From an archaeon (GTDB lineage Archaea > Iainarchaeota > Iainarchaeia > Iainarchaeales > 1-14-0-10-31-34): DNA of 32,000 nt. Below, piece after piece: positions 1-32,000 of this stretch. A program made the translations under genes and the position numbers. The stretch's first letter is position 1; each line of letters opens with the position of its first letter. Location of the stretch: NCBI GenBank assembly GCA_024277355.1, contig JAJRVL010000002.1:60001-92000 (forward strand), in the 5' to 3' direction. The notes beneath the pieces were generated by a model that saw nothing but the letters and a program-made list of their open reading frames with translations, was not told the DNA's origin and searched no databases.

Positions 1-463
1 AGTCAGTTCTAGTGATTTTTCCTTTAGTTAATTCTCCTACTGCTCCGCCTTTTTTTCCCATGTCTTTTTCTTTGTTAAACAATTTAGCAAAAGCAGTATT
101 TACATCGTCTTGTCCTTTAATTAATAATTCAACTGCTTTTTCAGGGTATTCAAATAGCGGACTTGAACCATAAAAATAATTTTTGCCGTCAAAAATCACT
201 GCAATAGTTGATTCAACAAAACCTGAATTAAAAGGAAAACTCATTAACCCTGATTCAATTCCAACAGAATACTTACAGTCAATAAAACTTTTTTTTGCAC
301 GATTTTTTGCTCCTAAAATTATTTCTTTTAAATTCAATGGCTGTTCTCTTACATTAGAATTAGTTTTAATTCCTTTGACCTTAATTTCTTTAAAGTATTT
401 GCAGAAAGCTTTTTTTACTGCATTAACTTTAACTGGATTTTCTGAACCAATGTTAACTTTCAT
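1..463 (-). CDS. Inosine/xanthosine triphosphatase-like NTPase (DUF84/YjjX family); 3' end runs off the window
   Basis: Absent from the ORF track because no stop lies inside the window. My translation from ATG (463..461) gives MKVNIGSENPVKVNAVKKAF...VGIESGL...GKKGGAVGELTKGKITRTD. This resembles the YjjX pattern TTNPxK...ExG...GAIGxxTxGxxxR. The listed + ORF at 183..467 is its antisense shadow. Confidence 0.7.
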   Translation of the reverse strand, partial: MKVNIGSENPVKVNAVKKAFCKYFKEIKVKGIKTNSNVREQPLNLKEIILGAKNRAKKSFIDCKYSVGIESGLMSFPFNSGFVESTIAVIFDGKNYFYGSSPLFEYPEKAVELLIKGQDDVNTAFAKLFNKEKDMGKKGGAVGELTKGKITRTD

Positions 464-467
464 TTAA

Positions 468-1820
468 TTACCTGAATTTAATTTTTTTTTGTTTACTAAA
501 TTTTTTCATTAATTTTTCCATTGCGCCTTTTTTTTGTAATGCTTCAGGGTCATTAAATTTTCTCATCTGCTTAAACATTTTTTTCATTTTTTTGTAGTGT
601 TTAATTAATTCTCTTACGTCTTCTTCTTTTTTTCCTGAACCTTTTGCTATTCTTATAATTCTTGAATGATTTAATAATTCTGGTTCAAGTTTTTCTTTTT
701 TTGTCATTGAATCCATTATTACTTTGAATCCATCTAATTTTCCTTCGCCTAATTCCATTTGTTCTTTTGGAATTTGTTTTCCCATTCCCATCATATCCAT
801 TACTTTGTTTAATGGACCCATTTTTCTTGCAGCTTTTAATTGTTTATAAAATACATCTAAATTAAATTCTTTTTTCATTAATTCTTCTAAATCAATTTCT
901 TCGTCTTCTGATGCTTCTTTTACTTTTTCTAATAATCCCTGTAAGTCTCCATAACCCATTATTCTGCTTAAATATCTGACTGAATCAAATTCTTCTAAGT
1001 CATTCATTTTTTCTCCTGTCCCAATAAAATAAACAGGAGCTTTAGTCAAAGAACAGGCAATTAATGTTCCTCCTCCTTTAGCTGAACCATCCATTTTTGT
1101 AATTATAACACCTGTTACTCCAACTGATTCATGAAATGCTTTTGCTTGTTTTCCTGCAATCTGTCCGATATCTGCGCCTAACACCAGCAAAGTTAAATCA
1201 GGTTTTAATTCAGAGTTAACTTCTTTTATTTCTTTAATTAATTCTTCATCTAATGCACTTCTTCCTGCTGAATCAACTATAATTAAATCGTAATTCTTGA
1301 ATTTTTCTATTCCTTTTTTGACTACTTTTGCTGCATTTTTTTCGTTTTGAATTCCAAAAAATTCAACGTCAATTTTTTCTGATAATTGTTTTAATTGTTC
1401 AAATGCTGCAGGACGAAAAACATCAGCACAAATTAAGCCGACTTTTTTTCCTCTTTTAGAATAATATTTTGCTAGTTTTCCTGTTGTAGTTGTTTTTCCT
1501 GCTCCAAATAATCCAACCATTAAAATTCGTTTAGGTTCAATTAATTTTGTCTTTTCTCCGCCTAAAGCTTTAGCTAAAATATCATAAGTATTTTTTGTAA
1601 TAAATTCTCTTCTGTTAATTCCTGATGGAAGATCTTTGAATGCTTCTTCTTCAATTTGTTTTGTTAATTTTAATACTAATTCAATTTGTACATCAGATGA
1701 AATTAAAGCTCTTTGAATTTCTTTTGTTACTTCTTTTACTGTATCTTTATCTAATGAACTGGAATTACGTATTTTTTCCATTGCATTTCTTAGTTTTTCG
1801 CCTAAACTCATTTTTCTCAC
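468..1820 (-). CDS. srp54: Signal recognition particle protein SRP54
   Basis: Has the N domain, a G domain (GLFGAGKTTTTGKLA, DSAGR, TKMDG) and a Met-rich M domain (MDMMGMGK). Confidence 0.95.
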   Translation of the reverse strand: MRKMSLGEKLRNAMEKIRNSSSLDKDTVKEVTKEIQRALISSDVQIELVLKLTKQIEEEAFKDLPSGINRREFITKNTYDILAKALGGEKTKLIEPKRILMVGLFGAGKTTTTGKLAKYYSKRGKKVGLICADVFRPAAFEQLKQLSEKIDVEFFGIQNEKNAAKVVKKGIEKFKNYDLIIVDSAGRSALDEELIKEIKEVNSELKPDLTLLVLGADIGQIAGKQAKAFHESVGVTGVIITKMDGSAKGGGTLIACSLTKAPVYFIGTGEKMNDLEEFDSVRYLSRIMGYGDLQGLLEKVKEASEDEEIDLEELMKKEFNLDVFYKQLKAARKMGPLNKVMDMMGMGKQIPKEQMELGEGKLDGFKVIMDSMTKKEKLEPELLNHSRIIRIAKGSGKKEEDVRELIKHYKKMKKMFKQMRKFNDPEALQKKGAMEKLMKKFSKQKKIKFR

Positions 1821-1863
1821 TTAAAATAGAATTCTGTTAAGAAAATTAATTAAAATAAGGCTT

Positions 1864-3312
1864 TTATTTGATTATTCTTTCTGTAATAAACTGAGGAGTA
1901 AATTCAATTAAATCTTTATATCCTTGGCCTGTTCCAACAAATAAAACTGGTTTTTTTATTCCATTAATTAAAGAAATAGCAGTTCCGCCTTTTGCGTCAG
2001 TGTCAATTTTTGTAAGTATAAACCCATCTAATCCAATTTTTTCATTAAATTCTTTTGCCTGAGCAAATAATGCGTTTCCTGATAAGGCTTCTCCGACAAA
2101 AATTTTTAAGTCAGGTTTAACTACTCTGTCAATTTTCTTTAATTCATTCATTAAATTAGTGTTTGTTTCCTGTCTTCCTGCTGAATCAATTAACACCAAA
2201 TCAAAATCTTTTGCTTCTGCTGCTTTAACTGCATCAAAAGCTACAGCAGCAGGGTCGCTTCCATACTGGTGTTTTACTAATCTTACTCCAATTTTTTCTG
2301 AATGTTTTTCTATTTGTTCAATTGATGCAGCTCTAAAAGTGTCTGCTGCAGCTAAAACAACTTTTTTTCCTTTTTCTTTAAACCTGAAAGCAAGTTTTGA
2401 AATTGAAGTGGTTTTTCCTGCTCCGTTTGGACCTAAAAAAAGTATTACAAAAGGTTTTTTGTTTTTCATTTTTTCATCTAAAGAAAAAGAAGGAATATTA
2501 ATTATTTTTTCAATTATTAATGCAATTTCTTTTTTTAATTCCTGATTAATGTCTTTGCCTGAAACTTCTTTTCCAATTAAACTATTTTTGATTTCTTTAA
2601 TTATTTTTTCTGCTGTGTTTTGTTCTACATCTGCTTCCATTAAAGCTAATTCAAATTCATCTAAAAAGTCTTTTACATCTTTTTCTTCTATTTTAATTTT
2701 TCCTGTAAAAAACTTTTTTATTCCTGAAGCAAGAGAAACTTTTGCTTTTATTTCTCTTTCCTTTAATAAATCAGATTCAATTTTTCTTTCAGGTTCTGCT
2801 TTAAATGCAGTTTCTTTTTTGTCTTCAAATATTTCTTTTCCAAATTTTTCTTCTGAAACATCTTTTTCTAATTTTTCTTCAAACTGCTCTTCAAATACAG
2901 GTTCTTTTTTTTCCTTTAAAACTTCTTTTATTGCGTTTTCTTTTATTTCTGCTTCTTTTTCTTTTTGAAATTCCTTTACTGCCTGTACTTTTTCTTTTTT
3001 GTCTTCAATTCTTTTTTCGTGTTCTTTTTCTGCTGTTTCTTTTTTTATTTCAATTAAAACTTCTTTTTCTTCCTGAGTTAAATCTTCTTCTAATTCCTGT
3101 TCTTCTTTTGGAATAATAATTTCATGTTCTTTTAAGTCCTGCTGAAGTTCTGTTTCTTTTTCTTCTTTAATAGTTTCAATTAATTCTGTTTTTGGTTCAG
3201 GTATTTCTTTTTGTTCTTCTCTGATAATTAATTCTTCTTTTTTTTCAAGTTTTTCTTTGACTTTTTCAGTAAATGAATTAATTTTTTTTTTCAGGAATCC
3301 AAACATATTCAA
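1864..3312 (-). CDS. ftsY: SRP receptor FtsY with a long E/K-rich N-terminal region
   Basis: C-terminal NG domain with GPNGAGKTTSISKLA, DSAGR and TKIDTDAKGG. The N-terminal ~200 aa is acidic/basic low complexity. Confidence 0.95.
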   Translation of the reverse strand: MNMFGFLKKKINSFTEKVKEKLEKKEELIIREEQKEIPEPKTELIETIKEEKETELQQDLKEHEIIIPKEEQELEEDLTQEEKEVLIEIKKETAEKEHEKRIEDKKEKVQAVKEFQKEKEAEIKENAIKEVLKEKKEPVFEEQFEEKLEKDVSEEKFGKEIFEDKKETAFKAEPERKIESDLLKEREIKAKVSLASGIKKFFTGKIKIEEKDVKDFLDEFELALMEADVEQNTAEKIIKEIKNSLIGKEVSGKDINQELKKEIALIIEKIINIPSFSLDEKMKNKKPFVILFLGPNGAGKTTSISKLAFRFKEKGKKVVLAAADTFRAASIEQIEKHSEKIGVRLVKHQYGSDPAAVAFDAVKAAEAKDFDLVLIDSAGRQETNTNLMNELKKIDRVVKPDLKIFVGEALSGNALFAQAKEFNEKIGLDGFILTKIDTDAKGGTAISLINGIKKPVLFVGTGQGYKDLIEFTPQFITERIIK

Positions 3313-3759
3313 TCAGTTTGTTTGTTCTCTTCTTGCTTTTTCTGCCTGTGTTACTATTTGTCCTAAAGTATTCATATTAGCGTAAATTGATTTTTGTTGT
3401 TTGTCTAATTCTTCAAGTTTTTCTTGTGCTTCTTTTTCTTTTTTGTCTAAATCTTCTAATGCTTTGTCAATTTGTGAGTCAATTATTATGTTTCCGGGAA
3501 TACTTTTTTTTACTTTAGAGTTTTCATCTATTTTTACATCTAAATATAATCCTACTCCTAATGCAAGCATTGCTTTTTCTCCTTTTTTTGTTTTTTTTAT
3601 TGATTTAAGGCTTTCTTTTGCAAAAAATATTTCCTGCATTAAATTCTGGACTGAAGCAATAGTTTTTTGAACCATTTCTAAATTTGTTCTTTCTTGTTTT
3701 ATTGCGTGAGCGATTTGTTGCCCGCTTAAATTAACTGTTTTTCCTTCCATTTTTATCAC
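3313..3759 (-). CDS. pfdA: Prefoldin alpha subunit
   Basis: 148 aa with coiled coil, beta hairpin (LALGVGLYLDVKI) and coiled coil. It sits in the conserved archaeal position between LX and ftsY. Confidence 0.8.
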   Translation of the reverse strand: MIKMEGKTVNLSGQQIAHAIKQERTNLEMVQKTIASVQNLMQEIFFAKESLKSIKKTKKGEKAMLALGVGLYLDVKIDENSKVKKSIPGNIIIDSQIDKALEDLDKKEKEAQEKLEELDKQQKSIYANMNTLGQIVTQAEKARREQTN

Positions 3760-3839
3760 TTCCTTCGCGATTTCGCTCGCGAGACACGTTTTAGTTCATT
3801 TAATAAACTAATTTTTGATTAAACTTTTTTTGAAAAAGT

Positions 3840-4019
3840 TTATTTCACTTCCTTTACTTCATTTATTTCAATAAACCTTCTTTTAATATTGTTTTTTGAA
3901 CCAAACAAACTTAAGGTTGTTTCTATTGCAGTGTTTTCATTTACTGCGTTGATAGTTTTCTTAAATTTTTCATTCATTTTTTTATTTTTTATTTTTCCTT
4001 GTACTTCAAATGTTTTCAT
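3840..4019 (-). CDS. rplX: Ribosomal protein LX (eL20/L18Ae family), 59 aa
   Basis: Below the ORF-track length cut-off. My translation is MKTFEVQGKIKNKKMNEKFKKTINAVNENTAIETTLSLFGSKNNIKRRFIEINEVKEVK. Size and position (eIF6-LX-pfdA) fit the conserved archaeal cluster. Confidence 0.6.
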   Translation of the reverse strand: MKTFEVQGKIKNKKMNEKFKKTINAVNENTAIETTLSLFGSKNNIKRRFIEINEVKEVK

Positions 4020-4021
4020 TT

Positions 4022-4684
4022 TTAATCTCTCCTTAATCCTTCGTCAATCATTAACATTTCTGCATTAGAAGTGTATTCTCCAATTAAAACTCCTTTAGAG
4101 TTTGCAAGAAGGTCATTTGCAACAAATACGTCTCCGTAATTTGCAGTTGAAGGGTTTCCTTTCACTTTAAGTAGTGTTTCAATTTCCTTTAATTCTTTTT
4201 CTTTTATTTCAGGATGCACTATAAATCCATTATTTGTTAATGCAATACATGAACCCACTACTTCGCTGTCTGCAATTTTAATTTGTTTAAACGGAACATT
4301 GAAAATTTTTTGTATTTCATTAAAAGTTTTTTTTTCTATTAAAGGGCTTGCTATTCCTCCGAAATCATTTACTGCCATAAGATTTCCTATTGCAGTTAAT
4401 CCGTTTATTTTCTGTATTTTAATTCCTTTATCTGAAATAAAATCTATTTCAGTTTGTTCTGTTGTTTCGCCTGCAATAAATCCTTTGCTGTTTCCTTTAA
4501 CAAAACTGCCGATTAATGAACTGTTTGCAATGCTTGTCTGGATTATTTCTATTTCAAAAAAGTCTTCTAATTCTTTTATTTCTGTTTTATCAAGTTGCAG
4601 AGGAAATAACCCTGTTTTTTCGGTAATGCATGCAAAAATGCCGATAAAAGGGCTTCCTTTCAGGGATTTCTTTTTAATTTTCAT
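4022..4684 (-). CDS. eif6: Translation initiation factor 6 (aIF6)
   Basis: 220 aa with the pentein-repeat pattern (GSPFIGIF, SSLIGSF, TAIGNLMAVND, VVGSCIALTNNG, GDVFVANDLL). Confidence 0.9.
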   Translation of the reverse strand: MKIKKKSLKGSPFIGIFACITEKTGLFPLQLDKTEIKELEDFFEIEIIQTSIANSSLIGSFVKGNSKGFIAGETTEQTEIDFISDKGIKIQKINGLTAIGNLMAVNDFGGIASPLIEKKTFNEIQKIFNVPFKQIKIADSEVVGSCIALTNNGFIVHPEIKEKELKEIETLLKVKGNPSTANYGDVFVANDLLANSKGVLIGEYTSNAEMLMIDEGLRRD

Positions 4685-4766
4685 ATTACTCTTTTGGTTT
4701 TCTTTTCATTTCTGCTTTTTGTGCATTTAATTCTTTTTGTCTTTTTTCTTCAAGTTTTTTTGCCTG

Positions 4767-5117
4767 TTATTTTTCTGCTTCGGTTTTTTCTTCTGTTTTC
4801 TTTTCTTCTTTTTTTACTTCAGCTTTCTTTTTGTCTTTTATTTTTTGTTTCTGCATTTCTTTTAATTCTTTTCCGTCTTTTAAAAAAACAAAAGTTTTTT
4901 CTTCAATTTTTTCTAATACTACTTCTATTTTTCTTGGAATTCCAAACATTCCTCTGGCCCAAATTTTTTCGTTTACTTCTTTTGAAATAGCTATTTGGTC
5001 TTCATTTAATCTTTTATGTTTTTTTACAAAATTCTTTAATGCTTTAATTGCATTTTTTGCTCTTCCTCTTTTTGGTTTGTTAAAAACTTTTTGTAAGGGA
5101 ATTGTATAAGAATCCAT
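4767..5117 (-). CDS. rpl31e: Ribosomal protein L31e with a K/E-rich C-terminal tail
   Basis: RGRAKNAIKALKNFVKKH...NEKIWARGMFGIPRKIEV is typical of eL31. Confidence 0.9.
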   Translation of the reverse strand: MDSYTIPLQKVFNKPKRGRAKNAIKALKNFVKKHKRLNEDQIAISKEVNEKIWARGMFGIPRKIEVVLEKIEEKTFVFLKDGKELKEMQKQKIKDKKKAEVKKEEKKTEEKTEAEK

Positions 5118-5123
5118 TTAATT

Positions 5124-5324
5124 TCACCTGTTTTCTTTTCCTTTTCTTTTAATATATAATTTTCCTAAATCAACGTTTTTCCAGTGTCTTTTTTGTTTTG
5201 TATTCCATATTCTTTCGCCTTTTTTTTGTACAATCCATACAGGTGCATTAGTTAATCCTGGTCCAATCTTTTTTCTTGCTGAAATCAAAAAATCTTTTTT
5301 TTCTTTTTCTTTGTATCTTGCCAT
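5124..5324 (-). CDS. rpl39e: Ribosomal protein L39e with a C-terminal extension
   Basis: APVWIVQK...KQKRHWKNVDLG matches the eL39 core (PxWxxxKT...RRHWRRTKL). Confidence 0.85.
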   Translation of the reverse strand: MARYKEKEKKDFLISARKKIGPGLTNAPVWIVQKKGERIWNTKQKRHWKNVDLGKLYIKRKGKENR

Positions 5325-5359
5325 TTTTTCTTCACCTTGTTTTTTTCCGATAATTTTTT

Positions 5360-5677
5360 TTATTTTCTTTTAATTGTTATTTCTCTTTTGGCTGATAATT
5401 GTTCTAATAATCTTTTTACTTCCATGTCATTTAATTTTACTTGAATTTTTCCTGATTTAGCTAAATAAATTAAATTTTGTGCTGTTTTAAAGTATAATTC
5501 TTTGTTGACTAATTTCACATTAAATAATCTTGTTTTTGCTTCATCTGATAAAACTGTTTTTAATGCTAAATCCACTTGGTTTTCTAATTCAATTTGTTTT
5601 TGCTGTTGTTCTGCTTGAATTGAATATTTTTCTCTTAGTTCATTTAGTTTTCTTTGTCTTATCTCTTCCTGATCCAT
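5360..5677 (-). CDS. PDCD5/TFAR19-like dsDNA-binding protein (COG2118)
   Basis: MDQEEIRQRKLNELREK...VLSDEAKTRLFNVKLVN...LIYLAKSGKI. I prefer the ATG at 5677 (M11 of the 5707 ORF) because family N-termini start this way. It still overlaps the S19e 3' end. Confidence 0.75.
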   Translation of the reverse strand: MDQEEIRQRKLNELREKYSIQAEQQQKQIELENQVDLALKTVLSDEAKTRLFNVKLVNKELYFKTAQNLIYLAKSGKIQVKLNDMEVKRLLEQLSAKREITIKRK

Positions 5678-6188
5678 CTTTTCCTTTCCTTTTAGTTTCA
5701 GTTCCATGTGAAGATTTTTCTTTAATTAAAGTTAAATTTCTTTTTCTTTCTGGTTTTGGGTTTTCTTTTAAGTAATCTGAAACTTTTTTTGAAGTTTTAT
5801 TTAGTAAATTAATTCCTTTTATTGTAAGTATTCTTCCTTTTTTTTCTTTTTTAATTAATTCTTCTTTTTCTAATGCTTGTAGGCAGTTTCTTATTATTTT
5901 TCCGCCTGCTTTAACTTTTTTATGGGGTTTTACTCCTCTGTTTTTTCTTCCGCCGTAATAAGTTCTTAAAGATTCAGTTCCTATTCCAGGGCCGTCTAAA
6001 TAAAGTCTTCTGAGAATTGAAGCCATTCTTGTATAATACCAGTCTTCGTCTTGTGGTGCTCTTTCGTTGTGGGCTCCTGTTTTAACATAATTGACGTAGT
6101 CTGGCTGGATTATGTTTTTGTTTTGTTTTAATTCTTTTGTTATTTCTTTTATTAATTCTGTTCCGGGCACATCATACACTGTAACCAT
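5640..6188 (-). CDS. rps19e: Ribosomal protein S19e with a basic C-terminal extension
   Basis: VYDVP...YVKTGAHNERAPQDEDWYYTRMASILRRLYLDGPGIGTESLRTYYGGRKNRGVKP is the eS19 signature. A GGAGG lies upstream of the ATG. Confidence 0.92.
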   Translation of the reverse strand: MVTVYDVPGTELIKEITKELKQNKNIIQPDYVNYVKTGAHNERAPQDEDWYYTRMASILRRLYLDGPGIGTESLRTYYGGRKNRGVKPHKKVKAGGKIIRNCLQALEKEELIKKEKKGRILTIKGINLLNKTSKKVSDYLKENPKPERKRNLTLIKEKSSHGTETKRKGKDGSGRDKTKKTK

Positions 6189-6305
6189 TAAAATGCCTCC
6201 ATTAAAAGCATAAAAAGTAAAAATGCAAATATTAGAAAATTTGCCTTTATTTCTTATTATTTTATCAAAAATAACCTTTTTATACCTATTCTTTTTAGGC
6301 TTTAT

Positions 6306-6557
6306 TCAGCTTTTCTTAAACAAAACAACTGTATTTCCTTTTATTTCAGCTATTTCTGTTTCTGTTGCTTTACTTAGCTCTAATGCAATTACTTTTTTTT
6401 CTTCTTTGATGTTTTTTTGGATTTTTATTTTAATTATACTGTCTTTTTTGAGTTTATCTGAAATCATTTTAATTTGATTTGAATTTAATTTATTTTTGCC
6501 TATGCTAAGTAATGGTTTAAGTAAATGCGCTTTAGCTTTTATTTCTTTTAATTTCAT
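6306..6557 (-). CDS. YhbY/CRM-domain RNA-binding protein
   Basis: 83 aa; KAKAHLLKPLLSIGKNKLN...IIKIKI...KGNTVVLFK follows the CRS1_YhbY pattern. Confidence 0.7.
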   Translation of the reverse strand: MKLKEIKAKAHLLKPLLSIGKNKLNSNQIKMISDKLKKDSIIKIKIQKNIKEEKKVIALELSKATETEIAEIKGNTVVLFKKS

Positions 6558-6561
6558 TTTT

Positions 6562-7038
6562 TTAACCTAATTTTTCTTTTAGTTTTTTTTCAATTAATTC
6601 AGGAACTAATTCTTTTGCTTTGCCTTTTAATGAAACAATTTCTTTAACTAAAGAAGAATTTAAATAGAAATATTTTGGTTCAGTCATCAAAAAAACGGTT
6701 TCAATGTTTTCATTTAATTCTCTGTTAATTGTAGAATACTGGAATTCATAATCAAAATCGCTTATTGCTCTTAATCCTCTGATAACAAACTTAAAGTCAT
6801 TTTTTTTCATGTATTCTGCTAATAATCCATTTAAAACTTCAACTTTAATTTTTTTGTTTCCTTTAAATAATTCTTCAATCATTTCTTTTCTTTCATTTAA
6901 AGAAAATAAATGTTTTTTTGTTTTGCTTTCTGCAATTAAAATAATTACTTTTTCAAACAGTTTTTCTGCACGGTTAATTATATCTAAATGGCCGAAAGTA
7001 ATCGGGTCAAAACTCCCTGCATAAACTCCAATTTTCAT
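6562..7038 (-). CDS. coaD: Phosphopantetheine adenylyltransferase, bacterial CoaD type
   Basis: VYAGSFDPITFGHLDII...RGLRAISDFDYEFQ...SSSLVKE aligns along its length with bacterial CoaD. Its start overlaps the upstream stop (ATGA, 7035..7038). Confidence 0.9.
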   Translation of the reverse strand: MKIGVYAGSFDPITFGHLDIINRAEKLFEKVIILIAESKTKKHLFSLNERKEMIEELFKGNKKIKVEVLNGLLAEYMKKNDFKFVIRGLRAISDFDYEFQYSTINRELNENIETVFLMTEPKYFYLNSSLVKEIVSLKGKAKELVPELIEKKLKEKLG

Positions 7039-7919
7039 TTTAATTCCTCTTTAATTTTTTCTTCTAATTCATTAATTTTATGCTGTAATTCTTTTATAGT
7101 TCCTTTGTTTTCAATTAAATAATCTGCTTTTCTGATTTTTTCTTTTAAAGGAATTTGAAATGAAATTCTTTTCAGTAATTCTTCTTTAGTTATTTTATCT
7201 TTTTTTCTTTCAATCATTTTTTCTTTTTCTGAATAAACTACTAAAACTTTATCGCATAATTTTTCCATTCCTGATTCAAACAATAAAGGAATTTCTAAAG
7301 CAGTTTTTTTTATTCCTTTAATTTCTTCTTCAATTTTTTTCTTGACTAAAGGGTGAATTAATTCATTTAATTCCTTTAATTTTTTTTTGTTGTTAAAAAC
7401 AATTTTAGCTAATTTTTTATGGTCAATTCCCTGTTTGGTTAAAACTTCTTTTCCAAACAATTCTTTAATTTCTTCTTTTATTTTATCCATTTCTTTTTTT
7501 GCAATTTTATCTGTATTAAAAACATTAAACCCTTTTTTTTCTAATTCATTTAATACAGTGGTTTTTCCTGTTCCAATTCCTCCTGTAATGCCTAACACAA
7601 AGTTTTCTTTTCTTTTTTTAAGAAAAACTTTTTTTGTGTTTCCGCATTTTCTGCATTTAACCAATAAAACTTTGTTTTTAACTCTTACTTCTTTGTCTTT
7701 TCCTTTAATCAATAAAGAAAAGCATTTTTTGCAGTAAAGTTTTTTCACTTCTATTGGAATTTTAACTTTATTTCTCATTCCAATTTTTTTCATTAATTTA
7801 AGGTATTCAATACTTCTGTCAGAATGTTTCTCCCAGTTTTCAATAGCTAAATCCATTAAACGATAAATTCTTTCTAATGCAATTCCTTGAATTAAATTCT
7901 TGTTTTTTTTGTGTTTCAT
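7035..7919 (-). CDS. Fusion protein: RNase P subunit Rpr2/Rpp21 zinc ribbon (N-terminal) plus bacterial-type dephospho-CoA kinase CoaE (C-terminal)
   Basis: Residues ~10-100: ALERIYRLMDLA...YCKKCFSLL...VKCRKCGNTKK (Rpr2 CxxC...CxxC). Residues ~107-294: LGITGGIGTGKTTV...P-loop and CoaE-like body. It is one uninterrupted ORF. Confidence 0.75.
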   Translation of the reverse strand: MKHKKNKNLIQGIALERIYRLMDLAIENWEKHSDRSIEYLKLMKKIGMRNKVKIPIEVKKLYCKKCFSLLIKGKDKEVRVKNKVLLVKCRKCGNTKKVFLKKRKENFVLGITGGIGTGKTTVLNELEKKGFNVFNTDKIAKKEMDKIKEEIKELFGKEVLTKQGIDHKKLAKIVFNNKKKLKELNELIHPLVKKKIEEEIKGIKKTALEIPLLFESGMEKLCDKVLVVYSEKEKMIERKKDKITKEELLKRISFQIPLKEKIRKADYLIENKGTIKELQHKINELEEKIKEELK

Positions 7920-7987
7920 TCAGTATTTTATAATAAAAAGCAAATTTAATTCTATTGAATAAGTTTTTCTCCAAACAAAAAGCTTTT

Positions 7988-8007
7988 ATATTAGGCTTGC
8001 CTAATAT
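7988..8007. promoter_or_regulatory. Perfect 20-nt palindrome ATATTAGGC-TT-GCCTAATAT in a divergent intergenic region
   Basis: I checked the 9-bp arms base by base. It lies ~30 nt upstream of the 8037 ATG. Confidence 0.3.
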
Positions 8008-8036
8008 TATTAGTTTATTTTTTTAGGAGGGATTTT

Positions 8037-8165
8037 ATGGCTAAAATGTGCCCGATGTGTACTGCAGGAAATAAAAATGAATTATGCATTCATGAAAAAA
8101 TGATTTTAGGATTAGTTGTTCTTGCATTTCTGTATTTTACTGCTGTTTCTTTAGGATTAATTTAA
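8037..8165 (+). CDS. Small (42 aa) membrane protein with an N-terminal CPMC motif
   Basis: TAGGAGGG Shine-Dalgarno-like sequence 7 nt upstream. MAKMCPMCTAGNKNELCIHEKMILGLVVLAFLYFTAVSLGLI has one predicted TM helix. Below the ORF-track cut-off. Confidence 0.45.
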   Translation: MAKMCPMCTAGNKNELCIHEKMILGLVVLAFLYFTAVSLGLI

Positions 8166-8253
8166 TGTAACTAAAAACCATTAAAATAAATTAATAACCT
8201 GTTGCAGTGCAGTAGGTTGCTGTTTTTTGTTTTTTGCGAGTAAACTTGCGAAA

Positions 8254-8324
8254 TGCGCCCACCGGGAATCGGACCCGGACATCGAGCTTGGAAGGCTCGC
8301 GTCATACCACTAGACTATGGACGC
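8254..8324 (-). tRNA. tRNA-Gly (anticodon UCC), no intron, CCA not encoded
   Basis: Manual cloverleaf: acceptor GCGTCCA/TGGGCGC, anticodon arm CGAGC-CTTCCAA-GCTCG, T arm CCGGG-TCCGATT-CCCGG. It is a GC-rich island in AT-rich DNA. Confidence 0.85.
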
Positions 8325-8503
8325 CAAACGTTTCGCCGTTTGAGCACGATGCACGACTTCACTTTGTTCAGTCCTGCTGTCACAAACAATTTAACCCAAT
8401 TAACTTTTGTACTAAAAATTTAATAAAGGTTTTTGAAAACTTATGACCCGTTACAAAGTAAGGGTTTGGCGGTTTTTCGGTTCTCTCACTCGAAAGCAAG
8501 AAA

Positions 8504-8658
8504 TGCGACCACCGGGAATCGAACCCGAGTCCGAAGCTAATTACAAAACCTTAATAATTAACATAAGTTTCCGCAAAGCGAAAACCTTTTTTTGGTAAAG
8601 CTTTTTTTCTAAAAAAGGTTTTTGGCAAGCTCCAATTCTACCACTGAACCATGGTCGC
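8504..8658 (-). tRNA. tRNA-Gly (anticodon GCC) with an ~84-nt intron at the canonical 37/38 position
   Basis: 5' exon GCGACCATGGTTCAGTGGTAGAATTGGAGCTTGCCA. 3' exon AGCTTCGGACTCGGGTTCGATTCCCGGTGGTCGCA. The acceptor, D, anticodon (GGAGC/GCTTC) and T stems all pair. The intron is approximately 8539..8622. Confidence 0.8.
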
Positions 8659-8715
8659 TTGATATAAAGAAATAAAAGGAAATAGTTTTTATTTTATTCT
8701 TTTTAATTTAGTTGA

Positions 8716-8883
8716 TTATTCGCCAAATATATCTGATTTTTCGTCAAATTTGACCCATTTGCTTTGGCTTGGTTCTAAAGAAACTTTTGAACAAGAAGGA
8801 CACTGCCATACATCAACAGTTTCTTTCCCTCTTTGTTCGGTTCTTTGATGCATCATTATTGAACCGCATCTTAAGCATTTCAT
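8716..8883 (-). CDS. Small zinc-ribbon protein (55 aa)
   Basis: My translation is MKCLRCGSIMMHQRTEQRGKETVDVWQCPSCSKVSLEPSQSKWVKFDEKSDIFGE, with CxxC...CxxC. It lies directly downstream of the 8890..9141 ORF. Confidence 0.4.
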   Translation of the reverse strand: MKCLRCGSIMMHQRTEQRGKETVDVWQCPSCSKVSLEPSQSKWVKFDEKSDIFGE

Positions 8884-8889
8884 TTTACA

Positions 8890-9141
8890 TCAACTTTGAC
8901 TGCAGCTTTCTCCTAACTGGCATCTTTCATGGCATTCAATCCAGTCGCATCCTATTGCGTCTGATTCAATTAATGCATCGCAGTTTGATGCACATTGTTT
9001 TGCTGTAATTATTTGTTCTTTTTGTAATTCTAATGCTCTTGTTGCTGTTCCTTGAGCATTATTTACTGTCCAAAAAGTAGTTACAATTAAAACAAAGAAT
9101 ACTACTCCTGCAAAAAGCATGGCTCTGTGTTTATTATCCAT
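8890..9141 (-). CDS. Membrane-anchored Cys-rich small protein
   Basis: N-terminal TM helix (AMLFAGVVFFVLIVTTFWTV) followed by a domain with 6 Cys. No recognisable family. Confidence 0.5.
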   Translation of the reverse strand: MDNKHRAMLFAGVVFFVLIVTTFWTVNNAQGTATRALELQKEQIITAKQCASNCDALIESDAIGCDWIECHERCQLGESCSQS

Positions 9142-9234
9142 TAAACCCCTCCAAAATAAAACATTGAATATAATAAAGAATTAGTGCTATTTAATGTTTT
9201 GGTTTTAGTGTTTTAATTAAAATATAAATGTCAG

Positions 9235-9306
9235 TGGGCCCGGGCGGAATCGGACCGCCAGTCTTCACGTTGTAAACGTGACGTCATACCACTAGACCAC
9301 GAGCCC
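9235..9306 (-). tRNA. tRNA-Val (anticodon UAC), CCA not encoded
   Basis: Acceptor GGGCTCG/CGGGCCC, anticodon arm TCACG-TTTACAA-CGTGA, T arm GGCGG-TCCGATT-CCGCC. Confidence 0.85.
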
Positions 9307-9398
9307 AGCTGCCTCTGTCAGCTGGCACCAGTGCAGAGCGTAAAGCTCTGCTAGCACGACTTTATGTCGTGCCTCGTACCGCACAGCCGAAACTGTGC
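9307..9398 (-). ncRNA. GC-rich multi-hairpin element between the dnaG stop and tRNA-Val (unknown structured RNA or leader)
   Basis: Four perfect hairpins: 9306-9324 (CAGCTG arms), 9333-9351 (GCAGAGC/GCTCTGC), 9354-9372 (GCACGAC/GTCGTGC) and 9381-9398 (GCACAG/CTGTGC). A 5-bp helix (9324-9328 with 9376-9380) encloses the middle two. That helix has a G-U pair only in the minus-sense RNA. Confidence 0.5.
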
Positions 9399-9400
9399 TT

Positions 9401-10720
9401 TTACATTACTAAAGTTTTTATTTCTGGTGTTTCTTCAATTTTGCCTTTTTTTACTCCAATAATGTATTTTACTGAATGTTTTTTTGCTTCTTCTAATAAT
9501 CTTTTGGTTATTATTCCATCCAATAAAACTGATTCAACATTTTTTTGTTCTTTTAATGCTGGAAGCAATTCTCTGATATTTGTTTTTTTGATTTCTTTTC
9601 CTTTGCTGTCAAGTATTAATGCCTGCATTTTTCCTTTTACTCCTGCCATTAAAGGCTCAAATCTTGTTTTTTCTTCTGGAGAAGCAACAACTTCAGGTTT
9701 AACTGGAACATATTCTGTTCTTGGCCTGTAATCCTGTCTAAATGAATTATCTTGTCTGCTGAATGAACTTGGCCTTCTTGAATCAAAGCTTCTTGTATTT
9801 GAATACCTTGAAGAAAAAGGTTTAGTGGTTCTCATGTCTGTTCTTGGTCTGCTGTTTTGAGTAAAACCAAATCTTGAATTTCTTGGTTTGATAAAACTTT
9901 GTCCTTTTGATTCTTCTGCTGGAATTCTTTTCCTTAAAGCCATTGTAATTTCTTTTTTTGCTAATTCTTCTACTTCTTTTCCATCTGGAGCTCTTGCAAT
10001 AAAATCAACTTTTGTTTGCTGCATTAATTGTCTTTTAATTAATTCTCCGCCTCTGTCTCCATCTGTAAATAAAATTATTGTTTTTGTTCTGCAGAAAGGA
10101 ATAATTGAATAAGGAATTTTTGAGCCGTTCATTCCCACAACGTTTTTTACTCCGTTTTTTAGTAAATTAATAACGTCTGCTCTTCCTTCAACTAAAATTA
10201 CTTCTTCTTCTTTTGCTATATCTGGACCACATGGAAGTTTTTCTGGACCCCATGACTGCACTTCTGAAGCTCTTGAGGATTCTCTTACTTCTTCTGCTAA
10301 TTCAGATGAAGCTGTTCTTTCACTTAAAAATTTATTTAGTAATTCTTTTGCTCTGTTTTTAATTTCTTCTCTTTTTTGTGTTCTTGTATCTTCTATTTGT
10401 TCTACGTGAAATTTTGATTCATATGGTCCTACTTTTTCAATTGATTCAATTGCTGCTGCTAAAATTGAAGTTTGAACCATATCTAAAGAAGAAGGAACAT
10501 TTAGTGTTCCATTAGTTTTCCCGTTTTCTGGTGCCGGAAAAATATCTATTCTTCCTATTTTTCCGTTTTTTTGTAGTTCTCTTAAATCTAAGTCTTCTCC
10601 GATTAATCCTTCGCTTTGACCAAAAACTGCTCCGACAATATCATGTTTGTCTACTAATCCTTGTATTTCAAATTTTGCTTTGATATTGTATTTAACTGTG
10701 TTAATGTAAGTTTTTCCCAT
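9401..10720 (-). CDS. dnaG: Archaeal DnaG primase-like TOPRIM protein
   Basis: Typical archaeal DnaG N-terminus (VGAVFGQSEGLIGEDLDLRELQKNGKIGRI) and TOPRIM domain (ILVEGRADVINL...FTDGDRGGELI). An S/R-rich disordered linker precedes the C-terminal domain. Confidence 0.9.
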   Translation of the reverse strand: MGKTYINTVKYNIKAKFEIQGLVDKHDIVGAVFGQSEGLIGEDLDLRELQKNGKIGRIDIFPAPENGKTNGTLNVPSSLDMVQTSILAAAIESIEKVGPYESKFHVEQIEDTRTQKREEIKNRAKELLNKFLSERTASSELAEEVRESSRASEVQSWGPEKLPCGPDIAKEEEVILVEGRADVINLLKNGVKNVVGMNGSKIPYSIIPFCRTKTIILFTDGDRGGELIKRQLMQQTKVDFIARAPDGKEVEELAKKEITMALRKRIPAEESKGQSFIKPRNSRFGFTQNSRPRTDMRTTKPFSSRYSNTRSFDSRRPSSFSRQDNSFRQDYRPRTEYVPVKPEVVASPEEKTRFEPLMAGVKGKMQALILDSKGKEIKKTNIRELLPALKEQKNVESVLLDGIITKRLLEEAKKHSVKYIIGVKKGKIEETPEIKTLVM

Positions 10721-10782
10721 TAATAATCACCTTTGTAATTTCTGCATTCTTTTTTTTTTTTGAATGCGTTTTTTTTCTAAAA

Positions 10783-11052
10783 TTAGAGTTTTTTATTTTT
10801 TTTTATTAATTCAAGGATTTCTTTTTTTGTTTTGTTTTCAATTAATAATTTTTTGTTTTTTGATTTTAATCCTTGTATTTCAATTTTTGTTTTAAAGATT
10901 TTTTGTAATTTTTCTTGTAATTCTTTATTGGCTTTTCCTTTTACTGCTTTTTCTTTTGTTTTTATTTCAAGGCAGTTAGTCCATTCATTAAAGCCTATTA
11001 TTTCAAATTTTTTTGAGCCTGGTTTAATATAAAGCTCGATGATTTTTTTCAT
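10783..11052 (-). CDS. DUF167 (YggU-like) protein
   Basis: IKPGSKKFEI...LEIKTKEKAVKGKANKEL is the DUF167 pattern. Confidence 0.65.
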   Translation of the reverse strand: MKKIIELYIKPGSKKFEIIGFNEWTNCLEIKTKEKAVKGKANKELQEKLQKIFKTKIEIQGLKSKNKKLLIENKTKKEILELIKKNKKL

Positions 11053-11162
11053 TTAAAACTTTTAATTTTAATAATTTAATTTTTTAATGTGAATTAAAAA
11101 ACTCTAATTTATTAAAGATTTAATAAGACAAACTCATATAAATATTATGTTGAGGTTTTTTT

Positions 11163-11570
11163 GTGGCTCATTACAATAAAGGTGCTAATGCTGAAAGAGA
11201 ATTATTAAGAATAATTTATGATAATGGGTTTGGTTGTGTTAGAATTGCAGGTTCAGGTGCAACTATTCTGCCGTCTCCTGATATTGTTGCTTTAAGTCCT
11301 GATAAAAAAATTTCTTTTGAATGCAAGGCGTGGAATTCAAATTATTTAAATATTTCAATTACTCAGATGACTGAATTAATTTATTGGGGTAAAATTTCAG
11401 GAACAGAAGTTTTTGTTGCATGGAAAATTCCTCAAAAAGGATGGTTTTTTTTAAAACCAGAGGATTTCGTTAAAAAAGCTAAATCTTATGCTATATCTAA
11501 AAAAGATGCGTTTAAAAAATCCCAGAATTTAAGTGTTATTTTAGGAAAACAAGCTGTTTTAAAGCAGTAA
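11163..11570 (+). CDS. hjc: Holliday junction resolvase Hjc (GTG start)
   Basis: KGANAERELLRIIYDNGFGCVRIAGSG...PDIVAL...SFECKAW has the Hjc catalytic E...D...ExK arrangement. Confidence 0.88.
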   Translation: MAHYNKGANAERELLRIIYDNGFGCVRIAGSGATILPSPDIVALSPDKKISFECKAWNSNYLNISITQMTELIYWGKISGTEVFVAWKIPQKGWFFLKPEDFVKKAKSYAISKKDAFKKSQNLSVILGKQAVLKQ

Positions 11571-11650
11571 ACTAATGAAAAAAAGCATTGATTTAAAAGC
11601 ACTTTTTTACTTAATTTTTAGTACTATTTAAGAAAAAAAGAGGGTTTTTA

Positions 11651-11794
11651 ATGCACGTAATAATGGAAGAATTAATCACAAAAATAGATTATTTATCAAC
11701 TAAAGAAAAAAGCATTAGAAACAGACTTTTACTTGAAAATGCTTCAACTAAATTAAAAGAATACCATAAAATCAAAAATGAAATTATAGAATAA
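11651..11794 (+). CDS. Possible small helical ORF (47 aa)
   Basis: ATG preceded by AGAGGG. MHVIMEELITKIDYLSTKEKSIRNRLLLENASTKLKEYHKIKNEIIE. No family recognised and it may be spurious. Confidence 0.25.
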   Translation: MHVIMEELITKIDYLSTKEKSIRNRLLLENASTKLKEYHKIKNEIIE

Positions 11795-11827
11795 TTTTTT
11801 GTTATGTGATTTTTTCTTTTTTTTTAA

Positions 11828-12520
11828 TTAGGTTTTTGAAGCCATGAATAATAATGCTAATGCTACTATTACCATTCCAAAGAAAATGCTTACAGTCCCT
11901 ATGTCTGTTATTCCGTATTCTGTGTTAGTAAAAGCAAAATAAAATGCAAGAAAACCAAATATTACTCCTGCTCCAATTAAAGTAAACCTTAATAACTGTA
12001 ATTTTTTTGCTGTTCCTTTTAATCTTAGTTCAGTTAAATCTAATTGAGCCATGTCAACTTTTTCGTCTATTTTTACTGTTGAATCTTTTACTTTTCCTAT
12101 TACTCCGGTTAAAGCCATTATATTTGAATTAATTTTTGTTTGAAAAATATTCATTTTGCTTAAAAGCATGTCTTTAAAGCTTTCAACTTCTTTGGTTGTT
12201 TTTTGTTCGTATTCATCTAAGTCATTGCTCATTTCTCTCATTAAATCTTGTGAAAGCCTTTTTTCTTCTATTTCTGTTTCAGTTTTAATGAATTTTTTTA
12301 TCCAGGGTTGTTCTGCAGCTAAGTCTTGTCTTACAATTTTTTTTATTTCTGCTTTAAGTAAATCAAAAGTGTCTGCTTCGGCTAAAAGTAATAGTCTTCT
12401 TGCTTGTTCTTCTTTTATTCCTAAAACTTTTAGTTCTGAAACTATTTTTTTTTCGTTTTTTCCTTCTCTAACCATTTTTGAAATGGTTTCAATTATGCTT
12501 GCCTCTTTTTGTACAGGCAT
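11828..12520 (-). CDS. Hypothetical coiled-coil protein with two C-terminal TM helices (paralogue A)
   Basis: It shares a ~70-aa N-terminal three-helix domain with the adjacent ORF (SIIETISKMVREGKNEKKIVSELKVLGIKEEQARRLLLLAEADTF). Hydrophobic C-terminus. Confidence 0.6.
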   Translation of the reverse strand: MPVQKEASIIETISKMVREGKNEKKIVSELKVLGIKEEQARRLLLLAEADTFDLLKAEIKKIVRQDLAAEQPWIKKFIKTETEIEEKRLSQDLMREMSNDLDEYEQKTTKEVESFKDMLLSKMNIFQTKINSNIMALTGVIGKVKDSTVKIDEKVDMAQLDLTELRLKGTAKKLQLLRFTLIGAGVIFGFLAFYFAFTNTEYGITDIGTVSIFFGMVIVALALLFMASKT

Positions 12521-12524
12521 GATA

Positions 12525-13010
12525 TCACAATCTAACTTCTCTTATTATTTTTTTCTTTCTGTGTTCTTTTTTTTCTTTTTCTGATTCAAAATCAAATCTT
12601 ATTCCATGAGTTGTTTCTGGATGACTTAATAATTTCATTAATTCCTGCATTTTTGCTTTCTTTTTTTCTGTTTTTTCTTCTGTTTTTATTTTGTCTTCTA
12701 ATAAATCTTTTAATTCATTTATTTTTTCATTGAATTGTTCAGCAATATGTCCTTCTTCTTCTTTTACTATTTCTACAATTAATTTTCTGAATAATATTTC
12801 TTCTTTTTTCATGTCTTCTTTGACAATTTTTTGTATTTCTTTTTTTAGTAAAGCAAAAGTGTCTGCTTCTCCTAATAACAATAGTTTTCTTGCTTGTTCT
12901 TCTTTTATTCCTAAACTTTTCAGTTCTTTTAGTATTTCTTTTTGAGGACGGCCTTCTTTAACCATTTTTTCAATTATTTCAATTATGCTTGTTTCATTGC
13001 CTATTTTCAT
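12525..13010 (-). CDS. Hypothetical coiled-coil protein (paralogue B, soluble)
   Basis: The N-terminal domain SIIEIIEKMVKEGRPQKEILKELKSLGIKEEQARKLLLLGEADTF closely matches paralogue A. No TM segment. Confidence 0.6.
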   Translation of the reverse strand: MKIGNETSIIEIIEKMVKEGRPQKEILKELKSLGIKEEQARKLLLLGEADTFALLKKEIQKIVKEDMKKEEILFRKLIVEIVKEEEGHIAEQFNEKINELKDLLEDKIKTEEKTEKKKAKMQELMKLLSHPETTHGIRFDFESEKEKKEHRKKKIIREVRL

Positions 13011-13063
13011 TTTTTCACTGAATATAAAAAGAGCTTTAGTATTAATAAATATTGTTGAATAAT

Positions 13064-13097
13064 AAAGAAAAAAAGAAAAACCGGCAGATTATGCCAG
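13064..13097 (-). terminator. Hairpin plus oligo-U tract downstream of the secreted-protein gene
   Basis: The minus-sense RNA reads CTGGCATAATCTGCCGG followed by TTTTTCTTTTTTTCTTT. The stem is imperfect. Confidence 0.3.
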
Positions 13098-13802
13098 TTA
13101 ATTGTAATTTAAGTCATCTGAATTAAAATCAAAGTTGTATTCCTGCATTAATTCTTCCATTGTTTTGATTTTATCTTGGGGTACAACAAAAACTGCATCT
13201 TCAACTGAATTTAATTTAATGTTTTTTAAGGACATTTCTGCTTTGCCTACTTCAGTTGTCATTAAGAGTTTAACTGGAATGCCGTATTTAATTGAAATCC
13301 ATGCTTTTGTTTTAACTGCTGTGTCTTCGTTTGAAGCTTTATATTTGAATTCAATTACTTTTGTTTTCATGTCATTAACTGTTTCTTCTCCTAATTCTTT
13401 CATTTCAATATCATTTAATGCTTGTTCAGAGAAATCTAAGAAATCTAATCCGCCGGCATTTCCTGAGTCAGGTACGTCCATTTCTAAATAAACATCTTTT
13501 GCTGGATCGTAGTTATACATGTGTGTTCCATTAAAAATTAACTCGGATTTTTGTCCTAAAATTGAAGTTTCCATTTTGTATTTTTCTTTTTTTTGGTAAA
13601 CTGTTAAAGTTAAAGGAAAAGGAGTAGTCATTATAACATCATATTGAATATTGTCAATGCTTTTTCCTTTTTCCAGTATTTCCTGAATTGTTTCTGCTGA
13701 AAGTTTTTTTGCTTTTGTATTATCTTGGCTTGTTCCTTGAGTGCATCCTAAAGAAACAGTTAATGCAATTAATAAAATTAAAATTAATATTTTTTTGTTC
13801 AT
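13098..13802 (-). CDS. Secreted protein or putative lipoprotein (LolA-like fold is only a guess)
   Basis: Signal peptide MNKKILILILLIALTVSLGC with Cys after the hydrophobic core. GGAGG Shine-Dalgarno-like sequence upstream. Confidence 0.6.
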   Translation of the reverse strand: MNKKILILILLIALTVSLGCTQGTSQDNTKAKKLSAETIQEILEKGKSIDNIQYDVIMTTPFPLTLTVYQKKEKYKMETSILGQKSELIFNGTHMYNYDPAKDVYLEMDVPDSGNAGGLDFLDFSEQALNDIEMKELGEETVNDMKTKVIEFKYKASNEDTAVKTKAWISIKYGIPVKLLMTTEVGKAEMSLKNIKLNSVEDAVFVVPQDKIKTMEELMQEYNFDFNSDDLNYN

Positions 13803-13856
13803 TTAATTCCTCCTCTGGTTAATTAAGTTAAATTAAGTTAAATCAAATTTAAAAGC

Positions 13857-14597
13857 CTATATTTTTATTTTTCCTTTTTGGAATTCTAATAAAAGTTGTT
13901 TTGAAACTGCATTAATATTAGGGAGTCCTTTTTTCATTAATTTTTTTCTTTTTAATGCAATTTCTTCAAGAATATTTTCCGGTTCATTTGATTTTGCACC
14001 TAATTTTTCAAGTTCTTTTGGGTTTTTTTCTTGCAGTAATTTAATTAATTTTTCTGCTGCTTCTTCAGGGTATTTTAATTTAGATGGGTTTTTTGCGCCA
14101 ATTAAAACTAATTCAATTTCGTCTCTTTCTCCATATGGAATAATTCCAGGGGAATCAATTAACTTAAAGTTTCTTCCTTTAACTATTTGTTCTCCTCTGG
14201 TAAATCCTGCTGTAATTGAAGTTTTAATTTTCTTTTTGGTTAAAGAATTAATTATTGAACTTTTTCCTGTGTTTGGATAACCTATTACTCCAATTGTATT
14301 TCCTGCTTTTTTTATTTTAATTGCAATTAATTCTCTTAATCTTGTCATTCCTTGTTTTTCTGTTGAAGAAATAAAAATGCATGTTTCTTTGATTTCTTTT
14401 TTTGTTTTTTTTGCAGTATTTTTTGAAATTAAATCTGCTTTATTTAATACAATAATTAATTCTTTTCCTTTTCTTTTAATGTATTCTTCTATTTTTTTGT
14501 TTCTTGTTTTGTCTGCAAATCTTGCATCAACTACTTCAATTAATATATCTGAATTATGGATTACTGAATAAACTCTGTCAAAAAAGCCTTTTCTCAT
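13857..14597 (-). CDS. Circularly permuted GTPase (YlqF/RbgA-YawG family, ribosome biogenesis)
   Basis: Motif order is G4 (LNKADL), G1 (GYPNTGKSS), G3 (DSPG). Confidence 0.8.
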   Translation of the reverse strand: MRKGFFDRVYSVIHNSDILIEVVDARFADKTRNKKIEEYIKRKGKELIIVLNKADLISKNTAKKTKKEIKETCIFISSTEKQGMTRLRELIAIKIKKAGNTIGVIGYPNTGKSSIINSLTKKKIKTSITAGFTRGEQIVKGRNFKLIDSPGIIPYGERDEIELVLIGAKNPSKLKYPEEAAEKLIKLLQEKNPKELEKLGAKSNEPENILEEIALKRKKLMKKGLPNINAVSKQLLLEFQKGKIKI

Positions 14598-14636
14598 TTA
14601 AATCAGAAAAAAATATGTTTAAGAGTAATTAAATGC

Positions 14637-15545
14637 TTATTTGCGTTTTCTTACTTGAGAATAAATTCCTGCATAATAATATGCCCCAAACCCCATCCAT
14701 ATCGCAGAAAATAACATATAAATTAAACTTGAAACAAAATAGTTTATTCCAATATAACCTATGCTTCTAGAAACCACGAAAAAAATTACTCCTATTATTA
14801 ATAATGCAATAAAAATGTCAATTACTTTTCCTTGAGTTAAATTCCATCCATCTCTTAAAGACTGGAATATTCCTTTGTTTGTTTCCAAGAAAACATATGG
14901 TGTCATTGAAAGCCTGATTGAATTATAGATTACTATAAACAGGTAAAAGAAAGATAAAAATAATGCAAGCAAAAGAAGTATAATGCCTATTCCGGAAATT
15001 AAAGTGATTATTCCGATTAAATATAATGCAATTATTCCAATGAAAACAAAAAAGAATCTTTTGTCATAATAAGAAATTAAAGCCAGAATTCCTGATAAAA
15101 TCTGGAGGATTATCAGTTTAACATATTTTGTTGCATTAAAAGGAGCTGTTTTAATTTTGTAGAAGTTCATTCCTTTTAGTAAAATTAAAACAGAAAAAAA
15201 TCCCTGGATTAATAAAATCATAAAATAACCAACAAAGGTAATTGAAATAATGGTAATTGATTCTGGAAATTGATTAAGTGTAGTAATTATTAATTGTGGT
15301 AAAACCTCTGCAATAAATTTAAGTATTTCAATTAAAGGCCGACTTCCCATAAGCAGAATTCCATAAGACATGCCATATATTTTCATTATTATTTGCACGT
15401 AAATTTTGTTTATAGTGTCTGATATTGTGAAAAAATAAACTAAAAATGAGATTAAATTTATAAGAAACCATATTTTTAAATATTTCATGGCTTCTTTATT
15501 TTTTTTCCATTTAAAACTATTATTTAAAATAATGCTATAATCCAT
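14637..15545 (-). CDS. Polytopic membrane protein, unknown function
   Basis: 302 aa with about 7-8 hydrophobic segments. No motif recognised. Confidence 0.6.
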   Translation of the reverse strand: MDYSIILNNSFKWKKNKEAMKYLKIWFLINLISFLVYFFTISDTINKIYVQIIMKIYGMSYGILLMGSRPLIEILKFIAEVLPQLIITTLNQFPESITIISITFVGYFMILLIQGFFSVLILLKGMNFYKIKTAPFNATKYVKLIILQILSGILALISYYDKRFFFVFIGIIALYLIGIITLISGIGIILLLLALFLSFFYLFIVIYNSIRLSMTPYVFLETNKGIFQSLRDGWNLTQGKVIDIFIALLIIGVIFFVVSRSIGYIGINYFVSSLIYMLFSAIWMGFGAYYYAGIYSQVRKRK

Positions 15546-15647
15546 ACTAACTTTATTTGTTTTTTTAATATAAATATCTATTGTTTCTAAAAATGAGTGA
15601 ATTATTGTATTTTTGTCATAATATGGTAATTTATGATCCTTAAATGC

Positions 15648-15710
15648 TTATTTACTTTTCCTTACTTGAGAATAAATTTCTGAATAACTGTAAACTGCAA
15701 ATGCTTCCAT
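15648..15710 (-). pseudogene. Relic of the 3' end of a paralogue of the 14637..15545 membrane-protein gene
   Basis: 15641-15690 aligns at the nucleotide level with 14631-14680. The encoded MEAFAVYSYSEIYSQVRKSK compares with the C-terminus ...YYAGIYSQVRKRK. Confidence 0.5.
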
Positions 15711-15752
15711 TATTAAAAATATTAAGCAATAGAATTATTTAAAGGTTTAGTT

Positions 15753-16103
15753 TTAAAGTAATTTTAAGTTTTTAGTGTATTTGTTAATTAAGTTTTCAGG
15801 GCCTGGGCCAATTCCAATACATGTTTTGCTTCCTGAAGCAATTTGTGTTCTTCCTGCATCTCTGATTAATGCAGTTGGAATTTCTTTTTTTATTGATTCA
15901 AATAATTCAAGTAATTCTTTTTCTGATGAAACTTTTAATACAACTTTTTGTGTTCCTGTTTGTTTCCATTCTTCAACCCATTCAGGAAACTTTATTTTTG
16001 TTTTTTCTAAGGCTTCAACTGAAGCGTGTGATGCCTGTGCGGCAGTTTTTCCTTTCTGCATCTTTAAGTCTGTTCTAATTACAATTACTTGCTTAAATTC
16101 CAT
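15753..16103 (-). CDS. pth2: Peptidyl-tRNA hydrolase, archaeal Pth2 type
   Basis: VIRTDLKMQKGKTAAQASHAS...VVLKV...IRDAGRTQIASGSKTCIGIGP is the PTH2 signature. Confidence 0.92.
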   Translation of the reverse strand: MEFKQVIVIRTDLKMQKGKTAAQASHASVEALEKTKIKFPEWVEEWKQTGTQKVVLKVSSEKELLELFESIKKEIPTALIRDAGRTQIASGSKTCIGIGPGPENLINKYTKNLKLL

Positions 16104-16117
16104 TTTAAATCAATTAT

Positions 16118-16258
16118 TTATTCATCACTGCATTCATCATCGTCTTTGCATTCTTCTTCAAAACCGCATTCACTGCATACATATTTGTTTTCTTTTTTTT
16201 CCATTTCTTTTCCGCAGTGTTCTTTTTTTGTTTCTTCGTGTCCACAACAACAACCCAT
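16118..16258 (-). CDS. Small acidic Cys-rich protein (46 aa)
   Basis: My translation is MGCCCGHEETKKEHCGKEMEKKENKYVCSECGFEEECKDDDECSDE. It is packed tightly between the 16263 ORF and pth2. Below the ORF-track cut-off. Confidence 0.4.
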   Translation of the reverse strand: MGCCCGHEETKKEHCGKEMEKKENKYVCSECGFEEECKDDDECSDE

Positions 16259-16262
16259 TTTT

Positions 16263-16583
16263 TCATCCCCTTAATTCTTTTAATGTTAAAGTTTTTGTTA
16301 ATCCGTCATTTCCCCATAATTGAGAGAAACTTTCAGATGAATGTTTTTCAATCCATAACTGTCTGTTTGTTGGATGGGCGTGCCCTTTGTTTGTGTATCC
16401 AACGTCATATTCGACTAGGATTCTGTCTTTTCCTATTTTAACTAAACGAAAAACTTTTCCGCCGTTTCCGTTTGATTCAAATAATTCGCCTTCTGTTACT
16501 TCTACTTCTTTTGTTTCTCTTTCTTTCTGAAAAGGCGGATTCCAGTCTTGTTTTAGTTCTTTTATTTCAATTACTGCTTTCAT
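16263..16583 (-). CDS. Hypothetical protein
   Basis: I prefer the ATG at 16583 (MKAVIEIKEL...) because GAGGG lies 7 nt upstream. No family recognised. Confidence 0.5.
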   Translation of the reverse strand: MKAVIEIKELKQDWNPPFQKERETKEVEVTEGELFESNGNGGKVFRLVKIGKDRILVEYDVGYTNKGHAHPTNRQLWIEKHSSESFSQLWGNDGLTKTLTLKELRG

Positions 16584-16649
16584 TTGTGTTCCCTCAAAAA
16601 AAAAGAAGTGCATTTAATTTAATAACCTTTGCTGTTTTCAGAGGAAAAA

Positions 16650-17624
16650 TCAAAAATACTTGATTTTAAGTATTTCAGAATAAAGGATATAATTGTAGTC
16701 TTTGATTATATCAAAGAATTTTTCTTTCATTTCTTTTATTATTTTCTTGAATTCCTTATGCGAAGAAACAACTAATTCCATTTCAAAATCAGCAAAACCA
16801 ATTGTTTTGTCAACATAAATTATTTTTTCATGCTGTAATGCAAAATTCACTAATTTATTGTATTGTTTTAAATCCTTTAAATTAAAATTAACTTTATAGT
16901 AATTTAACTCAAACAAGTCAAAGTTTAAGTTTAATCTAAAACCTTGAATTAATCCTTCTTTTTTCATTTTTTCCAATGCATATTTGACTTGGATTGGGGT
17001 TATCTTCAGTTTTTTTGCAATTTCAACTGAACCAATTCTTGCATTATCTGAAACTATTTTTAAAATTTTTTTTTCTTTTTCTGAAACCTTAATTCTTTTG
17101 TCTGTTCCTGAAATAATTTTTTTTCTTTCTTCTTTTTCTGGCTTAAGAAAAGCAAGGTTAAACTGAATTAAACCTGAATAAAGTGAAACATCAATTTTTT
17201 GAAATAAATTCCTGTATTTTATCATTAATTTTTTCCAAAATTCATTGAATTCAAATGAATTTTTTGCCCAAATCACAAAACATAAGTCAAATTCGCCGTC
17301 AGTTTTTCCGACCCACCAAATCATATTATTTCCAATTAAATAGTTAGTTAATTCCTGTTCTTGTTCAGGATTAATGTACTGGTATTTCAGATAAACCCTG
17401 AACTGTTCAAACCCAAGCAAAGACATGTCAATAGCAGAATAATAACCTAAAATAACTTTTTTTTCCTCAAGTTTTTTTATTCTGTAATTGACGGTTCCTG
17501 AATTTAACTTAATTTTTTTTGCCAGCTTGTTAACTGAAATTCTTGAATTCAAATCCAATTCAAATAAAATTTCCCTGTCTTTTGAATCCAGTTCAAGTTT
17601 ATTAAAAATAGCATTTAAAGACAT
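16650..17624 (-). CDS. Tandem-duplicated Lrp/AsnC-family transcriptional regulator
   Basis: It contains two HTH modules (LDSKDREILFELDLNSRISVNKLAKKIKLNSGTVNYRIKKLEE and EKEKKILKIVSDNARIGSVEIAKKLKITPIQVKYALEKMKKEG). Each is followed by a RAM-like region. Confidence 0.75.
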   Translation of the reverse strand: MSLNAIFNKLELDSKDREILFELDLNSRISVNKLAKKIKLNSGTVNYRIKKLEEKKVILGYYSAIDMSLLGFEQFRVYLKYQYINPEQEQELTNYLIGNNMIWWVGKTDGEFDLCFVIWAKNSFEFNEFWKKLMIKYRNLFQKIDVSLYSGLIQFNLAFLKPEKEERKKIISGTDKRIKVSEKEKKILKIVSDNARIGSVEIAKKLKITPIQVKYALEKMKKEGLIQGFRLNLNFDLFELNYYKVNFNLKDLKQYNKLVNFALQHEKIIYVDKTIGFADFEMELVVSSHKEFKKIIKEMKEKFFDIIKDYNYILYSEILKIKYF

Positions 17625-17713
17625 ATTTAATCAAATTAATAAAAATAGTTAAATTATTATCGTTTTGATTAAAAATCACTTAAAAACTTTTAATAGGCTG
17701 ATAACACACAGTT

Positions 17714-18490
17714 ATGTATATGTCTAATCTTTATTCTATTGATTTTATTTGGGATATTTGTTTAGAATCTCTTTATAACAAAAAACTTTATTCAAAGTCT
17801 CTTACAAAACTTTTTAATAAATATAACTCAAAAAAAATTCTTGACTGTTCTTGTGGAACAGGTTTTCCTTCAATTGAATTAAAGAAAAACGGCTTTGATT
17901 TAACTTGTTCTGATGCAAGCTTTAATGCAGTTAAAATCCTTAAATCAAAATTAAAGCAGGAAAATATTTCAATGCCTGTATTAAATCTTAGCTGGCAGAA
18001 ATTAGATTCTTTTTTTAATGAAGAATTTGATGCAGTTTTATGCAGGGGCAATTCAATTAGTTATGCAGTTTCTTGGGAAAAGAATTCAGTTGATCTTGAA
18101 GAAGCAAGAAAAGAAATTATTGTTTCACTGAAAAACATATATTCTGTAATAAAAAAAGGAGGAATCCTTTACATTGACATTGCTTCACTTAAACCAAAGA
18201 ATCCGCTTAATTCAGTTTTTATAAAAGAGTTTTCTTCTGGAAAACTTAAAGGAAAAAAATTAAGTATTAGTTCTGAAGTAAATAATTTAGTGACTGAAAA
18301 TAAAAGAACCTGGAAACTTAATGTTTTAGTTGAACCTGAAAATAAAAGTCATTCAATTTATTCTGAAGGATATCTTTTAACTAAAATAGAATTAGTTTCA
18401 GTTCTAAAACAAATTGGCTTTAAAGAAATTCTTCCGTGCAGTGAAATCAAAGGCGAAAAAGTTTATGACGCTTTTGTTGCATTAAAATAA
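17714..18490 (+). CDS. Class I SAM-dependent methyltransferase (glycine/sarcosine N-methyltransferase-like)
   Basis: Motif I ILDCSCGTGFPSIEL, acidic loop CSDAS, post-II AVLCRGNSISY. The subfamily assignment is tentative. Confidence 0.7.
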   Translation: MYMSNLYSIDFIWDICLESLYNKKLYSKSLTKLFNKYNSKKILDCSCGTGFPSIELKKNGFDLTCSDASFNAVKILKSKLKQENISMPVLNLSWQKLDSFFNEEFDAVLCRGNSISYAVSWEKNSVDLEEARKEIIVSLKNIYSVIKKGGILYIDIASLKPKNPLNSVFIKEFSSGKLKGKKLSISSEVNNLVTENKRTWKLNVLVEPENKSHSIYSEGYLLTKIELVSVLKQIGFKEILPCSEIKGEKVYDAFVALK

Positions 18491-18501
18491 TATGTGGTTA
18501 A

Positions 18502-18837
18502 ATGAAGTGTTTTTTGAAATCAAAAATTCACAGGGCAAAAGTGACTGAAGCAAACTTAGATTATGTTGGAAGCATTTCAATTGATGAAAAATTAATGCAG
18601 AAAGCAGGGTTAGAAGAAAATGAAAAAGTTTTGGTTGCAAATATTTCTAATGGAGAAAGAATTGAAACATATGTAATCAAAGGAAAAAAAGGAGAAATCT
18701 GCTTAAATGGAGCAGCGGCAAAAAAATTCATGGAAAATGATTTAGTTATAATAATGGCTTTTGAATATTCAGACAAACCAGTTAAACCAAAAATTGTTTT
18801 GGTTGATGAAAATAATGGGTTTAAGGAGTTTTTGTAA
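18502..18837 (+). CDS. panD: Aspartate 1-decarboxylase, pyruvoyl-dependent (bacterial PanD type)
   Basis: KSKIHRAKVTEANLDYVGSISIDEKLM...CLNGAAA includes the Gly-Ser self-cleavage site. Confidence 0.9.
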   Translation: MKCFLKSKIHRAKVTEANLDYVGSISIDEKLMQKAGLEENEKVLVANISNGERIETYVIKGKKGEICLNGAAAKKFMENDLVIIMAFEYSDKPVKPKIVLVDENNGFKEFL

Positions 18838-19491
18838 TCACGGCAGGTAATATTTTAATACTGTTCCGTAACTTCTGTTCATAATTTTTGCTATTTCTGA
18901 AGGAGTTTTTCCTTGGTTTTTTAATTTTTGTATTTGTTGTTTTTCTTTTTGGCTTAGAATTTTAATTTTTCCTCCTTTTTGTTTTCCTCCTTTTTTTTGC
19001 ATTTCTCTTAATTCTTTTTTTGGTCTTATTTCAAGTAGTTTGTTAATGTAAAGTAGTGCGGTTGAACTTATTTTAATTCCTTTTTTTTTCATTTCTGTGG
19101 AAATTTGTCTGAGTGACTTATTTTTTTCACTGAAAATTTTGTTTGATGCAATAATTAATGTTATTGCATTAAGCGTGTTTCTTGAATTAATTTGCTGGTT
19201 TTTTATGTAGTGTTCCCATAATTTATTTCTTGTTTTTAATGGAATGTCTTTTCTTATCAAAACAAAGAATTTTTCTTTTTTCATTGGAGCTAATTTTTTT
19301 TGTAATAAATTGTGTTTTATTAAACTATTTCTGACAGTTTGATTTGAAACAGTTATTTTAAATTTTGTTTCAATTTGGTTTTGTATTTCGGCAACTGAAA
19401 GAGGTTTATTTAAAATAAAGTTTTTGTTTACCTGCCTTTTAATAGAATTAATTATTTGCGGTGAAATTTTTGGAGTATTTTTTCTTTTCAT
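18838..19491 (-). CDS. Lysine-rich multi-HTH DNA-binding protein (paralogue P1)
   Basis: At least three HTH-like modules. The C-terminal one resembles the Hin/resolvase HTH (LSQKEKQQIQKLKNQGKTPSEIAKIMNRSYGTVLKYY). It shares the core KFFxLIxKxIP...HTH with P2 and P3. Confidence 0.6.
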   Translation of the reverse strand: MKRKNTPKISPQIINSIKRQVNKNFILNKPLSVAEIQNQIETKFKITVSNQTVRNSLIKHNLLQKKLAPMKKEKFFVLIRKDIPLKTRNKLWEHYIKNQQINSRNTLNAITLIIASNKIFSEKNKSLRQISTEMKKKGIKISSTALLYINKLLEIRPKKELREMQKKGGKQKGGKIKILSQKEKQQIQKLKNQGKTPSEIAKIMNRSYGTVLKYYLP

Positions 19492-19496
19492 ATAAA

Positions 19497-20444
19497 TCAG
19501 AAATCTTTTGAAGTTGGAAACCTCATTTTATTCATTTTATTGATTTTTTCAATTCTTAATTGTTTTTGTCTTTTGCTCCATAAATTATTTATTTTTTCCA
19601 TTAAAATTTTTTCATTTTTAATTCCTGTTTTTTCTAATTGTGCTAACACGTCAGCAGGATAATAATCCATGTTAACTAATTCACTTATTTTTATGCTGAT
19701 TTCTTTTGAAACGGTTTTTGGTTTAATTTTAATTTTTGTTTTGTTTCCAAAATAAAATCTTTTTCGCATTGCTTTTTCTTCTTTAGAAAATATTTCTAAT
19801 CTGGTTGAAATAACATTTATTCCTGATAAAGAAATGCTTACTTTTTTTTCAGCTAATTTTTTTTGAATTTCAATAAAAGCAGTTGGTTTTTTTGTGTTTT
19901 TTTGTTTGAATAATTCTACTGCAATTTTAATGTAATTTTTTGCAGGTATTTTGTATTTTATTTTAACTGAATTTCTTGCATATAATTTCCAAAGCTTGTT
20001 TTGTTTGTCTGCTGAAAAATATTTTTTTATTTGGTTTGGAATTGATTTTGAAATTAAATCAAAAAACCTTTTTTTTGGCATTATTTTGTTTTTTTTTCTT
20101 GTTTGTCTGTAAACAGAAAGTTTTGTCTGTCTTTTTGGTTTTTTTGGAGTTGTTCCTTTGTTTTCCCAGTAATTTTTAATTGCTATTTTGATTTCTCCGT
20201 GATGTAATTTTATTCCTTCTTTTATAAGTTTGTTTTTAATTGCATTAGCACTTAATTGTTGTTCAGTCATTTCTCCAATTTTTTTCATAGTTGTTTCATT
20301 AATTCTTTTAACTTTTGGTTTTATTTTAACTTCAGCAACCATGATTTTTTTGGTTTGTTGTATGCTAAAACTTGAATTAACTCTTGTTCTTTTGCTTAAG
20401 TGATTTTGTTTTAGCATTTTTTTTATTGGAACAGGTTTTTTCAT
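19497..20444 (-). CDS. Lysine-rich multi-HTH DNA-binding protein (paralogue P2)
   Basis: Repeated modules (LSANAIKNKLIKEGIKLHHGEIKIAIKNYW; FIEIQKKLAEKKVSISLSGINVISTRL; PADVLAQLEKTGIKNEKILMEKINNLW). Core RFFDLISKSIP. Divergent to nurA. Confidence 0.6.
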   Translation of the reverse strand: MKKPVPIKKMLKQNHLSKRTRVNSSFSIQQTKKIMVAEVKIKPKVKRINETTMKKIGEMTEQQLSANAIKNKLIKEGIKLHHGEIKIAIKNYWENKGTTPKKPKRQTKLSVYRQTRKKNKIMPKKRFFDLISKSIPNQIKKYFSADKQNKLWKLYARNSVKIKYKIPAKNYIKIAVELFKQKNTKKPTAFIEIQKKLAEKKVSISLSGINVISTRLEIFSKEEKAMRKRFYFGNKTKIKIKPKTVSKEISIKISELVNMDYYPADVLAQLEKTGIKNEKILMEKINNLWSKRQKQLRIEKINKMNKMRFPTSKDF

Positions 20445-20471
20445 TATTTAATTGTATTTTTCTTTCTTTTT

Positions 20472-20488
20472 AAATTTCACTGGCGTTT
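20472..20488 (+). promoter_or_regulatory. Site A of the shared element AAATTTCACTGGCGTTT (core TTCACTGGCG) upstream of nurA
   Basis: Identical 17-mer to 23032..23048. It is followed by AAACCTTTTTAAATTAAC (BRE/TATA-like). TTCAC starts 55 nt before the nurA ATG. Confidence 0.55.
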
Positions 20489-20530
20489 ATCTTCATAAAC
20501 CTTTTTAAATTAACAAAACTTTTATTTTAT

Positions 20531-21628
20531 ATGAATGTTAATTCTTTGATTAATGATGCAGTAACTAAAATTAAAGGCAATGAAGGAAAGAAAAAAAACA
20601 TTGCAGGAAAATTAACTGCAGTAAAAAAAACAAATTTAAGTGAATTTAATTCAAAAGAATTATTTGAAGAAAACTTTTTTTTTGAAATTTCTCCTGCTGA
20701 ATTAAACAATAAAATTGCCGGAACTGATTCAGGGTTTGTTGGAAAAAGAATGCATTCAGTTGATATTGTTTTAATTAAAACAGTTTCAGCAGTTTTTTCT
20801 TATCAAAAAAACAAATTAACTAAAGCAGAATATTTTCCTTCTCCTACTGCTTTTCCTAAACCTTTTATTTCTTCTAATACTCTGGAAAATGATGAATTTC
20901 AGTCTAATCAGTCTTTAATGAGGTTAAAAGAAGAAATTTCTAATTCAATAGAAGTAATAGAAAAATTTAAGCCTGATTATTGTTTTTTGGATGGAAGTAT
21001 TATTCCGCAGTATGCTGAAACAAAAAAAGATTCACAGTTGTATTCAAATTATTCTAATTTAATTAAATTATTTCAAGAATTATATGAAACTGCAGAGCAA
21101 AACAAATGTAATTTAATTGCTACTGTGGAAGATTCAAGGGGTTCAAGATTCAGGAGTATTTTGCAGAAAGAAATCTTAGAAAAAAATAAGTTAATTGAGT
21201 CAGATGCATTAAATTCTTTTTTTGATTCAAGTTTACTTGATTATTTGCTTTCAAAAAATGAAAGAAGTTTTTGTTTTAATTACACGTCATCCATAAAAGA
21301 GCATCCGATTTTAAAGGATTTTAATGAAAAATGGGCTTCAAGAATAAAAACTTTTTATTTAAAGCCTTCAATGCTTGACAGGCCTTTAAGAATTGAATTT
21401 CTTCATAACGGAAAAAATTTAACTGAATACTGTAATGAAATTGCTTCTGTTGTTTTGTCTTTGTCTTCTTTGCATAAAGAATATGCTTATCCTTCTGTTT
21501 TAATTGAAGCAGATTTAAGGGCAAGATTAAAACCAAATGAAGTGGAAATTTTGTTTAATAAAATTCAGGATAAATTAGGAAGAGAAAATGCTTTTTTGGC
21601 TTTAAGGAGAAATTCAAGGCCGTTTTGA
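20531..21628 (+). CDS. nurA: NurA 5'-3' nuclease
   Basis: IAGTDSGF..., CFLDGSIIP and ATVEDSRGSRF match the NurA catalytic-motif layout. Confidence 0.8.
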   Translation: MNVNSLINDAVTKIKGNEGKKKNIAGKLTAVKKTNLSEFNSKELFEENFFFEISPAELNNKIAGTDSGFVGKRMHSVDIVLIKTVSAVFSYQKNKLTKAEYFPSPTAFPKPFISSNTLENDEFQSNQSLMRLKEEISNSIEVIEKFKPDYCFLDGSIIPQYAETKKDSQLYSNYSNLIKLFQELYETAEQNKCNLIATVEDSRGSRFRSILQKEILEKNKLIESDALNSFFDSSLLDYLLSKNERSFCFNYTSSIKEHPILKDFNEKWASRIKTFYLKPSMLDRPLRIEFLHNGKNLTEYCNEIASVVLSLSSLHKEYAYPSVLIEADLRARLKPNEVEILFNKIQDKLGRENAFLALRRNSRPF

Positions 21629-21677
21629 TGAAAGGATTAATATTATTTTTCTTTCTTCTTTTTTTTAGTGAATTAAG

Positions 21678-22349
21678 ATGGAAAAATTAAAAGTTAAAGC
21701 AGTTTTTTTTGATTTATGGAATACTTTGGCTTTTACTGATTCAAAAAAAGATTTATTCAGAGAAATGCAGGTTCGTTTTGGTTTAAATGAAATAACTCAT
21801 TCTCAGTTTTTGCAGGGATGTGAAAGAGCAATAATGTTAGAGGAATTTGAAACTTTAGAGCATTTATATTCAAAGTTGCTGAATTATTTTTCTGTTCCTT
21901 CAGGAGAAATTATGTTAGGGGACTTGGATTTTTTATGGAATTATACTTTAAAGAAAAACAAGTTTTATCCTGAAACAAAAAAAGTTTTAACTAAAACAAA
22001 AAAACATTTTAAGACTGCTTTAATTTCTAATTGCGAGAATTTTGGAGTTAAAGGGTTGTCTAATGGATTTGATTTTAAGGATTATTTTGATGAAATAATT
22101 CTGTCTTGTGATGTAAATTTATTAAAACCTAATTCAAAAATTTTTCAGGTTCCTTTAAAAAAACTTAAAGTTAAACCTGAACAGGCAGTAATGATTGGTG
22201 ATTCAATTCGAACTGACATGAAAGGCGCAAAAAGATCAGGATTAAAAACAATTTTAATTGACAGAAAACAAAGATTTAAAGGAAAAAAATTAGAGGTTGA
22301 TGCTGTTATTTCTTCTTTAAATGAATTAGAAAAAGTAATTGAATTTTAA
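21678..22349 (+). CDS. HAD-superfamily hydrolase (subfamily IA-like)
   Basis: Motif I FFDLWNTL, motif II LISNC, motif III K (LLKP), motif IV IGDSIRTDMKGA. Confidence 0.75.
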   Translation: MEKLKVKAVFFDLWNTLAFTDSKKDLFREMQVRFGLNEITHSQFLQGCERAIMLEEFETLEHLYSKLLNYFSVPSGEIMLGDLDFLWNYTLKKNKFYPETKKVLTKTKKHFKTALISNCENFGVKGLSNGFDFKDYFDEIILSCDVNLLKPNSKIFQVPLKKLKVKPEQAVMIGDSIRTDMKGAKRSGLKTILIDRKQRFKGKKLEVDAVISSLNELEKVIEF

Positions 22350-22354
22350 TGAAT

Positions 22355-23005
22355 TTAATAAGAAGAATCTCTGGTTTCTCTTATAATCCAATCAACTGCC
22401 TTAAATCCGGTTAATTGCTGTCTTTCTCTTTTGCTTCCTAATGAAAAAGTTTTTGCGTCATGTTTGAATTCTGCTGCAATTTTTTTCCATATGTCTCTTG
22501 TAGAAAGCTTGTTGTTTTTTGTTAATTCAATTATTCTGTTTTCAATCAGGTTATTTCTTATTTTTGTTTTTCCTTTAGCTGAAGTTATTTTTGGAATAGT
22601 TGTTTTAGGAGTGCTTATTGTAATTGAATTAGTGTTATATTCTTTTGCTTTAACTAAACCTGTTTCGTTTGCAATTCTTCTTAATGAAGCATAACTCATT
22701 CCATCAATTTTTTTTGAAACAGCAACTAAATTAAGTTTTCCTTTTTTTGATTCAATCCATAAAACATTAACTGCATTAACAATGTTTTCCGGAGAAATAA
22801 TTTTAGCGTTTTTAACTGAATTTTTTGAATTACTTTTTATTAATTCAAATGTTTTTAATTTAATTCTCCTTGGAATTGTTTTATTAAATGATCTAAAAAA
22901 TTTAGGCAGAACATTTCGCCCCAAAACAACTTTTCTCGGTTTAAGCATTTTTTGTGTTCTTGCATTTCTTCTTCTTACAGTTAAATGAGCTCGATTTTTA
23001 TTCAT
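22355..23005 (-). CDS. Lysine/arginine-rich HTH protein (paralogue P3)
   Basis: Core KFFRSFNKTIP...GMSYASLRRIANETGLV and a second HTH (LSTRDIWKKIAAEF). Divergent to herA. Confidence 0.55.
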   Translation of the reverse strand: MNKNRAHLTVRRRNARTQKMLKPRKVVLGRNVLPKFFRSFNKTIPRRIKLKTFELIKSNSKNSVKNAKIISPENIVNAVNVLWIESKKGKLNLVAVSKKIDGMSYASLRRIANETGLVKAKEYNTNSITISTPKTTIPKITSAKGKTKIRNNLIENRIIELTKNNKLSTRDIWKKIAAEFKHDAKTFSLGSKRERQQLTGFKAVDWIIRETRDSSY

Positions 23006-23031
23006 AATTTATTTTGTTTTTTAAAGTTTAT

Positions 23032-23048
23032 AAATTTCACTGGCGTTT
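23032..23048 (+). promoter_or_regulatory. Site B of the shared element AAATTTCACTGGCGTTT upstream of herA
   Basis: Identical 17-mer to site A, followed by AAAACCTTTAAATAAC. TTCAC starts 56 nt before the ATG at 23092. With starts at 20444/20531 and 23005/23092, both divergent intergenic regions are 86 nt. Confidence 0.55.
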
Positions 23049-23091
23049 TACACTGAAAACCTTTAAATAACTTATAATCATTTTTTTGTTT

Positions 23092-24627
<1,536 letters not shown>

Positions 24628-24652
24628 TAATTAAAAAAAACACTAATTTTTT

Positions 24653-25234
24653 ATGCTAAGAAAACTTTGGAGAAAAACCCGAAAACCTTTTGTTAAAACT
24701 GTTCAGGGATTAAAAAAAGTTGAAGGTGGAAAAGAAAGAAGAAAAAAGTTAGCTGATTCTTTAAAACATGCAAGAAAAATAGATAAATGTATTAAAATTT
24801 CAAGATGGGGTCGTTTTGGAGAATCTTTTTTAGAACGTGATAAAAAAATTCTTCTTTCAAGAATTAATAATTTGCTTAATCGTGAAAAACAAGTTAAGGT
24901 AGTTAAAATTTTAGATTTAGGTTCTGGTTCAGGCGTTTATTGGGATAAACTTGTACAGGGAAACCCCAGACTTAAGAGGAAACTTAAAGTTGTTTGTATT
25001 AACCCTACAAGAACTCTTTTCAGAGAAACTGAAGTAAAAAGTCTTGTTTTAGGAAATCTTTTAACAATGAATAAAGCAAGATTTAAAAAATTTCTAAAAG
25101 AAAAAGGAAAATTTAATTTGGTTATTTCTTCTGCAGGCTCTTATCATTACAGTTTTGAAAAAGAATTATTTGATAGAAGAATAATGGATGTTTTAATTGA
25201 AAAAAAAGAATCTAATTTTTTGCTTTTAACTTAA
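24653..25234 (+). CDS. Small class I methyltransferase-like protein with a basic N-terminal tail
   Basis: Motif I ILDLGSGSGVYW. The K/R-rich first ~45 aa suggest nucleic-acid binding. It lies 25 nt downstream of herA on the same strand. Confidence 0.5.
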   Translation: MLRKLWRKTRKPFVKTVQGLKKVEGGKERRKKLADSLKHARKIDKCIKISRWGRFGESFLERDKKILLSRINNLLNREKQVKVVKILDLGSGSGVYWDKLVQGNPRLKRKLKVVCINPTRTLFRETEVKSLVLGNLLTMNKARFKKFLKEKGKFNLVISSAGSYHYSFEKELFDRRIMDVLIEKKESNFLLLT

Positions 25235-25486
25235 TCAAAAACCTAATTTTTTTAGTTTTGCACTTGGATCATCATTAATATATTCTTCTAATGCTTTTTC
25301 TAATTCATCTTCTTTTTCAAAACTTAATCCTTTTTTTGTTTTACCGCTTAATTCTTCAATTCTTAATCTTACTGCATCTCTTACTGCTTCAGTCCTTGAA
25401 GCATAAAAACCATTTTTAACTAATTTGTCAATTTTTTCAATGTCTTTTTTTGAAAAATTAATTAACACAGAAATTTTTGAATTCAT
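25235..25486 (-). CDS. Ribbon-helix-helix (CopG/Arc/MetJ-type) DNA-binding protein
   Basis: MNSKISVLINFSKKDIEKIDKLVKNGFYASRTEAVRDAVRLRIEE has the beta-strand/helix/helix pattern. I chose the ATG at 25486 (M6 of the listed ORF). Confidence 0.7.
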   Translation of the reverse strand: MNSKISVLINFSKKDIEKIDKLVKNGFYASRTEAVRDAVRLRIEELSGKTKKGLSFEKEDELEKALEEYINDDPSAKLKKLGF

Positions 25487-25530
25487 AATACTAAAACACA
25501 ATTAAACTTAATAAATATATACTAAAATAC

Positions 25531-25552
25531 ATTATTTATATATTATTTATAT
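25531..25552. repeat. Perfect tandem direct repeat 2 x ATTATTTATAT
   Basis: 11-nt period between the divergent RHH and PolB-like genes. It could be an RHH operator or duplicated TATA boxes. Confidence 0.4.
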
Positions 25553-25565
25553 ATTTGTTGCTTTC

Positions 25566-25575
25566 TTCACCGGCA
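25566..25575 (+). promoter_or_regulatory. Site C of the shared element (TTCACCGGCA) upstream of the PolB-like gene
   Basis: It matches TTCACYGGCR. It starts 58 nt before the ATG at 25624, and a TATA-like TTTTTAAAGAACTTAAAT lies between. Confidence 0.45.
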
Positions 25576-25623
25576 GTCAGGAGTTGGGTTTTTGTTTTTA
25601 AAGAACTTAAATTTGTTTCTTGT

Positions 25624-27105
25624 ATGCCTTTAACTTCCAATACCTTTTATTTATCCAATGCGGAATATGTTGAAAAAAAGAAAAGAGTTTCAGTTGAATT
25701 CTCTAACTTAAATGAAACAAGAAGAATTTCTTTTCCTTTTATTCCTTATATTATTCTTCATAAAAGTTTGCTGGACAAATCTTTTTTTGATTTCCTGAAA
25801 AAAAAGAAACTTAAAACCGAAAAAATAACTAATGGCTTTAAAGTTTTTTCAAGTGATTTTTCTTTTTTAGAAAAAGTGAATTCTTTTTTTGAAAAAAAAG
25901 GGATTTTACTTCCTTCTGAAACACAGTTTTTGTTATTAAAGAACTGGAGTTTTTTTGATGGATTTGAATTAAATGAAAATAATGAATTTGAAAAAAAAGG
26001 TTTTATTGAATTCCCTGAATTAAAACCTGAGTTCAGCTATAATTCCTTAAAAGAAAATGTTTCTGAAATGCTTTCTTTTTCTGATACTTCCGGAAAAAAC
26101 TTTTTAAATAAAATTATTCTTTCAAATGTTTTATGTTTAAAGCTGAATTATCTTAATGTTTCTAAATCGTCAATGCTTGATTCTTTTATTGAATTAATTT
26201 TATTTAGAAATAATTTTGCTTTTAATAAATCAAAACCAAAATTTGATTCAGGTTTTATTAAAAAATATTCAGGGAAATTAAAGGAAATTGATTTTTCTTT
26301 TGTCTGGCCTGTTTTGTTTTCTTTTCCTTTTCATAATTTAGGTTTTGATTCAGTTAATTGTTCCTGCTGTAAGCCGAAAGAATTTAATGAAAGAAATATT
26401 CTTCCTTCTTCTTTGATTGAAGTTAAATTCAATGAAGATGCCATTTATTTTGAATCATCTAATACTGACTGGAGTTCTTTTTTCCATGAAAAGGCTTTAG
26501 GAAAAGAAAAAAGAATTAAAAGAATGAATGAATGGCGTTTAAGAAACATTCCTTCAGGTCCTTTTTTCAGAAATGATGTTTTAAGAATTCCTTTAAATGA
26601 TGCATTAAAACTAAAAGAAGAAGAAAAAATAGTTTTCTTAAATGATCATAATTTAGTTTGGAGCTGTACTAAAAAAGAATGTTTTATTTCAAAAGAATTA
26701 ACTGAATTAAACAAAAAAACAGTTTTGTTTGATAAAAAAATAAATGAATTGGAATCCGGTTCAATTAAAGATAATGGAATTGCTTTTTCTTTGTTTCTGG
26801 AAAAAAATCCTGAATTTCATTTTTTCTCTGAATATAAAAATGTATTAAAAACAATTTTTTCTTCTGTTCCTTTTCATTTATCTTCTCATTCTTCTGCATT
26901 TTTTGATTTTGTTCTTTCAAATTCAATTAAATCTGTTTTTTCTTCGGTTTTAACTAAATTCAGGGAATTTTCAGTGTCTAATTCAAGTCCTTCTTTTATT
27001 ACAAAAAAAGGTGTGTTAGTTGATTCTGATAATCCTCTTGATTTGCTTACTGAATTCTCTAAAAACCAGAATATTCCTGTTCCAGAGCTTTCTATAAAGA
27101 ATTAA
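25624..27105 (+). CDS. Miniaturised, probably catalytically inactive family-B DNA-polymerase-like protein
   Basis: By-eye alignment to archaeal PolB gives four matches. The N-terminus FYLSNAEYVEKKKRVSVEF...FPFIPYIIL resembles ILDxDYxxxxGKPVIRLF...FxPYFY. SSMLDSFIELILFRNNFAFNKSKP resembles [25 protein letters not shown]. Motif A is IDFSFVWPVLFSFPFHNLGFDSVNCSCCK versus [27 protein letters not shown]. The motif C position reads KIVFLNDHNLVW versus KVLYIDTDGLYA. The exonuclease domain and motif B (KxxxNSxYG) are not detectable. I prefer the start at M24 of the listed TTG ORF. Confidence 0.5.
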   Translation: MPLTSNTFYLSNAEYVEKKKRVSVEFSNLNETRRISFPFIPYIILHKSLLDKSFFDFLKKKKLKTEKITNGFKVFSSDFSFLEKVNSFFEKKGILLPSETQFLLLKNWSFFDGFELNENNEFEKKGFIEFPELKPEFSYNSLKENVSEMLSFSDTSGKNFLNKIILSNVLCLKLNYLNVSKSSMLDSFIELILFRNNFAFNKSKPKFDSGFIKKYSGKLKEIDFSFVWPVLFSFPFHNLGFDSVNCSCCKPKEFNERNILPSSLIEVKFNEDAIYFESSNTDWSSFFHEKALGKEKRIKRMNEWRLRNIPSGPFFRNDVLRIPLNDALKLKEEEKIVFLNDHNLVWSCTKKECFISKELTELNKKTVLFDKKINELESGSIKDNGIAFSLFLEKNPEFHFFSEYKNVLKTIFSSVPFHLSSHSSAFFDFVLSNSIKSVFSSVLTKFREFSVSNSSPSFITKKGVLVDSDNPLDLLTEFSKNQNIPVPELSIKN

Positions 27106-27201
27106 CCCTAAAAGGTTTGCTTTTTATTTGTTTTCCTGTACTTTTAAGTATAATTTAACCGATTTTTTCTGGTTTTTATTTGTTAATTAAAGTGATTTAT
27201 T

Positions 27202-27408
27202 ATGCATGAATTTTTGACAAGATTTGAAACAACAAGATTAATTAGTGCCAGGTCATTCCAGCTGGCTTTAGGTGCTCCTCCTTTAGTTAAAACAACTAAA
27301 GGAGAATCAATGCTGGATGTAGCAAAAAAGGAATTAGAAAACAAGAAAATTCCATTAGCAGTTATAAGAAAATTTCCTTCAGGGGAAATAACTAAAGTTA
27401 ATCCTTAG
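27202..27408 (+). CDS. rpoK: RNA polymerase subunit K (Rpo6/omega-like)
   Basis: LTRFETTRLISARSFQLALGAPPLV...PLAVIRKFPSGE is the Rpo6 signature. Confidence 0.88.
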   Translation: MHEFLTRFETTRLISARSFQLALGAPPLVKTTKGESMLDVAKKELENKKIPLAVIRKFPSGEITKVNP

Positions 27409-27416
27409 GTGATTTT

Positions 27417-27602
27417 ATGGGTAAATCTGTTCCAAAAGGCGTAAAAACTAAAGCTGAAATCTTAATGAAAGAAGATGATGGTTTTTCAAGAGATTTTGAA
27501 AAAAATAAGGAAATAATTAATTCTTTTGATCTTAGTTTTTCAAAGAAAATAAGAAACCTTATTGCAGGATATGTCAGCAGAAGAAAAGGCGTAAAAGAGT
27601 AA
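27417..27602 (+). CDS. rps17e: Ribosomal protein S17e
   Basis: MGKSVPKGVKTKAE...SKKIRNLIAGYVSR is the eS17 pattern. Confidence 0.8.
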   Translation: MGKSVPKGVKTKAEILMKEDDGFSRDFEKNKEIINSFDLSFSKKIRNLIAGYVSRRKGVKE

Positions 27603-29980
27603 TTAATTAATTGAATTTTCTTTTGGAATTGAACTGCCTTCGTTTTCTTTGTCTCTTTCTATTTCATAATAACTTCCTGAAGCAGCTTTTTCCATTTCAG
27701 AATCATGAGTTATTATAAAAATCTGGTCAACTAAAGAAGGAAGATGTTCTTTCATCATTTTACTTAATTTTGCTGTTGCATTTTTATCTAAATTATGTGT
27801 TGGTTCATCTAAAATTAACCAGCTTAAATTCTGAGTTAATACAAGAGAAAAAGCAACTCTGATGCAGATTGCTGCAGCACTTCTTTCTCCTCCTGAAAGA
27901 ATTCCTTCAACCCTGATCCATTTTCCATTTTTTTCTTTTACTTTTATTTCGTAATTTCCTTCTTCTATTTCCATTTTAGCTGAAGTAAAATCGCCGTAAG
28001 GATAAATTTTATTCCATACGTCATCCATTGCTTCATTTATTGTGTCAATCATTTCTTTTCTTAATTCTGCCTGAGTTGCATTTAAGGCATTGTTAAATAA
28101 TGCTAATTCAGATAAAATTTTTTCATGTAATTCAGTTTCTTTTTTTAATTCATTAATTCTGTTTTCTTCTTTTTCTATTTTTTCAATGTTTAATTTAATG
28201 CTTTCAATTAATTCAGCAGTATTTTTGATTTCTTTTTCAGAGAATTCAACTGAAGATTTAACTGAATAAACAATTTCTTTTTTTTTGCTGAAAGCATTTT
28301 CTATATAGCCAAGTGTTTCTTTTTTTTCTGTTAATTCTGATAACTCTTTTTTCCAGTTTTTGGATTTAAAAAATTCTTTTATTAATTCAATTTCCTGTTC
28401 AATTTTTTTTATTTCGTTTTCTTTTGTTTGTATTTTTTCTTCGTTTACTTCTTTTTCCAGTTTTTCTTTTAATAAATTGCTTTCATTCAATTTTTCTTTT
28501 ATTAATTCAATTTGTTTTTGTGTTTCTTTTATTTCATTTAATCTTTCTGTTAAACCTTTAATTTTGTTTTTTTCTTCTTCAAGTGAAAAAACTTTGTTTT
28601 CTAATATTGTTTTGGTTTTTTTTATTTCTTTGATTTCCAGCATGGTTTTTCTTTCATCTTCTGTTAAACCTTTGTTTATTATTCCTATTTTTTCTTCTTC
28701 TTTTTCATAAGAGTTAATTAATTCAATTTTTTTTTCCTGACTTAATTTTGTTGAACAAACAGGACAGTCTGATTCTGATTTAGTTAATTTTTTTATGTTT
28801 TCTTCTAATTCAGCAACTCTTTTTTCGTTAACTAAAATTCCGTTTTTTGTTTCAAAAACTTCTTTTTCAAGTTCTTCAATTCTTTTTTCTTTTGCTTTTT
28901 TTTCTTCCTGTATTTCTTTTATTTTTTTTTCTGTTTCTTCTTGTTTTTCTTTTATTTTTTCTTCTGAGTTAATTCCTGAAAGAAGTTCGGTTTTTCGGTT
29001 TTTTTCTTTTTCAAGAAATTCTTTTTTTTCGTTTTCTGCTTTTATTCCTGCTTTAATTGCAGAAAGTTCTCTTAATTTTGTTTCTATTTCGTTTTTTTCT
29101 TTTTTTAATTCAATTAATTTATTTTCTTCGTTTTCTGGTTCTTTGTTTTCAATGTCTTTTCCTTTTATTTTTTTTTCTGTTTCTGATATTTTTGTTTCAA
29201 GTTTAATTTCTTTTTCTTTTATTTCTTTGAATTCTTTTTCTTTTTTTTCCAGTATTTCTAATTCAGTTGCGTGTTGTTTTAATTCGTTTTTTTCTTTCTC
29301 TATTTTTTCCTGTGTTTCTTTTAGTTGTTTTTCTTTTTCTTCTTTTTTTGGTTTAATTCTTTTAATGCTTTATCATCAAATGAATCAGAATGTTTTTTGA
29401 TTAAGTCTTTTTTGTCTTCATTTATTTTTTTTATTCTGTTTATTACTGAAATATTTGTTTTTCTTGCGTTTTCGTATTTGTCTAACTCTAAAATTTCATC
29501 AAACTTTTTTTTTCTTTGCATTGGACTTAATTTTAAAAAAAAGTCAATTTGGTTTTGTTCTGAATAAACAGCTCTTGAAAATAAATCGTAATTCATTTCA
29601 AGTATTTCTTCTATTTTTTCGTTTACGTCGTTTGGTTTTGGTCCTGCAATTAATTTTCCTTCTTCTAATATTTTTGCCTGATTAGAGTTTTTTCCTGCAA
29701 AAACTGTTCTTTTAATTAAATAATTTTTGTTGTTGTAGTCAAATTCTAATTCAACTTTTGATTCATCCATTTGATTAGGTTTATTCATTATTATTTCATT
29801 TAAGCTTACGGATTTAGAATTTAATGCAGGATAAGTGCCGAATAAAGCATAACACATGGCTTCAATTACTGTGCTTTTTCCTGCTCCAATTATTCCGGTT
29901 AATACATTAGTTCCTTTATTAAACTGAAATTCTGTTTCTTTATGGCTTTTCCAGTTAAACAATTTTACTTTTTTAATCAT
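27603..29980 (-). CDS. rad50: Rad50 ATPase, interrupted by one frameshift at 29343..29349
   Basis: N-lobe (29980..29321 frame): KSHKETEFQF..GIIGAGKSTVIEA. The downstream frame is open from ~29350 to 27603. It carries a Met-free coiled coil (which is why the track starts at 28643), the zinc hook CPVC (28755..28766), the signature LSGGERSAAA, Walker B LILDEPTHNLD and the H-loop FIITHD. Confidence 0.85.
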
Positions 29981-30044
29981 CTGTTTTATTTGTATTTAGA
30001 GCTTTTTAAAAAAATAACCAGCAGCAACAAATAATTATGTAGAA

Positions 30045-30314
30045 TTAAAGTAGATTCATTCCAATATTTTCAAATGAACTTATTCCTGAAATTTCTTTTA
30101 TTGCTTTTTCTATTTCTTCTGTTATTCCGTCATTTCCTTTTGCTTCAACTAATAAAGCAAATTCTATTGCTTCTAATCCAAACGCAATTGGTTTTCTTTG
30201 AATGTCTTTTAATTCTCCAAATAAAGGCATTTTTTCTTTTAGTGTTTGTTCTACTTTATCTGTTTCTTCAATTCCTTCAGGTGAAACCCTGTAAATTAAT
30301 ACCATTTTGCCCAT
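30045..30314 (-). CDS. ef1b: Elongation factor 1-beta (aEF-1b)
   Basis: 89 aa; VLIYRVSPEG...KPIAFGLEAIEFALLVEAKG is typical of aEF-1beta. Confidence 0.85.
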   Translation of the reverse strand: MGKMVLIYRVSPEGIEETDKVEQTLKEKMPLFGELKDIQRKPIAFGLEAIEFALLVEAKGNDGITEEIEKAIKEISGISSFENIGMNLL

Positions 30315-30324
30315 TTTTTATCAC

Positions 30325-30480
30325 TTAAGGCCCTATAAATCCACATTCAGTGCATTTGTATTCTTTTGTTGTTGTTTTACAGTTGTCGCATCTAATTATT
30401 TTTGTTTTACTGCATTTTGGACATTTGAATTCAGTGAAATCAAAATTCACTTCTTTATTGCATGAATTACATATTTTCAT
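30325..30480 (-). CDS. Zn-ribbon protein (COG2888-like) upstream of ef1b, 51 aa
   Basis: My translation is MKICNSCNKEVNFDFTEFKCPKCSKTKIIRCDNCKTTTKEYKCTECGFIGP, with four CxxC pairs. It has the conserved archaeal neighbourhood with ef1b. The listed + ORF 30350..30535 is its antisense shadow. Confidence 0.65.
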   Translation of the reverse strand: MKICNSCNKEVNFDFTEFKCPKCSKTKIIRCDNCKTTTKEYKCTECGFIGP

Positions 30481-30598
30481 TTACAATCCCTCTTTAATAA
30501 TCTTTTTTGAAAAAAGTTTAATCAAAAAACGCTGACTTTATGTTTAAATATAATCAGTTACTCAATTATTTCTGTAGTATTAAATTTAAAAGCTTTTA

Positions 30599-30672
30599 GG
30601 GCTCGTGGCGCAACTGGATAGCGCAGTCCGCTTCGGACGGACAGGCTGGGGGTTCGACTCCCTCCGAGCTCA
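30599..30672 (+). tRNA. tRNA-Arg (anticodon UCG), CCA not encoded
   Basis: Acceptor GGGCTCG/CGAGCTC, D arm GCGC-AACTGGATA-GCGC, anticodon arm GTCCG-CTTCGGA-CGGAC, T arm GGGGG-TTCGACT-CCCTC. Confidence 0.88.
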
Positions 30673-30726
30673 TTTGTGGTTTTGTCTGCGAGACAATGTA
30701 CTGCTTTCAGCTGAGTTGTGTTAATT

Positions 30727-32000
30727 TTAGTCAGCTTTTTTCTTTAAGTAACTTGAAAAGAATTCTTTTGTTTCTTTTTCTTTATAGATTTTCATTAAAT
30801 TTTTTCCTGCCAAAACCGCGTGTTTTTCTTTGAATCTTTTTGCAAGGAATTTTCCTGAATTAACTTTAATTTGTTTTTCAATGAATTCTTTTATTACGGT
30901 TTCTGCTTTAATGTGTTTTCTTTTTACTTTAGCATGGAAATGGGCTTTAATTTTTACTGCTTTTTTTCCGTGTTTTTCTTTAAATCTTTCAGAATGTGCT
31001 TTCATTTTAACAGGAGGGCCTTTAACTAATTTTTCTTTTTCTAATTTTGTTTCTTTTACTTCAATTAATAAAAGCATTTTTGTTTTTTCATCGCTCCAGA
31101 ATCTTTCTTTTAATACAGTGAAATCATTTTTTTCTATTTCTTTTTTTAATTTCCTTAAAAAACTCCTTAATTGCCCAAAAGTAACATCTTCATGAATTTT
31201 TTTGTATATAGTTGAAACAACAATAATGTTTTTTCCTGAAACTTTTTTTCTGAATTCTTTTTGACTTAAAATTTTAACAGGCTTTGGAAAGAAAAAATTC
31301 ATTGAAGGTTTTTTAATGAATTCTTTTGCTTTTTTCTTAAATTTAATGTAGGTTTCTTTTGATACTGCTGCAGAAACATTTCTTCTGTCATCTGTTGGAT
31401 CCAAAAAAATTAAGTTTCCATAAAATTTGTTTTCCAGTTCTTTTTCTTCTTTTTTATTTAATTTTTTTGTTATTGAAAGAACTTTTTTTTCTTTCCATTT
31501 AGAAACATTTCTTAATGCATTTTCAAAAGTTGAATATTTTAATATTATTAATTCTGTTAAATAACCTGAAAACCCCTGAGTTTTAAGTTCTGCGCCGTAA
31601 CAGTTTATTCCTTTAAGAAATTTTTTCATCAGACGTATTTCGTTTCTTTGTTTTTCTTTTATTTTCTCTTCTATGAATTCTGCATGAAATGGAGTTCTGT
31701 CAACTGAAGATAATAATTCTTTTGTTGATTTAATTTTGTATGCAGGAATTAATTCAATTTTGTGCCCTTTAATTTCTGTTTTAACATAAGGGTGTTCTCC
31801 GTAATCTATTTCCCAGTTTTTTGAGAATTTTTTTGCTATTCTTAATCCTTCTTTAATAAATTTTTCTTTTGGAATTTTTTTGTCAAATAAAATAAAAATA
31901 TCTATGTCTTTGTCTCCTTTTAGATGTGTATTTCTTGAAAGTGAACCTGCTAATATTGCATCTAAGTGAATTCCTTTCATTGACTTGATTTTTTTGATTA
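30727..32000 (-). CDS. cca: Archaeal class I CCA-adding enzyme (tRNA nucleotidyltransferase); 5' end runs off the window
   Basis: GSLSRNTHLKGDKDIDIFILF (catalytic DxD), HPYV, VDRTPFH. The frame stays open from 31980 to the window edge, so the true start lies beyond 32000. Confidence 0.88.
   Translation of the reverse strand, partial: IKKIKSMKGIHLDAILAGSLSRNTHLKGDKDIDIFILFDKKIPKEKFIKEGLRIAKKFSKNWEIDYGEHPYVKTEIKGHKIELIPAYKIKSTKELLSSVDRTPFHAEFIEEKIKEKQRNEIRLMKKFLKGINCYGAELKTQGFSGYLTELIILKYSTFENALRNVSKWKEKKVLSITKKLNKKEEKELENKFYGNLIFLDPTDDRRNVSAAVSKETYIKFKKKAKEFIKKPSMNFFFPKPVKILSQKEFRKKVSGKNIIVVSTIYKKIHEDVTFGQLRSFLRKLKKEIEKNDFTVLKERFWSDEKTKMLLLIEVKETKLEKEKLVKGPPVKMKAHSERFKEKHGKKAVKIKAHFHAKVKRKHIKAETVIKEFIEKQIKVNSGKFLAKRFKEKHAVLAGKNLMKIYKEKETKEFFSSYLKKKAD

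Follow-up and report, generated by a model that had tools for sequence, protein, structure and literature searches.

Genes and promoter elements in the window

The window analysed here is a 32-kb stretch of an Iainarchaeota genome (Diapherotrites, DPANN). It carries nurA, herA and a third gene ('X', here called PolB-like) on the plus strand, together with divergent minus-strand genes and a GC-rich element that occurs three times (sites A, B and C). The relevant features are as follows.

18838..19491, minus strand: P1, with an HTH_38 match (Pfam, 6e-9), within the lineage-specific insertion that also holds P2
19497..20444, minus strand: P2, divergent from nurA, a lysine-rich ORFan whose start codon lies 32 nt from site A; absent from loci L001-L004
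20476..20485, plus strand: site A, core TTCACTGGCG, 55 nt before the nurA ATG at 20531, within the 17-mer at 20472-20488
20497..20511, plus strand: BRE/TATA-like block of nurA, AAACCTTTTTAAATT (AAACC TTTTTAAATT), ~25 nt before the ATG
20531..21628, plus strand: nurA (Pfam NurA, 2e-11)
22355..23005, minus strand: P3, divergent from herA, a lysine-rich ORFan whose start codon lies 31 nt from site B; absent from loci L001 and L003
23036..23045, plus strand: site B, core TTCACTGGCG, 56 nt before the herA ATG at 23092, within the 17-mer at 23032-23048
23055..23069, plus strand: BRE/TATA-like block of herA, GAAAACCTTTAAATA (GAAAACC TTTAAATA)
23092..24627, plus strand: herA (Pfam DUF87/HerA central domain, 8e-31)
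25235..25486, minus strand: RHH (CopG-like) gene divergent from the PolB-like gene (Pfam RHH_8, 5e-9)
25566..25575, plus strand: site C, core TTCACCGGCA, 58 nt before the PolB-like ATG at 25624; the canonical form of the element
25594..25603, plus strand: TATA-like block of the PolB-like gene, GTTTTTAAAG
25624..27105, plus strand: PolB-like gene, 493 aa, with a family-B DNA polymerase-like fold in its AlphaFold model

Orthologues of nurA that are 80-86% identical were found in L001-L004 and L024, and herA has 2559 homologues at E<=1e-30, whose source names, where given, are mostly Diapherotrites or 'archaeon'. The 493-aa protein is predicted to have a family-B polymerase fold without detectable sequence likeness to polymerases. 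It has no sequence or profile match in Pfam, NCBIfam or the PDB, the DNA_pol_B models included, and the 19 homologues found are all unnamed or hypothetical proteins without a Pfam domain. The original prediction had called the gene PolB-like; polymerase motifs are not recognisable in its sequence, and the likeness is borne out by the structure model (pLDDT 86, pTM 0.85), for which the best Foldseek match in the PDB is 4flu (E 9e-8, probability 1.0, TM 0.49). Altogether 136 matches were obtained at E<=0.001, and the best 50 listed are all family-B polymerases, archaeal among them. The matched polymerases are longer, at about 750-775 aa versus 493 aa. In more distant relatives the PolB-like gene lies directly after nurA-herA.

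Each plus-strand gene had been described as divergent from a gene for a DNA-binding protein. This applies to the RHH gene, which is 83-88% identical in eight loci of the AT-rich clade and was not found in more distant loci. It does not extend to P2 and P3, previously labelled multi-HTH proteins, neither of which has a significant Pfam or NCBIfam match. P2 gave two weak matches among 1.8 billion representatives. P3 is an orphan among 5.8 billion clusters, weakly similar to the gene at the same position in L024 (E 0.008); its single-sequence structure model (pLDDT 44) is unusable. The HTH match belongs to the neighbouring P1 only, which has a distant homologue between a HAD gene and herA in another locus (L004:6117-6869, E 7e-7).

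The motif TTCACYGGCR has exactly three matches on both strands of the 32-kb window, compared with 0.06 expected from 100 dinucleotide shuffles, none of which (0/100) reached three. All three copies are on the plus strand, with the nurA, herA and PolB-like start codons 55, 56 and 58 nt downstream, respectively, in exact agreement with the predicted coordinates and spacing. Allowing one mismatch adds a single site, and a position weight matrix scan of the window returned no promoter sites other than A, B and C. The core lies upstream of BRE/TATA-like blocks that are about 25-30 nt ahead of each ATG, and no Shine-Dalgarno sequence is present before the three start codons; this is the leaderless-type arrangement described earlier. 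As also reported, sites A and B share an identical 17-mer, AAATTTCACTGGCGTTT, at 20472-20488 and 23032-23048.

Conservation at orthologous promoters

We compared the window with 59 related loci, comprising 725 kb in total and spanning only about 10 kb around each nurA/herA/PolB-like cluster. The core CACCGG[C/A]A occurs in the same orientation before orthologous nurA and PolB-like genes, and before herA where this gene has its own promoter. In L001-L004 the motif precedes herA and the PolB-like gene, and likewise nurA, at the same distance as in the window. At the distance of site A, nurA orthologues have CACCGGAA, CACCTGCA or CAGTGGAA in their promoters, followed by a BRE/TATA block kept as AAACCTTTTTAAA. 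The herA promoters of L001-L004 and L024 carry (T/A)TCACCGGCA at the distance of site B, and their block is kept as CACTGAAAnCnTTTAAATA. The alignment of orthologous upstream regions proposed with the original prediction thus recovers the core with its orientation and spacing.

Eight orthologous PolB-like spacers could be aligned, revealing two islands: TTTTCACCGGCA, which is almost invariant, and TTTTTAA, which is invariant. The stretch between the motif and the ATG contains one-base, frame-breaking indels and is therefore non-coding. A conserved core within a diverging spacer is characteristic of transcription factor sites of the upstream-activating type, and the element shows this pattern both in these eight spacers and in loci ranging from 27% to 59% GC. 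The distribution of the element also follows gene order: where herA is separated from nurA it has its own copy, and where it directly follows nurA it has none. Taken together, these comparisons support conservation of the element at orthologous promoters throughout a phylum-level clade, the Iainarchaeota.

The perfect 17-mer, in contrast, is specific to the window genome. In L024, the closest relative, nurA has CAGTGGAAAC and herA has CACCGGCAG within otherwise alignable spacers; the identity of A and B therefore reflects lineage-specific homogenisation.

Enrichment and architecture of the element

For each class of genes, we counted exact matches to CACCGG[AC]A at positions -100..-30 of start codons across the 725 kb (628 ORFs). 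The motif is present upstream of 27 of 50 PolB-like genes, 10 of 26 nurA genes and 6 of 34 herA genes, compared with 2 of 468 other ORFs, and the total number of occurrences is 80 versus 18 expected from base composition. In the AT-rich clade (132 kb), all 17 matches to TTCA[CT][CT][GT]GC[AG] are on the gene strand at nurA, herA or PolB-like promoters (17/17). A promoter-context scan, requiring the core, C/G at +13, a TATA box and an ORF, identified 40 PolB-like, 20 nurA and 8 herA sites and five others, three of which are coding coincidences; thus 68 of 73 sites precede one of the three genes on the gene strand. The predicted enrichment upstream of start codons and the assignment of the element to the plus-strand genes are both upheld, and within ~10 kb of the cluster the motif marks a coherent gene set and is nearly absent elsewhere.

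Upstream of the core, the flank shows no conservation (information content <=0.32 bit over 58 aligned sites). The seventh base of the core (position 6, 0-based) is C in 67% of sites; C also predominates at position +13 (78%), although this position was not a selection criterion. Core position 8 is A in 97% of sites versus G at sites A and B, which could therefore be weakened or have another reader. In less AT-rich relatives the element extends to about 20 bp, CACCGG[C/A]AAyn2-3aCTCyCyC, and many PolB-like promoters (L005, L006, L008, L009, L027) have a tandem second copy 27-29 bp further upstream. For about half of the nurA and PolB-like promoters, a match is obtained only with relaxed variants (CAGCGGAA, TACCGGAA, GACCGGCA, CACTGGCA or CCGGYAAT), so the strict consensus is partly imposed by the regular expressions used.

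Distance and orientation relative to BRE/TATA are constrained, as at upstream-activating sites: of 56 sites, 46 have a TATA box beginning 24-27 nt downstream of the core. Such tight spacing and strict orientation could also point to an extended core-promoter element that is read directly by a specialised TBP/TFB paralogue, with no separate regulator. However, TFB in archaeal initiation complexes contacts the BRE immediately next to TATA, and the core, 16-19 bp past the TATA start, is too far away for TFB to reach. The tandem upstream copies, too, are better explained by a separate DNA-binding factor, and we regard direct reading by TBP/TFB as very unlikely.

Free-standing LAGLIDADG_3 genes near the cluster provide another candidate reader. 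All six (6/6; L007, L009, L029, L040, L041, L054) carry the extended motif about 55-65 nt upstream, in their own promoters, and the motif resembles LAGLIDADG targets in being asymmetric and ~20 bp long. The element might then be the recognition site of a LAGLIDADG protein of the domesticated homing-endonuclease type, acting as an autoregulated factor or as a site-specific nuclease. If so, the end-processing module that NurA, HerA and the PolB-like protein form in Iainarchaeota would have a former homing endonuclease as its sequence-specific switch, or even as its site-specific nicking or cleaving enzyme. We consider this quite unlikely, as the window and the AT-rich-clade loci contain no free-standing LAGLIDADG gene, and membership in a regulon does not make the protein its regulator. 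Both LAGLIDADG motifs retain their Asp residues, so the protein may simply be a co-expressed nuclease, and in L009 the gene looks disrupted, yet nurA and the PolB-like gene still have the motif.

Divergent genes and the extent of the proposed regulon

The divergent P2, P3 and RHH genes had been put forward as candidate regulators. The comparison speaks against all three: the collinear loci L001-L003 have an intact motif but neither P1/P2 nor P3, and only one subclade, the AT-rich one, has the RHH gene. Being fast-evolving and lineage-specific in the case of P1, P2 and P3, and restricted to a subclade in the case of RHH, none of them can be the general regulator, and we rejected each in this role.

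A different view of P2 and P3 is that the block is unrelated to nurA and herA, being just a duplicated promoter or operator that serves these paralogous minus-strand genes, or the end of a mobile element in which they travel. Their start codons are 32 and 31 nt from the core, which places the core where the P2/P3 BRE would be and identifies the adjacent AAATTT as the P2/P3 TATA box; at site A, the presumed P2 TATA box (AAATTTAAAAA, minus strand) adjoins the motif. In addition, P1/P2 and P3 are insertions relative to L001-L003, and the 17-mer identity is limited to the window genome. For the core itself, this reading is refuted by L001 and L003, which retain the element at nurA and herA despite a co-directional upstream neighbour and the absence of P1-P3, as do dozens of more distant loci. 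Moreover, L024 and L004 have P-like genes, yet their sites keep canonical, non-identical sequences; site C has no P-like neighbour at such spacing; and no inverted or second copy marking a mobile-element end was found. The original prediction had noted this alternative, and it accounts for the flanking identity of A and B but not for the core; as an explanation of the whole block we judge it highly improbable.

The regulon had also been expected to reach other repair genes. For rad50 this is not the case, as the element is absent from the upstream regions in 14 of 14 loci. No mre11, radA or orc1 genes occur in the window or in the compared loci of about 10 kb.

A model for joint control of end-resection genes

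Our favoured interpretation, with a probability of roughly three in four, takes the GC-rich block as the 5' half of an upstream promoter element, conserved and strand-specific, through which the NurA-HerA end-resection module and the PolB-fold gene would be co-regulated. Its presence in this tiny uncultivated archaeon and in dozens of relatives makes it very probable that the element is a genuine switch, not described before, for the joint control of these DNA-repair genes. The element begins 24-27 bp before the TATA box and just ahead of the BRE; if the mRNAs are leaderless, its position relative to the transcription start would be about -45 to -60. One putative sequence-specific DNA-binding factor, encoded elsewhere in the genome, would bind the element and, at PolB-like promoters with two tandem copies 27-29 bp apart, may bind twice. 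Binding would control the recruitment of TBP/TFB, so that nurA (with herA where the two are adjacent), separately transcribed herA and the PolB-like gene would be switched together. The position of the element favours activation over repression, and DNA damage is the presumed inducing signal. The 17-mer of sites A and B would represent a recent local homogenisation, linked to the insertion of the two lysine-rich genes back-to-back with the nurA and herA promoters, where their putative TATA boxes adjoin the element.

Comparison with known systems

Archaeal upstream activating sites, such as those of Ptr2 and TFB-RF1, are located directly upstream of BRE/TATA in fixed orientation and spacing, sometimes as two tandem copies. 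The window element shares this layout, but no sequence relation is known between these sites and CACCGG[C/A]A.

In Sulfolobales, Orc1-2 activates damage-response promoters via a short ANTTTC element 23-55 nt before the ATG (PMC6061795). The window element is similarly short, promoter-proximal and associated with repair genes, and the noted resemblance to ANTTTC is real at sites A and B, which are edged by AATTTC (20473-20478 and 23033-23038, 53-58 nt from the ATG). It goes no further: site C reads GCTTTC, and the hexamer is not conserved in relatives. Furthermore, the Orc1-2 consensus AATAGTTTCRGWDTACTCWS lacks CACCGGMA, the conserved part of the window element, and its targets are ups, ced and tfb3 rather than nurA, herA and the PolB-like gene.

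The Orc1-2 damage response from so short an element (PMC6061795) nevertheless lends some appeal to the idea that a non-initiator Orc1/Cdc6 paralogue reads the element as an ORB-like half-site. The Pyrococcus mini-ORB TTCCAGTGGAACT (PMC1904270) has a right half similar to variants such as CAGTGGAAAC (L024 nurA) and CAGTGGAAAT (L005 PolB-like) and equal to CAGTGGAAAC/T, and some sites contain a TTCCG-CAC-CGGAA dyad (L007). However, the TTCC and GAA blocks, perfectly conserved in the 13-bp mini-ORB unit (PMC1904270), lack such conservation in the present element: GGCA replaces GGAA in two thirds of the sites (67%), and the variable 5' flank contains no conserved TTCC. Site C and most relatives lack ANTTTC, and a match of the GAAAC type would be in the opposite orientation. 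ORBs form repeat clusters at an origin beside orc1/cdc6, in contrast to the one or two copies per promoter observed here, and no orc1/cdc6 genes or origins occur in the 60 sequences. We therefore consider this explanation unlikely.

A precedent for such joint control is Csa3a of Saccharolobus islandicus, which activates nurA-herA and dpo2 (PolB2) via a site just upstream of the promoters, a site also found at cas genes (PMC5587795). Compared by description only, the Csa3a site is an imperfect palindrome tied to CRISPR adaptation genes, whereas the window element is asymmetric, strand-specific and found in a DPANN archaeon; CACCGGMA with its extension is non-palindromic, only the inner CCGG being self-complementary, and the sequences examined showed neither a CRISPR context nor a Csa3 gene. 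The likeness lies in the analogous target sets, which combine nurA-herA with a PolB2-type polymerase under Csa3a, and nurA and herA with the PolB-like gene in the window.

The element and the genes that carry it

Three plus-strand genes of the window carry a GC-rich element at almost the same distance from their start codons, and re-reading the sequence returned exactly the positions and the 55-, 56- and 58-nt spacings of the original prediction:

Site A: TTCACTGGCG at 20476, plus strand, 55 nt before the nurA ATG at 20531
Site B: TTCACTGGCG at 23036, plus strand, 56 nt before the herA ATG at 23092
Site C: TTCACCGGCA at 25566, plus strand, 58 nt before the ATG at 25624 of the PolB-like gene

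The core reads CACTGGCG at sites A and B versus CACCGGCA at site C, and the 17-mer AAATTTCACTGGCGTTT is identical between sites A and B. The two strands of the window (27% GC) together hold three matches to the degenerate 10-mer TTCACYGGCR; the expectation is 0.06, and 0 of 100 shuffles reached three. The BRE/TATA-like block predicted about 25 nt before the ATG is seen after all three cores (about 25-30 nt before the ATG), and a Shine-Dalgarno sequence is found at none of the three genes (0/3). Elsewhere in the window, a GC-rich near-palindrome, CTCGCGAGCGAAATCGCGAAGG, lies in AT-rich surroundings at 3760-3790 (minus strand), just upstream of the GTG start of an ORF (3313-3759).

The identities of nurA and herA were confirmed by Pfam, while exact-protein look-ups with the window's two proteins gave no match. 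By its HerA homologues, the organism belongs to Iainarchaeota/Diapherotrites (DPANN). A HAD hydrolase gene sits between nurA and herA, a methyltransferase-like gene follows herA, and rpoK, the S17e gene and the minus-strand Rad50 gene lie downstream. The 493-aa PolB-like protein had no sequence match in Pfam, NCBIfam or PDB, and each of its 19 homologues is either without a name or labelled hypothetical. Its AlphaFold model, built from 16 homologues, is confident (pLDDT 86, pTM 0.85) and retrieved archaeal family-B DNA polymerases with Foldseek (E ~1e-7, probability 1.0), so that the label ‘PolB-like’ holds at the level of the predicted fold. Among the minus-strand neighbours, P1 belongs to HTH_38 and the RHH protein was confirmed; P2 and P3 could be assigned to no protein family. 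The window contains no mre11 and no Rfam family other than tRNA. One 155-nt tRNA match by Rfam (8504-8658, minus strand), not reported by ARAGORN, is probably an intron-containing tRNA gene.

Conservation in related loci

Related loci were gathered by homology-based retrieval. The comparison set comprised 20 loci around herA relatives (from genomes), 39 around PolB-like relatives (from metagenomes) and the window, 725 kb altogether. In the four closest genome loci (L001-L004; HerA 79-83% identical), which are collinear with window positions 16650-31980, the motif is kept upstream of nurA (CACCTGCA or CACCGGAA), herA ((T/A)TCACCGGCA, spacing unchanged) and the PolB-like gene (TTTTCACCGGCA; TTTTCATCGGCA in L003), as the predicted conservation upstream of nurA and herA orthologues called for. 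P1 and P2 are missing from all four loci and P3 from L001-L003.

These loci also bear on an alternative raised in the original prediction, namely that the element is simply the promoter of the minus-strand HTH genes. The AAATTT beside the core is the presumed TATA box of P2 and P3, which start 32 and 31 nt away, and the element thus occupies their BRE position. However, L001 and L003 keep the herA copy without a divergent gene, the gene upstream of herA being co-directional there, which assigns the element to the plus-strand genes. It is speculation that a factor bound to the element could also affect P2 and P3.

In more distant loci (HerA 50-67% identical, GC up to 59%), the gene order is nurA-herA-PolB-like, which is the ancestral one. 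Here both nurA and the PolB-like gene are preceded by a copy of the motif in the form CACCGG[A/C]AAyCCaCTCyCTC, followed by BRE/TATA and, about 25 nt later, the ATG. Where herA comes directly after nurA or after a small zinc-ribbon gene, it lacks a copy; it has its own where it stands apart from nurA (the window, L001-L004, L024 and L058; also L042, L044, L051 and L056, as CCGGYAATTTACTYCC). Several GC-rich relatives have small zinc-ribbon genes separating nurA from herA.

An alignment of the spacers between the RHH and PolB-like genes (n=8) shows TTTTCACCGGCA and TTTTTAA as conserved islands with one-base indels between them; site C is thus non-coding and ATG 25624 is the real start. In the same spacer (window 25508-25556), the AT-rich blocks TTAATAAATATATACT and TTTATATATTATTTATATATTT are near-invariant in eight relatives, and are probably the RHH promoter and operator.

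Enrichment and promoter architecture

Across the 725 kb, nurA, herA and PolB-like starts are strongly favoured over those of other genes, as the original prediction expected of a promoter element. The exact core CACCGG[AC]A occurs 30-100 nt upstream of 27 of 50 PolB-like, 10 of 26 nurA and 6 of 34 herA starts, compared with 2 of 468 other ORFs (>=100 aa); for a relaxed core the corresponding fractions are 33/50, 19/26, 6/34 and 15/468. Overall, 80 occurrences were counted versus 18 expected from base composition. Within the AT-rich clade (132 kb), all 17 of 17 matches to TTCA[CT][CT][GT]GC[AG] lie on the gene strand at nurA, herA or PolB-like promoters.

A scan for the core, C or G at +13, a TATA box and an ORF returned 40 PolB-like, 20 nurA, 8 herA and 5 other genes, and three of these five are coding coincidences. 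Candidate sites dismissed as coding included CACCGGAA at L001:1405(-) and L019:1370(-), which encodes the Pth2 C-terminus (...FTGKLKLL), and the GACTGGCAGAAAGG sites, which lie in the coding sequence of a GTPase. In an alignment of 58 sites, the distance from the first C of the core to the start of the TATA box is 24-27 nt in 46 of 56, and position +13, left out of the selection criteria, is C in 78%. Several PolB-like promoters (L005, L006, L008, L009 and L027) have two copies, the extra one placed 27-29 nt upstream of the first.

The shared 17-mer and the divergent genes

The exact identity of the 17-mer between sites A and B stands, but it is a change specific to the window's lineage: in L024, the locus of the closest relative (NurA 86% identical), the sites read CAGTGGAAAC at nurA and CACCGGCAG at herA, although the P2-nurA spacer is alignable with that of the window. 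The 17-mer has the look of a short patch of conversion, and one of its positions is G, against A in 97% of sites. The sequence TCACGGCAGG at window 18839-18848, directly after the panD-like stop codon, resembles the element minus one base; the idea that it is left over from the ancestral nurA site is doubtful, the ancestral-type site of L024, CAGTGGAAACCT, lying on the nurA side of that alignable spacer.

The original prediction sought the regulators among the divergent genes. P1-P3 are lineage-specific and cannot be general regulators of the element, because the element is far more widespread than they are, and the RHH gene, found in the AT-rich subclade only, is likewise too restricted for that role. 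P2 gave only two weak matches among 1.8 billion representatives and has no relatives in viral contigs; P3 is an orphan with no homologues found, and its single-sequence structure prediction reached pLDDT 44, too low to bear out the multi-HTH label given to it in the original prediction. A distant P1 homologue occupies the P3 position in L004. A search for terminal repeats, inverted or direct, at the edges of the P1/P2 and P3 insertions found none, and so gave no evidence that these are transposons. In the AT-rich clade, very fast-evolving lysine/arginine-rich proteins, probably DNA-binding, are repeatedly encoded back-to-back with motif-bearing nurA and herA promoters (in L024, with both) and their genes are missing at equivalent places in sister genomes.

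Genes of the lysine/arginine-rich family
window 18838-20444
window 22355-23005
L004:6117-6869
L024:5982-6965
L024:2755-3174
L003:2531-3412
L002:6078-6245

Further members and non-members

In some relatives the PolB-like gene is followed, after about 3.5-4 kb, by a free-standing LAGLIDADG_3 gene that encodes about 285 aa; in each of the six loci with this gene, the extended motif lies about 55-65 nt in front of it. The protein is intein-endonuclease-like and keeps the Asp residues in both LAGLIDADG motifs.

Free-standing LAGLIDADG_3 genes
L029:9944-10798
L054:~15059-15889
L041:~5727-6374
L040:14850-15604
L007:15216-15479
L009:~9989-10367, looks disrupted

A LAGLIDADG ORF at L024:1146-2087 (-) was rejected as a relative, being instead an intein inside the Pth2 (peptidyl-tRNA hydrolase) gene. 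Separately, a LAGLIDADG intein inserted after residue ~373 lengthens HerA to about 850 aa in several relatives (L024:7063-9609; P0008, P0029, P0078, P0085 and others); HerA of the window has none. The motif was also seen, as single cases, in the promoters of a PIN-domain gene (L007:3811-4281) and a 46-aa zinc-ribbon gene (L040:19548-19742).

The suggested extension of the regulon to rad50 did not hold, the element being found upstream of this gene in none of 14 loci, which shows that rad50 is under separate control; mre11, radA and orc1 are absent from the loci examined (725 kb). The rad50 upstream regions of the window (29981-30044), L001-L003 and L006 are without CACCGG and have a different conserved block, TACATAAyTAAT, in common, while in relatives richer in GC the shared sequence is GGCCTAATT, immediately ahead of the ATG. 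Rad50 of the window (27603-29980, minus strand) is interrupted by one frameshift at a poly-A/lysine run near 29320, which leaves an N-terminal ORF at 29321-29980 and a C-terminal ORF at 27603-28643; the shift is either genuine or an error of the assembly. The reading frame of the C-terminal part stays open through the coiled coil and its CPVC zinc hook.

Interpretation and comparison with known systems

Judged by sequence comparison, this is a real, conserved cis-regulatory element. Its fixed orientation, tight spacing just upstream of BRE/TATA, tandem copies and single functional gene set are best explained by binding of a single sequence-specific factor, which would co-regulate the NurA-HerA module together with the PolB-like gene; the position favours activation. 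The observation behind the original prediction is confirmed and its interpretation supported in part; binding, the direction of regulation, the inducing signal and leaderless transcription from the element-bearing promoters are all matters that we infer.

To our knowledge, the way in which DPANN archaea regulate transcription is almost wholly uncharted, and we know of no general DNA-damage regulon in archaea outside Sulfolobales. The element offers a useful handle on both DPANN gene regulation and the function of the PolB-like family. It is concrete and easily testable, a 10-20-bp sequence marking end-resection genes in many uncultivated genomes, and could serve as bait for the regulator, as a PWM for defining the regulon in complete MAGs and as an argument for a DNA-end-processing role of the 493-aa hypothetical family. 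It links NurA-HerA functionally to an unannotated PolB-fold protein; some lineages add a free-standing LAGLIDADG protein to this link.

Full-text literature searches found no description of the element or of Iainarchaeota regulons, and it is apparently previously undescribed. Its suggested likeness to the Orc1-2 element ANTTTC of Sulfolobales (PMC6061795) fails, since that hexamer is not conserved here. Some variants resemble the mini-ORB, TTCCAGTGGAACT (PMC1904270), but the mini-ORB hallmarks TTCC and GAA are not conserved. Functionally, the nearest precedent is Csa3a of S. islandicus, which binds just upstream of the nurA-herA operon promoters and the dpo2 promoter (PMC5587795); its site, however, is palindromic and CRISPR-linked. 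The element is ordinary in kind and new in its specifics.

Follow-up and report, generated by a model that had tools for sequence, protein, structure and literature searches.

What protein is encoded by the intact open reading frame (ORF) that lies between herA and rad50 in this archaeon, and which function would a polymerase-like protein have at such a locus? We addressed this question in a 32,000-nucleotide stretch of contig JAJRVL010000002.1 (positions 60,001 to 92,000 of the forward strand), which is referred to below as the window and whose first letter is position 1. An earlier account made from the letters alone (the sequence-only reading) had described the ORF as a miniaturised, catalytically degraded family-B DNA polymerase (PolB) linked to HerA-NurA. 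This description was borne out by the fold, the profile comparison, the loss of residues, the synteny and the promoter box of the protein, here called mini-PolB. The absence of the thumb, the GINS-B-like insertion and the phylum-wide gene order had been overlooked.

Fold, deletions and catalytic motifs of mini-PolB

The reading frame is uninterrupted, as had been stated before:

25624..27105, + strand: mini-PolB ORF, 493 aa from ATG

The ATG was favoured over an upstream TTG at 25555, with homologues beginning at the same Met, and a TATA-like box located ~21-29 nt upstream also fits this start. The word-indexed homologue search returned only 19 clusters, to which a re-search with a profile added none, whereas 154 clusters at 50% identity came from the exhaustive search, the proteins being ~500 aa long in nearly every case and matched over the full length. 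The cluster labels are almost entirely Iainarchaeota/Diapherotrites (DPANN archaea). The nearest homologue is 70% identical, and the family is conserved over its full length down to ~20% identity. Residue conservation was counted in 77 family members; four Cys residues, G312, P313 and P41 are invariant. The family is currently annotated as 'hypothetical protein' and has no Pfam model. The proposal that the ORF has been kept under selection is thus upheld by the 154 clusters.

Searches of Pfam and the PDB with the single mini-PolB sequence gave no match, and neither this protein nor any of the 77 members produced a DNA_pol_B match at E ≤ 1; the gathering thresholds of PF00136 and PF03104, the profiles that the sequence-only reading had named for a check, were not reached. 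The sole match of the family profile in the PDB was a PolB (5mdn_A, E = 0.012), and hhalign of this profile against the 801-aa Iainarchaeal PolB aligned three collinear blocks, one of them at E = 3e-8. The canonical 801-aa PolB is encoded separately in the phylum (L051:8639-11044); a check of the genome for such a gene had also been listed. The AlphaFold model of mini-PolB (pLDDT 83.7, pTM 0.82) was compared with the PDB by Foldseek, and all top 50 matches were PolBs (prob 1.0, E ~1e-7, TM(query) ~0.5). The N-terminal domain, the pre-palm helices, the motif A strand, the fingers helices and the second palm half are all collinear with canonical archaeal PolB (the Iainarchaeal 801-aa protein and the Pfu, Tgo and Pyrobaculum structures). 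The pre-palm segment ELILFRNNFAFNKSKP aligns with canonical LLLKSFELNVLAPNKP, and motif A, IDFSFVWP, with canonical LDFKSYHPS; the collinear likeness claimed for the N-terminal domain, the pre-palm and motif A therefore proved correct. By fold and homology, mini-PolB is a family-B DNA polymerase with an N-terminal domain, a palm carrying the motif A strand, and fingers in canonical order:

25624..26019, + strand: N-terminal domain, residues 1-132, with near-invariant PE(R)QFL (canonical FVKRFLID); the profile segment is weak
26020..26112, + strand: linker, residues 133-163, in place of the ~206-aa 3'-5' exonuclease domain; low pLDDT around 135-137
26113..26358, + strand: pre-palm helices, motif A strand (IDFSFVWP, D223) and HNLGFDSVN, residues 164-245 (E = 3e-8)
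26683..26880, + strand: fingers with two long helices, residues 354-419, and a degenerate motif B (K409-TIF-SS-V-PF), from the model and the alignment
26908..27093, + strand: second palm half, residues 429-490; motif C hairpin 457-466 is SFI-TKK-GVLV, with the DTD lost

Unlike canonical PolB, mini-PolB lacks both the exonuclease domain (~206 aa) and the thumb (~200 aa). Canonical residues ~163-368 are replaced by a linker of ~30 aa, in agreement with the exonuclease deletion suggested earlier. The alignment stops at canonical residue ~600 of 801, so that the thumb and the KxY motif are absent, and the C-termini of all members lie within ~5-30 aa of this point. Together with an insertion of ~98 aa between the third and fourth Cys, these losses account for the length of the protein (801 - 206 - 200 + 98 = ~493). 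A candidate Exo I remnant, FFDGFE, was rejected because it aligns to the segment preceding Exo I. The C-terminal tails continue a palm strand, and no PIP box, for which a search had been proposed, was found at the C-terminus.

The motif C carboxylates and motif B of canonical PolB have been lost as well. DxD at the turn of the motif C hairpin was found in 0/77 members, and the equivalent residues here are T460-K461-K462. The NDH that the sequence-only reading had taken for motif C (residues 340-342) falls in the insertion upstream of the fingers, while the positional motif C is at 457-466. VDSD (466-469) was also rejected as motif C, since it comes after the second strand of the hairpin and its Asp residues occur in only 11/77 and 17/77 members. 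Motif B had been called unrecognisable. Its canonical form is indeed lost, but the motif is degenerate rather than absent, as K409-TIF-SS-V-PF aligns with KxxxNSxYG; 9/77 members have the Lys, and there is no conservation at the Asn and Tyr-Gly positions. The motif A Asp, here D223, persists as had been noted; it occurs in 56/77 members, the other 21/77 having N, S or T at this position (N in 11), and Val stands in place of the steric-gate Tyr. Judged by its residues, the mini-PolB family is catalytically degraded, having lost motifs C and B and conserving no acidic pair in the palm.

The cysteine knuckle and the palm insertion

The family-specific insertion, which comes after motif A and before the fingers, is flanked by the four invariant Cys residues and contains most of the near-invariant residues of the family (N258, H288, R297, P310, G312, P313, D326, L330); the best-conserved region of mini-PolB thus does not resemble a polymerase:

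26359..26370, + strand: C246-S-C248-C249, three of the four invariant Cys (77/77); NCSCC is also found in canonical Iainarchaeal PolB
26371..26658, + strand: family-specific insertion, residues 250-345, from conservation and alignment
26539..26658, + strand: GINS-B-domain-like core, residues 306-345 (PSGPFFRNDVLRIPLNDALKLKEEEKIVFL), containing NDH 340-342
26659..26667, + strand: W346-S-C348, the fourth invariant Cys, aligning with C473 of canonical PolB and C443 of Pfu PolB

The CxCC...C motif is specific to this lineage and is common to mini-PolB and the canonical Iainarchaeal PolB, the two sharing the segment HN(I/L)G(P/F)(D/E)(T/S)xNCSCC. The common NCSCC points to descent of mini-PolB from the lineage's own major PolB rather than from PolB2. 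The CxCC...C motif is thus inherited, and the ~98-aa insertion separates its fourth Cys from the third. Equating W-x-C348 with RWYC, which follows motif B in Thermococcales, was rejected, as both alignments and the order of helices favour the pre-fingers Cys (Pfu C443). The invariance of the four Cys suggests that they bind a metal (Zn or Fe-S), and we regard them as a putative metal site.

The AlphaFold model of the insertion fragment had a pLDDT of 85, and its top Foldseek matches were Gins51C (5ghr, prob 0.98, E = 0.22), 3anw, Psf2 and Sso GINS. In Pfam, PSF2_N matched 9/74 insertion fragments (best 4e-4) and Gins51_C matched 3/74, any other family being matched by at most one fragment. The top match of the insertion profile in the PDB was the Psf2 B-domain (E = 1.2), and hhalign of the insertion with human PSF2 residues 32-61 gave E = 5e-4. 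Each of these four tests is statistically weak (E = 0.2-1, or 5e-4 in the pairwise case), and their weight comes from their agreement only. The resemblance of the insertion core to a GINS B-domain is therefore weak but concordant. It would extend to the fold and the signature GPF...(V/I)PL.(L/D)A..L....k..I of the Gins51 C-terminal and Psf2 N-terminal domains. However, the module of mini-PolB lies within a polymerase palm and is not joined to a GINS A-domain, and no single test brings the similarity to conventional significance. No Pfam match to the Sld5/GINS A-domain was obtained with the 77 members and the 74 insertion fragments.

Gene neighbourhood, promoter element and possible function

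Mini-PolB is located downstream of nurA and herA and faces rad50:

20531..21628, + strand: nurA, with the box TTCACTGGCG at 20476-20485
23092..24627, + strand: herA, with the box TTCACTGGCG at 23036-23045
25566..25575, + strand: upstream box TTCACCGGCA, common to mini-PolB, nurA and herA
25595..25603, + strand: TATA-like box TTTTTAAAG, ~21-29 nt before the ATG, a putative promoter; the same layout is found upstream of nurA and herA
27603..29980, - strand: rad50, convergent with mini-PolB, with a CPVC zinc hook

The order nurA-herA-mini-PolB-rad50 was found in at least 89% of the loci with enough flank (HerA upstream in 33/36, NurA upstream in 32/36, convergent Rad50 in 33/34) at ~30% protein identity. 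The synteny also takes in housekeeping genes (rpoK, rps17e, aEF-1beta and the CCA-adding enzyme), and within one phylum a conserved order may owe part of its persistence to inheritance and not to function. The recurrent neighbours of mini-PolB were NurA, HAD, HerA, Rad50, rpoK, S17e (rps17e), aEF-1beta and the CCA-adding enzyme. In this assembly a poly-A run near 29320 interrupts the rad50 frame.

The sequence-only reading had noticed an upstream element common to mini-PolB, nurA and herA. In the window, TTCACYGGCR occurs three times versus 0.06 expected, each time 48-58 nt before the start codon of one of these three genes and nowhere else; the shared box can also be written CACCGGCA. The composite ACYGGCR-N12-30-TTTAWA was enriched upstream of the same genes in other genomes (mini-PolB 19/50, nurA 7/36, herA 6/45 versus 3/723 for other genes), the pattern having been derived from the same genes on which it was tested, at phylogenetically related loci. 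Mini-PolB thus appears to be co-regulated with HerA-NurA. The gap between herA and mini-PolB is 60-2765 bp and mini-PolB has its own promoter, so that the genes do not strictly form one operon.

The explanation that we favour, with a probability of about 0.6, is that mini-PolB derives from a PolB and serves the HerA-NurA/Rad50 machinery as an adaptor without catalytic activity, the GINS-B-like module being a putative docking site. A paralogue of the Iainarchaeal replicative PolB would have been converted to a non-catalytic protein. This protein has kept the N-terminal domain, palm and fingers, has lost the exonuclease, thumb and catalytic carboxylates, and has acquired the ~98-aa module within the inherited CxCC...C knuckle, after its third Cys. 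A metal held by the four Cys may clamp the insertion at its base, and DNA recognition would fall to the PolB remnant, the substrate possibly being a 3' end, a single-strand/double-strand junction or single-stranded DNA. From such recognition, together with the co-localised and apparently co-regulated genes, it could be proposed that the HerA-NurA/Rad50 pathway of double-strand-break resection and recombination uses mini-PolB as an adaptor or scaffold.

A role in the replisome instead of repair seems rather unlikely. According to this explanation, mini-PolB would be a structural subunit of a replicative helicase/polymerase assembly, in the way that Pol epsilon is bridged to CMG by its inactive C-terminal PolB, and its adjacency to herA, nurA and rad50 would be inherited order. 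The known GINS B-domains are docking modules of CMG and polymerases, binding GAN/RecJ-Cdc45 and DP1N (PMC5100581, PMC9023282), the downstream neighbours rpoK and rps17e are housekeeping genes, and mini-PolB has a promoter of its own. In addition, two members had weak Pfam matches to the inactive C-terminal module of Pol epsilon (DUF1744), but these were far below significance. Moreover, no MCM, GINS, PCNA, primase or polymerase gene was found as a conserved neighbour at the mini-PolB loci, and mini-PolB has the promoter box specifically in common with nurA and herA, other genes rarely carrying it (3/723).

We consider it improbable that mini-PolB replaces Mre11 as a direct partner of Rad50 and/or HerA, with the nuclease supplied by NurA or by one recruited through the GINS-B-like module. 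In the described herA-mre11-rad50-nurA clusters (PMC2288612, PMC3326311), the slot between herA and rad50 that mini-PolB occupies here belongs to mre11. No Mre11-like ORF was detected within ±10 kb at 51 loci (862 kb) by a motif regex and by tblastn with a validated PfMre11 query, and Rad50 is intact in orthologues, with its zinc hook. A small phosphoesterase (c19) was considered as a cryptic Mre11 and rejected as not Mre11-like. On the other hand, as the search covered the ±10 kb loci, Mre11 may be encoded elsewhere in the genomes. Mini-PolB has a PolB fold with neither a nuclease fold nor the calcineurin-like phosphoesterase motifs I-V, and no Rad50-binding motif was identified in it. Upstream of rad50 the CAC-prefixed forms of the box were found in 0/41 cases and the box-plus-TATA composite in 1/41, though the bare core ACYGGCR was present in 11/41.

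That mini-PolB is still an enzyme (a polymerase, primase, nucleotidyl-transferase or nuclease using non-canonical residues, e.g., D223 with N258, H288, R297, E303 and D326) is very improbable. Several polar residues of the insertion are at least 90% conserved, weak activities have been reported for the predicted dead PolB2/Dpo2 (PMC4104785), and piPolB functions without the first motif C Asp (PMC7544198). However, the palm has no acidic pair (DxD in 0/77, D223 substituted in 21/77), motif B is gone, the thumb that grips the primer-template is missing, and the conserved residues fall in the GINS-B motif, a protein-binding and not a catalytic fold. A decaying pseudogene or functionless relic, which the degraded catalytic motifs and the frame-shifted adjoining rad50 of this assembly might suggest, is effectively refuted by an ORF intact in 154 clusters, with invariant residues and a confidently predicted fold.

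If mini-PolB is an adaptor, it represents a new route by which a polymerase fold is recycled as a scaffold for a hexameric DNA motor, in parallel to Pol epsilon-CMG but in repair. Mini-PolB also raises the question of whether Rad50 and HerA-NurA carry out end resection in Iainarchaeota without a linked Mre11. A bolder proposal, which we hold to be a long shot, is that a dead, thumb-less PolB takes the place of Mre11 beside Rad50 and HerA-NurA throughout the phylum, and that this PolB reads the DNA end and recruits a RecJ/GAN-type nuclease or PolD via its Cys-clamped GINS-B-like module. With HerA as its base, such a complex would amount to a 'repair CMG-like' assembly; it would also be the archaeal, free-standing equivalent of Pol epsilon's non-catalytic PolB scaffold.

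Comparison with other inactivated and Cys-bearing PolBs

Mini-PolB is a new form of inactivated PolB, not described in the literature searched. The combination of exonuclease and thumb loss, a four-Cys GINS-B-like module and phylum-wide linkage to HerA, NurA and Rad50 has no match among the inactivated PolBs described in that literature (PolB2 and the C-terminal half of Pol epsilon).

PolB2/Dpo2 is similar in that it is a PolB paralogue with replaced catalytic residues, lies beside recombination/repair genes and has a proposed non-catalytic or damage-response role. It keeps exonuclease-like and thumb regions and is much longer. Mini-PolB, in contrast, has neither thumb nor exonuclease, carries the GINS-B-like insertion, is flanked by HerA, NurA and Rad50 and is confined to Iainarchaeota. 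PolB2/Dpo2 is a predicted inactivated archaeal PolB group (Makarova et al. 2014, PMC4104785), also classified as group B2 (Kazlauskas et al. 2020, PMC7544198). One motif C Asp is retained in PolB2 (PMC7544198), whereas the mini-PolB family has none. The conserved neighbours of PolB2 are an inactivated RadA and arCOG07300 (PMC4104785); a RadA-like cluster was not found among the recurrent neighbours of mini-PolB.

The C-terminal inactivated PolB of Pol epsilon (DUF1744 region) offers a likeness of another kind, being a dead PolB scaffold that touches a hexameric motor complex, and GINS-type interfaces take part in this contact (PMC7544198, PMC9022971). However, it has no significant sequence relationship with mini-PolB. 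It shares its chain with an active polymerase and with a Cys-rich CTD, to which the B-subunit binds, whereas mini-PolB stands alone with the GINS-like fold inside its palm.

The catalytic half of Pol epsilon resembles mini-PolB in a further respect, as in both, Cys residues right behind motif A and one Cys shortly ahead of the fingers flank the base of a palm insertion of 85-100 residues, which they would clamp. Topologically the two sites correspond to each other. In Pol epsilon these elements have been described as the P-domain and the CysX Fe-S motif (PMC7544198). Mini-PolB C246, C248, C249 and C348, which flank the 98-aa insertion, are a positional analogy with CysX only: the ligand spacing is CxxCx8C in CysX and CxCC in mini-PolB, and mini-PolB is catalytically dead. 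Homology of the insertion to the P-domain was not supported by Foldseek, no Pol epsilon chain being among the top 50 matches of the fragment. The likeness to CysX probably reflects convergence at a permissive loop. The putative metal site at the CysX-equivalent position is also found in the active PolB of this lineage, which bears on the uniqueness claimed for Pol epsilon (PMC7544198).

Identity and distribution of the mini-PolB family

The 493-aa open reading frame at window positions 25624-27105 (+) had been described in a sequence-only reading as an uninterrupted, miniaturised relic of a family-B DNA polymerase (mini-PolB). The gene proved to be open throughout; in this AT-rich archaeal window (GC ~27%) the frame spans 25555-27105, and we placed the start at the ATG at 25624, which yields 493 aa, because a TATA-like TTTTTAAAG is located ~21-29 nt upstream of it. 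The first residue of the homologues is the same Met. Sequence searches with the protein gave no match in the PDB and none in Pfam at E ≤ 1. The AlphaFold2 model, built with 14 homologues (mean pLDDT 83.7, pTM 0.82), gave 142 Foldseek matches in PDB at E ≤ 1e-3, and the best 50 of these were all family-B polymerases (probability 1.00, E ~1e-7, TM(query) ~0.5), including KOD, Pab, Tgo, Pyrobaculum 5mdn, ASFV, Pol epsilon and E. coli Pol II. When the profile of 77 family members was searched against 177,635 PDB sequences, the one match was PolB 5mdn_A (E = 0.012).

A separate canonical PolB is present in the phylum: an Iainarchaeum MAG (locus L051) encodes at 8639-11044 (+) an 801-aa enzyme with Exo I and motifs A (LDFKSYHPS), B (KIVLNSVYG) and C (YSDTDS) intact. 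Aligned to it by hhalign, the family profile matched in three collinear segments, namely residues 166-257 versus 371-475 (probability 95%, E = 3e-8), 347-488 versus 472-600 (E = 0.0015) and, weakly, 38-132 versus 52-162. The alignment to Pfu PolB, whose sequence was checked against 3a2f_A, was concordant. The proposed resemblance was thus borne out by Foldseek and hhalign, but not by Pfam, and mini-PolB is a PolB-fold paralogue, derived from PolB with the lineage-specific NCSCC motif.

An indexed search yielded 19 homologue clusters labelled Diapherotrites, Micrarchaeota or 'archaeon' and always annotated as 'hypothetical protein'. The exhaustive search returned 154 representatives clustered at 50% identity, and for 131 of these E was ≤ 1e-10. 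Almost all have 420-530 aa and are matched over their full length; none of the 154 reached the length of a canonical PolB. Among GTDB genomes, including the complete genome CP010424.1, the family occurs in ~50 loci, mostly of Candidatus Iainarchaeum or Diapherotrites (phylum Iainarchaeota).

Domain architecture and the inserted module

Layout of mini-PolB (residue numbers of the target protein)
1-132: N-terminal domain; near-invariant (R)QFL matches canonical KRFLID
133-163: short linker in place of the ~206-aa exonuclease domain
164-245: pre-palm helices ('ELILFRNNFAFNKSKP' versus 'LLLKSFELNVLAPNKP'), motif A 'IDFSFVWP' and 'HNLGFDSVN'
246-249: C-S-C-C
250-345: insertion
346-348: W-S-C
354-419: fingers, two long helices; K409-TIF-SS-V-PF where canonical PolB has KxxxNSxYG
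429-490: second half of the palm; motif C hairpin SFI-TKK-GVLV

The deletion of the exonuclease region, suspected from the sequence, was confirmed. The chain also stops where canonical PolB runs on into the KxY motif and the thumb, and the balance 801 - 206 - 200 + 98 gives ~493 residues. The 'NDH' previously read as a degraded motif C is not that motif, because residues 340-342 lie within the insertion. Of the 77 aligned members, 56 retain the motif A Asp (Asn in 11) and 9 the motif B Lys, and none carries D-x-D at the motif C turn. The exonuclease and thumb are deleted and the catalytic residues lost across the family, which failed the tests for an active PolB at motif B, motif C, the exonuclease domain and the thumb. 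At the same time, the cysteines and the insertion are strongly conserved: P41, C246, C248, C249, G312, P313 and C348 are invariant, and R100, Q101, F102, L103, N238, N258, H288, R297, P310, D326, L330 and W346 are among the positions conserved in at least 90% of members. This pattern implies selection on the cysteines and the insertion and not on the polymerase active site.

The canonical L051 PolB has a compact C464-x-C466-C467-x5-C473 (CxCCx5C) knuckle immediately after motif A. Mini-PolB keeps all four cysteines, the third and fourth separated by an insertion of ~98 residues, and these four would bind a metal that clamps the base of the insertion. Pfu C429 and C443, to which C249 and C348 correspond in the alignment, form the Thermococcales disulfide pair; in Pol epsilon, the same site carries the CysX Fe-S ligands on either side of the P-domain. 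The knuckle of the active L051 enzyme sits at this disulfide/CysX site and therefore may be a metal site in the palm of an active archaeal PolB. Kazlauskas et al. placed P-domain and CysX in Pol epsilon orthologues 'but not in other PolBs' (PMC7544198).

A model of residues 218-356 was confident (pLDDT 85.3). Its top Foldseek matches were to the C-terminal domain of T. kodakarensis Gins51 (5ghr_B/D; probability 0.98, TM(target) 0.70), followed by 3anw_A, human Psf2 (2e9x_B), S. solfataricus GINS (9moj) and many CMG structures, all with E of only 0.2-1. In 74 insertion fragments Pfam detected PSF2_N in 9 (best 4e-4) and Gins51_C in 3 (best 0.004), with at most one match for any other family. 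The top PDB match of the insertion profile, a weak one (E = 1.2), was the Drosophila Psf2 B-domain, where 'sipvGPfsrgqkaeiplaDalklekegkvkil' pairs with 'ygPVGPFRAGFPVFVPLWMATHLRKQQKCRIV', and hhalign aligned the same motif with residues 32-61 of the validated human PSF2 sequence (pairwise E = 5e-4). Since these four weak tests concur, and the matched motif holds the invariant G312-P313 and the near-invariant D326 and L330 (besides A327 in 68/77), the insertion is likely a GINS-B-like module, although each single test is weak. Homology to the GINS B-domain is probable, and resemblance to its fold more probable still. GINS B-domains are docking modules, and the insertion would be a protein-docking module.

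Genomic neighbourhood and the shared promoter box

ORF clustering of 51 loci and the window revealed the order nurA > (HAD) > herA > target > (rpoK, rps17e) < rad50, kept at ~30% protein identity. Where the flank sufficed, herA lay within 4 kb upstream in 33/36 loci, nurA within 8 kb upstream in 32/36 and convergent rad50 within 4 kb downstream in 33/34, so that linkage of the target to all three is conserved. The remaining recurrent neighbours are housekeeping genes.

Other features of the window
8254-8324, 8504-8658, 9235-9306 (-) and 30599-30672 (+): four tRNA genes; the 155-nt one at 8504-8658 presumably contains an intron
9401-10720 (-): Toprim-domain protein (DnaG-like), 439 aa, the only other replication-type gene
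19497-20444 (-) and 22355-23005 (-): lysine-rich ORFs of 315 and 216 aa flanking nurA and herA; no significant Pfam match, not conserved in other loci
24653-25234 (+): 193-aa ORF with herA on one side and the ribbon-helix-helix (RHH) gene on the other; weak methyltransferase-like matches (E = 0.008-0.06), not conserved across loci
25235-25501 (-): RHH gene (CopG/RHH_8, 88 aa), oriented divergently to the target; the shared box lies between the two genes
27202-27408 (+): rpoK (Rpb6, 68 aa)
27417-27602 (+): rps17e (61 aa)
27603-29980 (-): rad50, one gene whose frame shifts in a poly-A (Lys) run near 29320-29330; the downstream part, in the other frame, holds the CPVC zinc hook

For the rad50 break there are two explanations, a genuine frame shift or a misassembled homopolymer. 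The target-rad50 gap is a constant ~450-650 bp in most loci, which suggests that the rpoK/rps17e pair is kept there. The RHH gene accompanies the target only in the four closest loci, and its product is possibly a local regulator. A local GC rise at 8-10 kb is due to the tRNA genes.

The upstream element reported as common to the target, nurA and herA was recovered as TTCACYGGCR, a GC-rich box with the core CACCGGCA, which occurs three times in the window (0.06 expected) at 20476-20485 (nurA), 23036-23045 (herA) and 25566-25575 (target), all (+); each site precedes the start codon by 48-58 nt, and a TATA-like box follows it at ~20-30 nt. The composite ACYGGCR-N12-30-TTTAWA preceded the target in 19/50, nurA in 7/36, herA in 6/45 and other genes in 3/723 cases, the p-values being inflated since the pattern was derived from these three genes themselves and the loci are related. 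For rad50 the composite was found in 1/41 and the bare core ACYGGCR in 11/41. The specificity of the box is striking nonetheless and supports co-regulation of the target, nurA and herA.

Possible roles and relation to known systems

We infer that mini-PolB is an adaptor in the HerA-NurA/Rad50 pathway, in which the PolB remnant would bind DNA. Alternatively, it could be a scaffold of the replisome, which we consider unlikely. That it directly substitutes for Mre11 appears less likely again. No Mre11 phosphoesterase signature occurred within ±10 kb of the target in the loci compared, and tblastn with the validated P. furiosus Mre11 found no significant match in 862 kb of loci, an absence of mre11 that pertains to this ±10 kb. 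The sole calcineurin-like neighbour (213 aa; locus L001, 18831-19472 (-), and five other loci), ~8 kb downstream of the cluster, has aq_1956 as its best PDB match and was rejected as Mre11, not being Mre11/SbcD-like. A cryptic enzyme is very improbable in view of motif residues kept in 56, 9 and 0 of 77 members at motifs A, B and C, and the idea of a dead relic can practically be dismissed.

A PolB without thumb and exonuclease, or with a GINS-like insertion, is absent from PMC7544198 and PMC4104785 and gave no match in full-text literature searches. The nearest concept to mini-PolB is the PolB2 group of predicted inactive polymerases, which is associated with an inactivated RadA and arCOG07300 (PMC4104785); however, the PolB2 neighbourhood test failed for mini-PolB, and the architecture differs. 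The other near concept is the inactive C-terminal module of Pol epsilon.
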